A DNA stretch of 64,000 nucleotides from a bacterium. Its GTDB lineage: Bacteria > Patescibacteriota > Dojkabacteria > JAKAPS01 > JAJZLI01. The position numbers and the translations under genes are program-made. The notes beneath the pieces were generated by a model. It saw only the letters and a list, made by a program, of their open reading frames with translations, searched no databases and was not told where the DNA came from. This document shows, in pieces, positions 1 to 64,000 of the stretch (within the stretch, counting starts at the first letter, position 1; the number at the start of each line of letters is the position of its first letter). The DNA lies in NCBI GenBank assembly GCA_021785355.1, contig JAJYFR010000001.1, positions 1,003 through 65,002 on the forward strand, in the 5' to 3' direction.

Positions 1-52
1 TACCTCTATGAACATCTTTAATATATAGGATAAAGATGTTATCTGATTAATA

Positions 53-454
53 TTATTTCACTGTTTTATTAAACAATTTGGTAAGATCTTTATCAAATGT
101 TATAAGTTGGTCAAGTTTGTATCTTATGCAAAAAGCAATATTGGTACAATCTATATAGCTGATATTTTTATTTATTTCTTTTCTAAATATTGTTCTTGCA
201 ATGTCTTCTGTTTCTCTCTTGGGTATCAATATTTTTGTATTTCCAGAATAAATATCATTTTCAAAAACTATGGCTGTTTTATGATTAAATTTTTGGGACA
301 GTACAGTTAGACATTCTGAGATTATATAACTGGAAGTAAACAATTCTGATTTTTGAGATTTCAAAGTATCTAGTAATTCTAAAGATTGTATATGGGTGGA
401 TTCTTCTTTGTTCAATATTGAAATATATACATTAGAATCTATGAATGCTTTCAT
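53..454 (-). CDS. PIN-domain nuclease, VapC-like toxin of a type II toxin-antitoxin pair
   Basis: 133 aa. N-terminal FIDSNVYI and C-terminal ITFDKD acidic motifs are typical of PIN domains. The start is 1 nt from the stop of the upstream 74-aa partner gene. Confidence 0.6.
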   Translation of the reverse strand: MKAFIDSNVYISILNKEESTHIQSLELLDTLKSQKSELFTSSYIISECLTVLSQKFNHKTAIVFENDIYSGNTKILIPKRETEDIARTIFRKEINKNISYIDCTNIAFCIRYKLDQLITFDKDLTKLFNKTVK

Positions 455-455
455 T

Positions 456-680
456 TTATTTATATACTATTTCATCAATATGAGATGTAAGGTCTTTTTC
501 TCCTTTTAAATTGTATTTAGATAATTTTATTAGAGTGGATATACCTCTATCGTTTTTTTTGTTAAATGTATTTTCAATATAATTTCTAATAACAAAAGAT
601 ATTGGTTTATTTTCTTGTTCTGCCAACAAATCAAATTCTGCATATATATCTTGTGGTAAGTATAGTTGTACTTTTTTCAT
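456..680 (-). CDS. Putative antitoxin (ribbon-helix-helix/CopG-like) paired with the PIN toxin
   Basis: 74 aa. The N-terminal KKVQLYLPQDIYAEFDLLAEQENK resembles an RHH beta-strand-helix. It is tightly coupled to the downstream PIN gene. Confidence 0.45.
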   Translation of the reverse strand: MKKVQLYLPQDIYAEFDLLAEQENKPISFVIRNYIENTFNKKNDRGISTLIKLSKYNLKGEKDLTSHIDEIVYK

Positions 681-1007
681 AACATCAATATTATAACAAT
701 TTTGTGAAAAAGAGTCAAGGAGTCTTCAAATCTAGGAATTTATTTATGATTATGATTCTATATATTCTTTGTTGAGGATTTTGCTCAGAGTAATTTTTAA
801 AGAATCTTTAGTTATATATATCTATAGTAAATATATTATTTGCTCTAATAGTCCTTACAGCTATTTTTATTAAAGAGAATTAATATATTTGATATTTTTA
901 TCCCGCAGTCCAAAGTAAATATTATAAGATACTACTTTTACGTATTAAATTTATAATTTAGCTTTATCTTATACCTGAAGAGAATTTTACACACAGTTTT
1001 CATGCCC

Positions 1008-1036
1008 TTGACAAAAACTATAGGACGTGATAGCAT
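1008..1036 (+). promoter_or_regulatory. Sigma70-like promoter TTGACA-17-TAGCAT carrying a conserved extension TTGACAAAAACTATAGG
   Basis: TTGACA at 1008..1013, a 17-nt spacer, then TAGCAT at 1031..1036, about 37 nt upstream of the ATG at 1073. The same 17-mer recurs at 27904 and a close variant at 14215. Confidence 0.4.
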
Positions 1037-1072
1037 GTATTTTACATTATTTTAAATATACTTTTAATATTT

Positions 1073-2170
1073 ATGAATATAGAAGCAATAGATACATTTA
1101 TAGAAAGAGATGAAAAAAAAGAAGCTTCTTTGCAAAAAAAAGAAACTCCTATAGAAACTACATCTAGACATTTTAGAGAATTCAATAACAATGTACCTAA
1201 TTTTTTAGTAGATGGAAAAAATGAAGAAGAAGCTTCTCTTCCTGAATTAAAGTTTGACAAAGTCAGAGATGCAGAAACAGGGCAAGAATACAGAATTTTT
1301 ATTATCAATGAAGAATCAATTAAAGAGGGAAAAATCCCAAATGTTCTTACATTACAATATAACATAGGTGTAGATCATAAACCTGTACAATATTTAGCAC
1401 AAGTAATGGGACAAGAAGGAGATCCAATTATTTGCGTAGAAAGTCCTTCTGTTGGGGAATCTTCTGATATGACTAAAGATCAAAAAAAATTTTTAAAAGA
1501 GGGAGAAAAACCTTTTGAAAAAATATCTGAAAGTTTGTTGAGAGCTTTATATGGAAAAATCTATAATCCAAGAAATAAGGATAGAGAAATAAATTTTGTA
1601 GGATATTCACAAGGAGCAATTACAGCTTTAAGTAATGCGGAAGTAGCAGATAAATATGGTTTTAAAGTTAGAAAAGTTTTTCTTTTAGATATTCCTGGTA
1701 TAAAAGATTTTGGGAAAGGAGAAATAGGTTCAATTTTAGGCATAACCGGGGCTTTTAGTTCAGAAGCCTCAAGTTTAGGGTTTTATGAAAAAGATCCTAA
1801 TGATGAGAGGCAAAGAGAGGTTAGTGGGGTTGATAAAAAAAATAATCCACTAGTTACAAATGCTAGACTACTTAGAGATGTTGTAATAAAACCTATGACT
1901 AGAAGAGGTATGCAAACAGGGTATCCTGCTGCTATGGGAAGAAAAGTTGTTCCTGCGATTCTTGAATCTGCTTTGTCAAAACAGCCTGATATGAAAGTAA
2001 CTTTTGTGAGTGGATCTAAAAGTAAAATTACTCCAACTGAAGATACAAAAGAATTGCTTAAAGAATTTAATACAGATAGGATAAGAAGGATAGTTCTTCC
2101 AGGAGATACACATTCTGTAGGAGAGAGAGCTAGGAGACTAGGGGCATTATTCAAATTTACGAACAAATAA
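1073..2170 (+). CDS. Hypothetical alpha/beta-hydrolase-fold protein (esterase/lipase-like, GYSQG nucleophile elbow)
   Basis: 365 aa. The G-x-S-x-G motif (VGYSQGA) lies mid-protein, with downstream Asp and His candidates (LLDIPG, GDTHSVG). There is no signal peptide, and a promoter sits directly upstream. The antisense ORFs in the track are low-complexity and probably spurious. Confidence 0.6.
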   Translation: MNIEAIDTFIERDEKKEASLQKKETPIETTSRHFREFNNNVPNFLVDGKNEEEASLPELKFDKVRDAETGQEYRIFIINEESIKEGKIPNVLTLQYNIGVDHKPVQYLAQVMGQEGDPIICVESPSVGESSDMTKDQKKFLKEGEKPFEKISESLLRALYGKIYNPRNKDREINFVGYSQGAITALSNAEVADKYGFKVRKVFLLDIPGIKDFGKGEIGSILGITGAFSSEASSLGFYEKDPNDERQREVSGVDKKNNPLVTNARLLRDVVIKPMTRRGMQTGYPAAMGRKVVPAILESALSKQPDMKVTFVSGSKSKITPTEDTKELLKEFNTDRIRRIVLPGDTHSVGERARRLGALFKFTNK

Positions 2171-2182
2171 TATTGTTAATTT

Positions 2183-2262
2183 CTTATAAAGGAAATTTCT
2201 CGTACATATAAAGATAGATCTAATGATGTAATAAGCTCTTTTTCTTTTAATGTTTGATAAAT
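2183..2262. repeat. Degenerate duplicate of the valS 3' end (~89% identical to 3089..3167)
   Basis: Direct repeat cttataaaggaaatttctcgtacat...tctttttcttttaatgtttgata. A 1-nt indel breaks the valS C-terminal reading frame in this copy. Confidence 0.7.
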
Positions 2263-2361
2263 ACTCTCAGTGATAAATGGAATAAGTTGATATTTTTATT
2301 TAAAAGTCCTAGTTTATATAAAGCTATTTAAAGTTTTAAGAGTAGTAAGTTGTAATAATTT

Positions 2362-3081
2362 TTGAAAAATGATAAATATATTATTAGTATGGAAGATATC
2401 TCAAAAGAAGAAGTTTCTAATGCAAATACAATTGAATCTCAGAATAGTATCTCTACTTCTCAATCTTTTTTAAAAAAAACAGATTATTATAATATTTTTG
2501 TAAGCATACTAGTTGGATTTTTTTTATTAATATTAATTATCTTATTCATAATACCTTATTCTCATACTCATAATTTAAAAAATACAAATATTTATGGTTT
2601 AGGCGGGACAAAATCTTTATATAAAGGAAAAATTAATGATTCGTTTAATATAAATATTGTCATTACTATAGATTCTATAAATAGTGCTATAGAACACTAT
2701 ACAGTTGATAATAAAGGAGTTTTGCCTCCTTTACCTCAATTAACATCTCCTGCGATTGTAACATCAGGTACATCATACGGATATAATATACGAGGTAATA
2801 CAAAAGGAACTCCAATTTGTGCAATAAAAACAAAAGGAACACTTCCTACACAAGTTGCAAAAGTAAAAGTGTCAGGTTTTGATTCTTGTGAAACTTTAGC
2901 TACACTTGAAAAAGCTGTACCTGCTATAAAAAATTATTTATTAACCCCTTCAGTAGGAGGAAATGTTAATTATTATATAGCAGAAAGTGCAAATGGAACA
3001 GGGATTTTAGTATTTGCAACTGGTATGAAAAAAGGAGCAACAAGTAATACAGAAGGTTATCCAATAGCTTATCTTTATTAA
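2362..3081 (+). CDS. Hypothetical membrane-anchored protein (single N-terminal TM helix, Gly/Thr-rich ectodomain)
   Basis: 239 aa. A hydrophobic segment FVSILVGFFLLILIILFII is followed by a hydrophilic extracytoplasmic region. The gene is bounded by the valS 3'-end direct repeats. Confidence 0.55.
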   Translation: MKNDKYIISMEDISKEEVSNANTIESQNSISTSQSFLKKTDYYNIFVSILVGFFLLILIILFIIPYSHTHNLKNTNIYGLGGTKSLYKGKINDSFNINIVITIDSINSAIEHYTVDNKGVLPPLPQLTSPAIVTSGTSYGYNIRGNTKGTPICAIKTKGTLPTQVAKVKVSGFDSCETLATLEKAVPAIKNYLLTPSVGGNVNYYIAESANGTGILVFATGMKKGATSNTEGYPIAYLY

Positions 3082-3088
3082 ATTTTTC

Positions 3089-3167
3089 CTTATAAAGGAA
3101 ATTTCTCGTACATTAAAGATGTATCTAGAGGAGTAATAAGATCTTTTTCTTTTAATGTTTGATATAT
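3089..3167. repeat. Second copy of the direct repeat; this copy is the authentic valS 3' end
   Basis: Matches 2183..2262. It encodes ...DLITPLDTSLMYEKFPL* on the minus strand. Confidence 0.7.
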
Positions 3168-5273
3168 ATTTTCTGTTATAAAAGGTATAAAAGGATGCAT
3201 TACTATTATATTTTGAAGTAGGGTATATATAAGTTCTGCTTTCATGTCTAGAGTCTGATATTCTTTAGTTTTTTCAATATATATGTCACAATAAGTGTGA
3301 TGATAAAAATTTTGAATATTGAAAGCCGCAATTCCTATATCAAATTTTTCTAATAATTTCTCTATGTTTCTTATATGCTTTTCTTGTTCTTTTTGAATAC
3401 TAAAATCTTTCATTTTTACTCTATACCCTAGATTTTCTCTAATATATTTTTTGTCTTCAGAAGAAAGATTTTCTGTCTGCAATAAGATATATCTTGCAGA
3501 ATTATATATTTTATTAATAAAATTTCTAAATCCTTTTACTTTTTCTTCATACAAACGAAGATCTTGATCTGCCGCATTTCCTGAAACTAATGATAACCTT
3601 AGTGCATCTGTTCCAAATTTATCTATAAACGTAGAAGGGTCCATTCCATTACCTTTCGATTTAGATTGTTTTTGACCATCTTTATCTAAAACTATTCCAT
3701 GCAGATAAACATCCCTAAAAGGAACTTTTTTTGTTTTATACAAACTTAACATCACCATCCTGGATACCCAAGAGAAAAGAATGTCTCTTCCTGTCTCCAT
3801 TACATCTTCAGGATAAAATTCTTTAAAATCTTTAGAATTTAATCCTCCTAGAACAGAATAAGGCCATTGAGAAGAAGAAAACCAAGTATCAAAAATATCT
3901 TCATCTTGAACTATTTTTGAGGATTTACAAAAGGGGCATTCTTTTGGTTCATCCAAAGATACAAATGTATTTCCACAACCTAAAATTTTTTCTGTAATAT
4001 CTCCATTTTCACTTATTATCGTTTCTTTGCCTCCACAGTAATAAACAGGAATTCTTTGCCCCCACCACAGTTGTCTTGATATACACCAGTCTTCTAAATT
4101 TTCTAACCATTGAACATAATTCTTTTCTTGTCGTTTAGGATGAATATGAATTTTTTCTTCTTCTAATGCTCTTATAGCAGAAGATGCCATATCTTTAGTT
4201 TTTAAAAACCATTGATAAGATATTAAAGGTTCTATTACTGTTTTTGATCTTTCACAAATCTGAATACTATGTTTGATTTTTTCTATCTTTTTTATTAAAT
4301 CTAAATCTTCTAATTCTTTTACAATAAGATCTCTTGCTTCTTTAACTTTCAATCCTTTATATTTTCCATATGTCATTTTTCCTCTCTGATCAATGACACT
4401 TATTATTGGTAGATTATGAATCTCTCCTAGTCTAAAATCTTCTTTTGAATGTCCTGGAGTAACTTTTAATACACCTGTTCCAAAATTTATATCAACAACC
4501 CTATCTCCTATAACAGGTAGGGTTTTTAACCCTTCTAGACTTTTAAATTCTATTACTTTTCCTATTAGGTGCTTATATCTTTTATCTCTTGGATTTACGG
4601 CAATTGCTGTATCTGCAATTATAGTCTCAGGTCTTGTTGTCGCAACTATTAAATCTCCGTATTTAATGTAATACAGAAAAGACTCTTCTTCTTCATATTC
4701 TGTATCAATGTCGGCTAGTGCTGTAAAACATTTAGGACACCAATTTATAATTCTTTTTCCCCTATATACTAAACCTTGATCAAACATTTCTTTGAAAGTT
4801 TCATTTACTATTCTGTTTAAATCCTCATCAAGTGTGAATTTTTCTCTAGAAAAATCTGCACTAAGGCCTATTCTTTTCTCTTGAGAACGGATATTATTAG
4901 AATTAATAATACAAAAATCAAAACACTGTTTATAAAACTCTTCTCTGCCTAAATCTCTTTTTTTTATACCTTTTTTTTCTAGAACTTTTTCAAAAACAAC
5001 TTCAGTTTGAATACTAGCATGATCTTTTCCAGGAACTAAAAGAACTTTATAACCTTTTAACCTTTTATATCTAGCAAGTATATCTTGATATGTATATCCT
5101 GATACATGACCTAAGTGTAGAGTTCCATTAGCATTAGGAGGAGGAAGAGGAATACTAAATGTTTTTTTCCTACTCTCTTTATATTCAGGAGTATATAAAT
5201 TGTTTCTTTCCCAGAAATTTAAAATTTCTATTTCAGTTTTATTAGGATTATATGATTTTTCTTCAATATTCAT
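3090..5273 (-). CDS. valS: Valyl-tRNA synthetase (class I aaRS), short form lacking the long C-terminal coiled-coil
   Basis: 727 aa. The PPPNANGTLHLGHV HIGH region and the KQSKSKGN (KMSKS-like) motif match ValRS signatures. Editing-domain-like and Zn-binding cysteines (CPKC...CGG...C) are present. Confidence 0.75.
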   Translation of the reverse strand: MNIEEKSYNPNKTEIEILNFWERNNLYTPEYKESRKKTFSIPLPPPNANGTLHLGHVSGYTYQDILARYKRLKGYKVLLVPGKDHASIQTEVVFEKVLEKKGIKKRDLGREEFYKQCFDFCIINSNNIRSQEKRIGLSADFSREKFTLDEDLNRIVNETFKEMFDQGLVYRGKRIINWCPKCFTALADIDTEYEEEESFLYYIKYGDLIVATTRPETIIADTAIAVNPRDKRYKHLIGKVIEFKSLEGLKTLPVIGDRVVDINFGTGVLKVTPGHSKEDFRLGEIHNLPIISVIDQRGKMTYGKYKGLKVKEARDLIVKELEDLDLIKKIEKIKHSIQICERSKTVIEPLISYQWFLKTKDMASSAIRALEEEKIHIHPKRQEKNYVQWLENLEDWCISRQLWWGQRIPVYYCGGKETIISENGDITEKILGCGNTFVSLDEPKECPFCKSSKIVQDEDIFDTWFSSSQWPYSVLGGLNSKDFKEFYPEDVMETGRDILFSWVSRMVMLSLYKTKKVPFRDVYLHGIVLDKDGQKQSKSKGNGMDPSTFIDKFGTDALRLSLVSGNAADQDLRLYEEKVKGFRNFINKIYNSARYILLQTENLSSEDKKYIRENLGYRVKMKDFSIQKEQEKHIRNIEKLLEKFDIGIAAFNIQNFYHHTYCDIYIEKTKEYQTLDMKAELIYTLLQNIIVMHPFIPFITENIYQTLKEKDLITPLDTSLMYEKFPL

Positions 5274-5407
5274 ATTTTAATAATTATATCATAGAAGACA
5301 AAAAAATAGCTTTAAAATGTATATGAATAATGCTCTAAACAGAGGGATCTTTACAGATTTTATAGATAAGGTATTATAGATATAATTTATATTAGATTTT
5401 ATATTTT

Positions 5408-6889
5408 ATGAGTATAAAAATAAAAAAAGCTTATTTTTTAGTATTTTTTCTCTCTTTGTTATTAATTTATATGCTTTCTTTAGGTAAGGTATTTGCAGAT
5501 GCACCAGATGCATCTCAAGTTCTTGCTGTTAGTAAAGATTTAAAAATAGTAGTTTTACCTACACAACTTGCAAGTGGAGCACCTTCTGGGTACTATATAA
5601 TATCTAAAACAGGAGCAGTACTGTCTTATGGAAATGCCCAGTTTTATGGAGATTTAACACAAATTCCTAATATTCCTAATAATCAGGTCGCAGATATGGT
5701 TTTAACTCCAAATGATTTAGGTTATTATATTCTTACCAAAGATGGGGGAGTATATACTTTTGGAAATGCTAAGTTTTTTGGTTCTGTTTTTAATATAACT
5801 AATGCTCCTATAAAAAATGCAGTTTCTATAAAATTAACTCCAAATGGTAATGGTTATTATGTTCTTACAGAAGATGGTGCTGTATATACATTTGGAACTG
5901 CTAAATTTAATGGATCTATGTATAATATACCAGCAGCACCTAATAAGGTTCCTGTCTCATTAAATATAACTCCTAACGGTCAAGGTTATTATATTCAAAC
6001 AGAAGATGGAGGTATATATACATTTGGGAATGCTCAATTTTTAGGATCAGTATATAATATTCCTCAGGCTCCTGTAAAAAATGCAATGGGAATGAAATTA
6101 ACTCCAAGAGGTCAAGGATATTATGTTCAAACTACAGATGGAGGTGTATATACTTTTGGAACAGCTCAATTTCAAGGATCAATATTTAATATAAAAGGAG
6201 CTCCTAATAAAACAGTCGCAGATATTGCTATAACACCAAATGGACAAGGTTATTATGCTCTAACTGCAGATGGAGGAGTATATACATTTGGGAATGCTCA
6301 GTTCGATGGTGCAGATTCAGCAGATGTAGCAGAAAATACTCTTACTGTGAAAAGTTATGTACAAGAACAAGTATCTCCAACTCAAGTTTTAGTAGAGGGA
6401 GAGATTCAGAATAATTCTAATACTACAATGACAGGAGTTACTCTTACTGCAACTGGTTCTTTTGGAACTCAGACAGTTACACCTATAATGTCAGCTCTAA
6501 ATCCTGATCAAAAAACTGCATTTATGTTTAGTTATCAAGGAACAGTATCTTCAGTAACATTTAGTGTAACAGGAACAACTTTTTCATCTAGTTATACAGA
6601 TCCTTTAAAGGTAAGTAATATTCAAGTAACTCAAGGTAGTGGAACTATAACAGTTACAGGAAATGTTACTAATAATTCTTCAGTTACTATAACTACTCCT
6701 AAGGTAGATATATTGTTTTTTGACTCAAATGAAAATATAGTAGCTCTACTAGATGCTACTAATAGTTTAGCTTCAAGTACCATTGCTCCAGGAGCTACAA
6801 CAACATTTAGTGCAACTCTTACGGGAGCTCCTGTATCTCAAGTATCTACAAACTTTGATGATGCAGTAAAAGTTTTTGCATCAAATTAG
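5408..6889 (+). CDS. Secreted repeat protein: signal peptide, about 6 copies of a ~44-aa GYYxLTxDGGVYTFGNAQFxGS repeat, and two Thr/Ser/Val-rich beta-sandwich-like C-terminal domains
   Basis: 493 aa. The signal peptide MSIKIKKAYFLVFFLSLLLIYMLSLGKVFA precedes tandem repeats of period 44 aa. The same repeat family occurs in 15870..17945 and 17945..20041. Confidence 0.8.
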   Translation: MSIKIKKAYFLVFFLSLLLIYMLSLGKVFADAPDASQVLAVSKDLKIVVLPTQLASGAPSGYYIISKTGAVLSYGNAQFYGDLTQIPNIPNNQVADMVLTPNDLGYYILTKDGGVYTFGNAKFFGSVFNITNAPIKNAVSIKLTPNGNGYYVLTEDGAVYTFGTAKFNGSMYNIPAAPNKVPVSLNITPNGQGYYIQTEDGGIYTFGNAQFLGSVYNIPQAPVKNAMGMKLTPRGQGYYVQTTDGGVYTFGTAQFQGSIFNIKGAPNKTVADIAITPNGQGYYALTADGGVYTFGNAQFDGADSADVAENTLTVKSYVQEQVSPTQVLVEGEIQNNSNTTMTGVTLTATGSFGTQTVTPIMSALNPDQKTAFMFSYQGTVSSVTFSVTGTTFSSSYTDPLKVSNIQVTQGSGTITVTGNVTNNSSVTITTPKVDILFFDSNENIVALLDATNSLASSTIAPGATTTFSATLTGAPVSQVSTNFDDAVKVFASN

Positions 6890-6905
6890 TATAAGTATAA
6901 AATAT

Positions 6906-6937
6906 GTAAAAAGGAGGGGAAACTCTCCTTTTTACTT
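6906..6937. terminator. Bidirectional rho-independent terminator between convergent genes
   Basis: gtaaaaaggag-ggga-aactctcctttttac forms an ~11-bp stem with a flanking A-run on one side and a T-run on the other. It sits between the stop of 5408..6889 (+) and the stop of 6932..7834 (-). Confidence 0.55.
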
Positions 6938-7834
6938 TATTACAAAAACATTACCCCCAGAAACTCCTATTAGACCCTTGTCTGTTTTTTTTATTAAAGA
7001 TATAGATTTTCCTTTTTTTAAATAACCCTTTTTTATAGAATTTTGAGATATAAATAACAATTCTCCTTTCTCTGTTCCTGCAAATAACATATTATCGATA
7101 ATGTCTAAAGAAGTAATAACAGAATCATTTTGAAATATTTCTTCTGTCTTCCATTCATCTGAAACATTTTCTAGTGAAAAAATTTTCTCACCTTTTGAAT
7201 AAATATAATTTTTTTCACTAATAGCAATTAAATTACGAGGAGAATTTATATCAGATAATTTCTCTACATTATAACTGTCATCTTCATGAAGATTCCATTT
7301 AAAAATACCTTCAAATCCTGAAGATACAAAAGATTTGCTGTTTAAGATAATAAATTTCTCAGTTTCAGGTACAATATCTGTTTTATTGTTTTTTAAAGTA
7401 AGATATTTTGTTTCCTTACCTATTCTTATTAAAGAAATATCCTCTTCATATGCACCTATTAATATAGAACTAAAATCCAGTGTTGCTGCTGAAAGTAGAA
7501 TAGGGGTCTTTATAAAAATTCTTTTTTTATAGCTTCTTTTATCTTCTCTTACTACAAGGATTCTTTCGTCTGAAAATTCAGATGCTTGTCTTACTAAAAA
7601 AGTTAATAATCTTTGATTATCATCTATACAAAATGTATCTACTATATTCTCTGAAGGATAAGAATTTTGAACAGGTTCAAGTCCTAATAAAGGGTCCCTT
7701 TTAAAAACATTTCCTTTTTTAGAATAATAGATCTCCCCCTTTTGAGATACCTGTATTGAGCTACTATCAACTTTACCTACAAGATACTCAGAGAGATCAA
7801 AATCTTCATCTGTGTGTTCTAATTCTAAATTCAT
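6932..7834 (-). CDS. Hypothetical protein
   Basis: 300-aa ORF in an AT-rich genome, which makes a chance ORF of this length unlikely. No recognisable motifs. Confidence 0.55.
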   Translation of the reverse strand: MNLELEHTDEDFDLSEYLVGKVDSSSIQVSQKGEIYYSKKGNVFKRDPLLGLEPVQNSYPSENIVDTFCIDDNQRLLTFLVRQASEFSDERILVVREDKRSYKKRIFIKTPILLSAATLDFSSILIGAYEEDISLIRIGKETKYLTLKNNKTDIVPETEKFIILNSKSFVSSGFEGIFKWNLHEDDSYNVEKLSDINSPRNLIAISEKNYIYSKGEKIFSLENVSDEWKTEEIFQNDSVITSLDIIDNMLFAGTEKGELLFISQNSIKKGYLKKGKSISLIKKTDKGLIGVSGGNVFVIK

Positions 7835-7921
7835 ATAATGTTTTGAAAATAAAACAACTTATACAATATTTTTATTTAACTGTCAATTGTTTTAGAAAGA
7901 ATAAAAGAGGGTGTTTAATCG

Positions 7922-9244
7922 TTATTGCCCATTCCAGTATTGAGCAATCATTGAAATTCCTGATACTTGGTTAGTATCCCAAGTTTGTTCAGATGCAAGT
8001 CCTGAAACTGTTCCTTGTACTCTAAATGTAGCACCATTTTCTGAATTACTATTTGTTTGAGTAGCATAAAGACCATAACTATTAAATGAAGAAGAGTTCC
8101 AAGATCCATTTAATCCACAATACGTTGGACAATTATTACCAACAACTATATTTACTGGACCAAAAGTATCATTAACAGTATCTCCATTTATTCTAGCATT
8201 ACCTTCTATATTGAAAAATAACCTAGGAGATAAATTGACCGTTATATCTGCTATTGGTGTTCCATTTACATAAAATACTGCAGTATTATCCTGTGACCAC
8301 CATGCAAGTTCTATATTTGTAGGACTATTCGAGGCTGGAGATAAATATTCATAAGAAAATACTCCGTTTTGAACTCTTTCCCATGTGTAGAAAGGAAGTC
8401 CATGAGAAGATGCAGAAGTTGAATCTGTTTGTATTCCTACGGAAATTGCATTATTATTTGCATCATGAGCATTTATATATGCAGAATATCCTGTTCCAGA
8501 ACCAGATTCTGTAATAGTATCTGTGTATGTTAAATATGGAGAACCAGATGGTATAATTACAGGGTTAGATACTACTGATCCTGGAGTAAAAGATATACCT
8601 GTAAATGTTGTATCACAGATATCTCCAGGTTCTCTTGATGCAGCTAAAAATGAAATAGAAGGATTATTTTCTGCTACAGGATATACACCTAAAGTTACTT
8701 GATTGTCTATTGTTACAGAAATACCTGTAGCTGTCCATGTAATTTGAAAATGGTGTGAAGCTCCATTTATTGCTCCTCCTGGCCAATATCCTCCAACAGG
8801 TTTTCCATTCGCAGCGCCCTCTACCATTATAGTTATTCCATTTGGAGATACTCCTGGGTCATGAATAAAACCAAAAGCTATATAATTATTAGGATCATTC
8901 CAAAATTGTACTAAACCTTTATATCCTGTTCCTGCTCCATATGCACAAACTCCATTAGGACAATATGTACCTTTTAGATCTACATTTAAAGTCCCAGAAG
9001 AAGAGCCCCTGTATGTAGTAGTTGCCCCAGATTGATAATTTACAGGTCCAGTACCCCATGCACCTTGATTCTTTCTCATACCCCACGCATGTACTGTACT
9101 TCCATAAGTTGATGTAGTTGCATATAATCCAGGATCCCAAGAATAAGGAGAAAGTTGAGCAGAAGCTGCAAAGGATTTATGTGCAGTTAATATAAAAATA
9201 ACTACAATGAAAAATACATATATAAAAGATTTTAATATTTTCAT
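7922..9244 (-). CDS. Secreted hypothetical protein (signal peptide; Gly/Thr/Ser/Asn-rich, lectin/glycan-binding-like)
   Basis: The start is moved to the internal Met MKILKSFIYVFFIVVIFILTAHKSFA, a classical signal peptide; the ORF track starts 12 codons earlier at 9280. The protein is about 440 aa and beta-rich. Confidence 0.65.
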   Translation of the reverse strand: MKILKSFIYVFFIVVIFILTAHKSFAASAQLSPYSWDPGLYATTSTYGSTVHAWGMRKNQGAWGTGPVNYQSGATTTYRGSSSGTLNVDLKGTYCPNGVCAYGAGTGYKGLVQFWNDPNNYIAFGFIHDPGVSPNGITIMVEGAANGKPVGGYWPGGAINGASHHFQITWTATGISVTIDNQVTLGVYPVAENNPSISFLAASREPGDICDTTFTGISFTPGSVVSNPVIIPSGSPYLTYTDTITESGSGTGYSAYINAHDANNNAISVGIQTDSTSASSHGLPFYTWERVQNGVFSYEYLSPASNSPTNIELAWWSQDNTAVFYVNGTPIADITVNLSPRLFFNIEGNARINGDTVNDTFGPVNIVVGNNCPTYCGLNGSWNSSSFNSYGLYATQTNSNSENGATFRVQGTVSGLASEQTWDTNQVSGISMIAQYWNGQ

Positions 9245-9489
9245 TGAATATATTCTATAAGAATATATATTTTTATACAATATAATCTCTGATTTTATTA
9301 TACAAATGCCTAAAACTCAGGTTTAAAATAATACCACTTTAGTATAACTTGGAAATTTTTAAACTTTTTTTCTTATTTTAGTGTGTATTTTTATTAAACT
9401 CCGACCGTGTCAGGTCGCGAGAAGTTTATTATATTTAATTACATATATCTATGCAATTTTTGGTGTGTTTAAAGATGAGCTAGTCATAT

Positions 9490-9915
9490 TTAGTGAAAAT
9501 AACTATTACTTATATTTAAAAATTCTGCGGGTTTTATAATTTGTATGTTTCTATATTGTGTTATTGACAATAAATCATCATCCCCACTTATTATATAGTC
9601 GACATTTCCAATAACTGCAGTTTCTATGACTTTGTTATCATCATGATCTCTACTTATTTTAACTGTAAGGCTACCAAGAGGAACCAAGGTTGCATCTTTC
9701 CTGATTGAGAGTTCAAGCAATTCCATGTTTGCTTGAAATAGCGGGAATTTTCTTGTTATTGTTCTGTGAAGCTCTGTAATAATTTCTTCACTAATTATTA
9801 TATTTATTTTTTTATCAATAAATTGTTGCAGTATAATTCTTGGAATTCCCCCAAAAACTAATCCAGATATCCATACATTAGTATCAATAACTACCTTAAT
9901 ATTGTGATTGGGCAT
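9490..9915 (-). CDS. PIN-domain toxin (PIN_3/TIGR00305-like)
   Basis: 141 aa. VVIDTNVWISGL at the N-terminus and DYIISGDDDLL near the C-terminus. It is paralogous to 53290..53751 and sits adjacent to an RHH partner. Confidence 0.7.
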   Translation of the reverse strand: MPNHNIKVVIDTNVWISGLVFGGIPRIILQQFIDKKINIIISEEIITELHRTITRKFPLFQANMELLELSIRKDATLVPLGSLTVKISRDHDDNKVIETAVIGNVDYIISGDDDLLSITQYRNIQIIKPAEFLNISNSYFH

Positions 9916-9920
9916 AATAT

Positions 9921-10151
9921 TTAATCTTCTTTAATTATTCTATAAACATCTTCTTCGTTATTAATCCCCATCTGCTTTCCAACTTTTCTACCTGCAGATA
10001 AAAGTTTCTTCCAACGTTTACGTTTATCTAAGTCCGCAATGGCAAGCCTTCTAAAATACTCACTTCTACTTCCTAAGTCTTGTTTAACTGCTTTATCAAT
10101 CTCTGTTAACAACTTTTTGTCAATTGCAATATTAACTGTTCGTGTGCTCAT
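9921..10151 (-). CDS. Ribbon-helix-helix (CopG-family) antitoxin
   Basis: 76 aa. TRTVNIAIDKKLLTEIDKAVK...RSEYFRRLAIADL is a typical RHH fold sequence. It lies 5 nt upstream of the PIN gene. Confidence 0.6.
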   Translation of the reverse strand: MSTRTVNIAIDKKLLTEIDKAVKQDLGSRSEYFRRLAIADLDKRKRWKKLLSAGRKVGKQMGINNEEDVYRIIKED

Positions 10152-10433
10152 AATTTACCTCCTTGTATTGATATTGTATTGATATTGTATTGAATTGTCA
10201 ACACTATGTGTAGGTGTAAATTTAGTATAAAATATTAATAACATAAAGGATTTACCAAAATATAAAAGTAAATTTATTTCCACCGTACAACAAAGAGGGC
10301 AGGTAGATCTTCCTATGTAAATCAGAAAAATACTAGGAATATCTCCACAAACTAAGTTTATTTTTGTCGTAGATAATGATTATTCTAAAAATTGAAGCAT
10401 TTCCTTTATCCATAGAGGATGCTTTTGAGAATT

Positions 10434-11345
10434 TTATTTTTCTATAACATTTAATTTTAAGAGCTGCAATAGGTATAGCAATTTTATTGAAATTATTATT
10501 ATAAAGTTTATCAGGACATTATTTTGAGTGAAATAATGTTTCTTATAAAAAATATACATTGCATCTGAATATGCTTTTATCCATCTTCTTTTTGTTTCTT
10601 TGTCTGCAGAAGAAAGTTTACTGCTAGATTTTTTTAATCCTCCAGAAGCTCCTTTATAATGTAGGATTGAAGTTTTAGGTGTATACATTATTTTCCAGTT
10701 ATTTTCTTTTATCCTAAAACATAAATCTAGATCTTCTCCCATAGCCCAAAATGATTCGTCAAAAAAAGCTGTTTTCGTATGCTTTTTATTTCCTGAAAAT
10801 ACTTCTTTTCTAATAAACATAAAAGCTCCTGTGCAAGCATCTATCTCTATTTCTCTGTTAATACTACCTTCTATGTTATAACCTTTAAATTTATCTGAAA
10901 ATTTTGATAGATTTAAAAGTTTACCTATACTATTTGAGATTGTAGGAAAACTTCTTCTACATGCTTTATCTAATTCTCCTGAAGGAAGAAATAGGGGACA
11001 AGTAGAAACACCTACATCTTTGTGTATCTCCATAAAATTATACATTTCACTCAGTGTATTTTTATTAAGTTTTGTATCTGGGTTAAGAATTAATATATAT
11101 CTTCCTTTTGCTATTTTTAAAGCCTGATTGTTAGCTTTTGAAAAACCTACATTATCTTTATTTTTTATATATATATACTCTCTACTGTCCTTAAACAATT
11201 TATACGTATCATCTCTTCCATTATCAATTATAAATATCTCTTTTTTAAGATTATCCTCACTTTGTTTTATAGAAAAAAGACAATCTGCAAGTAAAGATTT
11301 TACATTATATGTTACTATTATTATGCTAATATCTATGTTTTTCAT
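10434..11345 (-). CDS. Glycosyltransferase family 2
   Basis: The ISIIIVTYN N-terminal strand and a DNGRDDT DxD-like motif indicate a GT-A fold. Confidence 0.8.
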   Translation of the reverse strand: MKNIDISIIIVTYNVKSLLADCLFSIKQSEDNLKKEIFIIDNGRDDTYKLFKDSREYIYIKNKDNVGFSKANNQALKIAKGRYILILNPDTKLNKNTLSEMYNFMEIHKDVGVSTCPLFLPSGELDKACRRSFPTISNSIGKLLNLSKFSDKFKGYNIEGSINREIEIDACTGAFMFIRKEVFSGNKKHTKTAFFDESFWAMGEDLDLCFRIKENNWKIMYTPKTSILHYKGASGGLKKSSSKLSSADKETKRRWIKAYSDAMYIFYKKHYFTQNNVLINFIIIISIKLLYLLQLLKLNVIEK

Positions 11346-11417
11346 AATATTTTCGCCTATATTATACTTTAATTCCTTTTATTTCTATAGTTTTTTTTAA
11401 TATCTTTAGGGTATAAT

Positions 11418-12188
11418 ATGTATTATATGAATAAAAATGACAGAGATCTTCTCTTAGAATTCGTAAAAACTGATTTTACCTTAAGATATAATAATTCTGT
11501 ATTAGGGTTTCTGTGGGTTGTTCTGAAACCTCTTTTAATGTTTACTGTAATGTATATAGTGTTTTCTCTTTTTTTAGGTACTAGTGTTAAATATTATGCA
11601 CTGTATCTTCTTTTAGGAATAATGCTTTATAATTTTTTTAATGAGGTTACTGTAAATGGAATGAATTCTCTCTTGCAGAAAAAAGATATAATGCTTAAAG
11701 TTAATTTTAAAAGATATATAGCAGTAATAGGTTCTTCTGTTATAGCATTAATAAATTTATTCTTTAATCTAATAGTATCTGTAGTTTTTTTTATATTTAA
11801 TAGAGTTCTTCCTTCTTTTGAGGGAATTTTATTTTTTCTCTTAGGGATAATAATTTTATATATCTTGGGAATAGCAATATCTTTTTTTATAAGTATTTTC
11901 TATGTAAAATTTAGAGATTTACAACATATATGGGAGATTGTTATGTTTGTTTTATTCTACCTTACCCCTATAGTCTATCCTATATCTTTAGTTCATGGTA
12001 AATTTGCATTAATAATAGATGCAAATCCTCTTACACATATTCTTAATTTTGCTAGACAATCTATAATCTACGGAAAGTATTTGTCTGTATATTCTACTAT
12101 GATAATATTTGTTTTATCTATAACACTTTTTATTTTAGGTTTCTATTTTTTTGAAAGAAGTATTAAAAAAATAGCTGAAGATTTTTAA
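11418..12188 (+). CDS. ABC-2 type polysaccharide export permease (Wzm/TagG-like)
   Basis: 256 aa with 6 predicted TM helices and the ABC-2 architecture. It lies immediately upstream of the cognate ATPase. Confidence 0.8.
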   Translation: MYYMNKNDRDLLLEFVKTDFTLRYNNSVLGFLWVVLKPLLMFTVMYIVFSLFLGTSVKYYALYLLLGIMLYNFFNEVTVNGMNSLLQKKDIMLKVNFKRYIAVIGSSVIALINLFFNLIVSVVFFIFNRVLPSFEGILFFLLGIIILYILGIAISFFISIFYVKFRDLQHIWEIVMFVLFYLTPIVYPISLVHGKFALIIDANPLTHILNFARQSIIYGKYLSVYSTMIIFVLSITLFILGFYFFERSIKKIAEDF

Positions 12189-12191
12189 TAT

Positions 12192-13358
12192 ATGGAAAAT
12201 GTAATAGAAGTAAAAAATATAACAAAAGAATTTAGATTGCCAATGGAAAAGAGATCTCAATTAAAAGATTACTTTGTCCATCCTTTCAAAAGAACAAAAT
12301 ACAGAGAGTTTAGAGCTCTTTCTAATATATCTTTTTCTGTTAAAAAGGGAGAATTTTTAGGAATAATAGGAAGAAATGGTTCTGGGAAAAGCACACTTTT
12401 AAAAATCATAGCAGGAATATATCTTCAAGATAAAGGAAAAATAAATGTAAAAGGAAAAATAGTTCCATTTCTAGAGCTAGGAGTTGGTTTTAATATGGAG
12501 CTTACTGCAAAAGACAATATATTCTTGAATGGAGTTATACTTGGTCTTTCTAGAGAAGAAGTTAAGAAGAAATATAAAGAAATTATAGAATTTTCAGAAC
12601 TTCAAGGTTTTGAAGAAACTCAACTTAAAAATTTTTCATCAGGAATGCAAGTCAGACTAGCTTTTTCAATAGCTATACAAGCTCATGGAGATATATATAT
12701 TTTAGATGAAGTTTTGGCAGTAGGGGATTTAGGGTTTCAACAAAAATGTTTTGATATGTTTAGAAAATTAAAATCTCAAGGGAAAACAATTATTTTTGTA
12801 TCTCACTCAATGGGTGCTATAGAAGAGTTTTGTGACAGAGTAATACTTTTGGATAAAGGAAATATAAGAAAAGAAGGAAATGTTTTGAATGTTGTAAAAA
12901 ATTATAGTGAAGTATTTTTTTCTAAAACAGAAAATACTTTTCTTGAAAAAGATGGTGAATTTTCATTAAAAATTCTAGGAAAAGATGGGAAAGATAAGAA
13001 TATTTTTGATTTTAATGAAGAATTAAGTATAAAAATCATATATAATTTAAAAAAAGAAATAATATCACCATTTTTTGAGATTATAATAACAAGAGAAGAT
13101 GGAATTATTATATCTGCTATAAATTCAAAATATTCAAATCTTTCTTTAGGTAGCATAAAAGGAAAGGGGGCTATATCTTTTAGCGTTAATAATTTAAATC
13201 TATATCCTTCTGAGTATAGTATATCTTTAGTTGTTTATTCTAAAGATTTAAATGAACAGATAGTTTTATTAGAGAAAATAAGAAATTTCAAAACCTTTCT
13301 TTCAAGAGACAATATAAAAGGGATTTTAGAAATAGAAGGAGAGTGGAGTTCTATTTAA
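12192..13358 (+). CDS. Polysaccharide export ABC transporter ATP-binding protein (Wzt/TagH-like) with a ~150-aa C-terminal beta-rich extension
   Basis: Walker A GRNGSGKST, the signature LSGGMQ-like FSSGMQ, and Walker B IYILDE are present. The C-terminal domain beyond aa ~240 is consistent with a Wzt carbohydrate-binding module. Confidence 0.8.
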   Translation: MENVIEVKNITKEFRLPMEKRSQLKDYFVHPFKRTKYREFRALSNISFSVKKGEFLGIIGRNGSGKSTLLKIIAGIYLQDKGKINVKGKIVPFLELGVGFNMELTAKDNIFLNGVILGLSREEVKKKYKEIIEFSELQGFEETQLKNFSSGMQVRLAFSIAIQAHGDIYILDEVLAVGDLGFQQKCFDMFRKLKSQGKTIIFVSHSMGAIEEFCDRVILLDKGNIRKEGNVLNVVKNYSEVFFSKTENTFLEKDGEFSLKILGKDGKDKNIFDFNEELSIKIIYNLKKEIISPFFEIIITREDGIIISAINSKYSNLSLGSIKGKGAISFSVNNLNLYPSEYSISLVVYSKDLNEQIVLLEKIRNFKTFLSRDNIKGILEIEGEWSSI

Positions 13359-14176
13359 ATTTTTCTTAATATCTTTATATATTCAGGAATAAAATCCTTA
13401 TTTTTAAAATAATAGATAGGCATCTTTAGAATATCGTATATTTTTGCAATCTTGATCTCTTTTTTCATATTATGTTTTTTTAGTAATTTGTATTTATTTC
13501 TTAGAGAATATTTTAAATTTCTCAAATTACTCTCGCTACCTCTTAAGTGTACACACTCTGCTGAACTTATTAATAAATTATCATAACCTTCTTTTCTTAA
13601 TCTTAATCCTAAATCAACATCTTCATAATAAGATCTGAAAGTTGTGTCAAAAAAACCTACATCATCTATTGCTGATCTACTATAAATTGCAGCTGCAGCG
13701 CAACATGCAAATACTTTTTTTATACCAAAATATTTTTTCTTGATATCATTTGCGCTATATCCAAAATTAAGATATATCCCTTCACTATCAATTTTTGTTT
13801 TCTTAGAATCTTTGTAATATATTCCTTGTGCAGAACCTATCGTAACATCTTTACTCATCACTTCTACTATTTTTTGTATATATGATGAATTTAGAAATGC
13901 ATCATGATTTAAAGTGAGTATATATTCACCTTTCGATATTAAAAATCCCTGCAAATTAGCCTTTGCAAATCCTACATTTTTTTTATTTTCTATTACTTTA
14001 ATGTTTTTTATACCCTTAATATATTTTAGAGTATGATCTTTTGAATTATTGTCAACTACAATAATCTCTATATCATTATAAGTCTGTTTTAAAACTCTAA
14101 GAATTGTCTCTTGTATAAATTTTTCACTATTATATGTAACTATTATCACACTTACCATAAATGCATTATATATCAT
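13355..14176 (-). CDS. Glycosyltransferase family 2
   Basis: The VSVIIVTYN strand and a DNNSKDHT DxD-like motif. Its stop overlaps the Wzt stop by 4 nt (convergent genes). Confidence 0.8.
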   Translation of the reverse strand: MIYNAFMVSVIIVTYNSEKFIQETILRVLKQTYNDIEIIVVDNNSKDHTLKYIKGIKNIKVIENKKNVGFAKANLQGFLISKGEYILTLNHDAFLNSSYIQKIVEVMSKDVTIGSAQGIYYKDSKKTKIDSEGIYLNFGYSANDIKKKYFGIKKVFACCAAAAIYSRSAIDDVGFFDTTFRSYYEDVDLGLRLRKEGYDNLLISSAECVHLRGSESNLRNLKYSLRNKYKLLKKHNMKKEIKIAKIYDILKMPIYYFKNKDFIPEYIKILRKI

Positions 14177-14214
14177 ATTGCAAATTTATTTTTATAATTA
14201 AACAATATTTACCA

Positions 14215-14242
14215 TTGACAAATACTATAAGTCTGATATAAT
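14215..14242 (+). promoter_or_regulatory. Sigma70-like promoter TTGACA-16-TATAAT with extension TTGACAAATACTATAAG, a variant of the 1008 and 27904 motif
   Basis: TTGACA at 14215..14220 and TATAAT at 14237..14242, about 35 nt upstream of the ATG at 14277. Confidence 0.4.
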
Positions 14243-14276
14243 ACATCTTTATATAATTTTAATAAATCTGTATATT

Positions 14277-14798
14277 ATGGAAAATGAAAGAAGAATAAGT
14301 AAGAATGAAAAAAGAAGAAGTTTTTATATTTCTAAAATTTCAGATGATAAAGGAAATGTAACAGAAGTTTCTAATAGTTATGATACTAAAGGTAATCTTA
14401 TTCAGAGAACAGAAGAAACAAAATTTTCTGATCAAAGAGAAGGAAATCTAAAAAAAACTTATAATGTTTATGATTCTAAAGGTAATCTTATACATCAAAC
14501 AGAAAAAACAATATTTCCTGATCGTATGGAAATAATAGATTTTTTCTGTGGAAAGGATAATGTTTTGTTTAAAAGTGTTATTCCCAATATAGATAATGTT
14601 GATGATGTACATACTGAGTATAAAGAAGTTAATGGAAAACCAGTTTCTTTAGAAACGATTTTTAATGGTGAATATAAAAAAGAGGAATATAGAGAAGATG
14701 GATCTTTGATAAGAGAAACTATAAGAAATGTTGATTCATCAGGAAAAATTTCTCTATTTGTAGTTAAAGAATATAACGAAAAAGGGGAAATAATATAA
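14277..14798 (+). CDS. Hypothetical protein with short YD-like repeats (YDTKGNLIQRTE / YDSKGNLIHQTE)
   Basis: 173 aa. An internal duplicated ~28-aa segment is present. The upstream promoter supports the plus-strand ORF over the overlapping antisense ORF 14495..14803. Confidence 0.5.
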   Translation: MENERRISKNEKRRSFYISKISDDKGNVTEVSNSYDTKGNLIQRTEETKFSDQREGNLKKTYNVYDSKGNLIHQTEKTIFPDRMEIIDFFCGKDNVLFKSVIPNIDNVDDVHTEYKEVNGKPVSLETIFNGEYKKEEYREDGSLIRETIRNVDSSGKISLFVVKEYNEKGEII

Positions 14799-14802
14799 AA
14801 CA

Positions 14803-14852
14803 CTTACTACTTCAATTAATACCGCAAGTAGTAAGCATTTAATATTTTTTTT
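14803..14852. terminator. Possible terminator hairpin between convergent genes
   Basis: A 9-bp inverted repeat cttactact...agtagtaag with a 15-nt loop, followed by a run of 8 T (14845..14852). The loop is large, so this is weak. Confidence 0.3.
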
Positions 14853-14864
14853 AGATGTAAGAGT

Positions 14865-15302
14865 TTAGTTTGATGCAGGAAATTGATTTTTAAGAAAATT
14901 TCTTAAAGATTCTATCTCTTCAGGTGGAATTACTTCATCAATAGTTCTTCTAGTAAATTCTCTACCTTTTTTTTCGTATACAATTCTTTCAAATCTTCCT
15001 CTATATAATCTATATACAACTCCATTTGATTTAGAATCTTTTGGGTTAATATTTATTGTTAGAATAGTAGCTCTATCTCCAAATAAAGTTTCTTGAGGAT
15101 CCTCTTTCTTATTTATAGTAAGAGTGTATGTATCTGCTTTTTTAGACATAAGATCTTTAATATAATCAGGAGTTGCTACAGCTTCTCTTTCTAGTATAGC
15201 CTCTCTTTCTATTTCTGAACCATAGGTTTCACAAAACTCAATTGAAAGAGAGAATACTTCTGATAAATTATTTAATAAGTTTGTATATTTTTCATTTTCC
15301 AT
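14865..15302 (-). CDS. Hypothetical protein
   Basis: 145-aa ORF, co-directional with the two downstream genes on the minus strand. Confidence 0.5.
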   Translation of the reverse strand: MENEKYTNLLNNLSEVFSLSIEFCETYGSEIEREAILEREAVATPDYIKDLMSKKADTYTLTINKKEDPQETLFGDRATILTININPKDSKSNGVVYRLYRGRFERIVYEKKGREFTRRTIDEVIPPEEIESLRNFLKNQFPASN

Positions 15303-15308
15303 AATATT

Positions 15309-15830
15309 TTAATTGCATGAAATAATTTTAGTATCTGTAATTGCTGATTGAGGATTGGAATAACAATAAGTATTTGTAAGTTCCCATGAATTTTTTATAT
15401 TTGTTAAGTCAAACTCAATAGCATTAGATCCACTTTGATTTGTAACTTTTATAATTGATATAGTAGGAAGTTCTGTAATTACTGAATAAATTGGATTAAT
15501 ATACCCTCCTGCCATTCTTGTAATTGGATTAAGAGGGTTATTTGCTTTTTCTAAGGCTTGAGCTCTTGATCTGAATGATGAAGAAAGAGGACAAGTTGGA
15601 GTATTAGCACAGGTTTTGTAACTGTTTATAATATCTTTTATTACTACTGTTGGACTTTGTTGTGGAAATGTTGTTGCAGTTTCTTTTTTTATAGTTTTCT
15701 GAACACTTTTATTTATACTTTTTGGATTATTCTGTACTGTATTTTGATTGTTTTTAGCTACTAAAAGAACAAATAATATAACAATTATAGCTGCAAGAAT
15801 TATTATTACACTATTTTTAGTATCCTTCAT
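15309..15830 (-). CDS. Hypothetical membrane-anchored protein (N-terminal TM helix, Cys-containing ectodomain)
   Basis: 173 aa. The N-terminal TM segment SVIIILAAIIVILFVLLVA is followed by a hydrophilic region. Confidence 0.5.
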   Translation of the reverse strand: MKDTKNSVIIILAAIIVILFVLLVAKNNQNTVQNNPKSINKSVQKTIKKETATTFPQQSPTVVIKDIINSYKTCANTPTCPLSSSFRSRAQALEKANNPLNPITRMAGGYINPIYSVITELPTISIIKVTNQSGSNAIEFDLTNIKNSWELTNTYCYSNPQSAITDTKIISCN

Positions 15831-15869
15831 TACAAGGATTATATCAGATTTATACTTATTCTAAAAGCT

Positions 15870-17945
15870 TTACTGAGTAATTGCTATTGCTCCACTCGGA
15901 TCAGGATATAAGGTTCCTTCAGAAAGTATCCCTCCAAATGTATATAAAGCACCATCTTTCTCTAAAATCATATATCCAGAATTTGTTATTAATAGACTCG
16001 TAGGATTATTTTGAGGAACAGCTGATGAAGGAATATTATACATAGATCCATAAAACTGAGCATCCCCAAATGTATATATGGCTCCATCCTTTGTCAGTAT
16101 ATAGTATCCTTCTCCTTGAGAAGAAAGTCTTAGTGCAACGGCTGTCTTTACTGGGGCATTTGGAATGTTAAAAACAGATCCATAAAACTGAGCATCTCCA
16201 AATGTATATACTGCTCCATTAGATGTAAGTATATAATAACCTGATTGATCTTGGGTTAATACCAAAGAGAGTGGAGTTCTTACAGGTACTGCAGAAGAAG
16301 GAATATTATACATAGATCCATAAAACTGCGCATTTCCAAATGTATATACCGCTCCATCTTCTGTTAGTATATAGTAACCTAGATCATTCTTTGTAGGTAC
16401 TATAGCTACAGATTGTTGCACAGGAGGATTAGGAATATTATACATAGATCCATAAAACTGCGCATTTCCAAATGTATATACCGCTCCGTTAGATGTAAGT
16501 ATATAATATCCCGTATTAGTTCTTGCTATATCTGTGGGAGTAGAATTTACAGGTAAATTTCCCCAATACTGATCTTGTCCAAAAGTAGAAACTGTTCCTT
16601 GTGATGAGAGTACAGTATAAGGGGTACTATTAACAGGATAATTTAACATATTATTTATATTTAAAAGACCAAAACCATAAAGATTATAGTTTCCCAGAGA
16701 AGTAGAACACATTTTTAATATATTTTCCATAAAAGCAGAATTTTGTACTCCATTTACAGATTCATATAAGGCGATTGCTGCTACTACCTGAGGTGTTGCA
16801 AAAGATGTTCCCACTAAATATTCATTAGAAAAACTACTAAATGAACTAACTGTCCCTGTATCATATCCTGTGAGAGTTTGTTGATATACTAAAGGTGTGT
16901 TATATCCTACAGGAGCAACTACTGTTTGACAATTTAGATCTGTACTACATCCATAATTAGAATATGAGGTAAGCGTATTAGAAGAATTACTAGCTCCAAC
17001 TGCAATTACATTTGGATATCCTGCAGGGTAATCTAGAGAATTACTTCCTTCATTTCCTGAAGCTGCAACAACAATAATTCCATCATTTATTGCTTGTTCT
17101 ATTAAAGTCTCCTCACTCTGAGATGGAGTAGTGGAGGCTATGGAAAGATTTATTATATTTGCATGATTATTAATTGCCCATTGAAGACCTAAAAGTTCTG
17201 CACCTAGAGGAATTCCATTACTATTTCCTATCTTTACAGGCATGATTGTTGCATTAAAAGCAATTCCTGCTGTAGCATAATTCAAAGAACCCGAAGCATC
17301 ATTATTTGTACTTGATGCTATTATTCCTGCTATATATGTCCCATGTCCTACATTATCATATGGAGCATATTCATTTTGAAGCTGATTGTTATATACAGCT
17401 AATGCATTATATGGATCTTTTATGTTAAGATTTGATAAAGAAGGTGCTTGTGCATAAAAAGTATTATCTAATGGATTGGTATAATTTTGATAAGCTATTC
17501 CAGAGTCTAATACAGCTATAGTAATATTAGATGACCCTCCTAAAGAACTACTAAACCCATTATTATCTACTACAGGAGCATGTGTTAAAAATAGATTTTT
17601 CTGTTGTGTTATATCTATATTATTAGGAAGTTGAGAAAAACTTTTAATGTAATTGGGAGTAACATTATAAAGATTTGTATTTGAAAGTAAGCTTATTAAG
17701 AAATTTTCATAACTCATATTGTTAGGTTTTTCTACAATTTCAGTATTAGAGTTAATTTTTCTTACACTATATCCTAAATTTAAATTTTGAGAATTTATAT
17801 TTACTATTGCATTATTGAGTGTATATCTTTTATTTTGAGTAAGAATTGTAAATTTTTGATATACAGAAATATCCTGAGCATATATCTTAGAAAACAGGAT
17901 AAATGAGAATGATAAGCTTATTGAGATAAATAAAAATTTTTTCAT
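15870..17945 (-). CDS. Secreted subtilisin-like serine protease (peptidase S8) with ~6 C-terminal GYYILTxxGAVYTFGNAQFYGS repeats
   Basis: 691 aa with a signal peptide. The S8 triad motifs are IAVLDSGI (Asp), HGTYIAGIIAS (His) and GTSFATPQVVAAIAL (Ser). The C-terminal ~250 aa consists of 44-aa tandem repeats. Confidence 0.85.
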   Translation of the reverse strand: MKKFLFISISLSFSFILFSKIYAQDISVYQKFTILTQNKRYTLNNAIVNINSQNLNLGYSVRKINSNTEIVEKPNNMSYENFLISLLSNTNLYNVTPNYIKSFSQLPNNIDITQQKNLFLTHAPVVDNNGFSSSLGGSSNITIAVLDSGIAYQNYTNPLDNTFYAQAPSLSNLNIKDPYNALAVYNNQLQNEYAPYDNVGHGTYIAGIIASSTNNDASGSLNYATAGIAFNATIMPVKIGNSNGIPLGAELLGLQWAINNHANIINLSIASTTPSQSEETLIEQAINDGIIVVAASGNEGSNSLDYPAGYPNVIAVGASNSSNTLTSYSNYGCSTDLNCQTVVAPVGYNTPLVYQQTLTGYDTGTVSSFSSFSNEYLVGTSFATPQVVAAIALYESVNGVQNSAFMENILKMCSTSLGNYNLYGFGLLNINNMLNYPVNSTPYTVLSSQGTVSTFGQDQYWGNLPVNSTPTDIARTNTGYYILTSNGAVYTFGNAQFYGSMYNIPNPPVQQSVAIVPTKNDLGYYILTEDGAVYTFGNAQFYGSMYNIPSSAVPVRTPLSLVLTQDQSGYYILTSNGAVYTFGDAQFYGSVFNIPNAPVKTAVALRLSSQGEGYYILTKDGAIYTFGDAQFYGSMYNIPSSAVPQNNPTSLLITNSGYMILEKDGALYTFGGILSEGTLYPDPSGAIAITQ
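16300..16487. repeat. Intragenic near-identical DNA repeats: a 56-nt perfect repeat at 16300..16355 and 16432..16487 with a 132-bp period
   Basis: ggaatattatacatagatccataaaactgcgcatttccaaatgtatataccgctcc occurs twice exactly. Related copies near 16050 and 16170 encode the YTFGNAQFYGS blades. Confidence 0.8.
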
Positions 17946-20041
17946 TATGGAATAAGATTAATTCCTACTGTTTTTTGAAATATACCAATAGCTGTTCCAT
18001 CATATACAGCATTTCCAAAAGTATATATCCCTCCATCTTGGGTCAACAGATAATATCCTCCATTGTTTGATGTTACTACAAATGATTGAGGTGTAGTATT
18101 AGGTGCTCCCTGAATATTGAACATAGATCCATGAAATTGTGCATCTCCAAAAGTATATACTCCTCCATCTTGAGTGGTTATATAATAACCTGCGCCATCT
18201 GGTGTGAGTGCAAAATCAACTGCATTTTTATTGGGAGCATTAGGTATATTAAAGACAGATCCATGAAATTGTGCATCTCCAAAAGTATATACTGCGCCAT
18301 TAGATGTCATTATATAATAACCACCTCCATCAGGAGTCAGTGCGAAAGCAAGAGGCGTTCTGTCAGGAAGTGCAGATGCTGGGATATTAAATAGTGATCC
18401 GTGGAATTGTGCATCTCCAAAAGTATATACTCCTCCATCCGTAGTTAAAACATAATATCCTTTTCCATCAGGTGTAGTTACAATTGAGACTGGAGTTTTT
18501 ATTGGAGCATTAGGTATATTAAAAACAGATCCATAGAATTGAGCAGATCCAAATGTATATATTCCTCCATCAGTAGTTAGGATATAGTAGCCTGTATCAT
18601 TTGGTAGAGTTGCTAAACCTTGCGCATTTGAATCAGGAGCTCCATTTACATACGACATATCTCCATAATAATTTGCATTTCCAAATGCAAGAACTTTTCC
18701 TGCAGAAGAAAGTAGGGTATATGCACTGTTTATATTTGAAAAAATAGAATTTGTTGTAAAATATGTATTTATAGCTGATGTAAGGTTAGTTGACGGTTGT
18801 TCATAGCCTAATGTCCATAAACTAACTCCTCTAAGATTAGATTGTAAAACTTGAGAGTAAACTAAACCTAGTGATGTAGCATTAGAATAGTATCCTTGTC
18901 TTAACTGATCTGAGGAGGCACAGTTAGGTGGAGTATTATTAGAAGGATAGCAATATCCATACCAAGGAGTTGAGCTTTGTGAATCCCAATGCTTAGTATT
19001 TTGATTTTTATATTGATCATTTGTCTGACCATAAGGTTCATTTATTCCACTTCCTGATACAGTAGATGCATTTTGATTATTAGATGTTGTTTGATAATCA
19101 TTTCCATAATATGGAACACCTAAAATTATTTTATTAGGATTAATAGCTGATGCATAATCAAGAATTGTACGTCTAACATCATACCATAAAGGACCTGCTC
19201 CGTTATTATATCCTGTAAAAGGATTTACAGGCTCAGCTACACTGGATGAAGGAGTGTAATAATCATAAGCCATTACATTTAGAGCATCTGTAACGTTTGC
19301 AAGTTGAGGAACATTAAATAATGATCCTGTCCAACGTACTGCTGAAGCAAAAACATCTACACTAACAAAAGATCCTGGAATTTGAGAATGTGTTTGTTGA
19401 GTTAGATTAGAAATAAAAGTTGTAAAATTATTTATTGTTGTAGTGCTAGGTGTTCCTTGTGAAGGTTGATATTCAAAGTCTATATTTACTCCATCACAAT
19501 TAAATTTCTTTACTATAGATATAATATTATTAATAAAATTTTGAGCATTTGTTGTATTATTTACAACACTTTCAATGTCTGTGATATTAAATATTTTTGC
19601 AGAAATTATAACCCGTACATTTTTTGAATGGGCAGTGTTTACCATATCTGTAAATTGAGAAGAATTTAATCCAGCCCAACCACTTCCTCCTCCTGCGTTT
19701 GTTCCAAAATTACCATTACCATCTGATGTTATTCCAAAATAGTCTATTGTAGTAAGATTAGAATAAGGATATGAAGTATATGCACCAGAAGAAAGATCCC
19801 AATATGGAGCAAATCCCATAACCTCCTTTTGTAAACCTTGTGGGCCTAAACTCGCAAATTTCTTTAAAGGTTGAGGTTTACTAACAGCAGGTGTAAACGA
19901 ATATGTTTTATTTGAATAGAAAGAGTTTAGATAACTGTTTCCTTGATATGCTGAAGATGGAGGTGTACTCGCAAAAACTCTACCTGTTAGAGAAAGAGAG
20001 AATACTGTGAAAAATATAGAAAAAAATATTTTTTTAAACAT
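17945..20041 (-). CDS. Secreted glycoside hydrolase family 18 (chitinase/endo-beta-N-acetylglucosaminidase-like) with ~6 C-terminal repeats of the same family
   Basis: 698 aa with the signal peptide MFKKIFFSIFFTVFSLSLTGRVFA. GH18 motifs are GFAPYWD, the catalytic DGVNIDFEY (DxxDxDxE) and MAYDYY. The C-terminal repeats are GYYVLTTDGGVYTFGDAQFHGS. Confidence 0.8.
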   Translation of the reverse strand: MFKKIFFSIFFTVFSLSLTGRVFASTPPSSAYQGNSYLNSFYSNKTYSFTPAVSKPQPLKKFASLGPQGLQKEVMGFAPYWDLSSGAYTSYPYSNLTTIDYFGITSDGNGNFGTNAGGGSGWAGLNSSQFTDMVNTAHSKNVRVIISAKIFNITDIESVVNNTTNAQNFINNIISIVKKFNCDGVNIDFEYQPSQGTPSTTTINNFTTFISNLTQQTHSQIPGSFVSVDVFASAVRWTGSLFNVPQLANVTDALNVMAYDYYTPSSSVAEPVNPFTGYNNGAGPLWYDVRRTILDYASAINPNKIILGVPYYGNDYQTTSNNQNASTVSGSGINEPYGQTNDQYKNQNTKHWDSQSSTPWYGYCYPSNNTPPNCASSDQLRQGYYSNATSLGLVYSQVLQSNLRGVSLWTLGYEQPSTNLTSAINTYFTTNSIFSNINSAYTLLSSAGKVLAFGNANYYGDMSYVNGAPDSNAQGLATLPNDTGYYILTTDGGIYTFGSAQFYGSVFNIPNAPIKTPVSIVTTPDGKGYYVLTTDGGVYTFGDAQFHGSLFNIPASALPDRTPLAFALTPDGGGYYIMTSNGAVYTFGDAQFHGSVFNIPNAPNKNAVDFALTPDGAGYYITTQDGGVYTFGDAQFHGSMFNIQGAPNTTPQSFVVTSNNGGYYLLTQDGGIYTFGNAVYDGTAIGIFQKTVGINLIP

Positions 20042-20155
20042 AATTTAATATAACATATTATTATCTATACAAGCAAAATATGAGTTCTATTTTATAAAAA
20101 AATGCCAAGAGAATATAGAACTGCAGTGCATGATGTAATTATACAAGTTTCCCTA

Positions 20156-20217
20156 AACCGATAAATTATGTCAAATTCTTGGGTTGTAACCGATAAATTA
20201 CCTTGAATTCTTGGGTT
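20156..20217. repeat. Two tandem imperfect 30-bp direct repeats, AACCGATAAATTA-N5-AATTCTTGGGTT, in a divergent intergenic region
   Basis: aaccgataaattatgtcaaattcttgggtt at 20156..20185 and aaccgataaattaccttgaattcttgggtt at 20188..20217, lying between the divergent starts at 20041 (-) and 20342 (+). Confidence 0.6.
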
Positions 20218-20341
20218 CTAGTTTTGAATATTTCAATTTATACTATTAACTCTCTTACTTTTATTTATATATAATATTTTTATCTACACTAATTTAAATA
20301 CATTTATAGATTCTGAATAAGTAAATATAATATATGTAAAT

Positions 20342-22147
20342 ATGAAATGTTATGGTAAAATCCTATATTGTATGAGCATTATAAGTCTATCTAAAAAAAG
20401 TATTTTCTATATTAAAAATTTTGGTGTAAAAGAATTTTTGAGAAAAACTAAAGGTTATCTTTCATCAAGGATTATTAGAAAGAAAGATAATATTGCATAT
20501 TCAAAATTAGTAAAGTTAGAAAAATTTAATGAGACAAAAATAAAAAAAGAGATTGAAAAATTCAAATATAAACCACTTCTTTCTATAATAATACCTACAT
20601 ACAATACCCCCATCCCTCTTATTAAAGAGACAATAGAGAGTGTTAAAAAACAGTTTTATAAAAATTTTGAAGTTATAGTATATGATGATGCATCAAAAGA
20701 TGAGAACTTTAAAAAATATCTAGAAAGAATTAATAAAGGTAATATTAAAGTTTTCTTATCAAAAAAAAATAATGGGATATCTAAATCTTCTAATATGGCA
20801 GTAAAAAAATCTAAAGGAGAGTATTTAGTATTTCTTGACCATGATGATACTCTCTCTCAAGATGCTTTATTTGAAACTGTAAAATTTCTAAATAATAAAA
20901 GAGTAGATTACATATATTCAGATGAAGATAAACTCTCTTATAAAGGAGAAAGAGAAGATCCTTTTTTTAAACCTGATTTTTCATATGATCTCCTACTTTC
21001 ATGTATGTATATAACACATATAAGGGTAATCAGAAAATCTACATTTTTAAAATTACATGGCTTAAATTCAAAATTTGATGGTGCTCAAGATTGGGATTTT
21101 GCACTAAGGTTATATGAGAATAAAGCTTTGTTTGGACATATTCCTAAAATTCTATACCACTGGAGAAAAACTGCTAATTCTACAGCTGATGATGCATCTG
21201 GTGCAAAATCATATGCATATAAAAGACAACAGACTCTAATAGAAGAACATTTAAAAAGAATGAGTGTAAATGCAATAGTAAAACAAGGGTTTTTTAAAGG
21301 TTCATATAAAGTTGAAAGAAATATAGAAGGCGAACCTAAAGTTGAGATAATAATTCCATTTAAAGATAAAGTAGAGTATCTAAAAGACTGTGTTGGAAGT
21401 ATAGAGAAGATAAGTACTTATAAAAATTATGAAATTTGTCTTATAAATAATGACAGTAGAGAAGAGGAAACTTTTGAATATCTTAAAAATTTAAAAAAAG
21501 ATCATAGAATTACTATTCTTGATTATAAAAAAGAATTTAACTATTCTTTGATTAATAATTTTGCTGTTAAAAAAACTGAAAGTGATTATCTCTTGTTTTT
21601 AAATAATGATACTAAAATAATAACACCACAATGGATAGAGGAGATGCTTTCACACGCTCAAAGAAAAGAAGTAGGGGCAGTAGGAGGTTTGCTTTTATAT
21701 AAAGATGGAACAATTCAACATGCAGGAATTGTTATTGGTTTAGGAGGAGTTGCTGCACATTCTCACAGAGGATTTCCTGGTGCATCAAATGGGCATGGAG
21801 GTCTAGTAAGTTGTGTGCGAGATGTTTCTGCTGTAACAGCAGCATGTATGATGGTTAAAAGATCGAAATTTCTTCAAATTAAAGGTTTTGATGAAAATTT
21901 AAAAATAGCATATAACGATGTGGATCTTTGCTTAAGACTTGAAAGATTAGGTTTAAGAAATATATATACTCCATATATGAAGATATATCATTATGAAACA
22001 AAAACAAGAAAAAAAACTAAGGGAGAAAATATTAAAGATACAGGATTTTTTTTGAAAAGATGGAAATATATTTTAAAAAAAGGAGATCCATTCTATAATC
22101 CTAATCTCACTCACTCAAAAGAAGATTACTCCTTTAGAGCAGTGTAA
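20342..22147 (+). CDS. Two-domain glycosyltransferase (tandem GT2 domains)
   Basis: 601 aa. Domain 1 has LSIIIPTYN...YDDAS...DHDD, and domain 2 has VEIIIPFKD...NNDSRE. This resembles polymerising two-GT2 enzymes. The exact start is uncertain. Confidence 0.75.
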   Translation: MKCYGKILYCMSIISLSKKSIFYIKNFGVKEFLRKTKGYLSSRIIRKKDNIAYSKLVKLEKFNETKIKKEIEKFKYKPLLSIIIPTYNTPIPLIKETIESVKKQFYKNFEVIVYDDASKDENFKKYLERINKGNIKVFLSKKNNGISKSSNMAVKKSKGEYLVFLDHDDTLSQDALFETVKFLNNKRVDYIYSDEDKLSYKGEREDPFFKPDFSYDLLLSCMYITHIRVIRKSTFLKLHGLNSKFDGAQDWDFALRLYENKALFGHIPKILYHWRKTANSTADDASGAKSYAYKRQQTLIEEHLKRMSVNAIVKQGFFKGSYKVERNIEGEPKVEIIIPFKDKVEYLKDCVGSIEKISTYKNYEICLINNDSREEETFEYLKNLKKDHRITILDYKKEFNYSLINNFAVKKTESDYLLFLNNDTKIITPQWIEEMLSHAQRKEVGAVGGLLLYKDGTIQHAGIVIGLGGVAAHSHRGFPGASNGHGGLVSCVRDVSAVTAACMMVKRSKFLQIKGFDENLKIAYNDVDLCLRLERLGLRNIYTPYMKIYHYETKTRKKTKGENIKDTGFFLKRWKYILKKGDPFYNPNLTHSKEDYSFRAV

Positions 22148-22414
22148 GAATTTTTAAGTTAAAAGTTCTATCACTAATTTATTTATAATATCTTTTTAAA
22201 CATGAGATTTTACCTTATAGTCTTAAAATTACTTTGTAGAAAGATTAAATATTGAATAATATAAAACTTATTATAATGTGCGTAATGAGTGCTTAATATT
22301 GATGAAATTTTCAATAAATGCTATATTCTAGTTAAAATATTGGATATTCTCTTGTCAGAAAAATTGCAAGTGTTCGTAATATGGTAATTTTTATATACTT
22401 ATATAATTTTCAAA

Positions 22415-25387
22415 ATGAATGATAATATAAAAAATGATATTGTTGATAATATATCTAAGTTTTTAGAAAAAGAAAAAAGTTATGTTTTGAAAAAAGTTAA
22501 TTATGAAATTAATAATCCAGGAAGAACGGTTGCTAATGCTTGGAATAAGATAAACCCAAAAACAGAGATTGAAATAGAAGATTTCTATAAGAAAACTGAT
22601 TCATACATTTATGATCTGTTAATTGAAAGCTCTAGAACTTCACGTATTGAATGGAGAGATAGCATTCTTTTCTATTTATCTTTATATGAGGACAAAAAGA
22701 CATTATTGGATTATGGAGGAGGTGTTGGTACAGACGGCCTATACTTTCAAGAATGTGGATATGATACATCCTATTATGATTTAAAAGGGTTAACTTTTGA
22801 TTTTGCAAAGTATAGATTTAACAAATATAATTCAGAAATAAAGGTTCTTGAGAATAAGAATAATATTAAATCTTATGATTCTATTGTCTGCTTAGAAGTA
22901 ATGGAGCATTTAGTAGATCCAATAGACACTTTAAAATTTTTATATACTAAACTTAATAAAAATGGATTGTTATTTTTAACTCAATCGTTTGATTTAGTAT
23001 CAAAAGATTATCCTTCGCATCTAAAAGAAAATCAAAAATACAGTAAAGATTTTGAAAAAATTTGCGTAGATTTAGGCTTTACAATATTAGATAAAATTTC
23101 AAATGATAGGATTTATGTTTTAGGTAAATTTGGTGGAGTAGATATTATAGTTCCCACATATAATTCTTATGAATATGTATATGATTGTATAAATAGTGTA
23201 ATTGAAAATACCAATGATACTCCATATAGATTTGTATTTGTAAATGATTGTAGTACGGATATAAGAATTCATAAGTTTTTTAATAAAATAAAAAGAGATA
23301 AGGATATCTATATAAAAAATAAAAAAAACTTAGGTTTTGTTAAAACAACAAATATAGGTCTTTCTCAATCTAAAGAAAATGATGTGGTACTTCTAAATAC
23401 AGATACTGTAGTTACATATAAATGGTTATCTTCTATAAGAAAGGTAATTTATAAAAAACAAAAATATGCTACGGCTAATCCCCTTACAAATAATGCGTCT
23501 ATCTATTCTATCCTCGAGTTATCACACCTAGCAGATAACGTTAATATACAAAAAATAGGTAAAATAATTAATAAATCATCTATGCACTTATATCCAGAGA
23601 TACCAGTATCTGTTGGATTCTGTATGTATATAAAAAGAGAGGTACTCAATAAGATAGGTATACTAGATGAAATATTTGAAAGAGGCTATGGAGAGGAAGG
23701 AGATTTTTGCATGAGATGTAGAGTTAATGGTTACTCTCACATATTAGTAGATGATGCATTTGTATTTCATAAAGGAAGTGTATCCATGCTACTTAAAGGA
23801 GAGATTAAAAAGGGAGAATCTACAATAGAAGCTCATGAGAAAATTTTACATAAAAGATATCCTGATTATGGAGCTATAATAAATAATTTTATTGAGACAA
23901 GAGTTTTCAACAATATAAAGAATAGTATAATTCAATCTGTAACATCTTCTTTAAGCTTAAACAAGAGAAGGATATTGTATGTTATTCACTTTCCTATTAA
24001 CGGAGATAATATTGGAGGAACTGAATTTCATTTAAAAGATTTAGTAAATAATATTGATAATAAAATTGATTGCTATGTTTTGTATATTAAAGATAACAAG
24101 ATTATTGTTGAAGAGTATGTTGATAATATAAAGACTTCTTACCTTTTTGATATTCCATATCCTTTGCAATCTTATTTATTTAGGAATGATTTTTTATATT
24201 ACAAATATATAGAAATCTTAAAAATTCTCAATATAAACCTAATACATGTACAACATCTACTAAATAATAGTTTTGATATTATTTTTTCCGCTAAATCTTT
24301 AGGTATTCCTATTATTATGACAATACATGATTATTATTTGATTTCTCCAGATTACAATCTATTGTATAGATATAAGGACGAAATTTACAATAAAGATATA
24401 GTTCCAGATAGTAAATATTTTGAAAAGAAACTTCTTATTAAAAATTTTAAACAAGAAGATTGGCAAAAAAATATTAGTAAAGTAATATCATTAGTAAATC
24501 TTTTTATATTTCCTAGTGAGAGTGCAAAATCAGAATTTAGTAATGTTTATAATATAAAAAACTCATTAGTAATAGAACATGGAGAAACTTTAGTGCCAGA
24601 TAAAAATTTTAATATAGGATCAATCAAGATGGCAGATAAAAAGAAATTCAGTATTTTGTTCTTAGGATACACAAATGCATCTCAAAAAGGAAATAATACT
24701 TTAAAAAAAGTTATTACATCTCTTTCAAATAGAGGTGTAGAGATACATTTATTAGGAACAGAAGAACTCTACTGGAAGAATATTCATAAACAAAATTTGA
24801 TTTTACATGGATCTTACAAAAGAAATAATGTTGTGGAAATTTTGAAAAAAATTAATCCAGATATAATTGGATTAGTATCCATTTGGCCAGAAACTTTTTC
24901 ATATACCTTTAGTGAAGCATTGTTAGCAAAAATCCCGGTAGTCACTTTTCCTTTGGGTGCGGTACCAGAGAGGATAAAAAAATATGGGGGAGGTGGATTT
25001 ATACTAAATAGTCTGTCTTCTGATGAATTTATAAAGACTATCATCTCGCTAAAGAAAAATAATGTTGAATATAAAAAACTAAAAAATGAGACTAAAGAAA
25101 TACATGTTAAAACTTTAAATGAAAATATTAAAGAGTATTTAGATTTATATGAAAAATATGTTTATATCAAAGATTTGAATCATACTAATGAAGATATAAA
25201 GAGAATATCTTCTGAGCATTATTCTACTTATATAGAGGAAAAAAGATTAATACAAAACGCTATAAATGAGAAAAATTTATTATTATTTCACTTAAATAAT
25301 ATACAAAATAGTATTATATGGAAATATATTATTAGTAATTATCTGAGATTAAAAAATGTTTTATATGAAATTAAAAAAATACGATAA
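22415..25387 (+). CDS. Trifunctional fusion: class I SAM-dependent methyltransferase, then GT2, then GT4 glycosyltransferase
   Basis: 990 aa. The N-terminal LDYGGGVGTDG is a methyltransferase motif I. The middle VDIIVPTYN...VNDCSTD is a GT2 domain. The C-terminal PETFSYTFSEALLAKIPVV is a GT4 EX7E-like motif. Confidence 0.75.
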   Translation: MNDNIKNDIVDNISKFLEKEKSYVLKKVNYEINNPGRTVANAWNKINPKTEIEIEDFYKKTDSYIYDLLIESSRTSRIEWRDSILFYLSLYEDKKTLLDYGGGVGTDGLYFQECGYDTSYYDLKGLTFDFAKYRFNKYNSEIKVLENKNNIKSYDSIVCLEVMEHLVDPIDTLKFLYTKLNKNGLLFLTQSFDLVSKDYPSHLKENQKYSKDFEKICVDLGFTILDKISNDRIYVLGKFGGVDIIVPTYNSYEYVYDCINSVIENTNDTPYRFVFVNDCSTDIRIHKFFNKIKRDKDIYIKNKKNLGFVKTTNIGLSQSKENDVVLLNTDTVVTYKWLSSIRKVIYKKQKYATANPLTNNASIYSILELSHLADNVNIQKIGKIINKSSMHLYPEIPVSVGFCMYIKREVLNKIGILDEIFERGYGEEGDFCMRCRVNGYSHILVDDAFVFHKGSVSMLLKGEIKKGESTIEAHEKILHKRYPDYGAIINNFIETRVFNNIKNSIIQSVTSSLSLNKRRILYVIHFPINGDNIGGTEFHLKDLVNNIDNKIDCYVLYIKDNKIIVEEYVDNIKTSYLFDIPYPLQSYLFRNDFLYYKYIEILKILNINLIHVQHLLNNSFDIIFSAKSLGIPIIMTIHDYYLISPDYNLLYRYKDEIYNKDIVPDSKYFEKKLLIKNFKQEDWQKNISKVISLVNLFIFPSESAKSEFSNVYNIKNSLVIEHGETLVPDKNFNIGSIKMADKKKFSILFLGYTNASQKGNNTLKKVITSLSNRGVEIHLLGTEELYWKNIHKQNLILHGSYKRNNVVEILKKINPDIIGLVSIWPETFSYTFSEALLAKIPVVTFPLGAVPERIKKYGGGGFILNSLSSDEFIKTIISLKKNNVEYKKLKNETKEIHVKTLNENIKEYLDLYEKYVYIKDLNHTNEDIKRISSEHYSTYIEEKRLIQNAINEKNLLLFHLNNIQNSIIWKYIISNYLRLKNVLYEIKKIR

Positions 25388-26771
25388 ATCAATAATTTTT
25401 ATAATTTTCACTATATTTATATCTTTGTTAATTTGGTGGATATCTTTACCTGTATTTCAATCTTTTGATGAACCCGCTCATTTTGCTCAGATACAACATA
25501 TAGCAGAAACTAACCAATATGATATGAATAATACAATAAGTAATGAGCAATTTTTATTAGAAAATTTTTTAAAATTTAATATATTTAATGCTAATGTGAA
25601 TTCTCAATATCATTTTATAAGTAAAAACTATAATATAAGAAAATATATATTTGATAAAAAATCAAATACTAAGATTAATAGAAATACATTTACACATGTA
25701 GCTATAGTTGAGAATTACCCCCCACTTTATTATTATATATCAGCAGTTGTATATAAAATTACTAAACAAAAGAGTATATTTTTTAGTATAGAAGCTATTC
25801 GTTTTATATCTATATTCTTTTTTCTAATTACATTGATATTCTCCTATAAAATTGCTTTATTAATATTTCCAGAAGATATCTGGATACAATATTGTACAGT
25901 AATTTTTATAGGGTTTTTGCCTATGTTATCGCAATTGTCAGTATCTATTAATCCAGATAATTTATTAATAACATTGTTTACGCTGTTTACTTATTATTCA
26001 CTTAAACTATTAAGATCTAGCGGTTTTTCTCAAAAAACAAATATAGTATTAGTAATAATATTATTATTAGGTTTCATGACAAAACAAAGTGCTTATATAC
26101 TATGTATTCCTTATTTGTTTTTAATAGGGTATAAATTAAAAAATAAAAAACTGTCATTAAGATATAAACAAATATTAATTTTAGGTTTTTTTTTCTTAAT
26201 ATTAATATTTTTCTTTTTAAAAGGATTTACATTAATATTTGATTATATAAGTGGTACATTTAATAGTTGGAAATATTTTTCTCCACTAGACTATATTTAC
26301 AAATATTCTACAAATTATTTTTTTAATGGATATGTATTTCAATCTTTTTGGGGAGCTTTTGGTTGGGGATTTTTTAAATTTCCTCAACAATATTATGATA
26401 TTTTATACTTATTTTTAAGTACATCAATTATTGGGATAATAATATATTACTATAATTTAACTTATATAACTAAAAAAAATAGGAAACTTTTGTATACAAT
26501 TAATTATTTAATAATATTATCATTAACATATTCTTTATTTCTTGTATATTTAGATTTTATATCTATAAAAAATACTGGGACATTTTTTATACAAGGGCAT
26601 TATTTTTTTGAAATAATAACTGCGAATACAATTCTGTTTCTTTTCGGAATAGGAGAATTTTTTAAAAGGTTTAAATTAAAAAATACAATCTATTTCATAA
26701 TAATAATAGGAATAGTTTTGTTAAATACAACAGGATTATTTCAAATATTAATAAATAAATTCTATTTATAG
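25356..26771 (+). CDS. Polytopic membrane glycosyltransferase of the GT-C fold (ArnT/PMT-like) or related glycan polymerase
   Basis: 471 aa with more than 10 TM helices. An SFDEPAH acidic motif in the first predicted external loop is typical of GT-C enzymes. The start may be the Met at 25365 instead; the given start overlaps the upstream gene by 32 nt. Confidence 0.55.
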   Translation: MFYMKLKKYDKSIIFIIFTIFISLLIWWISLPVFQSFDEPAHFAQIQHIAETNQYDMNNTISNEQFLLENFLKFNIFNANVNSQYHFISKNYNIRKYIFDKKSNTKINRNTFTHVAIVENYPPLYYYISAVVYKITKQKSIFFSIEAIRFISIFFFLITLIFSYKIALLIFPEDIWIQYCTVIFIGFLPMLSQLSVSINPDNLLITLFTLFTYYSLKLLRSSGFSQKTNIVLVIILLLGFMTKQSAYILCIPYLFLIGYKLKNKKLSLRYKQILILGFFFLILIFFFLKGFTLIFDYISGTFNSWKYFSPLDYIYKYSTNYFFNGYVFQSFWGAFGWGFFKFPQQYYDILYLFLSTSIIGIIIYYYNLTYITKKNRKLLYTINYLIILSLTYSLFLVYLDFISIKNTGTFFIQGHYFFEIITANTILFLFGIGEFFKRFKLKNTIYFIIIIGIVLLNTTGLFQILINKFYL

Positions 26772-26778
26772 GTGGATT

Positions 26779-27594
26779 ATGGAAAGATTTAATATAAAAA
26801 AAATTAGAATATTAGTTACCTTTATAATATCTATAGTTATTTTATATATATTTTTTATGGCTTCCTTTTTTTATATTGTAAATCAATATGTCGTTCAGAA
26901 TAAGTTCCACTATCAAACCCCAGAAAATTTATTAAGAATAAATAATAAAAAGATAATTACAGAAACTTTTTATATAAATAATTATAATTTAAGTAGCATA
27001 AACTTATTTCTTATAAATAATAGTACCTCTAATTTTAACCGTAATATTACAAATACCATTAAGGTGGTTGTAAAATCACACAATAAAGATTTTTGTTCTC
27101 AAATAATTCCTATAATATATATAAAGACTAATTCATTGAATTCTATTAATTGTGGTTTGAAAAATAAACAATTATATACAATAGAGATAATGGGAGAAAA
27201 TATAATAAAAACAGAAAATATTGATATTGCTGTAGTAAAATCTAATAGTAATATAATTTATAATAGAAAAAAGATAAAAGGTGGAATATTAATGGGCTTT
27301 ACTTATAATTTAGGTGCATTTAATCTAAAAAACATAAAAAATTCATGGTATGTTTTGAAAAGATACATGAGTGAATATAAGCCAGGTTTTATGACAAATT
27401 TTTATATATATATTTTTTTTGGAATATATTTTATTTTTATACCTTTATTAATAATATTTATAATATGTAAATATTATTCAGATATTAAAATACAAAAGCA
27501 GGATGTATTAAAGGTTATAATTCTTATTACTATATTAATAATATTATATTTATTCTTACATACACATTCTTATAATCAAGCCACATTTGCTTGA
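26779..27594 (+). CDS. Hypothetical membrane protein (N- and C-terminal TM helices)
   Basis: 271 aa, Asn/Ile-rich, co-oriented with the glycosylation genes upstream. Confidence 0.45.
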   Translation: MERFNIKKIRILVTFIISIVILYIFFMASFFYIVNQYVVQNKFHYQTPENLLRINNKKIITETFYINNYNLSSINLFLINNSTSNFNRNITNTIKVVVKSHNKDFCSQIIPIIYIKTNSLNSINCGLKNKQLYTIEIMGENIIKTENIDIAVVKSNSNIIYNRKKIKGGILMGFTYNLGAFNLKNIKNSWYVLKRYMSEYKPGFMTNFYIYIFFGIYFIFIPLLIIFIICKYYSDIKIQKQDVLKVIILITILIILYLFLHTHSYNQATFA

Positions 27595-27903
27595 AATATT
27601 ATGGGATTAAATTTGGGCATTCTAAATATTTTTCTAAATTTGTTTAGGTATAAGTAATATAATTCTTAATATGAAAATGGTAATATTAATCTTAACTTTT
27701 CTAAATTTAGAGGAATAGATAAAGAGGGGAAAATATAATCTAAAGAATTAAAAAAAATAAGTAATCTATTATTTGGAAGAATATCTAGAATTTTATATTT
27801 TAAATATTTTTATATTATTTCAATTTATGCGAAAATACTAGAGGATATATTTGTCATAAAAAAGCTTTAAATAGAGTAAATACTTAACATTCAGTATGTG
27901 TTA

Positions 27904-27932
27904 TTGACAAAAACTATAGGTTTCTATACAAT
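27904..27932 (+). promoter_or_regulatory. Sigma70-like promoter TTGACA-17-TACAAT with the same TTGACAAAAACTATAGG extension as at 1008
   Basis: TTGACA at 27904..27909 and TACAAT at 27927..27932, about 30 nt upstream of the ATG at 27963. Confidence 0.4.
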
Positions 27933-27962
27933 ATTATTTAATTAAATCATTTTATAATATAT

Positions 27963-28502
27963 ATGCAAAATTTTGAAACAATACAATCTCCTCTTGCAGA
28001 GAGAAACTCTTCTTTAAAAATTCCTGATATTAATGAATTTAGTGATAATGAATCAAAAGGTATAAGAGCTGAGGATGCTTTTGAATTTATGAAGAATGGA
28101 AATCCAAATCTATATGACCTTATAACAGGAATAAGAGAAAACAGTGACCTTAATCTCAAAGAATTACATAAATATACTGAAAATAATAATAAATATACAG
28201 ATTTTATTATAGGTGTTGGACTTACATATGATAATATAGCTATAAAATTAAAGGGAAAAGTTCCTGCATTATCAGTTTTTGATATAGAAAAAATAAAAAA
28301 TTCTTCTACTTTTAAAGGAATTAAAGAATATTTTAATAGCATGAGTACAGAAAGTAACTCAATAAACTCTATTAAAGAAACAATAAAAACAAAAAATTCT
28401 GTAACTTATGATACTATAGATAATTCTCTAGAGTCTGAGGAAGAAAAAATAGGAGCATTATTAGTTTTTGCTATATTAAAAACTACAGAGAGTAGAAATT
28501 AA
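27963..28502 (+). CDS. Hypothetical hydrophilic protein
   Basis: 179 aa with its promoter directly upstream. The overlapping minus-strand ORF 27947..28342 is low-complexity and is rejected. Confidence 0.5.
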   Translation: MQNFETIQSPLAERNSSLKIPDINEFSDNESKGIRAEDAFEFMKNGNPNLYDLITGIRENSDLNLKELHKYTENNNKYTDFIIGVGLTYDNIAIKLKGKVPALSVFDIEKIKNSSTFKGIKEYFNSMSTESNSINSIKETIKTKNSVTYDTIDNSLESEEEKIGALLVFAILKTTESRN

Positions 28503-28659
28503 CATATACACTTCTTAATAATTTAAATTAATTTATTATATAAATATTTGAAGAAATCATTATAATTAAATGATATAATCATTTTTATATGAAAATAGCA
28601 GTATTAACTCCAACATTTTCAAAATTTTCTGGTATAGATTAGGTTTATAAAAATAAATC

Positions 28660-29841
28660 ATGAAAAAAAATAAAATATTATTTGTATTACAACGTTTTTA
28701 CCCCTCAGTTGGCGGAACTCAGAATTATAGTTTTCTGTATGCAAAAGAACTTACAAAATTAGGATATGACGTTGATATAGTTACTACAGATTCATTAGAT
28801 AATTTAGATGTTAGGGGTTTTTCTTCAGGAAGAAGATTTACTTTTAAGAGTAAAAATAATAAATTATTAAAAAAAGAAACAATAGGAGGTATTAATATCT
28901 TTAGATTCTCTCCCATATTTCAATTTTTTACAGTAATGATAAATCCTTCCATGTTTTTTTTCTTACTTTTAAATATACAAAAATATTATATTGTCCATAC
29001 ATATTGTTATATGTATGCTGAACCTGATATGGTATCCGTCATTTCACTTATATTTAGAAATATAAAGATTGTTCATTCTCCCCAAGACATAGATGTTCCT
29101 TTTGAAGGATTTTTAAAAAAATTAAAAGAAACATTTTATGATAAATCTTTTGGCAGGTTAACTCTAAAAAGATCTTCAAAAATAATTGTATTAACTAATG
29201 AATTAAAAAAAAGAGTAAAAAAAATGAATATAGAATCAGGAAAGATAGAGATACTACCCATTGGTATAGATTTTAATAATTATAAAACAACTAATAATAA
29301 TAAGTCTATAGATATTTTATTTGTAGGTAGATTAACCGAATATAAGGGAGCCCAATATATAATAAAAACATTAGAGATGTTAAAAAATGATGGAATATTC
29401 CCAAATACTTTAATTATTGGAAAAGATTATGGATATAAAAATATTCTTGAAAAAAATATTGAAGATTATGAATTACAGAATATATCAATAAATACAAATG
29501 TTAGAGATAAAGATTTAATAAATTTTTACAGATCAAGTAAATTCTTTATATTTCCTTCATCAGGTGAAGGTTTTGGAGGTGTAGTTTTGGAAGCAATTAG
29601 CGGTGGTTGTTACCCTATTTTATTAAAAGAAAAAGGACTTAAAGATTTACTTGGTAATATAGGTGGATATTCTATAGATAAAGATAAAGATATATCTAAA
29701 CAAATATATATGTTTTTAAAAGAAAATCACACTAAAGATTTTTCTAATGAAGTTACAGTGTTACAAAATATAGTTAAAAAAGATTATAATTGGACAAATA
29801 TTGCAAAAAAATTAGTTCAAATTTATGAAAAAATACAATAA
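28660..29841 (+). CDS. Glycosyltransferase family 4 (GT-B, group 1)
   Basis: 393 aa. The N-terminal VGGTQNY and C-terminal FPSSGEGFGGVVLEAISGGCYPI (EX7E) motifs. Confidence 0.8.
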   Translation: MKKNKILFVLQRFYPSVGGTQNYSFLYAKELTKLGYDVDIVTTDSLDNLDVRGFSSGRRFTFKSKNNKLLKKETIGGINIFRFSPIFQFFTVMINPSMFFFLLLNIQKYYIVHTYCYMYAEPDMVSVISLIFRNIKIVHSPQDIDVPFEGFLKKLKETFYDKSFGRLTLKRSSKIIVLTNELKKRVKKMNIESGKIEILPIGIDFNNYKTTNNNKSIDILFVGRLTEYKGAQYIIKTLEMLKNDGIFPNTLIIGKDYGYKNILEKNIEDYELQNISINTNVRDKDLINFYRSSKFFIFPSSGEGFGGVVLEAISGGCYPILLKEKGLKDLLGNIGGYSIDKDKDISKQIYMFLKENHTKDFSNEVTVLQNIVKKDYNWTNIAKKLVQIYEKIQ

Positions 29842-30985
29842 TAAAAGAGATAAGGTTGGCAGTTTAAAAGTATGTATTATACATAATATTGTTTCTCCTT
29901 ATAGATTACCTTTATTTGAAGAATTAAATAAAAATGTAAACTTGACTGTGTATTTTTGTAAATCTATCACAAAAGATAGAGTATGGAAGTTTGATCTAGG
30001 TGAGTATAATTTTAAATATGATATTCTTAGAGGATTTTCTTTCGGCCCAATTATTATAAACACAAATGCTCTGTGGAAATTAATAAAAACTAATTTTGAT
30101 GTTGTTATTATTAATAGTGATCCAGATGTAGCTCCGATAGTTTTTATGGCGTTTATATTATCAAAATTACGTAGAAAAAAAATTATTTTATGGTCTGAGG
30201 CTATTAATAAAGAGGTACATTTTTTTCCTAGCTTAGTATATGGTAATACTAATGCTTTTAATAAAATAATACTGTACTTACTGACTTTTTTTATTACCAA
30301 ATATAGGAAAATATATCTACGTGGGGCTGATCATTTTTTAGCATTTAGTAATAAAGCTAGGGAATTTTTGATAGAGAATAAAGTAAGTGTAGAAAAGATT
30401 ACTCGTACATATGAAATTATACCACTAGATCAGTTACCTGAACATAGTAAAAAATTTGTAAGGAATGGTAAAACATTTATATATGTAGGGTATCTCATTC
30501 CTCGTAAGAACATTCAATTACTAATAAGGGCATTTAAAAAAATTGATGATAATAAAGCTAAATTATATATAGTTGGAACTGGACCATCTGAAATTCAACT
30601 AAAGAAATTATCTAAGAATGATAATAGAATTATATTTACTGGAAATAAAGAAGGAGTAGATAAATCAAATTTATATGCCACTTCTGATATATTAGTTTTA
30701 CCTTCACTGGATGACTCTTGGGGACTAGTTGTTAATGAGGCAATACATTATGGTCTTGGAGTAATCACTTCTGATACAATAGGTGCAACAGAATTAATTG
30801 ATACAAACACAGGCTTGATTTTTAAATCTAATAATCTAGAACAATTATATTCTGCAATGACTGAACTAATTAATGACAAAAAAAAACTTAAATCTATGCA
30901 AGAACACAATTTAGGGAATAGTGGAGTATCTGATATAAAAAAAGCTTCCAAAGGCTTTTTGAGAGCAATTTGTAAGGTATTATGA
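29825..30985 (+). CDS. Glycosyltransferase family 4
   Basis: 386 aa. LPSLDDSWGLVVNEAIHYGLGVI is an EX7E-like motif. The start overlaps the upstream gene by 17 nt, suggesting an operon. Confidence 0.8.
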   Translation: MKKYNNKRDKVGSLKVCIIHNIVSPYRLPLFEELNKNVNLTVYFCKSITKDRVWKFDLGEYNFKYDILRGFSFGPIIINTNALWKLIKTNFDVVIINSDPDVAPIVFMAFILSKLRRKKIILWSEAINKEVHFFPSLVYGNTNAFNKIILYLLTFFITKYRKIYLRGADHFLAFSNKAREFLIENKVSVEKITRTYEIIPLDQLPEHSKKFVRNGKTFIYVGYLIPRKNIQLLIRAFKKIDDNKAKLYIVGTGPSEIQLKKLSKNDNRIIFTGNKEGVDKSNLYATSDILVLPSLDDSWGLVVNEAIHYGLGVITSDTIGATELIDTNTGLIFKSNNLEQLYSAMTELINDKKKLKSMQEHNLGNSGVSDIKKASKGFLRAICKVL

Positions 30986-31009
30986 TAATTAGTAATTGAC
31001 AAGAAATAT

Positions 31010-32209
31010 ATGACAAAAAATAAGATATTTATAGTTTCTACTGAATTTCCTGCACTGACAGGTGGAACTCCTGCAAGAAATTTTAATCTTATAAACCAAA
31101 TAGCAAAAAATAAGTTTTCAGTATCTCTTTTTAGTGTTTTTGATAAAAAATCAGAACCTTTTTTAAATTCTACAAAAAAAAAATTAAATATTCCTATTTA
31201 TACAAAAAAAAAGATATCTTTTAATTTATTTAAGAAAATATATATATCTATTATAAAAAGAGTAGTCCCTTATATGGAAGAATTTAATGATTTAGATTTC
31301 AAAACTTTCATTTTAAAAAAAATAGAAGAAGAAAAACCTTCTATTTTGCAGTTAGAACAATTAAATGCATATTTTATGATGAAAGATCATATTCCATACC
31401 TTAAAGATAAAGGAATCAAAATTATCCTCGATGCACATAATATAGAAGAAATAGCATTAAAAGGGGCTATCTCTTCTTTTGGTTTTATTAAAAGAAATGT
31501 AGCAATGCGGATCCTCCCAAATTTGAAAAAAATAGAAAAAGAAGCTTTTGAATATGTGGATTTAATTTTTGCATGTTCTGATTATGATAAAAATATTATT
31601 GCAAGAATAGTGAGTTCTTCAAAAGTAGTGGTTATCCCTAATGGCGCAGATATTTCTTATTTTACTCTTGAGAAAAAACCAAAAAAACAGTCTTTGATTT
31701 TTATGGGAGGGTGTAATTATCCTCCTAATGAAGAAGCTCTAAAATTTTATTTTTCTCGAATTCATGAAGAAATAAAAAAAATATACAATATAAAAATATA
31801 TGTTTTATGCGGAAAACCTCCTAACTGGTTATCTATATTAGCAAAAACTGACAAGAGTATTATATTGCCAGGATTTGTGCCTGATGTAAGACAATATATA
31901 CATAAAGCATCAATTGGTATTTGTCCTATTATTTCAGGTTCAGGTACTCGTCTTAAAATACTAGAGTATATGAGTTGTGGAAAACCAGTTATTTCTACAA
32001 GCAAAGGAGCTGAAGGAATACAAGTTGAAGATAAAAAGAATATAATTATTGCAGATACTGTTAGCACTTTTATTGAAGCAGTAAATTTACTTTTTACTAA
32101 TGCTAATATATTTGATAGATATAGTAAAGAAGCCAGAAAGCTTATAGAACTAGAGTATGATTGGGATATAGTTGGTAAAAAATTACAAAATATTTATAAA
32201 CATATATGA
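31010..32209 (+). CDS. Glycosyltransferase family 4
   Basis: 399 aa. TGGTPARNF at the N-terminus and a C-terminal GT-B Rossmann domain containing PIISGSGTRLKILEYMSCGKPVIST. Confidence 0.75.
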   Translation: MTKNKIFIVSTEFPALTGGTPARNFNLINQIAKNKFSVSLFSVFDKKSEPFLNSTKKKLNIPIYTKKKISFNLFKKIYISIIKRVVPYMEEFNDLDFKTFILKKIEEEKPSILQLEQLNAYFMMKDHIPYLKDKGIKIILDAHNIEEIALKGAISSFGFIKRNVAMRILPNLKKIEKEAFEYVDLIFACSDYDKNIIARIVSSSKVVVIPNGADISYFTLEKKPKKQSLIFMGGCNYPPNEEALKFYFSRIHEEIKKIYNIKIYVLCGKPPNWLSILAKTDKSIILPGFVPDVRQYIHKASIGICPIISGSGTRLKILEYMSCGKPVISTSKGAEGIQVEDKKNIIIADTVSTFIEAVNLLFTNANIFDRYSKEARKLIELEYDWDIVGKKLQNIYKHI

Positions 32210-32215
32210 TATAAT

Positions 32216-33385
32216 GTGCATATCCAGTTTTATAAATTTATTAATGTGAAAAAATCTATTTTAATAATTTCAGATTCAACCATATTCGGCGGAGCTGAGA
32301 AAAACTTATACTTATTACTCAAATTTTTAGATAAAACTAAATTTAATCTTACCTTGGCATGTACAGATTCTAAAGGAACAGAAATTCTATTAGATAAAAT
32401 AAAAGATTTAAAAGTGAAAATTGTTAGATTTCCAGCCGCAAGATATAGAGAGTTTGATATTAGAACTACATATGAACTTATAAAAATAATATATAATATT
32501 GAACCCGATATAGTATATGTAAATTTTGTACATCATTATGATTGTAAACCTGTTATGTTTTCTATATTTCCTTTTTTTAGGAAATTTGCAGTTATTGCAG
32601 CTGAACAATTAGTCCCAAATGAGGATGAAGTTAATATTTTCAAGAGAAAATTAAATCACCTTTGGATTTATATTATTGATAAATATATTACTATATTTAT
32701 TATGGTATCTAATAAAAATAAGGAAACTTTTATAAATAAGTTCCACATAAAAAATAAAAAAATTAAAGTAATTAAAAATTCTATAGAAATAAAAAGATTT
32801 AAAAAGAATAATATTTTTAGAAAAGAGATGAATTTTAAAAAAGAAGATAGAATAATAGTTACTATTGCCAGGTTAACTTCTCAGAAAGGGCATATATACT
32901 TAATAAAAGCAATAAAAAAATTGGTGAAAAAATATAGAGATTTAAAATTTATTTTTGTTGGTGAAGGAGAAATTGAATTTATTTTAAAAAAAATAATAAA
33001 AGAGTACTTTTTAGATAACAAAATATTTTTTTTAGGATTTCGAGAAGATATTGATAATATATTAAACTCTTCAGATATATTTATACTTCCATCTCTTTAT
33101 GAAGGTTTGCCTCTCTCTATTTTAGAGGCAATGGAACATTCTTTGCCAGTAATTGCAACGAATGTTGATGGAAATGCAGAAGTTATACAAGATAAATATA
33201 ATGGATACTTGGTTAAAAAAAAGAGTGTTAACGGTTTGTATAATTCAATATCAAAATTATTAGATAATTACGATATTGAATCTCAATATTTAGGATGTAA
33301 TGCTTTTTTGACATTGAAAAAAGATTTTAATATAAAGAAAAATATTAAAATCTTTGAAGAATTATTTCTTTCTTTAAATTCATAA
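32216..33385 (+). CDS. Glycosyltransferase family 4
   Basis: 389 aa. FGGAEKN at the N-terminus and LPSLYEGLPLSILEAMEHSLPVIAT (EX7E). It begins with GTG at 32216; a second GTG at 32246 is an alternative start. Confidence 0.75.
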   Translation: MHIQFYKFINVKKSILIISDSTIFGGAEKNLYLLLKFLDKTKFNLTLACTDSKGTEILLDKIKDLKVKIVRFPAARYREFDIRTTYELIKIIYNIEPDIVYVNFVHHYDCKPVMFSIFPFFRKFAVIAAEQLVPNEDEVNIFKRKLNHLWIYIIDKYITIFIMVSNKNKETFINKFHIKNKKIKVIKNSIEIKRFKKNNIFRKEMNFKKEDRIIVTIARLTSQKGHIYLIKAIKKLVKKYRDLKFIFVGEGEIEFILKKIIKEYFLDNKIFFLGFREDIDNILNSSDIFILPSLYEGLPLSILEAMEHSLPVIATNVDGNAEVIQDKYNGYLVKKKSVNGLYNSISKLLDNYDIESQYLGCNAFLTLKKDFNIKKNIKIFEELFLSLNS

Positions 33386-33538
33386 TATATAGTTTAGAAC
33401 AATTTTTAATTTGAAATAAAATCTATTATATATTATAAAAGAACTGTAAATTGGGACTAAAATTGATTTATCAAATATTCCTGTTTGAACAACAATATAT
33501 TAATTATTTATAAAAAATATTAAGTAATAAAGAATTCT

Positions 33539-34423
33539 ATGTTAATAAATGATGAAATTTGTGCAATTATTGTCACATATAATCCAGGTAAAGAGGTTGT
33601 ATTTAATGTAAAGGAGTTGTATAGGCAAATAAAAACAATAGTTATTGTTGATAATGGATCCATATCTATTAGTAAAAAATATATAGAACAAATTGGAGAT
33701 TTATATAAATGTAAAATTATATATAATGGTGAAAATTTGGGTATAGCTACAGCACTTAATATTGGGGTAAAATATGCAATTAAGAATGGTTATAAATGGG
33801 TTGCTACTTTTGATCAAGATAGTACAGTAACCCAAAATATGATTAAAGTCATGGAAAATGTATATAAAGCTTTTCCTGAGAAAGAAACATTAGCAATTAT
33901 ATCTCCAAAACATATACAAAAAAAATTATTTAAAGAAGATATAATGCTATCAATTAAAAATTCATCTAGGTATCACATACAAATTCCTGTAATGGCATCA
34001 GGAAATATTATAAGAATTGATATATTCAAAGATGTTGGATTTTTCAACGATGACTTATTTATTGATTATGTAGATTATGAATTTTGCTTTAGATGTAAAA
34101 TTAAGGGATATCTGATATTAGAAGCAGATGATGCAATTTTAAAACATCATTCAGGAAATCTAAAAACTCATTTATTTATGGGGAAGAAATTTACTGTAGC
34201 AAACTATAGTTATATTAGGAGGTATTATATATCTAGAAATAAGATATATATATATAAGAAGTATGGTAAATTTTTCCCAAAATTTATGTTGCTGCATGCA
34301 TTAGATTCAATAAAGGAAATTGTAGGAATCATATTTTTTGAAAAAAATAAAGCAAAAAAATTTATATATATAATTAAAGGCATAAATGATGGTGTGAAAA
34401 ATAAATTTGGAAAAATGCTATAA
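33539..34423 (+). CDS. Glycosyltransferase family 2 (rhamnosyltransferase/WbbL-like)
   Basis: 294 aa. ICAIIVTYNPG and VDNGS, with DQD as the DxD motif. Confidence 0.8.
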   Translation: MLINDEICAIIVTYNPGKEVVFNVKELYRQIKTIVIVDNGSISISKKYIEQIGDLYKCKIIYNGENLGIATALNIGVKYAIKNGYKWVATFDQDSTVTQNMIKVMENVYKAFPEKETLAIISPKHIQKKLFKEDIMLSIKNSSRYHIQIPVMASGNIIRIDIFKDVGFFNDDLFIDYVDYEFCFRCKIKGYLILEADDAILKHHSGNLKTHLFMGKKFTVANYSYIRRYYISRNKIYIYKKYGKFFPKFMLLHALDSIKEIVGIIFFEKNKAKKFIYIIKGINDGVKNKFGKML

Positions 34424-34501
34424 GGATGATATTATAAATTATTAAAGTAAGTATATTTCTTAGAAGAATAAAAAGAGGAGCTTATCTATCCTGATGCTAT
34501 T

Positions 34502-34690
34502 ATGCTTATAGGAGCAGGAGACCCTTGGAATAGTAAAGAGAATGAAGAAAGACCATATTCTATAGCATTGGCAGCTTTTATTGTATCAGAAGCTTTCTTA
34601 GCAAAAGAAAAATTGAATTGGAATCCTGAAATTTTATTAAAAGAGGGGTTAATAAAAACTATTGCATATTTTGAGAAAATTACAAAATAA
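34502..34690 (+). pseudogene. Chimeric gene remnant: a paralogous fragment of the N-terminus of 37765..38556 fused to the C-terminal tail of an NAD-dependent sugar epimerase/dehydratase
   Basis: A 39-nt stretch, cctgatgctattatgcttataggagcaggagacccttgg, matches 37792..37830 with 2 mismatches. The C-terminal LNWNPEILLKEGLIKTIAYFEK matches the conserved LGWKP..LEEGL..TI.WF tail of extended SDR epimerases. At only 62 aa it cannot be functional. Confidence 0.4.
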
Positions 34691-34840
34691 AAATATTTAA
34701 TAAGGTTATTAGATTCCGGTAGAATTTATAAAGTCATAACAATTACCTCATATATGATCTCTTTTTTCTATATCATCCTATACATTCTTCTTTATAAATG
34801 AGGTATAATCAAGATATTAAAATAAACAGGATTTGAAGAC

Positions 34841-35545
34841 TTGGGGAATTTTATAAATGGCTTTACTTTTTCTATTTTTGATATATTCTCATATATTTTT
34901 CCTGGAGGGCTATTACTTTTTTTCTTATCCACGTTTTTTTCATCTAATCAATATGATCTATTTTCTCAGTACTATATATTTATACTGATAGCATCTTACT
35001 TTGTGGGGCAATTTATTCATCAGATCTCCACAATATTTAATAATTGGATAGAAAATTACGCATGGGTACACAAAAAAGATACTTCTTGCTCTATAAAAAA
35101 TTTTATTGTTTGTTTATTCTATCCGAATATTAGAGATACTATTTTAATGCATGAAGATGCAAACAAAAAGTTGAAAGGTGTTAGTAAGTATGGATATTTG
35201 AGTCTATATTATATTAAGGAGGTTATTGTAGAACAAAATCCAACCTTTAATAGTTCATTTGGGTACCTAGAGTATTTGAAAATATTTAATGAATCTACAG
35301 GTATAATATTTTTGATATTTGGATGGGTTTATTTTAGTTTTTCTCTATTTACTAAATTAAATATTCATTTGTTTAGTATGAAATTATATATATCTTTCTA
35401 TCATGGATTAATAATACTACTGATTTTTGTTTTCATTTCTATAATTTTTATTAGAAGGAGTACATTTTTCAAAAACAGTAAAAGATCGATTATTGATGCT
35501 TATATTATCTCTCTGTATGATTTGAATGGTAAGGTGAAGAAGTGA
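34841..35545 (+). CDS. Hypothetical polytopic membrane protein
   Basis: 234 aa with several hydrophobic helices. Confidence 0.5.
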   Translation: MGNFINGFTFSIFDIFSYIFPGGLLLFFLSTFFSSNQYDLFSQYYIFILIASYFVGQFIHQISTIFNNWIENYAWVHKKDTSCSIKNFIVCLFYPNIRDTILMHEDANKKLKGVSKYGYLSLYYIKEVIVEQNPTFNSSFGYLEYLKIFNESTGIIFLIFGWVYFSFSLFTKLNIHLFSMKLYISFYHGLIILLIFVFISIIFIRRSTFFKNSKRSIIDAYIISLYDLNGKVKK

Positions 35546-35676
35546 ATACAATTATATTATTTGTTGATATTTGTTATGTCAGTTAGTCAAAATGTTAATC
35601 TTAAAATATACTTTTTTATAAAGGAAAATATTATCATACACATAATCTAACAGAAGCTAATAAAGGAGATATTTAT

Positions 35677-35904
35677 TTGTCTTCAAATGTAACAGGAAAA
35701 ACAAACTTTATAGGAGATGGTATTATTCCAATTAATCTTAGAACGAATAAATTTGTAGTAAATTATAGTGCAAATAAAATAAAAGAGGGTGTTTATCCTG
35801 AACATTTTGTACACCACATTTCTGGAATATCTAGCACTAAAGTTTTCTCTAGTATTGGCAATAAGAAGATATTTTTTCATCAAGACAGAAAAAACATTTT
35901 TTAA
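35677..35904 (+). CDS. Small hypothetical protein (weak)
   Basis: 75-aa ORF. An antisense ORF of similar size overlaps it, so coding status is uncertain. Confidence 0.25.
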   Translation: MSSNVTGKTNFIGDGIIPINLRTNKFVVNYSANKIKEGVYPEHFVHHISGISSTKVFSSIGNKKIFFHQDRKNIF

Positions 35905-35927
35905 AAGATTTAAAGAATGAAAACTAT

Positions 35928-36305
35928 GTGGGGAATCTATGGACTACTATCCCAACGGAATTTAAAAGATATAAAAATGTTAATGATGTTGATTACAAAA
36001 ATCCATACTTAGTTATACCTATAGAAAATCCATGCTACTTCAATATACTTTTAGTTGGTAAATCAGTTACTAATATTAATATATATGGTGTTACCCCACA
36101 TATTTTTCAAGGATTGAAGATTAATAATTTTAGTTTTATTATAGCAGTATATACTAGTAATAACTTTAAGATATTTCCAACAGTGGAATTTAATTTAAAC
36201 TTTGGCACGAATATATATCCAATGGTTGATGAAATGAATGACACATGTTCTAAGGAGCATATTCTGTATCAACAAAACAGTATACCTGCTATAAATCTTG
36301 GATAA
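35928..36305 (+). CDS. Hypothetical protein
   Basis: 125-aa ORF. Confidence 0.35.
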   Translation: MGNLWTTIPTEFKRYKNVNDVDYKNPYLVIPIENPCYFNILLVGKSVTNINIYGVTPHIFQGLKINNFSFIIAVYTSNNFKIFPTVEFNLNFGTNIYPMVDEMNDTCSKEHILYQQNSIPAINLG

Positions 36306-36554
36306 GAACAAGTATAAAAAGTCAAATTTAGTAAAAGTTATAGTTTATGAATTACATATGTTTATATTGAAGGAATGGAGGGTTTAAATATTATTTTTAG
36401 TTTTATGAGAGATATTATAATCTTCTGCTTCAAATATTATAGTAGGTCTAATCTTTATGGTTAGCCAATCAGATGCATATTTGTATACATTTCTATTTGC
36501 CATGATTGCAAGTTTAATCGTATTTAGAGTTTTTAAAATTAAAAAAATAATCTA

Positions 36555-37454
36555 TTATATTTTATCTAACCCTCCCATCTGATCTACAGCATTATATAAT
36601 TGTTTATAACAATTTGCCATTTTAGGATTATCTGGATTTAATTTCCCCACACTTTTTGTAGCTTTAGCAAGTTTTATAATAACTTGAGGAATCTCTTTTT
36701 CTGGAATTGTTTTTACTTGCAGGCCTCTGAAATTTGTAACAACACAACCTATTGCTCCAGGTAATCTTGCTACGTTTACTGATCCGTCCAAGGATAGGTA
36801 GGGGAGTTTCCATGTATAAGGATTATTAGGATCACCTACATATGCAAAACATCTAGCTGGAAGCTTATATTGTTTATTTAATAGCTCATCTGAATTTGTA
36901 TCAGTGCTGTCATATTTTCCTAAAACTTCTTTTTTAGAATTTTTAAAATCTATATTTATATTTTTTTCTTTATCTACTCCATTTACACTTATATAGTATA
37001 AATCTTCATGTGGTAAGTCTTCATCTAGGGATATAAAGATTCGTGGTTCTGTTAATCCTCCTTTAACATTTAGCATATAAAGTTTATTTCCATCAGATAT
37101 TCCTATTATTGAAACTTTTTGCTTATATGCATATCTGAGAGCTTGTGCTATATGTTTTTCTATTTGTTTCATATTCCAGCTAATACCTCCTGGTCTTTTT
37201 GCCTCAATTAGTATTCTTTTTACTCCAAGCTTTGTAATTTCTATATCAGCATAATCTATCTGATAATTTATATCTTTTATATCCCAATCTAATACTTCTG
37301 TAAAAAGATGAAATATTATATTTTCTGTAATTTTTTCAGGAGCTTTTCCAAATCTTTCTTGTTGAGAAAGGAGAGCTTTCCTTTTTTGTATAAACAAAGA
37401 CCAATTAGTATTTAGTCTTTCTATGAATTTTTTGTATTTTGCTTGGCTCTCCAT
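36555..37454 (-). CDS. PD-(D/E)xK nuclease-fold protein (HsdR-N/Mrr-like restriction endonuclease domain)
   Basis: 299 aa. DYADIEI...RILIEAKRPGG matches the D-x(n)-E-A-K core of HsdR N-terminal and Mrr-like nucleases. It is a solitary gene with no methyltransferase partner nearby. Confidence 0.45.
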   Translation of the reverse strand: MESQAKYKKFIERLNTNWSLFIQKRKALLSQQERFGKAPEKITENIIFHLFTEVLDWDIKDINYQIDYADIEITKLGVKRILIEAKRPGGISWNMKQIEKHIAQALRYAYKQKVSIIGISDGNKLYMLNVKGGLTEPRIFISLDEDLPHEDLYYISVNGVDKEKNINIDFKNSKKEVLGKYDSTDTNSDELLNKQYKLPARCFAYVGDPNNPYTWKLPYLSLDGSVNVARLPGAIGCVVTNFRGLQVKTIPEKEIPQVIIKLAKATKSVGKLNPDNPKMANCYKQLYNAVDQMGGLDKI

Positions 37455-37764
37455 GTATTTAGTTAATTATAAATCATATATTCATATTTATAAATCATTA
37501 AGGTATATATTTTATCTTTATTAAATTTAAGTTAGGAGATTAGAGTATGTTAGTAGTATAATTTATTATAAAAGTAAGTAATCTGATGAATAATAGAAAT
37601 ATTCAAGTATATACAATAGGAAAAACAAAAGATTTATATTCCTCTCATGGAGTACTAGGATGTTTTTCTTGTTTTTTCTTCTTCCTTTTTATAATTTTTA
37701 TCTTTATTCTAGGTCTTATATCTTTCATTCATTTATTATGATATGAATATAGAAAACTGTAATT

Positions 37765-38556
37765 TTGAAATTGAAAAAAAAAAGAGAATTTCCTGATGTT
37801 ATTATGCTTATAGGTGCAGGAGACCCTTGGCACAGCTCAGAAAATAAAGATAGATTATACTCTATGTCTCTTGCTGCTTTTATAATCTCTGAAAAATCAT
37901 CAAAAAAACCATATATTCTTTCTTCTGCTTCAAATATAGATCATTTTAGTAAAAAAGATTCAGTAAAATATGAAGAATATTCAAAAGTATTACAAGATAC
38001 TCTAATGGAACTAGGAATAGAGGAAGATCACATAATAGCTAGAGATAAAGCATTTAATACTCATATTGAATTAAGGCTATTAAGACCTTTATTACGAATG
38101 TATATAAAAAGTATTAATAAAGAAGAAGGTGTAATTCCTAATATTCAAATAATTGCATTTCATAATAAAACAAGAGTTGAAAAATTATTAAAATTTTTGA
38201 ATTCAGAGGGTAGGGGGTTGGATGGTAATATTAGTGTTAATACTCCTGATGAGATATTTAAAAAATTTGATCCGAATCTAGAGTATAGGGATATTATGAA
38301 TAATCCTAAAGAAGATATTTTCTCCGAGAAAAGATATTCAAAATATGATGGTATAGAGAGAGTTTTTAATGTTTTTGGTAAATTTAGTCCTCTGTATCCA
38401 AATAATAGAGCTTATCTTGCTTCAAAGGCAAGAAAAGTCTCAGTTCCTTATAAGTGGTCTGTAGATACAGTAGTATCTGGGTCTAAAAAATCTCAAGCAA
38501 AAAAGAAATCTCTAGATATTTTCTATAAATTATTAAAAAGTTTTCTTGGAGATTAA
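37765..38556 (+). CDS. Hypothetical protein (N-terminal LIGAGDPWHS motif; a paralogous fragment lies at 34502)
   Basis: 263-aa ORF. Its N-terminal 35 aa are duplicated in the remnant at 34502..34690. Confidence 0.55.
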   Translation: MKLKKKREFPDVIMLIGAGDPWHSSENKDRLYSMSLAAFIISEKSSKKPYILSSASNIDHFSKKDSVKYEEYSKVLQDTLMELGIEEDHIIARDKAFNTHIELRLLRPLLRMYIKSINKEEGVIPNIQIIAFHNKTRVEKLLKFLNSEGRGLDGNISVNTPDEIFKKFDPNLEYRDIMNNPKEDIFSEKRYSKYDGIERVFNVFGKFSPLYPNNRAYLASKARKVSVPYKWSVDTVVSGSKKSQAKKKSLDIFYKLLKSFLGD

Positions 38557-38667
38557 TTATTAATTTAAAAACTTCTTAATATAGAAGGCTTCTAGCTTTA
38601 ATCTATTTTTAATAAACATGGGAAATAATGGAGGTAATTTATAGAAGAGATTTAGAATATAATTAAT

Positions 38668-38868
38668 ATGAAAAATATTATGTCTTCTAAAATATTTATA
38701 GCTATAGTTTCACTTATCATAGGTATTATATTGGGTTGGTTTTTATGGTATATAGTCTATCCTAATCTCCATACGAGTGGGTCTCAGGTTTGGACAGGAT
38801 CTTCTATTAGACCTGTAAATGGATCAACTACTCATAACAGTACCTATTCTTATCCAAAAGCTTATTAA
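38668..38868 (+). CDS. Small membrane protein
   Basis: 66 aa with one TM helix, IFIAIVSLIIGIILGWFLWYIVY. Confidence 0.4.
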   Translation: MKNIMSSKIFIAIVSLIIGIILGWFLWYIVYPNLHTSGSQVWTGSSIRPVNGSTTHNSTYSYPKAY

Positions 38869-38974
38869 TTTAAAAACTCCTGCATCCATATAATATATAA
38901 GTATTTTTAGGATTAATCTCTTTTTAATAAACAGGGTAGATACTATAAATAGTTTATTTTATTTTATTATAAAC

Positions 38975-39100
38975 ATGCAAGATAATTCTAAATGTCCATA
39001 TTGCGGAAAGGATATTGAAATTATGAAAAATGACGGGGGAGATATATCTTTTTGTTCATCTTGTAGTGAGAACTTTATAAGAGATATGTTATATAGTTAA
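38975..39100 (+). CDS. Small zinc-ribbon protein (CPYC...CSSC), absent from the ORF track because it is under 60 aa
   Basis: ATG at 38975, then MQDNSKCPYCGKDIEIMKNDGGDISFCSSCSENFIRDMLYS, and TAA at 39098..39100. Two CxxC pairs are spaced about 17 aa apart. Confidence 0.35.
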   Translation: MQDNSKCPYCGKDIEIMKNDGGDISFCSSCSENFIRDMLYS

Positions 39101-39136
39101 TATTCTTTTTAACTAAAAAGAATTCAGGAAAATGGA

Positions 39137-40099
39137 TTAGGGGAGGTATGAGGTTGCTAAATCTGACATTATTCTTGCATTTATTCCAATAGCATGAGGT
39201 TCTTCCTCTAATATTAGATGCTCATATCTATTACTATAACCATTTTTTTCTATAATATTAATGAGTTCTAATGCTGATTTAGTTGGACATATTTTACTAC
39301 TTCCTCCATTTATGAGAACTATATTTGATTTCTCATTATTTTTTAAAAACCCTATAACATCTGGTAATAATTTCTTTCTTTGCAGTGCTATAGCATATGT
39401 TAATAGAGCATTTTGATCTTCTACTCTACTAGGAATAAATTCTTGAGATAGTTTAACTATTTGCGTTAAAAATGCATCGTCTAAACCACATGCTTTTATT
39501 TGTTCTTCATCTCTTGCATCTTTTCTGTGATGTATAAAACCTGGTATTTCTTCTATAAAATCTATTAGTGTAGTATGTTTTATTCCTGCAGGATCTACCA
39601 TTATTAATTTTTCTATATTTATTCCAAATTCTTTTGCATGTAAAGCTACACTAGCAGATACTCTTCCTCCCATAGAATAACCATATAAATTTATGTTCGA
39701 AAAATCATTATTAGAAAGAGCTCTTAGGAAAGGAATTGTTATAGAAGAAAAATCAGAATTTGAAAGAAGTGAGACATGTTGTTCAAGATTTAATTGAGAT
39801 GATTTGAGTGTAGATAAGTGATTTATAGCAATAATTGGGTTTCTATATTTTGTGGCAAAAGTTTCTAAAAAATAGCTATATAATCTATTTTCTGTATTAA
39901 ATCCATAAGGAGGGAATATTACTAAAGTACTATCTCTGTCTCCTTCTTTGAAATTAAGAAATCTACTATCAAATCTTATATGGGTTTTAGGATCTTCTAA
40001 AAAGATACTCTTTTGAAGATTTTCTCTAATCTCATATCTTCTCTCCTCTAAAGGAGGCTCAATATTCAAAGAATAACTGGTATCTAGTAAATATTCCAT
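39137..40099 (-). CDS. Alpha/beta hydrolase fold protein
   Basis: 320 aa. The nucleophile elbow YGYSMGGRV (GxSxG), a downstream Asp (MVDPAG) and a C-terminal His (EEEPHAIG). Confidence 0.7.
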   Translation of the reverse strand: MEYLLDTSYSLNIEPPLEERRYEIRENLQKSIFLEDPKTHIRFDSRFLNFKEGDRDSTLVIFPPYGFNTENRLYSYFLETFATKYRNPIIAINHLSTLKSSQLNLEQHVSLLSNSDFSSITIPFLRALSNNDFSNINLYGYSMGGRVSASVALHAKEFGINIEKLIMVDPAGIKHTTLIDFIEEIPGFIHHRKDARDEEQIKACGLDDAFLTQIVKLSQEFIPSRVEDQNALLTYAIALQRKKLLPDVIGFLKNNEKSNIVLINGGSSKICPTKSALELINIIEKNGYSNRYEHLILEEEPHAIGINARIMSDLATSYLP

Positions 40100-40206
40100 T
40101 CTATAATAATATACTATATCTTTTATTTAAGATTTACAAGTTATTGTATTTATATGGAGAAATCTTTGATTTGTAGTATAATATACAAAATTAATATTTA
40201 TATATT

Positions 40207-40707
40207 ATGAATGTAGAAAGTTTTTTTTATGATGAAGCTCAACTGTCTCTAGATAAGCTTTTTGTATATACACAAAAGGCTACTTTAAATAGAGAGCAAA
40301 ATAACATAAATCTTTATCTTCCAAAAGGTTTTATAGATTTTTTTCTTGAAGAGGAAGGAGAAGAGAAAAAAAGATGTCTTATAATAAAAAATTTTGAATT
40401 ATCATCTCAATTACGTATTTTTAGAGAATACAGTATACCAACACTTGAGCAATACAATAAATCAAATATATTTAAACTTCCTTCTGATGCAGTATCTTTT
40501 GAAATGCTAGATAGATCTTTTTTTGAGAGAGAGATCTTTAGGTTAGAGAATTTAGTAACATACCATGGTATTAGACTTTCTTCAGATTTTTATCCTAAGC
40601 ATCTTATTTACTCTCCTTCATCTAATGAAACAAGAATTATCCCATGTGCTAATTTTTTGATAAAAAGTAAGACTATGCAAAATATCTATTCTGATTTGCT
40701 AAACTAA
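40207..40707 (+). CDS. Hypothetical protein
   Basis: 166-aa ORF upstream of the methyltransferase gene and co-oriented with it. Confidence 0.5.
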   Translation: MNVESFFYDEAQLSLDKLFVYTQKATLNREQNNINLYLPKGFIDFFLEEEGEEKKRCLIIKNFELSSQLRIFREYSIPTLEQYNKSNIFKLPSDAVSFEMLDRSFFEREIFRLENLVTYHGIRLSSDFYPKHLIYSPSSNETRIIPCANFLIKSKTMQNIYSDLLN

Positions 40708-40765
40708 TTTCATCTATCTTTCATCTGACAGAAATATAATTCTCCTAAGTTATAAGGTAAATATT

Positions 40766-41323
40766 ATGTATCATAAGTTTCATTATGATAAAAATGAGAG
40801 ATTAAGAACACAAGATCCTTTAAAAATATTAATGGATATAGGTCTTAAACGTGGAGATGTTTTTATGGATATAGGATCTAATGATGGTTTTTTTACTATT
40901 CCTGCATCAAAGATTGTTGGAAAAGAAGGTCAGGTATATGCAGTTGATATAGACGAAGAAGCTATAGAAAAATTGAAAGGATATCTTAAAGATATGCAAA
41001 TTTTTAATGTAGAGACATTTATATCCCAAGGAGAAGATTTTTTAATAGATAAAAATATAGCAGATATAGTTTTTTTAGGAACAGTACTGCATGATTTTTC
41101 AAATCCTACAAAAGTTTTAAAAAATGCTTTCTTAATGTTAAAAGAAGGAGGTCTTTTAATAGATTTTGATTGGAAAAAAGAAAATACTGTAATCGGACCT
41201 CCTATGGATATAAGGTTATCTGAGAGGGAAGCTAGTCTAATGATTAGTAAAGCTAATTTTTCTAATATAGAGATAAAAGATATATCTGATAATTTTTATG
41301 AAATATCTTGCACTAAAGGTTAA
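40766..41323 (+). CDS. Class I SAM-dependent methyltransferase
   Basis: 185 aa. Motif I is VFMDIGSNDGFFT, followed by an acidic residue (VDIDEE) and a motif-III-like VFLGTVLHDF. Confidence 0.7.
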   Translation: MYHKFHYDKNERLRTQDPLKILMDIGLKRGDVFMDIGSNDGFFTIPASKIVGKEGQVYAVDIDEEAIEKLKGYLKDMQIFNVETFISQGEDFLIDKNIADIVFLGTVLHDFSNPTKVLKNAFLMLKEGGLLIDFDWKKENTVIGPPMDIRLSEREASLMISKANFSNIEIKDISDNFYEISCTKG

Positions 41324-42410
41324 TAGTCTTTTTATATCTAGGGTATATATTTTTATATAGATAATTTTTATCTAAATCTTTCTTTGCATTAACAGAATAT
41401 TTATTATAGTCTTTTAGTATAATATTAATGGCACTATTGATATTTTTAAGTTTCAGATCTGTGAGAATTCCATTCTCATAATTCTTAATAAAATCTATTG
41501 CAGCATTGTCTTTACCATTAAAACAAATCACAGGTAATCCAATACTCATAGCTTCAAGTGTAGCTATAGAAAAACCTTCTCTTGAGGATAACATCATAAA
41601 TATTTTTGATTGAGCTATGTATGTATGAATATCAGTTTCATTTTTTAGGAAACCTGTAAATAAAATATTTTTATTTTTATATTTATTCTTATATTTTTTT
41701 AAATCAGGACCATCTCCAACTATAACTATTTTTAATTTTTTATTTATCTTTGTCAGTTCTAATATTTTATCTATATTTTTGAAATCAATTATTCTTCCTG
41801 TATATATTAAATCATAAATTTTATTTTCTTTCTTTATTTTTATCTTATCTATACCATTCTCTACTAGATATACCTTTCTTTTTATTTTCTTCTCTATTCT
41901 TTTTTTTGTAAAATTACTCACAGAGATAATATCCGAAAAGGAGTATAGTGCAAATATTTCTAATATATATCCAATAATTCCTACAAAATAAGATGAATAA
42001 GATGTCCAATAATTAAGATCCCAATACTCATGCCATGTTACGAAAACTTTCATTTTTCTTTTAAAAAGAGAAATCAACTTTATAGAAAATATATGGAAAT
42101 AGGGATTAGCTGTAGTATCTATTATCTCATAATCATTCTTTAATAAAAAAAAGAATAAAGAAAAAGCAAATTGTATACTTAAGAAGATTTTTCTTTTTCC
42201 TTCTTTATTATATAAATCAGAATATTTATTTAATGTATGATAATGGATTCCATTTTCTATAAAATTCTTTTTTTGACCCTCTTTTCTCATCCCTATAATA
42301 TGCACTTCAAAATCTTTTTTAAGATAATGAGATAGGGAATATATTCGTTTTTCAGCGCCTCCAAGCTGATATGGATATATGCAATCATATATAAATGCTA
42401 GTTTCTTCAT
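41313..42410 (-). CDS. Glycosyltransferase family 4
   Basis: 365 aa. LGGAEKR at the N-terminus and MLSSREGFSIATLEAMSIGLPVI (EX7E). Confidence 0.75.
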   Translation of the reverse strand: MKKLAFIYDCIYPYQLGGAEKRIYSLSHYLKKDFEVHIIGMRKEGQKKNFIENGIHYHTLNKYSDLYNKEGKRKIFLSIQFAFSLFFFLLKNDYEIIDTTANPYFHIFSIKLISLFKRKMKVFVTWHEYWDLNYWTSYSSYFVGIIGYILEIFALYSFSDIISVSNFTKKRIEKKIKRKVYLVENGIDKIKIKKENKIYDLIYTGRIIDFKNIDKILELTKINKKLKIVIVGDGPDLKKYKNKYKNKNILFTGFLKNETDIHTYIAQSKIFMMLSSREGFSIATLEAMSIGLPVICFNGKDNAAIDFIKNYENGILTDLKLKNINSAINIILKDYNKYSVNAKKDLDKNYLYKNIYPRYKKTINL

Positions 42411-42544
42411 TTCTTCAATAATATCATGAATTTATTATATACATAATGATATGAAGGAGAATATCACGGCTTATATGGAGAGTCAAGAATATTATAAGCT
42501 TTTGATACTAATATGGTATAATATGTCTTATAATATAAAACTAT

Positions 42545-43129
42545 ATGGAGATATATTCTGGAGATAACAGTAAGGAATTAATAGGTTTTGATATAAAGTA
42601 CAAAGAAAATACAAAAGGTATATATTCTTTTAATGGTATAGTGCCTTTTAGCCTTGATTTTATAGCAGAAGATAATAAAAGATATTTTTTTCTAAAGAAG
42701 GGTGATGTTCAAGGGGAAGCTGAGGGTAAATTTACTTATAGAGTAGCTGAAGAGAATAGTAAAGGTAAATTATTCGTTATTCCTAATAATTCTATTCCTT
42801 TAAAAATTTTTAATTTTACGGAAGAAGGGCAAGAGCGTTCTTATATAGGTTCATTTGAGATTTTTGATAGAATTGCTTTTATTGTAGCTTATTTTAATAA
42901 ATATGATTTGTTATTTAGAGATTTAGATATTAATTCTTTCAGTATATCCTCTGGGGAAAAAGATTGGATAAAACTAATTCCAGGTTCTTTTAGATTATAT
43001 GAGGATACTCATAATCCACAAGATTTTAAAGGATTTTTAGAAAAAATAAGATTAATAGATCCTGAGAATAAATCTACTAAGCTTAGAGATTTTTTTATTT
43101 CTAAATATAAGAAATATCATGGAGTTTGA
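42545..43129 (+). CDS. Hypothetical protein, translationally coupled to the downstream kinase-fold gene
   Basis: 194 aa. The ATG of the next gene overlaps this gene's end by 11 nt. Confidence 0.5.
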   Translation: MEIYSGDNSKELIGFDIKYKENTKGIYSFNGIVPFSLDFIAEDNKRYFFLKKGDVQGEAEGKFTYRVAEENSKGKLFVIPNNSIPLKIFNFTEEGQERSYIGSFEIFDRIAFIVAYFNKYDLLFRDLDINSFSISSGEKDWIKLIPGSFRLYEDTHNPQDFKGFLEKIRLIDPENKSTKLRDFFISKYKKYHGV

Positions 43130-44012
43130 TCACAGTACAGAGGTAAATAGTGAAGTGCCTTCTTTCTTTGAATCTTATTCACAAGGACCTTTTCATAAAA
43201 TTGATAGACTAATGAAGTTTGATACCAAACGTAATATTCCAGAAGGTATATATTTGGATAATAGATTTGTTAAATTAAAAATGAGTAATCTTGAGTCTTT
43301 AGAAATAAGGCAAGAAGATCAACCTATAATGAGAGGTGGTAGTGCACATAATATATCTTTTTTTACACTTACATGTTGTTCTTTTCAAGGAGAGAAAACT
43401 ATACCTGTAGCAGTAAAGGAATATAAAAATACAAGAAATGGGGTAGAGGAGATTAGGAAAATTAGAGAATTACAAAAAATGGGGATATCTACATTTTCTC
43501 CTGTAATGTATCTTAAAACTTCTAAAGCATCATATTTTTTTACTAAAACAAATTTTAATGTTACATCTCTTGATAGATATAATTGGGAAGATTTATATAA
43601 TGAGGGTGGAGTAAATTATAATATTTCTCTAGATCTACTTTTGGGTATATCTAAATCTTTGGCATTGATTCATTCATTAGGTATTCTTCATGGAGATCCT
43701 CAGTTAAAAAATTTTGTTGTAGATACTCAAGGTAAAGTGAAATTAATAGACTGGGAAGCTTGTTATATTCATAACGAAAGGAGTACAGAAGAATTAGCAA
43801 TTAAAGATTTAGGGATACTTTATAAATCGTGTATAGGTTTATATGAAAACTCTAAAAATAATGTGTTCAAAGGTAAGGGTGCAGATTCTTGGTCTATGTT
43901 CAAAAGACTTGTTATAGAATCTTATGTGATTTATCTTATGGAAAAAAATATTTATATTGATGAAGAAAAGTTGGAGAGTATTTTAAGAAAACATCTAAAT
44001 ATTACTTTTTAA
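43119..44012 (+). CDS. Protein-kinase-like fold enzyme of the lipopolysaccharide kinase (Kdo/WaaP/RIO) type
   Basis: 297 aa. A VAVKEYK lysine lies in a beta3-like strand, with the catalytic loop ILHGDPQLKNFVV (HGDxxxxN) and the metal-binding LIDWE (DFG-equivalent Asp). Confidence 0.55.
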   Translation: MEFDHSTEVNSEVPSFFESYSQGPFHKIDRLMKFDTKRNIPEGIYLDNRFVKLKMSNLESLEIRQEDQPIMRGGSAHNISFFTLTCCSFQGEKTIPVAVKEYKNTRNGVEEIRKIRELQKMGISTFSPVMYLKTSKASYFFTKTNFNVTSLDRYNWEDLYNEGGVNYNISLDLLLGISKSLALIHSLGILHGDPQLKNFVVDTQGKVKLIDWEACYIHNERSTEELAIKDLGILYKSCIGLYENSKNNVFKGKGADSWSMFKRLVIESYVIYLMEKNIYIDEEKLESILRKHLNITF

Positions 44013-45138
44013 GTTCTATTATTTTTGAAAATAGACCTGTGAATATAGTTTGTATACCTAGTACAAATAAAGTTACTCCTGCAATAACCCTTCCTTGAGA
44101 GAGTATTCTTCCAAAATGTGTTTCTGCCCATATAACATAAGAGTAGGAAAGTATTAGAATGCTAATTAGAACTAATATAAACCCTATAAGAATAATTTTA
44201 TTCATCCCTAATTTTTTAATAAGTATACTTGTTCTATCTTGTTCTGTTAATTTTTCATTAATTGAATATTGTTTTGTTAATACACCAAATGTAAATATTG
44301 TATATCCAAGTATTGTTATAAGTGAAGCTATATAGAGTATATGATAATAGAATGTTCTTCCTAGTATAGTGAATTTACCAGGGGATAGTAGTATAAAAAT
44401 TATAATTCCAATTAAAAAAAGTAATGATCCTGGGTATATAAATGTAAAATTAGTACCTTGGGTTAAAAGGAAAGTTAGATGTCTCCATCCATCCTTAAAT
44501 GTATTTAATTTTGCTTCAGAACCTTTTCTTTTTGATAAAGTTATAGGTACTTCTGTGATTTTTAATCTTAATTTTCCTGCTTTTACTATCATTTCAGAAG
44601 CAAACTCCATTCCTTCAGTTGAAAGATTTAATTTTTTATATGCGTTTTTTGTAATACCTCTCATTCCACAATGCGCATCAGATACATTTGTATGATAAAA
44701 AATGTTTAAGATTTTAGTAAGTATAGGAGCTCCTATTTTGTGAATAAAAGGAGTTGCTCCTTTTTCTATTTTTCCTTTCCTGTATCTATCTCCCATAACA
44801 AGATCGAAACCTTCCTTTAATTTTTTATAAAATTTTTTACTTTCTAAAAAATCATAAGTGTCATCTGCATCTGCCATTATTATATATTGACCTCTAGCCT
44901 CTTTAAATCCTCTTTTAAGTGCATTCCCATAACCTTTATTCTTTTCTAAAAAAACTAAAGCTCCAGCTTTTTTAGCAACAGAAGATGATTTATCACTAGA
45001 ATTATTATCAATTACTATAACTTCTCCTGTAATTTTCAATTCTTTTATTACTTTTAATGCCTTTTTTACACAAATGCTAACACTTTTCTCTTCGTTATAG
45101 CATGGCATTATAATTGATAATTCTATATTATTTTTCAT
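44002..45138 (-). CDS. GT2 polyprenol-phosphate sugar transferase (GtrB/ArnC/DPM1-like) with a C-terminal membrane domain
   Basis: LSIIMPCYNEE, DNNSSDKSS and DADDTYD form the GT-A core, followed by about 4 TM helices. The start is placed at MKNNIELSIIMP; the ORF track begins 6 codons earlier at 45156. Confidence 0.75.
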   Translation of the reverse strand: MKNNIELSIIMPCYNEEKSVSICVKKALKVIKELKITGEVIVIDNNSSDKSSSVAKKAGALVFLEKNKGYGNALKRGFKEARGQYIIMADADDTYDFLESKKFYKKLKEGFDLVMGDRYRKGKIEKGATPFIHKIGAPILTKILNIFYHTNVSDAHCGMRGITKNAYKKLNLSTEGMEFASEMIVKAGKLRLKITEVPITLSKRKGSEAKLNTFKDGWRHLTFLLTQGTNFTFIYPGSLLFLIGIIIFILLSPGKFTILGRTFYYHILYIASLITILGYTIFTFGVLTKQYSINEKLTEQDRTSILIKKLGMNKIILIGFILVLISILILSYSYVIWAETHFGRILSQGRVIAGVTLFVLGIQTIFTGLFSKIIELKK

Positions 45139-45195
45139 TGAGGAACATTGTATCATAATAAAAGCTCATTTTTAACATTTTAAAAAAATATATAT

Positions 45196-45603
45196 TTAAA
45201 GTGAGGATACTTCTTGTGGTTCTCTAGTATAGATAAGTTCTCCTGATTGAATAGAATCAAGATTTATTGTTTCTATTAAAGATAATACTTTCTCTTCTTC
45301 ATCTCCTTCCTTTTTATAAATTTCTAGTTTTTTAGGAACAAATCTTAAAGTTTTTCTAGTAAGATACTTTCCTTCTGCAAGTATAAATATCAAGTCATCA
45401 TTTCTATCTCTATGTATACCTTTTACTCCCATCATATCTATCTGAGCTTTATCTTCAGGAGGTCTCGCATAATAATAAGATGCATTTATTTGAGTAGAAG
45501 TACCTATATATCCAGAAAGTAAGTTGAATACGTCCTCAATAGAAATAGTTTCTTTAAGTGTGGTTTCTTTTTGAGAAATTAACTCGTTTTCCATAAGAAG
45601 CAT
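45196..45603 (-). CDS. Hypothetical protein
   Basis: 135-aa ORF. Confidence 0.45.
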   Translation of the reverse strand: MLLMENELISQKETTLKETISIEDVFNLLSGYIGTSTQINASYYYARPPEDKAQIDMMGVKGIHRDRNDDLIFILAEGKYLTRKTLRFVPKKLEIYKKEGDEEEKVLSLIETINLDSIQSGELIYTREPQEVSSL

Positions 45604-45677
45604 TATATCAAACTTATAGTAATTTTCATAGTGAATTTTGTTTATTTAATATATTGTGATAAAATCCAAATCTATAT

Positions 45678-46406
45678 ATGAGTACAGTAGAATTATTACA
45701 ACATGGAAGATATAGTAGAGAATCTTTAATTCCTAGATTAGAAGAGAGTTATATTCCTGTTCCTTCTGATATGGAATTTGGTGAAGAATTTCTAGAATTT
45801 GGTGATTTTCAAAAAGTAGATTTTTTAGGAAAAACTAGAAAACAAATGGAATCTTTGTTAAAAGATAAATCTGAATATTACCCATATATAGATAAATGGA
45901 ATAAATGGAAACCTTCTATTGAAAATGGGAGATATAAAAGAGAAGTAAACAAAGTTTCTAAAAAGTTAAATACTAGGGGATCTTTAAACCCTATAATATC
46001 AGCTTATTTAGTAAATAAAAATTCTGTTAATATATCTTTAGATGAAGGAATATTGTTAGAAGAATTTTATAGAATAATAAAACTTCCTGGAATTTCTTTT
46101 TCTAAAGAAAAGATACTTCAATATATTATATTTTTTGGAGAGAAGAATACAGAATCAGTATTAAAAGCTCTAGAAAAATTTCGTTCATTACCTAAGAGTA
46201 TAGACGATACATTTAAGGATCATTTGGTATTGATACGTAATATAGATAAAGGGGAAGAGAAAGATATCATATCTAAATACGAAAATCTTTCTGAGATTTA
46301 TCTTACTGCACCAAGTTGGTTAATAGCAGCATCTTCTATATATAGTAAAAATCCAGATAAATTAATAGAGCTGTATCATACAAAACAGTATGATATTCTT
46401 CAATAA
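45678..46406 (+). CDS. Hypothetical protein
   Basis: 242-aa ORF. Confidence 0.5.
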   Translation: MSTVELLQHGRYSRESLIPRLEESYIPVPSDMEFGEEFLEFGDFQKVDFLGKTRKQMESLLKDKSEYYPYIDKWNKWKPSIENGRYKREVNKVSKKLNTRGSLNPIISAYLVNKNSVNISLDEGILLEEFYRIIKLPGISFSKEKILQYIIFFGEKNTESVLKALEKFRSLPKSIDDTFKDHLVLIRNIDKGEEKDIISKYENLSEIYLTAPSWLIAASSIYSKNPDKLIELYHTKQYDILQ

Positions 46407-46413
46407 TTAAATA

Positions 46414-47100
46414 TTATTTCTTTGTCCTTGCTGTGTACTCTGTTCGTATAATGTAATTATGTACATTATTAAAATCAATATTTATATTCATCAAGAGTCC
46501 TTGTTCCTTAGCTATAGTTTCCCAATTCTGTGTAGGTTTTCTATTACTTGTAATTTCTGCTCCTAGGACATAATTGCCTTTAATTGAAAATAGTTGAGGA
46601 TGATTAATTTTTTGAGAAAAACCGTTTGTTGAAGATATTGAAAAAGGCTCTACATTAGTGGATGAGATATTAGGATCATTTGAAAATTTATTAAGATAAG
46701 TAGATTCTTTTTCAGGAACTCCCACAGAAATATCTGTTACATAAATTCCATATGATTCATAATTATTTATAAATATTTCATTTGGACCTACTGGGTAGAA
46801 ACCAAAAAAATAGCTACTTTTATTTTTTGCATAATCCTTATTTAAAACTTTTAAAGAAGTATCTCCTATAACTATAACTCTAGTATATCCTTTTGATTTT
46901 TCATTATTATCTTTAGGAAAACTTATTGGTTCGTTTATTTGTACACTTTCAATATTTTGTACAGGAAATTTAGATATAGAAGATGAAGAGTTTTCTACAG
47001 CAGCTGTTCCTAAAGTAACTGCTGCTGTAGCAAGTGTTGCAACTATAGCAGATTTTTTGAAATTACTAAGATCATTTTTAAAAGTCTCAGTTTCATTCAT
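46414..47100 (-). CDS. Hypothetical exported/membrane-anchored protein
   Basis: 228 aa. An N-terminal hydrophobic segment AIVATLATAAVTLGTAAV is followed by a beta-rich region. It is the last of three similar-architecture genes in a row. Confidence 0.5.
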   Translation of the reverse strand: MNETETFKNDLSNFKKSAIVATLATAAVTLGTAAVENSSSSISKFPVQNIESVQINEPISFPKDNNEKSKGYTRVIVIGDTSLKVLNKDYAKNKSSYFFGFYPVGPNEIFINNYESYGIYVTDISVGVPEKESTYLNKFSNDPNISSTNVEPFSISSTNGFSQKINHPQLFSIKGNYVLGAEITSNRKPTQNWETIAKEQGLLMNINIDFNNVHNYIIRTEYTARTKK

Positions 47101-47103
47101 AAT

Positions 47104-47736
47104 TTAATTAGCATTAAAACTGTACTCAGGTAATGAGTGAGTAGAGTGAGGGCCTACTATGTTAAAAGTTACATTTCCAACAAGTCCTCCTTGTTTTATT
47201 TGATCTTCATAGTTAGGTTGGTATGAATTTTTATTACTAAATTCATAAAAAATTACAGGATTTTGTCCAACAGTAACACCATTTTCTACAGTTTTAAAAT
47301 TAACAACACTCCCTTGTGTAACAGGTATTCCTAAATTTTCTCCAGTAGCTAAATAAGCTGTTGCGTATACAGAGTAATTAGATTTATTCAAAAAAGGTTC
47401 TATTTTTTTTGCCATACCTTCAGGTATTCCTTGAGATATAGAAGTTATCAATACTCCATCTTTTTTTACTGTTTGTACTAAAACTTTATTGGGTGATACA
47501 TCATAAGCATTATTTTCATGAAGTAATCCATTTGTATTAGTAAGTGTCATACTTACATTTTCCTCAGAACTTTTATTTAAGTTTCTCTCAATAGTTGCTG
47601 CCCCTAAGGCTACTCCTGTTAACAGTAAAGCTCCCATTCCTCCACGTAAAGTTTTTTTAGTAATAGAATTTCTTCTATTTCTTTTAGTATGTTTTTCTTC
47701 CATTATTTGAAATAAATCTTTTTCTTTGTTGTTCAT
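47104..47736 (-). CDS. Hypothetical exported/membrane-anchored protein
   Basis: 210 aa. A basic N-terminus is followed by the TM segment MGALLLTGVALGAATI and a beta-rich domain. Confidence 0.5.
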   Translation of the reverse strand: MNNKEKDLFQIMEEKHTKRNRRNSITKKTLRGGMGALLLTGVALGAATIERNLNKSSEENVSMTLTNTNGLLHENNAYDVSPNKVLVQTVKKDGVLITSISQGIPEGMAKKIEPFLNKSNYSVYATAYLATGENLGIPVTQGSVVNFKTVENGVTVGQNPVIFYEFSNKNSYQPNYEDQIKQGGLVGNVTFNIVGPHSTHSLPEYSFNAN

Positions 47737-47795
47737 AATAAATCTTTTTTAATTTAATATATTAATTATAACAAGGCTTATAGAATTTGTCAATA

Positions 47796-48380
47796 TTACA
47801 TATTTTGATGAACATCAATTGCAACATTTCCTATATTTTTAAGTATTTTCTCTGATTTATTTTCAGCTAGTATAGAGATATATGCTGTAAATCCTCCCTT
47901 AAGAATTCTTGTATCTTTTTTATCTAAAGAGATTGATATTACAGATTTTTGATCTATAAGAGTGTTATTTACTAGAGTATTAAATGTAGTTATATCTCCT
48001 ATATTTGTAATTAAATCTCTGTTATCTAATATTAAATCTACATTTCCTTTTGTAGTGTATCCTAAAGATTTAAATTTAGATATTTTTTTGTTAAATATAT
48101 TAGGTATGCCTATATATAAATTTCTCTTATCTTTATTTTTTTCTATAAATACACGCAATGATCTTAATAGAGGTATGCCTTTTTTATTTCTAATAACAGG
48201 GGTATTATTTATTAATTTTGCTTTCTCAATTTGAGTCCCTTTAATCTCATGAGGATTTTTAATTCTTTCTAATATATTTATACTTTCCTTAGCACTAATC
48301 ATGCCTACTAGAAATATAAGAGAACTTCTGATATATCTGTCTTTCCTACTTAAAACTTTTTTACTATCAGTTAATTTCAT
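47796..48380 (-). CDS. Hypothetical membrane-anchored protein
   Basis: 194 aa with the N-terminal TM segment SSLIFLVGMISA. Confidence 0.5.
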   Translation of the reverse strand: MKLTDSKKVLSRKDRYIRSSLIFLVGMISAKESINILERIKNPHEIKGTQIEKAKLINNTPVIRNKKGIPLLRSLRVFIEKNKDKRNLYIGIPNIFNKKISKFKSLGYTTKGNVDLILDNRDLITNIGDITTFNTLVNNTLIDQKSVISISLDKKDTRILKGGFTAYISILAENKSEKILKNIGNVAIDVHQNM

Positions 48381-48518
48381 AATAAACTATAGAATACTAA
48401 AGCTTATAGAATTTGTCAATATGTATCTTAAAATGGTTTTACTATAAGGCCTATAACTTGTTGCTTTGTGTATAAATATCATAATAAATGATATAATTAT
48501 TCAAATTATATTGGATAT

Positions 48519-49244
48519 ATGTCATATATTTTTTTAGCAGGATCAGGAGAATTTACATCTACAATGAATAGAGTAGATTTAAAACTGCTTTCATTAATTA
48601 AAAATCCTGACATTTTGATTATTCCTACAGCTGCAGGTAAAGAGAAAAAATATCGTCATTGGATAGATGAAGGTATTCTGCATTTTAAAAATTTAGGATT
48701 TGAAGCTCAAGGGATAGATTTAATAGAGCATAAAGATGCTTTCAGAGAAGATTATGTATCTATATTAGATAAATCTAATTTTGTATACTTCTCAGGTGGA
48801 GATCCTATGTATCTTCTCTCTTCATTACAAAATACCCCATTCTTGGCAAAATTAAAAGAAAAAATAAAACAGGATAATTTTTTATTAGCAGGTTCTTCTG
48901 CAGGAGCAATGTTTATGGGTGAATTAATACCTTTTAATGTAATGGAGAGCTTATTTGGTTTTAATAAAGGAAAACTTTCATGGAAAAAAGCCTTATCAAT
49001 TGTAGATTTTGTAGTAATACCTCATTTTAATAAGTTTTCTAAAATGTTGAATTTTAAATATCTAAAGGATAAATTTTTTAAGAGTTTTCCTGAAAATAGT
49101 TTGATTATTGGAATAGATGAAGATACAGGAATTTTATCTCAAGATAGAAAAACTTTTGAAGTCTTGGGAGATAACAGTGTAACTTTATTCAAAAGAGGTG
49201 ATGAAGATAAAATCTATCTAAATTCTGAAAAGTTTATTATATAG
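48519..49244 (+). CDS. Peptidase S51 family (dipeptidase E/cyanophycinase-like, class I glutamine-amidotransferase-like fold)
   Basis: 241 aa. YFSGGDP and LLAGSSAGAMF (GxSAG serine nucleophile) match S51 signatures. Confidence 0.65.
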   Translation: MSYIFLAGSGEFTSTMNRVDLKLLSLIKNPDILIIPTAAGKEKKYRHWIDEGILHFKNLGFEAQGIDLIEHKDAFREDYVSILDKSNFVYFSGGDPMYLLSSLQNTPFLAKLKEKIKQDNFLLAGSSAGAMFMGELIPFNVMESLFGFNKGKLSWKKALSIVDFVVIPHFNKFSKMLNFKYLKDKFFKSFPENSLIIGIDEDTGILSQDRKTFEVLGDNSVTLFKRGDEDKIYLNSEKFII

Positions 49245-49246
49245 AA

Positions 49247-51211
49247 ATGAAAAAAAGTTTTTTAATATATACTCTTTCTATTATACTTTTCTATATATTA
49301 ATTTTTATATATCCTAAAACTTTCTTTATATATATATTTCTATTTATAATCTTATATACAAATATACACCACAAAGAAGGAAATTTTATATCTAAATTCA
49401 AAGGTATATTTATAGACTATATTAAAAGTATTAAAAGGACGTATTTACTAAATTTAATCCCAGTTCTTCTTTTTATTTCTTATTCCTTTTATGATGTATA
49501 TCTTTATCTCATATCTTTAATAATTCTTGCTATATATATTTTTCTATTCTTTAAATCATTTATCATTTTTAATAAAAAGTCTCTGTATTTAAGTTCTTCT
49601 AAAGAAATAAAAGAATTAGGAATGTTTGATATATACAAATATCTTCCTTCTTTACTTACTCTGCAATCATACGAAAATAAACAAAGTTGGATAATAAGCA
49701 TGTCTAATAAATATAAAGATAAACTTAAAAAGAGTCTATATATAAAATATCCAGATATTATTATAAAAGAAAGTAAGAAAAAAAATATTAAATTTAAATA
49801 TAAAAAATATTTTTTTATACATGAATCATATAATTATTATCAAGATATAATAAACTATTTTAAAAATTTTGAAGATATAGAATTTTCTTTTTATATAGCT
49901 AACCCTTATAACTTTAAAGATAAATCTTTTGTTATATTAATTGTAAAATCAAATTCGAAAAAAGATATTTTGCTTTTAAAAACACATTTTAAGAAAAAAG
50001 ACTCAAATTTTTTTATTTCAAATAAAAATATAGATAATATATTTAAAATAAGTAATAGTAAAGATAATATAAACAGTATAAATGAGAATAATTTTAATAT
50101 AAAACCTTCTTCTATTTTTTTTAAAAAAGATATTAATTTAGGCTTTTATAATAATAAAAAAGTATATATACCAAAAAAATATTTTAATAATCATTCATAT
50201 ATCATTGGAAAAACAGGGGTAGGTAAAAGTTCTTTTATGAAAAATTTAATCATAGAAAATATAAAGTTAGATGAAGCTGTAGTACTTATAGATCCTCATA
50301 ATCTTGCAGAAAAAGTTTTTAATTCTATATCTTCTCTAAAAAAGAAAGTTGTATATATAGATTTTATAAAAAATAAATACTCTATAAATCTTTTAGATGT
50401 TAATAAAAATGAAAATATTTTTTTAAAAGTTGACCTTATTATCTCTCTCTTTAAAGATTTATATAAAGATTTTTGGGGACCTCAAACAGAAGATATATTA
50501 AGAAGAAGTCTTTTAGCTTTAATGTATTCTAATTCTAATAAAAATATACTAGATATAGAAGAATTTTTAACAGACGATCATTTCAGATTAAAATTATTAC
50601 AATCAGTTGATGATAAAGATACTCTGGATTATTTTCATAATGTATTTGCAAGATGGGATAATCGTTCTAGAACAGAAAGAATTTCTCCTATACTGAATAA
50701 AATAGGAAGATTGAAATCAGATAAAATAGTGTCAGATTTCATATCAGGTAACACTTCCTTTGATCTATCAGAAGAGATCGATAATAAAAGTATTATAATA
50801 TTTTCATTAAATAAAAGATTAATAGGGGAGGATAATTCCAAATTTTTAGGATCTTTAATATTAAATCAAATAAGATATGATTTATTTAAAAATGAAAAAA
50901 GTAGGGTACACATATATATAGATGAATTTCAAAATTTCTTATCAGATTCCTTTCTATTTCTTTTATCTGAAGGTAGGAAGTTTGGTATATCTCTTACTTT
51001 ATCAAATCAGTACCTGGAGCAAATAGAAAAAAAACATTATGATAATATAATAGAAAATACTTCTAATTTTTATATTTTTAACACAGGAGCCTTCACAAGG
51101 AAGATTTTATCTGTTGTCTTGGGGTATGATATTCCTTCTGATATGAAAGAGTTTTTGGTTTTAGCTAAAATTGGGAACAATAACTTGTTTACGTTCAATT
51201 ATAAAGTATGA
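49247..51211 (+). CDS. Membrane-anchored FtsK/HerA/VirD4-like P-loop ATPase (coupling-protein-like)
   Basis: 654 aa with about 4 N-terminal TM helices. Walker A is IIGKTGVGKSS, Walker B is HIYIDEFQNF, and EGRKFGISLTLSNQ is the arginine-finger/Q region typical of HerA/VirB4/VirD4 ATPases. Confidence 0.65.
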   Translation: MKKSFLIYTLSIILFYILIFIYPKTFFIYIFLFIILYTNIHHKEGNFISKFKGIFIDYIKSIKRTYLLNLIPVLLFISYSFYDVYLYLISLIILAIYIFLFFKSFIIFNKKSLYLSSSKEIKELGMFDIYKYLPSLLTLQSYENKQSWIISMSNKYKDKLKKSLYIKYPDIIIKESKKKNIKFKYKKYFFIHESYNYYQDIINYFKNFEDIEFSFYIANPYNFKDKSFVILIVKSNSKKDILLLKTHFKKKDSNFFISNKNIDNIFKISNSKDNINSINENNFNIKPSSIFFKKDINLGFYNNKKVYIPKKYFNNHSYIIGKTGVGKSSFMKNLIIENIKLDEAVVLIDPHNLAEKVFNSISSLKKKVVYIDFIKNKYSINLLDVNKNENIFLKVDLIISLFKDLYKDFWGPQTEDILRRSLLALMYSNSNKNILDIEEFLTDDHFRLKLLQSVDDKDTLDYFHNVFARWDNRSRTERISPILNKIGRLKSDKIVSDFISGNTSFDLSEEIDNKSIIIFSLNKRLIGEDNSKFLGSLILNQIRYDLFKNEKSRVHIYIDEFQNFLSDSFLFLLSEGRKFGISLTLSNQYLEQIEKKHYDNIIENTSNFYIFNTGAFTRKILSVVLGYDIPSDMKEFLVLAKIGNNNLFTFNYKV

Positions 51212-51663
51212 GAAAAACAAAAAAAATTAAATATAACGTTTTACTGGTTTCTTTGATGGATTTTAGGAAAGAAACTCAATCTACTAAAAACTATTTGAAT
51301 TCAGTTGGGTATAGCGCTGAATATATATTGACAGAAGAAAACCCTAAGAGTAAAGAAAATATTTTAGGTTATGATGAAATAGAATACTCAAGTAATATAT
51401 TCAATAAAGGTTACCTGAAAGATGAATTTAATCTTATTCAAAGATCAAATGCTTTGATAATTTTAAATTATGATTTGGGATTAAAAAAGGCTTATGTATC
51501 GGATGAAATACGTTTTTGTTTGAAGTTAGGGTATATATTAGATAAAAGATTGTTTGTTTTGAATAATCTGGATATAAATGGAGTGAAGAGTAAGAAAAGT
51601 TCTTTGATAAAGCCTATATACCTTAGAGGAGATATTTATAATATTGAAAATTATCTTTATTAA
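51208..51663 (+). CDS. Hypothetical protein
   Basis: 151 aa. It overlaps the upstream ATPase gene by 4 nt (ATGA), suggesting an operon. Confidence 0.45.
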   Translation: MRKTKKIKYNVLLVSLMDFRKETQSTKNYLNSVGYSAEYILTEENPKSKENILGYDEIEYSSNIFNKGYLKDEFNLIQRSNALIILNYDLGLKKAYVSDEIRFCLKLGYILDKRLFVLNNLDINGVKSKKSSLIKPIYLRGDIYNIENYLY

Positions 51664-51668
51664 ATGAA

Positions 51669-52388
51669 ATGGAAAATATTTTAATAAGTTTTGATCTTTT
51701 GATTATTAATTTTTTATATGAGCATCCTTTTTTGTCTTTTTCTCAGATAAATTTATTTATTCTAGATAAAGATTCTCTTTTAAAAAAAAGATTAGATGTT
51801 CTTTGCGAGTATAAATATATATCATTTTTAAAAACAAATAATTTATCTAATGTTAAGTATTATTATTTACTCTCAAAAGCTTTAAAAGTCATAAAGAAAA
51901 AGAATTTATTGAGAAATAGTGAGAGAAATTCATTATTTCTGATGCATAATATTGAATCTAATGAATTTTTCATAAATTTAAAAAAAGTATCATTAAATCA
52001 TAATTTAGAATTTTCTGATTGGATTTCTGATCGTATGATATTTACTAAATTTAATTATAACGGACATTTATATACTCTAACCCCTGATGGTTTCTGTATA
52101 TTTAATAAAAGTAATATATACCTAGAATTAGATAGAGGTACAGAGGGGTATATGAAAATTTTCAAGAAAATTGACCTTTATTCTGACTTTTATTTGTCAT
52201 TTGAGTATAAAAAATATTTTGAAGAGTATCCTAAGGTAATATTTATATTTTTAGACCCTAAAAGAGCTTCTTTAGTATCAAATAGAGTATCAAAATATTT
52301 AGATATTAATAAATATAAAGAAGAGTTGGATTTTTTTTACTTTTATTCAAAAGAAGATTTTTTTAAGAATAGAATTAATATGCTATAA
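51669..52388 (+). CDS. Hypothetical protein with an N-terminal winged-HTH-like region (replication-relaxation-like)
   Basis: 239 aa. The N-terminal LLIINFLYEHPFLSFSQINLFI...RLDVLCEYKYISF resembles the wHTH of Replic_Relax family proteins. This is inference only. Confidence 0.4.
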   Translation: MENILISFDLLIINFLYEHPFLSFSQINLFILDKDSLLKKRLDVLCEYKYISFLKTNNLSNVKYYYLLSKALKVIKKKNLLRNSERNSLFLMHNIESNEFFINLKKVSLNHNLEFSDWISDRMIFTKFNYNGHLYTLTPDGFCIFNKSNIYLELDRGTEGYMKIFKKIDLYSDFYLSFEYKKYFEEYPKVIFIFLDPKRASLVSNRVSKYLDINKYKEELDFFYFYSKEDFFKNRINML

Positions 52389-52395
52389 TAAATTT

Positions 52396-53163
52396 ATGAA
52401 AAATTATGTTTTAATTACTGGTGCAACAAGTGGAATAGGGTACGAATGGATGCTTCTATTTGCTAAGAATAAAAAAAACTTACTCTTAGTATCTAGAAAT
52501 AGAAAAAAACTTCTAAGTATAAAAAAAGATTTAGAAAATAGATATAAAATATCTGTTTTAATCAAAGATGTAGATTTATCTCTGCCTCAATCAGCATTAG
52601 ATGTTATTAAATTTATCAAAGATAATAAAATAAGAATACATATACTAGTTAATAATGCAGGTTTTGGTCTAGGAGGTGAGTTTGAGATATCTGACATAAA
52701 AAGAGAAGAAGAGATGATAAATCTTAATATATTGAGTTTAACTAAACTTACTTATTATATTCTGCCTCAAATGAAATCTGGAGATAAAATTCTAAATCTA
52801 GCTTCAGTTGCAAGTTTCTTGCCAGGTCCATATATGAGTGTATATTTTGCTACTAAAGCTTATGTCTTATCTTTTTCAGAAGCTTTATATTTTGAACTAA
52901 GAAAGAAAGGTATTCAAGTTACAGCATTATGCCCAGGTTCTACAAAGACTGAATTTGCATCTGTTGCTAAACTTAAAAATGTTTCTGATTTTAATAATAG
53001 ATCTATGAGTGCAGAGAGTGTAGCTTTAATAGGGTATGAAGGATTGATGAAAGGGAAAAGAGTTGTAATTGCAGGTTTAACAAATAGAATTTCTGTTTTT
53101 ATATTAAAATTTATACCAAATTCATTAATTGGTAAGATTATCGAGAAAATAAATAATAATTGA
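52396..53163 (+). CDS. Short-chain dehydrogenase/reductase (SDR) family oxidoreductase
   Basis: 255 aa. TGATSGIG matches TGxxxGxG, and NNAG and the S...YxxxK element (SVASFLPGPYMSVYFATK) are present. Confidence 0.85.
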   Translation: MKNYVLITGATSGIGYEWMLLFAKNKKNLLLVSRNRKKLLSIKKDLENRYKISVLIKDVDLSLPQSALDVIKFIKDNKIRIHILVNNAGFGLGGEFEISDIKREEEMINLNILSLTKLTYYILPQMKSGDKILNLASVASFLPGPYMSVYFATKAYVLSFSEALYFELRKKGIQVTALCPGSTKTEFASVAKLKNVSDFNNRSMSAESVALIGYEGLMKGKRVVIAGLTNRISVFILKFIPNSLIGKIIEKINNN

Positions 53164-53289
53164 TAGTATTTTCTTACTTTTCTAATTACTCATTATTTTA
53201 ACATTTTTAATCACTTTGTTTATATATATTATTTTTTAGTCGGACAATTTAGAGTATCTTTAATAATTATATATATTTTTAAAATATTA

Positions 53290-53751
53290 CTAATCTAACA
53301 AGAATCTCTTTCTGTATAGAATTTCTACAAATTGAGCTGGATTTATTATCTTGGTATTAGCAACTATACCTAATTGTAAAATCTTTTTATCTCCAGTAAT
53401 TAAATATTCCGCATTTGCATCAACAACTGTAGATAAAATAAAGTTATCTTCCTGATTAGGAGCAAAACCGTATGTCATTATTAATTCTTGAGTTTTTATT
53501 TCTGTATGAATATTTTGAGGAATAGTATATTTTTGTACAAATTCTAAATAATTATCTATTGTTCCTGAATTTATTCTAGTAGTAAAATACTCTGTTTTAT
53601 ATAGTGTATTTCTAAGTTCTTCAAGAATTGGGTTAGAGATTATTACCTCAAAAAGATCTAATGACCATGCCTCCATAATTTTATAAAGATTACTATTTTT
53701 CTTTGCAATAACAATGGATACAAGTATATTCGTATCAAATACTATTCTCAC
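53290..53751 (-). CDS. PIN-domain toxin (PIN_3/TIGR00305-like)
   Basis: 153 aa. RIVFDTNILVS and EYLITGDKKIL. It is paralogous to 9490..9915, and its start overlaps the stop of the upstream partner gene. Confidence 0.7.
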   Translation of the reverse strand: MRIVFDTNILVSIVIAKKNSNLYKIMEAWSLDLFEVIISNPILEELRNTLYKTEYFTTRINSGTIDNYLEFVQKYTIPQNIHTEIKTQELIMTYGFAPNQEDNFILSTVVDANAEYLITGDKKILQLGIVANTKIINPAQFVEILYRKRFLLD

Positions 53752-54107
53752 TATGAAGCTTTTCTAATTTTATTTATAGCTTTCAATGAATTTTTTAAAA
53801 TACTTTCTTCAGATTCATCTTGAAAACTTTTTCCCATATCATTCATTATTGTGATAAATTCATCTCTTCTTTGATCAAGTTTCTTTAGCCTTGCAAGGTC
53901 AAATGGGCTTATTATCGCACCCATTACTATTCCACTTTTCTCTACAATAGTTCTTTCTTCTTGATTTTTATAAACATTATTGAATAATTGGCTTATTTTT
54001 TGTCTTGCCTGAGAAATATTAATTCTTTTATTTTGTTTAGATTCCTGCATATTTGTACTAACTTGTAATATTATGTACATAATATTACAATCTTTGCAAT
54101 AAATCAA
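53751..54107 (-). CDS. Putative cognate antitoxin (unclassified)
   Basis: 118 aa. The 1-nt overlap with the PIN gene is typical of TA operons. Confidence 0.4.
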   Translation of the reverse strand: MIYCKDCNIMYIILQVSTNMQESKQNKRINISQARQKISQLFNNVYKNQEERTIVEKSGIVMGAIISPFDLARLKKLDQRRDEFITIMNDMGKSFQDESEESILKNSLKAINKIRKAS

Positions 54108-54275
54108 TAGCTTGTATGTATCATATACAAATAATTGAAATATACTGTTTTTTTTTGTATACTCTTACTCTATGGCAAGAAGAAAAAATTTAAGAACAAA
54201 AGAAAAACTAAAAGCAAAGATTCAAAGAATTCAGATAAGAGAGAGAAGAAAAGTTGCTTTGCAAAAAAAAGAATC

Positions 54276-54962
54276 TCAAGGAGTATAATCCAGTATATTT
54301 AATATATCACTAATTTTTTGTATTTGTATATAATTTGATTTTACTTTATTTTTTGAGAAAAGTATTAAATTATCTATTCCTTCTTTTCTTGCTCCTTCAA
54401 GGTTTATTTCTTTATCGTCTATATAAAGAATGTGCTCAGGTTTTTCAGAAGATTTTTCTATCGCATATTGATATATGTCAGGATTTGGTTTTCTACTTCC
54501 GACCTCTTTGGATAGTATTATAACCTCAAAATATTTATATAGATCATATATTTTTAATTCATGCTCTCTTCTTGAAGATCCTGCATTACTAAGTACTCCT
54601 AACCTATATTTGGCAGATAATTTTTTTATTATATTAATATCTTCTTTATTAGCAATATAGTCTCTTTTCAATTCATATCTGATAATTTGATTTAAATCTT
54701 CTTCGTTATATGTTAAACCTAATTTTTTGAGAAATAATGTATAAATTTTTCTAAAAAATTCTTCCTCTTCTTTTATATTTCTATATTGCCATAAATATCT
54801 GTTATCTTTCCTTATATTATCTATTACCTTTCTATATAAACTAATATCTATGTTTAAATATTCTGATATATATTCTGAGGATGTTTTTTTAAGATGTAAT
54901 AATACATCTCCTACATCAAAATATATAAACTTAATTTCATCTTTATTTATATTATTCCCCAT
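54276..54962 (-). CDS. HAD-superfamily hydrolase (subfamily IA-like phosphatase)
   Basis: 228 aa. Motif I is IYFDVGDVLL (DxD), motif II is VLSNAGS, the motif III Lys is in SRKPNPDIY, and motif IV is YIDDKEIN. Confidence 0.75.
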   Translation of the reverse strand: MGNNINKDEIKFIYFDVGDVLLHLKKTSSEYISEYLNIDISLYRKVIDNIRKDNRYLWQYRNIKEEEEFFRKIYTLFLKKLGLTYNEEDLNQIIRYELKRDYIANKEDINIIKKLSAKYRLGVLSNAGSSRREHELKIYDLYKYFEVIILSKEVGSRKPNPDIYQYAIEKSSEKPEHILYIDDKEINLEGARKEGIDNLILFSKNKVKSNYIQIQKISDILNILDYTP

Positions 54963-55699
54963 TTTAATAAATACTGTAAATAACCTTTATAAAGAAGAAT
55001 TCTTCTTTTCATACCTAATTTTTTACTACTTTGTCCATATAAATGTATTATTTGTGCATCTTTTAAAAAATATATTTTTTTATTATTAATATACATTTTT
55101 CTAAAAAAATCTACATCATTAAAGTAGAGAGGAAATTGTTCATCAAATAAACCATATTTTTCTATAATATCCCTTCTTATCATAATAGCTGTAGCTTGAG
55201 GTTGTACTATATTTCTAGACTCATTATGATCCCAGTAACTTAATTTATATTCACCAAAGAATTTAGATTTATGATTGATATCAAAAAAACTTTTAATAAC
55301 ATTTGGTAGAGTAGGGAAATTTCTACATGAGGGTTGTATACTCAAGTCCTTATTTAGTAATTGAGGTGCTACTATAGAATATTCAGAGTTGTTATCTAAA
55401 AAATCTAACAATTTTTCTATAGCTCCATTTCTTATTATTGTATCTGAACCTAAAAGTAATATATATTTTCCTTTTGATACAGAAAATGCTTCATTGTTGG
55501 CTCTAGCAAAGTATAAATTTTGCTTGTTTTTGATTATTCGTATATTAGGGTTTAATTTTTTCAAATCTTCAATACTTTCAGAAGAACCATTATCTACTAA
55601 GATGATTTCATATTTTATATCATTTAATTTTATACTTTCTATACAATGTTTTGTTAGATCTTTTGTATTCCAATTAATAATGATTATACTAAGTTTCAT
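54947..55699 (-). CDS. Glycosyltransferase family 2
   Basis: 250 aa. KLSIIIINWN and VDNGSSE. Confidence 0.75.
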   Translation of the reverse strand: MKLSIIIINWNTKDLTKHCIESIKLNDIKYEIILVDNGSSESIEDLKKLNPNIRIIKNKQNLYFARANNEAFSVSKGKYILLLGSDTIIRNGAIEKLLDFLDNNSEYSIVAPQLLNKDLSIQPSCRNFPTLPNVIKSFFDINHKSKFFGEYKLSYWDHNESRNIVQPQATAIMIRRDIIEKYGLFDEQFPLYFNDVDFFRKMYINNKKIYFLKDAQIIHLYGQSSKKLGMKRRILLYKGYLQYLLKWGII

Positions 55700-56406
55700 A
55701 GTTCTCTATATTTATTTTTAATACTATTAATTTTTGTAAAATACTCCAATATATCTTTGATTTTCAATTTAGAACTACCTTTTGATCGATCTTGAAAATC
55801 TATAGGTATCTCTTTTATAGATAAATGTTTTTTATAAAAGTAGTAGAGAAGTTCAACTTGAAATAAATAACCATTAGATTTTATCTTATCTATGTCTTTG
55901 AGATTGAACTTTGAAACTTTTATTATTTTAAAGCCAGAAGTGCAATCTTTATATGGAATTTTTAATACTAACTTTGTGAAAGAATTTCCAAATTTAGAAA
56001 TTAATTTTCTTATATGTCCCCAATTTTTGGGTATACTTCCTCCTTTAATATATCTTGAGGCAATAACAATGTCATATTTATCCGATTCTTTAATTAATGT
56101 TTTTAAATACTTAGGATTGTGAGATAAATCAGCATCCATTTGAATAATATACTTTGGTTTTAGATTCTTTACAGCATACGCAAAACCTCTTTTATATGCT
56201 ATTCCTAAACCTTTTTTTGTTCCTTTTAGTAAATAAATATTTGAATATTTTTTTTCTAATGTTTCTATATAGTCTCCTGTTTTATCAGGAGAATTATCAT
56301 CAACAAAAAGTATAGAAATGTCAGGAATCTGTCTAAATATAGATTTTATTAATTTATCAATATTTAATCTCTCATTATATGTTGGTATTATTATTAAATT
56401 TCTCAT
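55696..56406 (-). CDS. GT2 polyprenol-phosphate sugar synthase (DPM1-like, soluble form)
   Basis: The start is placed at MRNLIIIPTYNE (ATG on the minus strand at 56406); the ORF track starts 30 codons earlier at 56496. VDDNSPDKTGD and DADLSH match dolichol-phosphate-mannose-synthase-like signatures. Confidence 0.7.
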   Translation of the reverse strand: MRNLIIIPTYNERLNIDKLIKSIFRQIPDISILFVDDNSPDKTGDYIETLEKKYSNIYLLKGTKKGLGIAYKRGFAYAVKNLKPKYIIQMDADLSHNPKYLKTLIKESDKYDIVIASRYIKGGSIPKNWGHIRKLISKFGNSFTKLVLKIPYKDCTSGFKIIKVSKFNLKDIDKIKSNGYLFQVELLYYFYKKHLSIKEIPIDFQDRSKGSSKLKIKDILEYFTKINSIKNKYREL

Positions 56407-56480
56407 ATTTTCTTTATTTTTATAAAGTTTATATATTATATCATTTTTTTCCTTAATGAACTTTAATATTGAATATATTA

Positions 56481-58316
56481 ATGTTATACTTTTCAAAAAA
56501 TCTATTAATGACGATTAGAAATATATTTACAAGTTTTCAAAAGAATGGAGCTTCTTTCTTTGTAAAGAGACAGAACACTATTGTATCTGCTGCATTTGTA
56601 ATAATGAGCATTACTATTATTGCTAAAATTTTAGGTTTATTTAAACTTACATTATTGGCAAATTTTTTTGGACTTTCTCGTAATCTAGATATTTTTTATG
56701 CCGCAGACTCAATACCTCAAATATTCTTTAATATATTAATAATAGGGTCTTTTAATACTGCACTTATTCCAGTAATTGGAGAATTGATCTTTAAAAAGAA
56801 AACTAAGATGATGTGGAAAGTCTTCAACTCTTTTTTGAACATATTTGCACTAGTACTTTTAGGTATAGGTATCTTAGGTATAATCTTTGCAAGAGAGATT
56901 GCAATATTATTTATATATTTTTCTACTATATATAGATCTTCTAGTATTCCTAATTTTTCTTATAGCGATATATCATTATTGTCTTCATTAATGCAAATAT
57001 TATTTATATCCCCTATAATTTTAGGGGTATCATTTATATTTAGTTCCCTTCTACAAGTTTATAAAAGATTTTTAGTAACTCAGATAGCAACAATTCTTTA
57101 TAATGTTGGTTTTATAATAGGAATATTGTTTTTTTCACCTTTATTAGGAGTATATGGTCTTTGTTGGGGAATAGTATTGGGAAGTGTATTACATCTTTTA
57201 ATTCAATTTCCAGTTGCTAAATATCTAGGATTTAGCTATAAGAAAAGCATTTTAACTCTAAAAAATAAATATATGAAAGAGCTTTTAGTTCTTTCATTTC
57301 CAAGATTTATAGGACTTGCTTTCTCTCAATTAGCTTATTTTGTAGAAGCTTTTGTTGCCTTTGCTTTAGTGCCAGGATCTTTAACTGCATTTAATTGGGC
57401 TTCAAGTTTATATCTGTTTCCAGTCTCTATAGTAGGTTGGAGTTTTGCTCAAGCATCATTTCCTACACTTACAGAAGAATATTCTTTAAAGATGGTAAAA
57501 TCTTTTAAACAGACTTTATCCAAGACTATAAATCAGACATTATTTTTCATAATACCTATTTTTATATTAATTCTTATCCTTAGACTTCCTTTAGTAAGAC
57601 TAATACTAGGTCCTGGATCTAACAGTAAATTTGGATGGAATGATACTATTTTGACTTCTTGGATACTTATGTTCTTATCCCTATCTATAGTAGGGCAGTC
57701 TATACTTTCTATTCTTATTAGAGCTTTTTATGCTATTAAAGATACAAAGACTCCCGTAATAGTTGAAATCTCAACTTTTATCCTTAATATAATCCTTGCT
57801 TTATATTTCGTTAGAGTTTTTGGAAATTTTCCAGTAGTGTCTCCTACTATACAGAATCTTCTAAATATAAATAACTATATACATTTCAATAGCGCATTTA
57901 CTTGGAAGGCTATTGGAGGATTAGGGTTTGCTTCTTTTATTGCAGTAAGTCTGAATGTTATAGTTTTGATATATATACTTTCTAAAAAATTACAAGGATT
58001 TTCCTTTATGGAATTTTATCTTCCTATAATAAAGAAATTTATAAGTGGTATATCTATGTCTCTAGTTATGTATTTTGTATATAAAATTTTAGATGCAATT
58101 TTTAACACAACAAAGACTATAGATATAGTATTCTTATTTATAATAACTGCTTATATAGGAGTATCAGTGTATCTTCTTGTATCTTTTATATTAAATGATG
58201 AAGATTTAGATCTAATTACAAAAGGGGTTTATTCTTTCAGAGATTTTATATATGGAAAGAAAATAAAAGTACTTTCCGCTATTGATGATGACTCTCCTGT
58301 TAATCAAAATGACTAA
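56481..58316 (+). CDS. murJ: Lipid II flippase MurJ/MviN (MOP superfamily)
   Basis: About 14 TM helices and the conserved RAFYAIKDTKTPV motif. The start is ambiguous: TTG at 56469, ATG at 56481, or ATG at 56508 (MTIRNIFTSF). Confidence 0.65.
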   Translation: MLYFSKNLLMTIRNIFTSFQKNGASFFVKRQNTIVSAAFVIMSITIIAKILGLFKLTLLANFFGLSRNLDIFYAADSIPQIFFNILIIGSFNTALIPVIGELIFKKKTKMMWKVFNSFLNIFALVLLGIGILGIIFAREIAILFIYFSTIYRSSSIPNFSYSDISLLSSLMQILFISPIILGVSFIFSSLLQVYKRFLVTQIATILYNVGFIIGILFFSPLLGVYGLCWGIVLGSVLHLLIQFPVAKYLGFSYKKSILTLKNKYMKELLVLSFPRFIGLAFSQLAYFVEAFVAFALVPGSLTAFNWASSLYLFPVSIVGWSFAQASFPTLTEEYSLKMVKSFKQTLSKTINQTLFFIIPIFILILILRLPLVRLILGPGSNSKFGWNDTILTSWILMFLSLSIVGQSILSILIRAFYAIKDTKTPVIVEISTFILNIILALYFVRVFGNFPVVSPTIQNLLNINNYIHFNSAFTWKAIGGLGFASFIAVSLNVIVLIYILSKKLQGFSFMEFYLPIIKKFISGISMSLVMYFVYKILDAIFNTTKTIDIVFLFIITAYIGVSVYLLVSFILNDEDLDLITKGVYSFRDFIYGKKIKVLSAIDDDSPVNQND

Positions 58317-58345
58317 TTGACAATATATATTGACATCTGTTAATA
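58317..58345 (+). promoter_or_regulatory. Candidate groESL promoter TTGACA-17-TTAATA; no canonical CIRCE element seen
   Basis: There are two TTGACA hexamers, at 58317 and 58331. The first pairs with TTAATA at 58340..58345, about 55 nt upstream of the groES ATG. Confidence 0.3.
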
Positions 58346-58399
58346 TAGCTTTGGCAGACAAATAAGTTTTTTGCTAAATTTATATTAGTTAAGTTAAAT

Positions 58400-58702
58400 A
58401 TGTCAAATACATTAAAAATAAAACCAATAGGGGATCAAGTTGTATTAAAACCTATTGTTGAAGACAACAAAACTAAATCAGGTATAGTTATTCCTGATAC
58501 TGTATCTAAAGATACTCCACAAAAAGGAACTGTAGTAGCCTTAGGTACAGGTAAGGTTCTAGAAGATGGAAAGAGAGTTGATTTCACAGTTAAAGTAGGA
58601 GACATGGTTATCTTTAAAAAATATTCTCCAACAGAATTTACTATAGAGGATGAAGACTATTTAATAATGTCAGAATCTGATATTTTAGGTATTTTAGAAT
58701 AA
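58400..58702 (+). CDS. groES: Co-chaperonin GroES (Hsp10)
   Basis: 100 aa. IKPIGDQVVLKP...KSGIVIPD...GTVVALGTG is a canonical GroES sequence. Confidence 0.9.
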   Translation: MSNTLKIKPIGDQVVLKPIVEDNKTKSGIVIPDTVSKDTPQKGTVVALGTGKVLEDGKRVDFTVKVGDMVIFKKYSPTEFTIEDEDYLIMSESDILGILE

Positions 58703-58725
58703 TTTATTTTAGTTTTTAAAAATAT

Positions 58726-60360
58726 ATGGCAAAAAAAGTAGTATTAAACGAAGAAGCAAGAGCAAAAATAAAGGTCGGAATAGATATTCTTGCTGATTCT
58801 GTAAAAATAACATTAGGTCCAAAAGGAAGATTAGTAGCTATTGGAAAAAGTTATGGTTCTCCTCAAGTAACTAAAGATGGGGTTACTGTTGCAAAAGAGA
58901 TAGATTTAGAAGATCCAATAGAGAATGTAGGAGCATCTTTAATAAAAGAAGCTGCAGTTAAAACCGCAGATCTTGCTGGAGATGGAACTACTACTGCTAC
59001 AATACTTGCTCAAGCTATTATTACAGAAGGAGTTAAGAATGTTGTTGCAGGAGCAAATCCTATGTCTTTGAGAAGAGGTATAGAGAAAGGTGTTGAGAAA
59101 ATAGTAGAAGATTTAAGAAAACAAAGTAAGAAAATTTCTTCTACAGAAGAAATTACACAAGTAGCTACAATTTCTGCAAATAATGATAAAGAGATAGGAA
59201 GATTAATAGGAGAAACTATGGAAAAAGTTGGAAAAGATGGAGTTATTACTGTTGATGAATCAAGAACAATGAATAACGAAATTGAATTTGTTGAAGGTAT
59301 GAATTTTGATAGAGGTTACGTATCTCCTTACTTTGTTACAGATACAGAAAGACAAGAAGCTATATTAGAAGATCCTTATATATTAATAGCAGATGTAAAA
59401 ATCTCTGCTATTAAAGATTTACTTCCTATTGTGGAAAAATTAGTACAATCTGGTAAAAAAGAATTGTTAATAATCTGTGAAGATTTAGAAGGAGAAGCTT
59501 TAGCAACTCTTATTGTTAATAAATTAAGAGGTATTATAAATGTTGTTGCTATAAAAGCTCCAGGATTTGGAGATAGAAAGAAAGCAATGTTAGAAGATAT
59601 TGCAATATTAACAAAGGGAAATGTTATATCTGAAGAAATAGGAAGAAAACTTGAAAATACCGAAATTGAAGATCTAGGTAAAGCAAGAAAAGTTGTTATA
59701 ACAAAAGATGACACCACTATTATTGATGGAGCTGGTTCTAAGGCAGATATTTCAGCTAGAGTGGATAGTTTAAAAAAACAATTAGAAGAAACTACTTCAG
59801 ATTATGATAAAGAAAAATTACAAGAAAGAATAGCTAAACTCACAGGAGGAGTTGCTGTTCTTAAAGTTGGAGCAGCTACAGAAGTAGAATTAAAAGAAAA
59901 GAAAGATAGAATAGAAGATGCACTTGCAGCAACAAGAGCTGCTGTAGAAGAAGGTATTGTTGCAGGAGGAGGTCTAGCTTTATTTAATGCATCAAAAGTA
60001 CTAGATTCAATAAAACTTTCTGATGAAGATGAAATGGTAGGTGTATCAATTCTTAAAAAAGCATTATCTTACCCTCTAAAACAAATAGCATCTAATGGAG
60101 GTAAGGAAGGTGAAGTTGTAATTGAAAAAGTAGGAGGAAAGATAGGATATAACGCATATACAGATGAATATGTAGATATGATAGAACAAGGAATTATAGA
60201 TCCTGTAAAAGTTGCAAGACTAGCAATAGAAAATTCTTCTTCAGTTGCAGTGATGTATCTTACTATAGATGCTGTAATTGTAGATATTCCTGATCCTGAA
60301 TCTAAAGGTGGTGCAGGAGGCGGAATGGGAGATATGGGAGGAATGGGTGGAATGATGTAA
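58726..60360 (+). CDS. groEL: Chaperonin GroEL (Hsp60)
   Basis: 544 aa. [46 protein letters not shown] and the C-terminal GGM repeats ([13 protein letters not shown]) are all canonical. Confidence 0.95.
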
Positions 60361-60384
60361 TTCCTATATCCTTCAAATAAAGAA

Positions 60385-60408
60385 AGGGAGTGAAAACTCC
60401 CTTTTTTA
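60385..60408 (+). terminator. Rho-independent terminator of groESL
   Basis: The hairpin gggagt-gaaaa-actccc is followed by TTTTTT, about 25 nt after the groEL stop. Confidence 0.75.
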
Positions 60409-60451
60409 TTATCTTCTTTATATATATAATATAAAAGTTAGTTTTTATGAA

Positions 60452-63136
60452 ATGGAATTAAATAAAAATCAAAGAGAAGCTGTTGAGAATATTACTACGC
60501 CATTAATAGTTAAGGCTGGACCTGGTACAGGTAAAACTCATTTAATAATTGAAAAAATTAAATATTTACTCTCTAAAGGTTATAGAGAAAATAATATATT
60601 GGTACTAACTTTCTCAAAGAAAGCTGTTGATGAGATAAAAGATAGACTTATACCTATATTAGGTTTATTTACAGAAGTTGAGGTGGATACTTTTCATTCT
60701 TTTGCTGAAAAGTTATTACGAGAAAATCATAAAATATTAGGATTAAAAAAAGATTTTATAGTTATGGATCAGATGGAATCATTTGTTTTTCTTTCTGATA
60801 ATATATTTAATTTTAATCTGAAAGAATTAAGACCTATATCTTCTCCTGACAGAGAAATAATTAAAATACTAAAATTTTTTTCTAAATTACAAGATGAAGA
60901 TATATCTCCAGAAGAATATATTAAACTTAAGAATAAAGATGTATATGCAGAAGAACTGTCTTATTTATATAAAGAATTTTTAAACCTTAAATTGAAAGAA
61001 TCAAAACTTGAATTTAATGATTTAACTTATTATTTATATCGATTATTAAAAGAGAATAGCGAAATTTTAAAAAAATATCAGAAAATATACAAATATTTAC
61101 TAATAGATGAATTTCAAGATACAAATTATATACAGAACGAAATAATATCATTATTAAGTCCTAATATAACTATTGTAGGAGATAAGAATCAGAGCATATA
61201 TAAATTTAGAGGAGCAGCGTTATCAAATTTTAATTCTTTTAAAGAGAAATACCCCAATTCAAAAGAAATAGATTTAGATATAAATTATAGATCTTCTCAA
61301 AATCTAATAGATGATGCTTATCTTTTGATGGAAGAGCATAAAGTTCTTAAATGTATAAAGGAATATAAAGAAGATTCGGTTAAAATATTGAGTTTTAGAA
61401 ATTCTCAAGAGGAAGTTAGTTTTATTAAAAACGAAGTGTTGTCACTTATTAATGAAGGTGTCTCTCTTTCTCAAATTGCTATTTTACTTAGGACAAATTC
61501 TAGTATTGGAGATTTTTCAGATATTTTTGCAGAAAGTAATATCCCTTTCTATACTAAAGGTATAACAAGTTTTTCTATATCAGCTGAAGTGAAAGATCTG
61601 TCATCTCTAATATATTTTTTAGAGAATTTAACAGATGATATATCATTTCTTAGAATTTTAAAAATGCCAAGTTTTTCTATTTCGGATGAAGATATTTTAA
61701 GCTTTATTAATTTTGCCAAAGAATCAAAAACTTCTTATATACATGCTTTCAAGAGGTTGATTCACGATAATATATTAAATTTTAATGTAGATAAATTTTC
61801 AAATATATATACTATTTTATCTAAAATTTCTAAAGAAGAAGGTATGGTTAATAAAATAAATATGTTCTTGGATGAAAGTTTTTATATGGAATATGTACAT
61901 AAAGATAGAAATGCTTATATAAGAAGAAAAAATATAGATAAATTTATATCTATAATAGAAAGATTAGAAAATAATAAAGTTAAACATTTTTCTAAATATA
62001 TAAAGAATCTAGATAAAGTATCTTTAGATGATTTTTCTGAAGATACAATTGATGCAGTATTAATATCAACAGTACACTCTTCTAAAGGTTTAGAATTTGA
62101 TTATGTTTTTGTCCCATATATGGTAAAGGATAAATTCCCTGTAAGAAAGAGATCAGATGGAATAGAGATACCTTTAGAATTAGTGCATGAAAATATAGAA
62201 GAAGTTAGTTTTTTAGAGGAAGAAAAAAGATTATTTTTTGTTGCAATTACTAGGACAAAAAAAGTTCTATATACAACATACTCAGATTATTATGAGGAGG
62301 GAAAAAACAAGAGAATAAAGAGTCCTTTTTTAATGTTTTTTAAAGAGAAAGAGGAAAGATTGAATGCTGAAGTTTCAATTAAATCAAAACCTAATTTTAT
62401 AGTTCCTGAAAATTTTGAAATAAAACAGTATTCATACTCGCAGTTAAGTTTATTTGATACATGCCCTTTGAAATATTATTATGAATATATCTTAAAGATA
62501 CCTAAGAAAAAGAATATTTCTCTCGAATTTGGAACATTAGTGCATAATACTCTTAAGGTATATTTTTCTAGAAACAATAAAAATGACAATATTGATGATT
62601 TAAAAGATATCTATGATACATATTGGAAATCAATGGATAAATCTTTATTTAAAGATGAGAAATATTTAAAAGAATATAAAGATATAGGGGAAGAAAGGCT
62701 TATTAGAAATATTGAAATATTAAAACCTAAGGGCGTGAGGAGTCTTTATGAACTTAATATAAATTTTTTATTAGATGATAAATATAAAATTGGAGGGAGA
62801 TTAGATAGAGTAGATTTTTTTGAAGATAATTCTATATCTATAGTCGATTATAAAACAGGTAAGTCTTCAAACCAAGATACAAGCTCTACTAATATGCAAT
62901 TGGGTCTATATTCACTTTTAGTAAAAAGTAAATTTGGAGATAATATTAAAGACCTAAAACTTCTTTTTACGGATGAGGGTACGGATATTTCTATTCCTTA
63001 TACCAAATTAAATTTAGAAAAAATTACTGATAAAATAAGCAATTTAATATTAAAAATAAATGAGTTAGAAATAAAAGCTACACCTTCATATATTTGTGAC
63101 TATTGTGAATATAAATCCCTCTGTTACAAAAAATAA
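60452..63136 (+). CDS. UvrD/PcrA-family superfamily-1 helicase fused to a C-terminal PD-(D/E)xK nuclease with Cas4/AddB-like Fe-S cysteines
   Basis: 894 aa. Walker A is GPGTGKTH and motif II is LLIDEFQDTN. The C-terminal domain has a Cys near CPLKYYYEY and CDYCEYKSLC at the very end, as in AddB/Cas4 nucleases. Confidence 0.8.
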   Translation: MELNKNQREAVENITTPLIVKAGPGTGKTHLIIEKIKYLLSKGYRENNILVLTFSKKAVDEIKDRLIPILGLFTEVEVDTFHSFAEKLLRENHKILGLKKDFIVMDQMESFVFLSDNIFNFNLKELRPISSPDREIIKILKFFSKLQDEDISPEEYIKLKNKDVYAEELSYLYKEFLNLKLKESKLEFNDLTYYLYRLLKENSEILKKYQKIYKYLLIDEFQDTNYIQNEIISLLSPNITIVGDKNQSIYKFRGAALSNFNSFKEKYPNSKEIDLDINYRSSQNLIDDAYLLMEEHKVLKCIKEYKEDSVKILSFRNSQEEVSFIKNEVLSLINEGVSLSQIAILLRTNSSIGDFSDIFAESNIPFYTKGITSFSISAEVKDLSSLIYFLENLTDDISFLRILKMPSFSISDEDILSFINFAKESKTSYIHAFKRLIHDNILNFNVDKFSNIYTILSKISKEEGMVNKINMFLDESFYMEYVHKDRNAYIRRKNIDKFISIIERLENNKVKHFSKYIKNLDKVSLDDFSEDTIDAVLISTVHSSKGLEFDYVFVPYMVKDKFPVRKRSDGIEIPLELVHENIEEVSFLEEEKRLFFVAITRTKKVLYTTYSDYYEEGKNKRIKSPFLMFFKEKEERLNAEVSIKSKPNFIVPENFEIKQYSYSQLSLFDTCPLKYYYEYILKIPKKKNISLEFGTLVHNTLKVYFSRNNKNDNIDDLKDIYDTYWKSMDKSLFKDEKYLKEYKDIGEERLIRNIEILKPKGVRSLYELNINFLLDDKYKIGGRLDRVDFFEDNSISIVDYKTGKSSNQDTSSTNMQLGLYSLLVKSKFGDNIKDLKLLFTDEGTDISIPYTKLNLEKITDKISNLILKINELEIKATPSYICDYCEYKSLCYKK

Positions 63137-63185
63137 AATAATGATATTATTTTATATGGTACAATGAAATCTTTAGGAAAATCTT

Positions 63186-64000
63186 TATGAAAAAATTTTT
63201 TGTGAATAAGTTAAAATTTAGTATATTTTTTGTGTTTTTATTAAATATTTTTATATACTATTTTATTCCTATAAATACATATGCTTCAAGTGGAAATATT
63301 TGTAGTGATATAGGTTCGGCTATATTTAGTTCTAATCCAAGTATAGTTAATGATATGTCTCTTGTTTCAGAATCAAGTAGTTCTAAGCTTTCTACTCCAG
63401 GAGTTATTTCTCAATTTACTTTAACTGAGACACTTAATTCTGGAGGTATACGTTCAATAGGAGTAAACACTTATAGTTGTTCAAATATAAATCCCCAATT
63501 AAGTTCAAGTATGTTAAGTAAGTCAAATACTCTAATGTATTATTATGATGCTAATTCTTCAGTTCCAAGTAAAAAAGAAGTTTATGAAATGGCTATAATT
63601 CCAACAAATCTTTTAAATATTAAATCTATTAATTTAAATTATAATATAAATAGTGCTTGTTCTGGTGTAGGCTCTTCGTACAGTAATGCTTGTATGTCTT
63701 GTATATCAAAAGGTATTAGTTCCTCTGGATCAAATAGTCAATATAATCATGTATATACGGATTTTGGTTGTATAAATACTTCTGTAAAAGGTATTATTAA
63801 TTTTACATATAAATTAGTATTAACAATAGGTTTTATGATAGCATTCGCAGTAATAATATTTTCAGGCTATCTTATTATGATGTCTGGAGGTGACCCTGAA
63901 CAACTTAATAGAGGTAAAAGTTTGTTGACAAAAGCCATAATTGGACTTTTGGTAATAGTGTTTGCTTATGCTATATTGATAACAATAGGTAATTTATTTA
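63186..64000 (+). CDS. Partial (3'-truncated by the window edge) secreted Ser-rich protein with a C-terminal two-helix hydrophobic hairpin (TrbC/VirB2-pilin-like or membrane-anchor-like)
   Basis: ATG at 63186 and the signal-peptide-like KFSIFFVFLLNIFIYYFIPINTYA. A Ser/Asn-rich region contains Cys pairs. The visible end reads LTIGFMIAFAVIIFSGYLIMMSGGDPEQLNRGKSLLTKAIIGLLVIVFAYAIL. It is not in the ORF track because no stop codon falls inside the window. Confidence 0.45.

What the first reader, a model, noticed from the sequence alone, without database searches (positions are those of the whole stretch)
10434..14176. ABC-transporter-dependent glycan export module whose Wzt carries a C-terminal putative carbohydrate-binding extension
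The Wzm-like ABC-2 permease (11418..12188) and the Wzt-like ATPase (12192..13358) are flanked by GT2 genes. The ATPase is 388 aa, leaving about 150 aa beyond the nucleotide-binding domain. In the E. coli O8/O9a and Klebsiella O-antigen systems, this Wzt C-terminal domain binds a chain-terminating modification (methyl or phosphomethyl) added by the kinase/methyltransferase WbdD, coupling chain termination to export. This window also encodes stand-alone SAM methyltransferases (40766..41323 and the N-domain of 22415..25387) and a lipopolysaccharide-kinase-fold protein (43119..44012). All components of a terminator-dependent ABC pathway are therefore present but dispersed.
Basis: partly seen in the sequence, partly recalled or inferred. 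Interest (0 to 1): 0.65.

Follow-up and report, generated by a model that had tools for sequence, protein, structure and literature searches.

The report
Glycan exporter with cap-reading domain
This is an ordinary Wzm/Wzt ABC exporter for a surface sugar polymer, in an uncultured low-GC bacterium, whose ATPase carries a real sugar-binding "checkpoint" domain; what mark that domain reads, and which enzyme writes it, is still open.

Summary
Window 10434-14176 encodes GT2(-), a Wzm ABC-2 permease, a 388-aa Wzt ATPase and GT2(-). Wzt residues ~246-388 are a true Wzt_C carbohydrate-binding domain (CBD): PF14524 scores 53.9 bits against a cutoff of 30.4, a CBD profile hits the A. aeolicus CBD at E=2e-19, and an AF2 model (pLDDT 92) matches all three solved Wzt CBDs at TM 0.70-0.74.

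The four-gene core is syntenic in nine relatives.
- The stand-alone methyltransferase and the Kdo/WaaP-like kinase lie 27-30 kb away.
- Neither resembles WbdD in sequence or architecture.
- Neither is found near Wzt in any relative.
- The kinase's conserved partner is a different GT2.

A better cap-writer candidate is the N-terminal methyltransferase of the 990-aa MT-GT2-GT4 protein, which has a WsaE-like architecture. It is not syntenic with Wzt in relatives either, and in one relative (L176) unrelated GTs occupy its slot.

The residues that bind the methyl cap in A. aeolicus are not conserved here (W362 is Leu, H355 is deleted, Y233 is Ser). The cap is therefore unknown.

Wzt proteins with Wzt_C are abundant in public data, including Patescibacteria. 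This is a new member of a known kind, of modest interest.

The parts
10434..11345 (-). GT2 glycosyltransferase (GT2a, 303 aa, C-terminal hydrophobic segment), divergent from wzm; part of the conserved four-gene core
   Evidence: PF00535 at 79 bits. Homologs of 55-67% identity lie next to Wzm/Wzt in L004, L006 and L011-L015 and in L175 and L176.
11418..12188 (+). Wzm, ABC-2 permease of the exporter (256 aa)
   Evidence: PF01061 at 47.8 bits. Best PDB match is A. aeolicus Wzm 6M96/7K2T, E=1.5e-13, residues 10-255. 69-75% identical in relatives.
12192..12926 (+). Wzt nucleotide-binding domain plus hinge (residues 1-245)
   Evidence: PF00005 at 79.4 bits. Full-length alignment to A. aeolicus Wzt 8DKU/7K2T, E=5e-66. 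71-78% identical in close relatives.
12927..13358 (+). Wzt C-terminal carbohydrate-binding domain (residues 246-388), jelly-roll fold, ending in the family-conserved ...EIEGEW motif
   Evidence: PF14524 at 53.9 bits, cutoff 30.4. CBD profile against 8DKY/6O14 gives E=2e-19. AF2 model has pLDDT 91.9. Foldseek top 17 hits are the A. aeolicus, R. terrigena O12 and E. coli O9a Wzt CBDs, TM 0.66-0.74. Only 27-45% identical in close relatives.
13355..14176 (-). GT2 glycosyltransferase (GT2b, 273 aa), convergent with wzt; part of the conserved core
   Evidence: PF00535 at 118.8 bits. Homologs of 55-67% identity next to Wzt in L004, L006, L012, L013 and L015; a GT2 in the same position in L176.
20342..22147 (+). 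Double-GT2 protein (601 aa), first gene of the + strand glycan-synthesis block; conserved near the Wzt module in some relatives
   Evidence: Two PF00535 domains, 158.9 bits. 62% identical in L004, 57% in L176, partial copy in L015.
22415..25387 (+). MT-GT2-GT4 fusion (990 aa): helical bundle 1-89, SAM methyltransferase 96-238 (motif I D99-x-G-x-G-x-G105), GT2 242-460, helical linker 472-514, GT-B 518-915, C-terminal helices 926-989. Candidate polymerase with a built-in cap methyltransferase (inferred)
   Evidence: Pfam domains. AF2 model has pLDDT 90.3. Sequence. Relatives of 49-55% identity keep all three domains. WsaE and K. pneumoniae O7 ORF6 are architectural precedents.
25356..26771 (+). 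DUF2142 polytopic membrane protein (471 aa), overlapping the end of the 990-aa gene by 32 nt; probable extracytoplasmic partner (inferred)
   Evidence: PF09913 at 54.4 bits. Homologs of the 990-aa gene are likewise followed by large membrane proteins (DUF2079 in L008 and L092; GT87/PMT_2 further downstream in L093).
28660..34423 (+). Four GT4 genes and one GT2 gene on the same strand; further glycan-assembly enzymes of the block (assignment to the same polymer is inferred)
   Evidence: Pfam GT4 and GT2 matches.

Best explanation
The region encodes a Wzm/Wzt ABC exporter for a polyprenol-linked glycan, in an uncultured, ~26% GC, probably Patescibacteria-like bacterium.

Shown:
- Wzm and Wzt are full-length homologs of the A. 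aeolicus O-antigen transporter.
- Wzt carries a true Wzt_C jelly-roll carbohydrate-binding domain (CBD).
- GT2-Wzm-Wzt-GT2 is a conserved four-gene core in the clade.
- The CBD diverges much faster than the ATPase domain.

Inferred from characterised systems:
- The polymer is built in the cytoplasm on a lipid carrier.
- Chain growth ends when the non-reducing end is marked.
- The CBD binds that mark and loads the chain into the Wzm channel for ATP-driven export.
- The organism probably has no outer membrane (my own knowledge of CPR biology). The product would then be a wall-, lipid- or protein-linked surface glycan, not LPS.

Inferred, with weaker support: the most likely writer of the mark in this genome is the N-terminal SAM methyltransferase of the 990-aa MT-GT2-GT4 protein, which would make the system WsaE-like. 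The dispersed stand-alone methyltransferase and kinase are not the likely writers.

My confidence splits as about 0.9 for a CBD-bearing Wzm/Wzt glycan exporter and about 0.35-0.4 for a methyl cap written by the 990-aa protein.
For: Exporter and CBD:
- Pfam ABC2_membrane, ABC_tran and Wzt_C all score above their cutoffs.
- Wzt aligns to A. aeolicus Wzt over residues 7-350, E=5e-66.
- Wzm matches A. aeolicus Wzm.
- A CBD profile hits 8DKY/6O14 at E=2e-19.
- The AF2 CBD model has pLDDT 91.9. All 17 best Foldseek hits are solved Wzt CBDs, TM 0.66-0.74; the next-best folds score about 0.5.

Core conservation:
- GT2a, Wzm, Wzt and GT2b are syntenic in L004, L006/L007, L012, L013, L015 and L176. L011, L014 and L175 keep at least GT2a-Wzm-Wzt, on short or cut contigs.
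- The ATPase domain is 71-78% identical and the CBD 27-45% identical in close relatives, as expected for a glycan-specific reader.

Methyltransferase candidate:
- The MT-GT2-GT4 architecture is confirmed.
- WsaE has an N-terminal cap methyltransferase plus two GT domains and works with Wzm/Wzt (PMC2943079).
- K. pneumoniae O7 ORF6 is a second precedent, and all terminated systems carry a CBM on Wzt (PMC11231755).
- In L010 a 53%-identical MT-GT2-GT4 sits with rmlBCDA, WsaF- and RgpF-like GTs, and a Wzm/Wzt whose 397-aa ATPase tail matches the CBD family (hhalign 89%, E=2e-6).
- Among 28 polymerase loci that have a Wzt in range, all 8 with a fused methyltransferase have a Wzt with a C-terminal extension of at least 117 aa. 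Among those without the methyltransferase, 13 of 20 do.
Against: - The MT-GT2-GT4 gene is 9 kb from Wzt, separated by secreted-enzyme genes. It is absent within 10 kb of Wzt in all nine relatives.
- In L176 the syntenic slot after the double-GT2 gene holds an unrelated GT2 and GT4 with no methyltransferase, yet that Wzt still has Wzt_C.
- Of six other loci encoding a close MT-GT2-GT4 homolog (L008, L009, L010, L092, L093, L095), only L010 shows a Wzt within the DNA held.
- The co-variation trend is not significant (Fisher one-sided p=0.065; 0.087 without the window).
- The A. aeolicus methyl-cap pocket is not conserved. W362 is L359 here, although that position is aromatic in 77 of 103 wider family members. 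H355 is deleted, Y233 is S239, and V380 is K376.
- No coiled-coil ruler separates the methyltransferase from the GT modules.
- No initiating phosphoglycosyltransferase or ligase was seen in the window.
Confidence: 0.6

Rival explanations
1. The CBD reads a cap that is not a methyl group. The cap could be a unique terminal sugar or another substituent, added by one of the two GT2 enzymes that always travel with Wzm/Wzt. This would resemble the Kdo caps of K. pneumoniae O12 and O4. On this reading the 990-aa MT-GT2-GT4 serves a different polymer or a non-terminal methylation.
For: - GT2a and GT2b are the only glycan genes strictly co-conserved with Wzm/Wzt across relatives.
- The methyl-lid Trp and the other experimentally critical A. 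aeolicus residues are replaced in the window and its close clade.
- L176 keeps Wzt_C without the methyltransferase fusion at the syntenic site.
- Glycosyl caps read by Wzt CBMs are established (PMC11231755; 5HNO among the fold hits).
Against: - Nothing identifies either GT2 as a terminator. They score only as generic GT2s.
- Known glycosyl terminators (GT99, GT137) are not GT2 (PMC11231755; the GT99 assignment is my own knowledge).
- The polymerase-locus survey trends towards a methyltransferase/extended-Wzt association.
Confidence: 0.25
2. First reader's model. The stand-alone methyltransferase (40766-41323) and the Kdo/WaaP-fold kinase (43119-44012) act together as a dispersed WbdD-like terminator. 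They add a phosphate or methyl-phosphate cap that the Wzt CBD reads.
For: - The kinase keeps its catalytic motifs (VAVK, HGDxxxxN, IDWE).
- It scores on PF06293.
- It lies among glycosyltransferase genes: a GT4 at 41313 and an AglJ-like GT2 at 44002.
- Methyltransferase-kinase terminator pairs differ widely in sequence between systems (PMC11231755).
Against: - The two genes are 27-30 kb from Wzt and are not fused. The kinase family is stand-alone, 300-370 aa, so it carries no coiled-coil ruler.
- No homolog of either lies within 10 kb of Wzt in nine relatives.
- The kinase is syntenic with an AglJ-like GT2 plus S51, TraG-like, relaxase and SDR genes in L091. A 39%-identical relative sits among adk, map and ftsK in L174.
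- The word-indexed search of 5.8 billion clusters found only 3 close clusters for the kinase, against 11 for Wzt at 55-66% identity.
- The 185-aa methyltransferase is a generic UbiE/ArsM-like class I enzyme.
- No WbdD appears among the PDB sequence hits (top 60).
Confidence: 0.08
3. The CBD does not gate export on a terminal cap. It might bind internal repeat units or the lipid-linked primer, or it might be a structural remnant, so that export is terminator-independent.
For: - None of the tested A. aeolicus cap-contact residues is conserved.
- No terminator could be tied to the transporter by synteny.
Against: - The domain is retained at full length, models with high confidence, and keeps family-wide conserved positions (Y342, F366, G377, C-terminal Trp) across the family.
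- In every tested system the CBD is required and cap-specific (PMC9445017; PMC11231755).
- CBDs of different serotypes normally share little sequence. My evidence is the 14-20% identity to the solved CBDs.
Confidence: 0.07

Closest known systems
Aquifex aeolicus WzmWzt O-antigen ABC transporter (PDB 7K2T, 8DKU, 6O14, 8DKY; PMC9445017)
   Same: It is the best solved match for both subunits. Wzt gives E=5e-66 through the ATPase domain and into the CBD; Wzm gives E=1.5e-13. Domain order is the same, and the CBD jelly-roll matches at TM 0.74.
   Different: - The CBD is only 18-20% identical.
- The 3-O-methyl pocket residues differ: W362 is L359, H361 is V358, H350 is Y349 and A348 is V347.
- The trap loop is shorter, with H355 deleted.
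- Hinge Y233 is S239, and V380 is K376.
- The host is probably a bacterium without LPS, so the exported polymer is not an O antigen (inference).
Geobacillus stearothermophilus NRS 2004/3a S-layer glycan pathway (wzm, wzt, wsaE; PMC2943079)
   Same: It is an ABC-transporter-dependent glycan pathway outside LPS biology. A single protein carries an N-terminal cap methyltransferase followed by two glycosyltransferase modules, and Wzt is predicted to bind the methylated end. A related locus (L010) also has rml genes and a WsaF-like GT.
   Different: - In G. stearothermophilus wzm, wzt and wsaE overlap in one operon. Here the MT-GT2-GT4 gene is 9 kb away and is not syntenic with Wzt in relatives.
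- The GT modules here are GT2 plus GT4.
- No WsaP-type initiating enzyme or WsaB-type oligosaccharyltransferase was seen in the window.
- Sequence homology to WsaE was not tested.
E. coli O9a / K. pneumoniae O3 WbdD-WbdA-Wzm-Wzt, and K. pneumoniae O7 ORF6 (PMC11231755)
   Same: The logic is the same: a CBD on Wzt reads a chain-terminating modification. The E. coli O9a CBD (2R5O) is a fold match at TM 0.73. O7 ORF6 also fuses a terminator to two GT modules.
   Different: - No bifunctional kinase-methyltransferase protein is present.
- No coiled-coil ruler lies between the terminator and polymerase modules.
- The kinase-fold gene is stand-alone, of Kdo/WaaP type, and unlinked to the transporter.
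Klebsiella/Raoultella O12 Wzt CBD, which reads a beta-Kdo cap (PDB 5HNO/5HNP)
   Same: The jelly-roll fold is the same, at TM 0.70-0.73. It shows that Wzt CBDs can read glycosyl caps as well as methyl caps.
   Different: Identity is 16-17%. The profile match is weak (E=0.069). No Kdo-transferase-like terminator was identified here.

Membership tests
Wzm/Wzt polysaccharide ABC exporter (ABC-2 type) | ABC-2 family permease homologous to Wzm | tested here: met
   PF01061 at 47.8 bits, cutoff 26.9. A. aeolicus Wzm at E=1.5e-13, residues 10-255 of 256; also the mycobacterial Wzm and TarG.
Wzm/Wzt polysaccharide ABC exporter (ABC-2 type) | Wzt/TagH-type nucleotide-binding domain encoded next to the permease | tested here: met
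   PF00005 at 79.4 bits. Best PDB hits are Wzt, TarH/TagH and RfbE. The gene starts 3 nt after wzm.
Wzm/Wzt polysaccharide ABC exporter (ABC-2 type) | Transports a polyprenol-linked glycan | not testable with these tools
   Inferred only, from flanking GT2 genes and the glycan-synthesis block at 20342-34423.
Wzt_C carbohydrate-binding domain (PF14524) | Sequence match to the family model above the gathering score | tested here: met
   53.9 bits against 30.4, residues 258-368. Profile against 8DKY/6O14 at E=2e-19.
Wzt_C carbohydrate-binding domain (PF14524) | Jelly-roll beta-sandwich fold like 2R5O, 5HNO and 6O14 | tested here: met
   AF2 pLDDT 91.9, all-beta. Foldseek top 17 hits are exactly these CBDs, TM 0.66-0.74, probability 1.00.
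Wzt_C carbohydrate-binding domain (PF14524) | Dimer with exchanged C-terminal beta-strands | not tested
   Only a monomer was modelled. A C-terminal strand (model residues 139-142) and the conserved ...G-x-W end are present.
Wzt_C carbohydrate-binding domain (PF14524) | Cap-contact residues of the A. aeolicus methyl-sugar pocket (L300, T346, A348, H350, H355, W362, V380, hinge Y233) | tested here: not met
   The window has I298, S345, V347, Y349, a deletion, L359, K376 and S239. W362L abolished LPS binding in A. aeolicus. This argues against the same ligand, not against family membership.
Terminator-dependent (capped) ABC pathway | CBD/CBM fused to the C-terminus of Wzt | tested here: met
Terminator-dependent (capped) ABC pathway | A chain-terminating enzyme genetically linked to the transporter | tested here: inconclusive
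   A methyltransferase domain on the 990-aa GT fusion lies 9 kb away. It is not within 10 kb of Wzt in nine relatives and is replaced in L176. It is linked in L010. The survey trend gives p=0.065.
Terminator-dependent (capped) ABC pathway | Coiled-coil molecular ruler on the terminator protein | tested here: not met
   In the AF2 model the methyltransferase (96-238) abuts GT2 (242-460). The only long helices are C-terminal (926-964 and 967-989, pLDDT 62-78), and their role is unknown. WsaE-type systems may also lack a ruler (PMC2943079 reports chain-length-independent methylation in vitro).
Terminator-dependent (capped) ABC pathway | Terminal modification present on the glycan and required for export | not testable with these tools
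   Needs glycan chemistry and genetics.
WbdD-type bifunctional kinase/methyltransferase terminator | Kinase and methyltransferase domains in one coiled-coil protein | tested here: not met
   They are separate genes (40766-41323 and 43119-44012) with a GT4 and a hypothetical gene between them. The kinase family is stand-alone, 300-370 aa.
WbdD-type bifunctional kinase/methyltransferase terminator | Sequence similarity to WbdD | tested here: not met
   The methyltransferase domain of the 990-aa protein gives 21 PDB hits at E<=1, none of them WbdD. The kinase's best hits are CK2/ROCK catalytic loops at E~0.01, with none of the 60 listed being WbdD. NCBIfam best hit is Bud32 at 32.5 bits against a cutoff of 125.
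WbdD-type bifunctional kinase/methyltransferase terminator | Co-occurrence with the CBD-bearing transporter | tested here: not met
   Absent within 10 kb of Wzt in nine relatives. Kinase contexts L091 and L174 lack Wzm/Wzt. Genome-wide co-occurrence was not testable.
WsaE-like methyltransferase-glycosyltransferase fusion | N-terminal SAM methyltransferase with motif I, followed by two GT modules in one polypeptide | tested here: met
   Methyltransf_23 at residues 79-191, DYGGGVG at 99-105, GT2 at 244-414, GT4 at 533-895. Confident three-module model.
WsaE-like methyltransferase-glycosyltransferase fusion | Sequence homology to WsaE, and methylation of the terminal sugar | not tested

The most novel reading that the evidence does not exclude
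This small clade of uncultured, Patescibacteria-like bacteria may use a CBD-gated Wzm/Wzt exporter whose binding pocket has been rebuilt. It lacks the aromatic lid found in about 75% of the wider family, and it has a shortened trap loop. It could therefore read a so far undescribed kind of chain-end mark on a non-LPS surface glycan. The glycan-synthesis genes and the CBD may diversify together, as in serotype switching, which could matter for attachment to host cells or for phage evasion.
Probability: 0.2. Interest if true: 0.5.

Novelty: new member of a known kind. Interest (0 to 1): 0.3.

Why it matters
It shows that the cap-then-export quality-control logic, worked out for Gram-negative O antigens and one Gram-positive S-layer glycan, is also encoded in an uncultured, low-GC, probably Patescibacteria-like lineage whose surface chemistry I believe to be largely unstudied. 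The CBD is a ready handle: expressed alone, it could be used to find out what the cell's glycan terminus looks like. This is an extension of a well-understood system, not a new principle. Thousands of Wzt proteins with PF14524 already sit in public data, including annotated Patescibacteria entries.

Tried and rejected
1. A WbdD-like reading of the kinase and methyltransferase was rejected on sequence, architecture and context.
2. The CBD sequence alone against the PDB by phmmer found nothing meaningful. A family profile was needed.
3. A Foldseek search with the 990-aa model returned only generic GT4 hits and said nothing about the methyltransferase.
4. The species-representative genome scan gave only five close relatives. 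The other 75 loci were distant ATPase-domain-only matches and were not used.
5. The co-variation survey of 80 polymerase loci gave only a non-significant trend. My methyltransferase HMM detects only relatives of this methyltransferase, so other terminators in methyltransferase-less loci go unseen.
6. The promoter/terminator scan, Rfam and tRNA scans added nothing.
7. The PHROGs scan of the hypothetical neighbours gave nothing useful.
8. Cluster look-up gave no organism or protein names.
9. A literature search found no open-access paper combining Wzt with CPR/Patescibacteria terms among those listed.
10. I could not read relatives' contigs beyond 10 kb from Wzt, so genome-wide co-occurrence remains untested.

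Full report
**Observation**

The window is AT-rich (about 26% GC). At 10434-14176 it holds four tightly packed genes:
- a GT2 glycosyltransferase on the minus strand (10434-11345);
- a 256-aa ABC-2 permease (11418-12188);
- a 388-aa ABC ATPase starting 3 nt later (12192-13358);
- a convergent GT2 (13355-14176) whose end overlaps the ATPase stop.

Pfam confirms GT2, ABC2_membrane, ABC_tran and GT2. It also places Wzt_C (PF14524) at ATPase residues 258-368, scoring 53.9 bits against a gathering score of 30.4.

- 40766-41323 is a generic class I SAM methyltransferase.
- 22415-25387 starts with a methyltransferase domain.
- 43119-44012 is a kinase fold that just passes the Kdo/WaaP model (23.2 bits against 21.3).

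**What the transporter is**

Both subunits find the Aquifex aeolicus O-antigen transporter as their best solved relative.
- Wzt aligns from residue 7 to 350 of 388, at E=5e-66. That runs through the nucleotide-binding domain and into the carbohydrate-binding domain (CBD).
- Wzm aligns over its whole length at E=1.5e-13.

The CBD sequence alone was too diverged for a pairwise search. A profile of 30 homologous C-terminal domains (A1) hits the A. aeolicus CBD crystal structures 8DKY and 6O14 at E=2e-19. It also hits the Raoultella O12 CBD weakly.

An AlphaFold2 model of residues 246-388 is confident (pLDDT 91.9, pTM 0.86) and all-beta. Its 17 best Foldseek matches in the PDB are exactly the three characterised Wzt CBDs: A. 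aeolicus, R. terrigena O12 and E. coli O9a, at TM 0.66-0.74. The next folds (CARDB, RhoGDI) score about 0.5.

**Where it occurs**

The exact protein is on record, on contigs of up to 757 kb, without a name.
- Relatives at 55-66% identity all carry PF14524.
- More distant relatives (41-47%) include entries named Saccharimonadales, Berkelbacteria, Dojkabacteria and "Patescibacteria group".
- Species-representative genomes hold five close relatives, all labelled only "MAG: bacterium".

A Patescibacteria-like origin is therefore likely but not established. The domain combination is common.

**Conservation of the neighbourhood**

I compared 34 window proteins with seven close-relative loci, and I read the Pfam-annotated gene tables for four relatives. 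The conserved set is:
- a class I aminoacyl-tRNA synthetase;
- GT2a;
- Wzm (69-75% identity);
- Wzt;
- GT2b;
- a small hypothetical protein (15309);
- an S8 subtilase with RCC1 repeats;
- a GH18 enzyme with RCC1 repeats;
- a 452-aa secreted-looking protein (7922);
- in some loci, the double-GT2 gene (20342).

None of these loci has a homolog of the MT-GT2-GT4 protein, of DUF2142, of the 185-aa methyltransferase or of the kinase within 10 kb of Wzt.

Within Wzt, the nucleotide-binding domain is 71-78% identical to close relatives but the CBD only 27-45%. That is the pattern expected of a reader domain that tracks a variable glycan.

**The kinase and the stand-alone methyltransferase**

The kinase-like protein keeps its catalytic signatures (VAVK, HGDPQLKN, IDWE) and is probably active.
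- A word-indexed search of 5.8 billion clusters found only three relatives.
- An exhaustive HMMER search of 1.84 billion representatives found 224 at E<=1e-3 and 36 at E<=1e-10. Nearly all are stand-alone proteins of 300-370 aa.
- Some of these score marginally on PF06293 Kdo/WaaP. The "LPS-kinase fold" label is fair.

Its conserved context is not the transporter.
- In L091 it is followed by the same convergent AglJ-like GT2, then S51 peptidase, a DUF87/TraG-like ATPase, a relaxase-like protein and an SDR, exactly as in window 43119-53163.
- In L174 a 39%-identical relative sits among adk, map and ftsK.

There is no WbdD among the PDB sequence matches listed for the kinase or for the methyltransferase domain of the 990-aa protein. 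NCBIfam's best name for the kinase is Bud32, far below its cutoff. The 185-aa methyltransferase scores only on generic UbiE/ArsM-type models.

Genome-wide co-occurrence could not be tested.

**A better terminator candidate**

The 990-aa protein carries Methyltransf_23 (79-191), GT2 (244-414) and GT4 (533-895). It has an intact motif I, DYGGGVG, at residues 99-105. Its AlphaFold2 model (pLDDT 90.3) shows:
- a helical bundle (1-89);
- the methyltransferase (96-238);
- GT2 (242-460);
- a helical linker (472-514);
- a GT-B domain (518-915);
- two long C-terminal helices (926-989).

There is no coiled-coil spacer between the methyltransferase and the GT modules.

Its closest relatives (49-55% identity) keep all three modules. 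Many more distant relatives, about 750 aa and often from Firmicutes, lack the methyltransferase.

The architecture has two published precedents.
- WsaE of G. stearothermophilus has an N-terminal methyltransferase that writes the 2-O-methyl cap, plus two rhamnosyltransferase domains. It works with a Wzm/Wzt whose Wzt is predicted to bind the methylated end (PMC2943079).
- K. pneumoniae O7 ORF6 combines a methyltransferase-kinase, a coiled coil and two GT modules. The same paper states that every terminated system has a CBM on Wzt (PMC11231755).

One related locus gives direct support. L010 combines rmlBCDA, a 53%-identical MT-GT2-GT4, WsaF- and RgpF-like GTs and a Wzm/Wzt pair. Its 397-aa ATPase tail is missed by Pfam but matches the CBD profile (hhalign 89%, E=2e-6, ending ...LDYEWNN).

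**How strong that link is**

The link is not strong.
- Of six other loci encoding a close MT-GT2-GT4 homolog (L008, L009, L010, L092, L093, L095), only L010 has a Wzt within the DNA held. The recurring partners are instead a GT2 with a GtrA-like membrane domain and a large membrane protein (DUF2079; DUF2142 in the window).
- In L176, a relative with 55% Wzt identity, the whole core is present, together with rmlA-like, rmlC, rmlD and dehydratase-like genes. The slot after the double-GT2 gene holds a 431-aa GT2 and a 524-aa GT4. These are not detectably related to the window's fusion, and there is no methyltransferase domain. Yet that Wzt still has Wzt_C, at only 28% CBD identity.

I also surveyed 80 metagenome loci encoding relatives of the GT2-GT4 polymerase. 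Among the 28 de-duplicated loci with a Wzt-type ATPase in range:
- All 8 with a fused methyltransferase have a Wzt with a C-terminal extension of at least 117 aa. Six of these are recognised by the CBD HMM.
- Of 20 without the methyltransferase, 13 have an extension and 7 have a short Wzt.
- The direction is as expected, but Fisher's one-sided p is 0.065, or 0.087 without the window.

**The binding pocket**

The A. aeolicus CBD binds 3-O-methyl mannose or rhamnose. Its pocket is formed by L300, T346, A348 and W362, with further contacts from H350, the trap loop 352-356, V380 of the partner protomer and hinge Y233. The mutations W362L, V380G, H355A and Y233A impair binding or substrate-dependent ATPase modulation (PMC9445017).

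The pairwise and profile alignments agree on the register. The window has:

| A. aeolicus | Window |
|---|---|
| L300 | I298 |
| T346 | S345 |
| A348 | V347 |
| H350 | Y349 |
| H355 | deleted (trap loop one residue shorter) |
| W362 | L359 |
| V380 | K376 |
| Y233 | S239 |

In 103 more distant family members the W362 position is aromatic in 77 (F 45, W 22, Y 10). It usually sits in a Y-D-F/W motif. The window's close clade has S, I, L, M or F there.

The domain is therefore a true family member, but its ligand cannot be read off from A. aeolicus. A methyl cap is possible but not indicated by the pocket.

**Mechanism**

Shown:
- a Wzm/Wzt exporter with a true CBD;
- a conserved GT2-Wzm-Wzt-GT2 core;
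- a large GT block nearby.

Inferred from established Wzm/Wzt biology:
- the glycan is polymerised on a polyprenol carrier in the cytoplasm;
- its non-reducing end is marked;
- the CBD binds the mark and hands the chain to the Wzm channel;
- ATP hydrolysis drives export.

The rml genes next to the module in L176, and in the L010 cluster, hint at a rhamnose-containing polymer. No rml genes lie in the window itself.

My ranking for the writer of the mark:
- the methyltransferase of the 990-aa fusion: about 0.35-0.4;
- a non-methyl cap from a co-conserved GT2 or another enzyme: about 0.25;
- the dispersed kinase and methyltransferase pair: about 0.08;
- no cap dependence: about 0.07.

No initiating phosphoglycosyltransferase or ligase was found among the window ORFs scanned.

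**Novelty and verdict**

This is a well-known kind of system. The CBD-on-Wzt combination is abundant in public data, including annotated Patescibacteria proteins. No paper listed by the search tied Wzt to CPR terms, so it is little discussed there, but it is not a new principle.

I file it as a new member of a known kind, with interest of about 0.3. The most novel reading still open is a rebuilt pocket that reads a new type of chain-end mark in a serotype-like, co-diversifying glycan locus of an episymbiont-like lineage.

Noticed in passing
window 7922-9280 (-): A 452-aa protein (440 aa as called elsewhere) with a signal-peptide-like N-terminus and S/T/N/G-rich sequence, and no Pfam or PHROG hit. 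It is 65-83% identical in relatives, which is more conserved than Wzt. It lies next to the Wzt module in L004, L012, L013, L015 and L176, and also 2.5 kb upstream of the MT-GT2-GT4 homolog in L009. It may be a surface protein, or even a glycosylation target. By eye it resembles tandem lectin-like beta-sandwiches; this was not tested.
   Followed up: partly
window 15870-17945 (-) and 17945-20041 (-): An S8 subtilase and a GH18 chitinase/endo-N-acetylglucosaminidase-like enzyme, each fused to RCC1-type beta-propeller repeats. They are abutting genes that are conserved neighbours of the Wzt module in relatives. A third RCC1-repeat protein lies at 5408-6889.
   Followed up: partly
window 43119-53163, and L091: A block that keeps its order in a distant MAG (L091, GCA_027425055.1): kinase-like gene, convergent AglJ-like GT2, S51 peptidase, DUF87/TraG-like ATPase, Replic_Relax protein and SDR. 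The TraG and relaxase pair suggests a remnant or resident mobile element beside surface-glycan genes.
   Followed up: partly
window 9490-9915 (-) with a 76-aa ORF at about 9921-10151 (-); 53290-54107 (-); 53-454 (-): Several PIN-domain toxin genes with small upstream antitoxin-like ORFs. Relatives carry different toxin-antitoxin or AbiEii inserts at varying points inside the GT2-Wzm-Wzt-GT2 neighbourhood: MazE/PIN between GT2a and Wzm in L006, and AbiEii in L004.
   Followed up: no
window 25356-28500: The DUF2142 membrane-protein gene overlaps the end of the 990-aa gene by 32 nt. The stretch 26001-28000 has the lowest GC of the window (19%) and encodes proteins with no family match (26779-27594, 27963-28502).
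   Followed up: no
L176 4349-6877 and 16930-17934; L010 967-4246: dTDP-rhamnose pathway genes sit beside the Wzt module in one relative (L176) and beside the MT-GT2-GT4 homolog in another (L010). No rml genes occur anywhere in the 64-kb window.
   Followed up: partly
window 54947-58316: Two adjacent GT2 genes (-) diverge from, and slightly overlap, a MurJ-family flippase gene (56469-58316, +, 615 aa, longer than the 451-position Pfam MurJ model). GroES/GroEL and an AddA-like helicase-nuclease follow.
   Followed up: no
window 1-64000: No tRNA gene and no Rfam family at gathering score were found in 64 kb.
   Followed up: yes

Follow-up and report, generated by a model that had tools for sequence, protein, structure and literature searches.

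The gene at positions 25356..26771 of the window, the 64,000-nucleotide stretch of Dojkabacteria DNA analyzed here (contig JAJYFR010000001.1), encodes a protein identified by its sequence family and structural model as a DUF2142-family glycosyltransferase with a GT-C fold. This enzyme of a tiny-genome Patescibacteria bacterium is of an ordinary kind, and what is new is one structural twist: it is split, and a previously undescribed helper protein encoded next to it is predicted to supply in trans the tail ('SQYKP + TM helix') that is fused to the enzyme in most of the family. In the best explanation, which we hold with about as much belief as doubt, an exported polyprenyl-linked glycan would be decorated or extended outside the membrane by the GT-C enzyme with single sugars from a polyprenyl-phosphate sugar, the donor, acceptor and sugar all being putative.

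Table 1. Features of the window discussed in the text.
Feature	Position	Strand	Evidence
GT2 gene flanking Wzm/Wzt	10434-11345	-	Flank of exporter pair
Wzm, ABC-2 permease	11418-12188	+	Pfam PF01061
Wzt, ATPase with C-terminal Wzt_C glycan-cap-binding domain	12192-13358	+	Pfam PF00005, PF14524
GT2 gene flanking Wzm/Wzt	13355-14176	-	Flank of exporter pair
Double-GT2 glycosyltransferase, 601 aa, first gene of the GT operon	20342..22147	+	Pfam, two GT2 stretches
Methyltransferase-GT2-GT4/GT1 fusion, cytoplasmic, 990 aa	22415..25387	+	Pfam
GT-C-fold membrane glycosyltransferase (predicted), DUF2142 family, tail-less ('short') form	25356..26771	+	ORF, Pfam, fold
Partner membrane protein, 271 aa	26779..27594	+	7 nt downstream of GT-C; orthologues; tail HMM via orthologues
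GT4 gene	28660-29841	+	Pfam
GT4 gene	29825-30985	+	Pfam
GT4 gene	31010-32209	+	Pfam
GT4 gene	32216-33385	+	Pfam
GT2 gene	33539-34423	+	Pfam
GT2 with four predicted C-terminal TM helices, polyprenyl-phosphate hexose synthase class	44002..45156	-	NCBIfam, PDB sequence matches, TM prediction
Soluble DPM1-like GT2, about 236 aa, second candidate synthase	55696..56406	-	PDB sequence match, NCBIfam
MurJ-like gene, 615 aa	56469..58316	Divergent from 55696..56406	

The GT-C enzyme and its partner protein

A preliminary description of this DNA had proposed a polytopic GT-C-like enzyme with an SFDEPAH acidic motif, and both were found. The ORF runs from ATG to stop and encodes 471 aa. An identical protein is present in the database on a 757-kb contig, relatives share 50-52% and 37% identity, and the match to Pfam DUF2142 (PF09913) spans the entire model with 54.4 bits (cut-off, 30.1 bits); the gene is therefore genuine and not a chance ORF. 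Fold recognition, the check suggested in the preliminary description, was performed with an AF2 model (pLDDT 80.5; pTM 0.86), and the top Foldseek matches were ArnT, STT3/PglB, ALG3/9/12, Pmt4, DPY19, and AftA, with probabilities of about 1.0. High-probability matches were to GT-C enzymes only. The opposite outcome considered there, a match to an O-antigen ligase or polymerase, was not seen: WaaL (probability 0.18; TM 0.17), RodA (probability 0.18), and transporters all stayed at a probability ≤0.18 and a TM ≤0.24.

The acidic motif lies at residues 36-42 (...QSFDEPAHFAQ...). Its D38-E39-x2-H42 core follows TM1 on the first outside loop, forms the putative catalytic site, and is invariant across a 17-sequence alignment; the PxxxxxDExxH motif is present in 140/147 representatives of the DUF2142-type family. 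We take the DE motif and the HPPL-like YPPLYY at residues 121-126 to be common to PMT/ArnT-type families. In the fold search, ArnT (GT83) ranked first (5ezm and 5f15; probability 1.0), and ArnT and PMT (GT39), whose donor is a polyprenyl-monophosphate sugar, share with the window enzyme the acidic motif after TM1 and a PPL-type motif. However, identity to these enzymes was only 11-13% with TM-scores of 0.35-0.49, and the window enzyme has no Pfam match to PMT, PMT_2, or PF02366, no MIR domain, and no periplasmic domain in cis.

The partner gene follows the GT-C gene after a 7-nt gap with an AGGTGG ribosome-binding site. Its product starts with an N-terminal TM helix, after which some 165 aa make up a beta-rich domain on the outside, a small beta-sandwich in the AF2 model (pLDDT 66.5); an amphipathic helix, an 'MSEYKPGFM' motif, and two TM helices follow. 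Orthologues lie directly 3' of the GT-C gene in the two closest relatives, L001 (36% identity; E value, 2e-37), whose record leaves it unannotated, and L002. An HMM built from fused tails alone matched the partners of L001, L002, and a third locus, L007 (E values, 2e-6 to 8e-8); the window's own partner scored below significance on its own, and the link goes through its orthologues. Among the family representatives sampled, about three in four have the tail module fused at the C-terminus, and the partner adjoins a tail-less GT-C in 7/7 loci examined. To the predicted trans tail, the partner appears from its model to add the beta-rich outside domain. The partner family comprises 61 clusters, in which no Pfam domain was detected. 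Both this dedicated downstream partner and the coupling of the GT-C gene to a glycosyltransferase operon had been overlooked in the preliminary description.

Glycan operon and ABC exporter

The GT-C gene is translationally coupled to the 990-aa methyltransferase-GT2-GT4 gene, whose 3' end overlaps its start by 32 nt. Synteny is conserved in L001 and L002 for the double-GT2, GT2-GT4 fusion, GT-C, and partner genes; there, the fusion orthologues adjoining GT-C (417-425 bits) are without the methyltransferase domain and the double-GT2 orthologues score 918-928 bits. Downstream, the four GT4 genes and one GT2 gene at 28660..34423 are tightly packed, with intergenic gaps of -17 to 153 nt. The Wzm/Wzt exporter is encoded 12 kb upstream of GT-C, and Wzm/Wzt pairs recur near other members of the GT-C family, being directly adjacent in, for example, L023, L033, and L057. 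The coupling of GT-C to the 990-aa gene inside a GT operon with Wzm/Wzt suggests that the acceptor is a polymer rather than a protein; of the two acceptors offered in the preliminary description, protein or polymer, the latter is thus favored.

Candidate donor synthases

Judged by sequence, both GT2s proposed earlier as lipid-linked sugar synthases resemble synthases of polyprenyl-phosphate sugars most closely (Dol-P-Man synthase, GtrB, and ArnC), whereas a control GT2 at 54947..55699, which neighbors 55696..56406, does not. The best solved-structure sequence matches of both were the Pyrococcus furiosus Dol-P-Man synthase (5mlz), GtrB (5ekp), and ArnC, with E values of only 1e-10 to 1e-29, so that the donor sugar and lipid specificity are not readable from them. 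The protein of 44002..45156, for which the previously given boundary, 45138, falls on an ATG inside the ORF, six codons from its start, matched 5mlz (7e-18), GtrB (1e-11), and ArnC (2.5e-10), and the NCBIfam models AglJ (3.5e-42), Dol-P-hexose transferase, and PpgS, all under their cut-offs. Its GT-A domain with four TM helices is presumably the architecture of 5mlz as well. The protein is 41% identical over 376 aa to a GT2 of Solirubrobacterales whose gene adjoins those of Pfam-confirmed DUF2142 GT-Cs, and the Solirubrobacterales GT2s in this position have the same four-TM architecture. Because its orthologues adjoin DUF2142 genes elsewhere, 44002..45156 is the better candidate of the two and the likelier gene for the donor-making enzyme of a DUF2142 GT-C. 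As described earlier, the product of 55696..56406 is soluble, with no TM segment predicted, and it matched 5mlz over the whole catalytic domain (2.4e-29), followed by GtrB and ArnC; NCBIfam matches (AglJ, PpgS, and PgfS) were all weak. The longest ORF extends to 56496, from a TTG. Small soluble GT2s of this class neighbor the GT-C family in Patescibacteria. The MurJ-like gene adjoins 55696..56406, and no GtrA-like small four-TM protein was found in the window, both as reported before; the window likewise contained no monosaccharide-carrier flippase and no other polytopic GT-C-like protein.

The proposed grouping of the GT-C with the two synthases found support at the level of the family and none in the window genome. 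Of 48 Patescibacteria-type loci, 29 have a DPMS-like GT2 no more than 10 kb from GT-C, and in 22 of these it is within 3 kb. Within 5 kb, one was found at 25/39 fused-tail relatives versus 0/7 split-type loci (Fisher P 0.002), the seven split-type loci coming from only two clades. When all synthase copies were counted, the excess was marginal at Patescibacteria-type loci (24/49 within 3 kb versus 19.1 expected; P about 0.1), while 17/18 synthase-type genes of Solirubrobacterales were within 3 kb (8.6 expected; P about 1e-5). A profile of the neighboring GT2s matched DPMS (3e-50), GtrB (1e-47), and ArnC (2e-45), the next GT2 following at 1.6e-28. These comparisons argue that the pairing of the GT-C family with polyprenyl-phosphate sugar synthases is real at the family level. 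In the window genome, no direct link was found between GT-C and the two synthase genes, which are 17 and 30 kb away. In neither of the two closest relatives does a DPMS-like GT2 occur within 10 kb of GT-C.

Proposed pathway and alternative explanations

In the proposed pathway, cytoplasmic enzymes would build a polyprenyl-linked glycan, probably methyl-capped because Wzt carries a Wzt_C domain, and Wzm/Wzt would export it. Outside the membrane, the GT-C enzyme would decorate or extend the glycan with single sugars from a polyprenyl-phosphate sugar. One or the other of the two Dol-P-Man-synthase-like GT2s would synthesize this donor at the inner face, and it would be flipped by an enzyme that was not found in the window. 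The outside domain of the partner would probably hold the acceptor glycan in trans, as soluble domains do in cis in PglB, Emb, and AftD.

Three- and four-component systems for extracytoplasmic glycosylation of Gram-positive cell-wall polysaccharides have been described in Lactococcus lactis (CsdA/CsdB/CflA) and Streptococcus pyogenes (GacI/J/K/L), in which a GT-A makes a C55-P-sugar and a GT-C moves the sugar outside onto an ABC-exported polymer such as rhamnan; the flippase can be encoded elsewhere (PMC9574508). The window of this Patescibacteria bacterium similarly encodes a GT-C, two candidate GT-A enzymes of the appropriate class, and Wzm/Wzt, but its synthase and GT-C genes are not adjacent, GtrA and Wzx are absent from it, its GT-C belongs to the DUF2142 type and not to that of CsdB or GacL, and the dedicated trans-encoded tail and ectodomain subunit is absent from those systems. 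In Mycobacterium tuberculosis, the genes for the polyprenyl-P-GalNAc synthase PpgS (Rv3631) and the GT-C Rv3779, which adds GalN to a cell-wall polymer, arabinogalactan, are far apart, as in the window (PMC3485146). Phylum and polymer differ, and both window GT2s match the NCBIfam PpgS model weakly (76 and 48 bits; cut-off, 370), so that the sugar is not assignable. The Rv3779 gene presumably sits by the glycosyltransferase and ABC-exporter genes of its polymer.

With the split-type loci (7/7 paired with a partner) having no adjacent synthase, polymer decoration is the best guess, and polymerization or whole-glycan transfer is a live rival, though on balance an unlikely one. GT-C and its partner would then act as a glycan polymerase or ligase. 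They would receive a complete lipid-linked oligo- or polysaccharide, from Wzm/Wzt in the window and from Wzx in Moranbacteria, and either polymerize it or pass it en bloc to its final acceptor, in the manner of an oligosaccharyltransferase or as proposed for the Lactococcus Wps proteins, and the DPMS-like GT2s would serve other pathways. WpsI and WpsJ are DUF2142 proteins proposed as a polymerase and a polysaccharide-to-rhamnan transferase, and WpsI works with the proposed co-polymerase WpsH, whose TM helices flank a large loop on the outside (PMC9574508; PMC12599335). The window partner has the same layout, and its gene likewise lies next to the GT-C gene among the cytoplasmic glycosyltransferases of a surface-glycan cluster. 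A large multidomain glycosyltransferase is also paired with a DUF2142 protein in S. thermophilus rgp loci (PMC9746298). Around the split-type loci are genes for cytoplasmic glycosyltransferases, a priming transferase, and Wzx flippases but no recognizable Wzy or WaaL, and PglB and STT3 were among the fold matches. However, export by an ABC transporter follows completion of the polymer in the cytoplasm, which makes a polymerase unnecessary, and the window contains neither Wzx nor a WpsA/B-type primer. The partner domain is a small beta-sandwich, not of the helical Wzz type, and WpsH, WpsI, and WpsJ were compared by description and layout, not by sequence; their roles are models rather than demonstrated activities. 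The wider GT-C family is clearly synthase-linked.

Compared with polymer decoration, transfer of single sugars from a polyprenyl-phosphate donor to proteins, secreted or anchored in the membrane, at Ser/Thr, as by PMT/Ppm1 in actinobacteria or PgfS/PgfM1 and GtrB/PgtC2 in streptococci, is improbable. The motifs shared with PMT/ArnT-type families, more distant GT-C relatives with Pfam PMT or PMT_2 matches, the NCBIfam PgfS matches of 40/46 neighboring GT2s in relatives, and the streptococcal precedent (bioRxiv 10.1101/2024.05.05.592596) point toward it, as do several window-encoded secreted proteins with 19-22% Ser+Thr. These candidate acceptors are, however, only moderately Ser/Thr-rich and lack long Ser/Thr-rich disordered regions (richest 40-residue stretch, 45% Ser+Thr), and GT-C, with no MIR domain or PF02366 match, is coupled to a polymer-building operon kept in relatives and is not next to an acceptor protein. 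Least probable of all is that the gene encodes no glycosyltransferase, its product being instead a polymerase or ligase of the Wzy/WaaL type, a SEDS protein, a transporter, or a relic without activity. Its activity is predicted, and neither the protein nor its profile gave a PDB sequence match, but the fold comparison, the conserved acidic motif, the intact ORF, and the conserved synteny all argue for a GT-C enzyme.

The GT-C protein and its surroundings

The open reading frame of the GT-C gene runs from ATG to stop and encodes 471 amino acids in a stretch with a G + C content of 19–23%, which is low enough that stop codons are frequent. A database search identified an identical protein on a 757-kb contig and relatives with 50–52% and 37% identity, one of them titled 'Patescibacteria group bacterium DUF2142 domain-containing protein'. 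Pfam analysis matched residues 21–421 to positions 1–392 of the 395-position DUF2142 model (PF09913; 54.4 bits against a cut-off of 30.1). Sequence searches of the PDB returned no match, either for the protein itself or for a profile of 17 sequences. The AlphaFold2 model based on the 17-sequence alignment had a mean pLDDT of 80.5 and a pTM of 0.86; it was poor only at the short loop of residues 75–114 and contained no large loop domain. Approximately 11–12 long helices were present in the model, in agreement with the ~8–13 transmembrane (TM) helices of GT-C enzymes, and hydropathy analysis gave at least seven strong segments. When the model was searched against the PDB with Foldseek, GT-C enzymes were returned at a probability of ~1.0, with ArnT at the top, followed by STT3, ALG12, PglB, ALG9, ALG3, Pmt4, DPY19, and AftA.

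P32, D38, E39, and H42, located directly after TM1 (residues 11–30), were invariant in the 17-sequence alignment, as were a YPPLYY-type stretch and R149. The N-terminus is Lys-rich and is thus predicted to be cytoplasmic, and the alignment and the model place the acidic DE motif on the first extracytoplasmic loop. The pattern P-x5-DE-x2-H was found in 140 of the 147 best-scoring representatives of the family. The family is very large: a threshold of E ≤ 1e-3 gives 22,600 representative clusters, and one of E ≤ 1e-30 still gives 1,915.

The fold search ruled out a Wzy, WaaL, or SEDS identity (WaaL 7tpg: probability 0.18; TMq 0.17), and Pfam Wzy_C did not match the protein. Membership in the PMT family (GT39) was also rejected: neither PF02366 nor MIR was detected and DUF2142 was the sole Pfam match, although Pmt4 was a fold match. 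The sequence and the predicted structure assign the protein to the GT-C enzymes, and we give almost no weight to the reading that it is not a glycosyltransferase. This agrees with the preliminary description, which had called it a polytopic GT-C-like enzyme with an acidic SFDEPAH loop motif (present as ...QSFDEPAHFAQ..., residues 36–42) and had proposed fold recognition as the check and a Wzy/WaaL match as the contrary outcome.

The same description had regarded the GT-C gene and the two putative lipid-sugar synthase genes as dispersed, which is correct, but it overlooked the long glycan-assembly region with Wzm/Wzt in which the GT-C gene lies (see the table). The start of the GT-C gene overlaps the gene of the 990-aa fusion by 32 nt, and the gene of the 271-aa membrane protein, hereafter the partner, follows 7 nt after the GT-C gene with an AGGTGG ribosome-binding site and precedes a 368-nt gap. 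In L001 and L002, the loci of the two closest relatives, the GT-C gene is likewise accompanied by a double GT2 (918–928 bits to that of the window), a GT2-GT4 fusion (417–425 bits), and a gene of ~270 aa immediately downstream. A promoter and terminator scan of the region gave 143 sites against 145 expected from shuffles, that is, no excess.

Features of the window discussed in the text
Feature	Position	Strand
Third secreted protein with C-terminal repeats	5408-6889	+
GT2	10434..11345	-
Wzm permease	11418..12188	+
Wzt ATPase with Wzt_C domain	12192..13358	+
GT2	13355..14176	-
Secreted subtilase	15870-17945	-
GH18 chitinase/endoglycosidase-like protein	17945-20041	-
Double GT2	20342..22147	+
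990-aa methyltransferase-GT2-GT4 fusion	22415..25387	+
GT-C	25356..26771	+
271-aa membrane protein (partner), no Pfam match	26779..27594	+
Best promoter-like site of the region	27904-27932	
179-aa soluble protein, no family match	27963-28502	+
Four GT4 genes	28660..33385	+
GT2	33539..34423	+
234-aa three-TM protein, no family match	34841-35545	+
Second glycan sub-cluster	40766-45156	
GT2 with four C-terminal TM helices	44002..45156	-
HerA/TraG-like coupling ATPase and Replic_Relax relaxase	49247-52388	
Control GT2	54947..55699	
DPM1-like soluble GT2	55696..56406	-
MurJ-like protein	56469-58316	
T4SS pilin	63187..64000	

The best promoter-like site lies in the gap after the partner gene, ahead of the 179-aa protein gene, and the 234-aa protein gene is located at the end of the GT operon. 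The G + C content falls to 0.19 at 26001–28000, covering the end of the GT-C gene, the partner gene, and the gap, compared with ~0.25 elsewhere; this dip may stem from the codon usage of membrane proteins or from a separate origin of the gene pair. The second glycan sub-cluster contains a SAM methyltransferase, a GT4 (minus strand), a 194-aa unknown, and a WaaP/Kdo-like kinase whose gene is convergent with that of the four-TM GT2, with an 11-nt overlap. WbdD is a chain terminator with kinase and methyltransferase functions; the separate kinase and methyltransferase genes of the sub-cluster recall these functions and fit the cap-binding Wzt_C domain. RCC1_2/DUF5818/PH_20-like repeats are common to the C-termini of the subtilase, the GH18-like protein, and the third secreted protein. 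As the genes of the first two lie between Wzm/Wzt and the GT operon, these two proteins may be enzymes of the cell surface that are displayed on the glycan or act together with it.

The partner protein and its fused counterparts

The partner is composed of an N-terminal TM helix, ~165 outside residues, the sequence MSEYKPGFM, and two TM helices. Its structure model was of moderate quality (pLDDT 66.5) with an outside domain rich in beta strands, for which a fold search found only generic beta-sandwich modules of ~100 residues (E ≥ 0.01), and no function was drawn from them. The reading frame at the end of the window, whose TM layout is the same, proved to be an unrelated T4SS pilin (PF18895; E value, 3.7e-8). 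Orthologues of the partner were found in L001 (11331-12155 of the locus; NCBI JBTSQR010000001.1), where a clear ORF of 274 aa with 36% identity (E value, 2e-37) is unannotated in the public record, and in L002 (11416-12216).

Long members of the GT-C family (~520 aa) end in a tail made up of '...N-x-F-x3-Q-x-SQYKP-x-F-F-K-G', one TM helix, and a basic C-terminus. An HMM of nine such fused tails only, searched against 1,179 six-frame ORFs, found the partners of L002 (E value, 8e-8) and L001 (E value, 6e-7) and nothing else below 0.1. In a larger locus set, it also found L007:9527-10246 (E value, 3e-7), directly downstream of the tail-less Moranbacteria GT-C P0013. The window's own partner (SEYKPGFMTN) gave no significant match to this HMM, so its link to the tail is transitive, via the 36%-identity orthologues. 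A profile built from four split partners retrieved 61 clusters of 200–265 aa, all annotated as hypothetical and without a Pfam domain, in which the motif residues S, Y, K, P, and F were invariant. Three further family members were each located immediately downstream of a ~480-aa tail-less GT-C, and a partner was directly behind the tail-less GT-C in all seven loci checked. Among the 147 best-scoring GT-C representatives, the tail was fused in 108 (median 524 aa) and absent from 39 (median 486 aa); it was essentially confined to low-G + C, Patescibacteria-type loci.

These sequence relationships lead us to regard the GT-C and its partner as probably two parts of one enzyme, produced by fission of the common fused form with addition of an ectodomain. 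The module of SQYKP plus TM helix, fused or separate, defines an unannotated family of GT-C accessory subunits. The portions of the DUF2142 literature available to us contain no mention of a trans-encoded tail or ectodomain subunit or of its fission/fusion relation to the long form. Structural studies of how acceptors are held by DUF2142 enzymes, among them WpsI and WpsJ of the lactococcal phage receptor, could take this natural pair as a guide.

Candidate lipid-sugar synthases and their association with DUF2142 proteins

A three-part (GtrB/GtrA/GT-C) system includes a polyprenyl-phosphate sugar synthase, for which the window contains two candidates. The best solved-structure match of both the four-TM GT2 (E value, 7e-18) and the soluble DPM1-like GT2 (E value, 2.4e-29; longest form reaching 56496) was the Pyrococcus Dol-P-Man synthase (DPMS), followed by GtrB and ArnC, whereas the control GT2 neighbouring the soluble one matched chondroitin synthase and similar proteins. 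NCBIfam returned AglJ, Dol-P-hexose transferase, PpgS, and PgfS, all so far under the equivalog cut-offs that the sugar is not assignable from them. Only the MurJ-like protein represented the MOP family in the window, where no GtrA-like small four-TM ORF, Polysacc_synt/Wzx flippase, second GT-C-like protein, or priming phosphoglycosyltransferase was found. The preliminary description had correctly recognized a GtrB/ArnC-like GT2 with a C-terminal TM domain, a soluble DPM1-like GT2, the lack of a visible GtrA-like flippase, and an adjacent MurJ, and neither GT2 fell into the non-lipid-linked families that it had named as contrary evidence. The MurJ-like gene is divergently adjacent to the DPM1-like gene. 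Its product, which scores 211 bits and so falls short of the 235.55 bits required by the NCBIfam MurJ equivalog model, is unusually long at 615 aa, and the gene start overlaps the longest form of the DPM1-like ORF.

Eighty related loci were retrieved from reference genomes with an 8-sequence alignment of closer relatives, and each neighbouring ORF was classed according to the window protein that it matched best. Of 48 Patescibacteria-type loci, 29 had a DPMS-like GT2 within 10 kb of the GT-C and 22 had one within 3 kb; for other GT2 types, the numbers were 8 and 1, respectively. A profile of 46 neighbouring GT2s matched DPMS (3e-50), GtrB (1e-47), and ArnC (2e-45), with the next GT2 structure twenty orders of magnitude behind, and 40 of the 46 matched NCBIfam PgfS. 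Counting all copies in the low-GC loci of this type, 24 of 49 in the 10-kb flanks were within 3 kb compared with 19.1 expected, a marginal difference that is not claimed as significant (P ~0.1). In Solirubrobacterales, 17 of 18 DPMS-like GT2s were within 3 kb (8.6 expected; P ~1e-5). These GT2s, of ~390 aa with four C-terminal TM helices, share 41% identity over 376 residues with the four-TM GT2 of the window and adjoin Pfam-confirmed DUF2142 GT-Cs (E values, 1e-24 to 1e-35). Together with the Patescibacteria-type loci, this adjacency indicates that the enzyme class of the four-TM GT2, as judged by sequence, is a recurrent neighbour of DUF2142 GT-Cs. Four Solirubrobacterales loci (L046, L052, L060, and L069) carry two to four tandem DUF2142 GT-C paralogues; a single 390-aa four-TM GT2 stands beside the array in L052 and L069, in keeping with a single lipid-sugar donor for several outside transferases, and none was present within the flanks read in L046 and L060.

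The three-part logic of lipid-linked donor synthesis and outside transfer, suggested by the preliminary description, is partly supported. It agrees with the class of the candidate synthases and with linkage at the family level, but the genes are not linked in the window, where the synthase genes are 17 and 30 kb from the GT-C gene, or in L001, L002, or the split-type loci. Of 39 fused-type loci, 25 had a DPMS-like GT2 within 5 kb, compared with 0 of 7 split-type loci, which belong to two clades only (Fisher P 0.002). Split loci of Moranbacteria have Wzx flippases, a priming transferase, nucleotide-sugar enzymes, and GT1/GT4 genes as neighbours, and in the window's clade the GT-C sits with cytoplasmic polymer-building GTs.

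Proposed mechanism and alternatives

In the mechanism we propose, to which we assign about an even chance as a whole, cytoplasmic GT2 and GT4 enzymes would build a polyprenyl-linked glycan for export by Wzm/Wzt. Since Wzt has a cap-binding Wzt_C domain, the methyltransferase domain would probably cap this glycan. Once it is outside the membrane, the GT-C and its partner, whose ectodomain would probably hold the acceptor, would decorate it with sugars, using a polyprenyl-phosphate sugar as donor. The donor would come from one of the two DPMS-like GT2s, more likely the four-TM protein; the donor flippase is not among the genes identified in the window. The analysis establishes the fold, the acidic motif, the coupling within the operon, the connection of the partner to the tail, the GT2 class, and the association at the family level, whereas the donor and acceptor, the joining of the dispersed genes, and the function of the ectodomain are inferences. 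The dispersal of genes that this link would span is in itself no objection, since the lactococcal gene for the flippase CflA is not located with csdAB (PMC9574508), and in Mycobacterium tuberculosis the genes of PpgS (Rv3631) and of its GT-C (Rv3779) are far apart (PMC3485146).

The context of the split-type loci, with polymer-assembly genes around the GT-C instead of an adjacent synthase, keeps the handling of whole lipid-linked glycans a rival, as do lactococcal DUF2142 proteins, namely the proposed polymerase WpsI and the proposed polysaccharide-to-rhamnan transferase WpsJ (PMC9574508 and PMC12599335), and the Streptococcus thermophilus rgp loci, in which a DUF2142 protein likewise accompanies a large multidomain GT (PMC9746298). 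The GT-C and its partner would then be a polymerase or ligase of the complete glycan, a reading that we consider credible but less likely than decoration. WpsI acts together with WpsH, whose outside loop is large (PMC9574508 and PMC12599335), and the window's GT-C similarly adjoins a membrane protein with a large outside loop, a likeness of layout only. Unlike the WpsI/WpsH cluster, however, the window contains neither Wzx nor the C55-P-GlcNAc primer pair WpsA/WpsB, and its exporter is the ABC system Wzm/Wzt. It is unlikely, though conceivable, that the tail-less GT-C acts with the ectodomain subunit as a Patescibacteria-specific glycan ligase or polymerase of two proteins, which would receive complete lipid-linked glycans from ABC or Wzx exporters and, at the cell surface, attach them or polymerise them, leaving the fused-tail relatives as ordinary monosaccharide decorators. 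If true, such an enzyme would replace Wzy, WaaL, or LCP enzymes in minimal genomes. Protein O-glycosylation by the GT-C is more doubtful still; GT-A/GT-C pairs O-glycosylate proteins in streptococci (bioRxiv 10.1101/2024.05.05.592596), but the window's secreted proteins are only moderately Ser/Thr-rich. The operon context also argues for a polymer acceptor.

As first stated, the finding is unsurprising, because both the class of enzyme and the three-part logic are well established; within DUF2142, the gene is a new member from Patescibacteria. In the paper library searched, the literature on DUF2142 contained nothing on Patescibacteria, and no paper combined Patescibacteria with glycosyltransferase and GT-C. 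Patescibacteria live attached to host cells, and to our knowledge almost none of their surface chemistry has been characterised. Under the decoration mechanism, the locus would give a concrete and testable outline of how one such organism makes and completes a surface glycan, from cytoplasmic assembly through ABC export to modification by an outside GT-C.

Elsewhere in the window, the HerA/TraG-like ATPase, the relaxase, and the T4SS pilin suggest that this small genome encodes a type IV secretion or conjugation-like apparatus.
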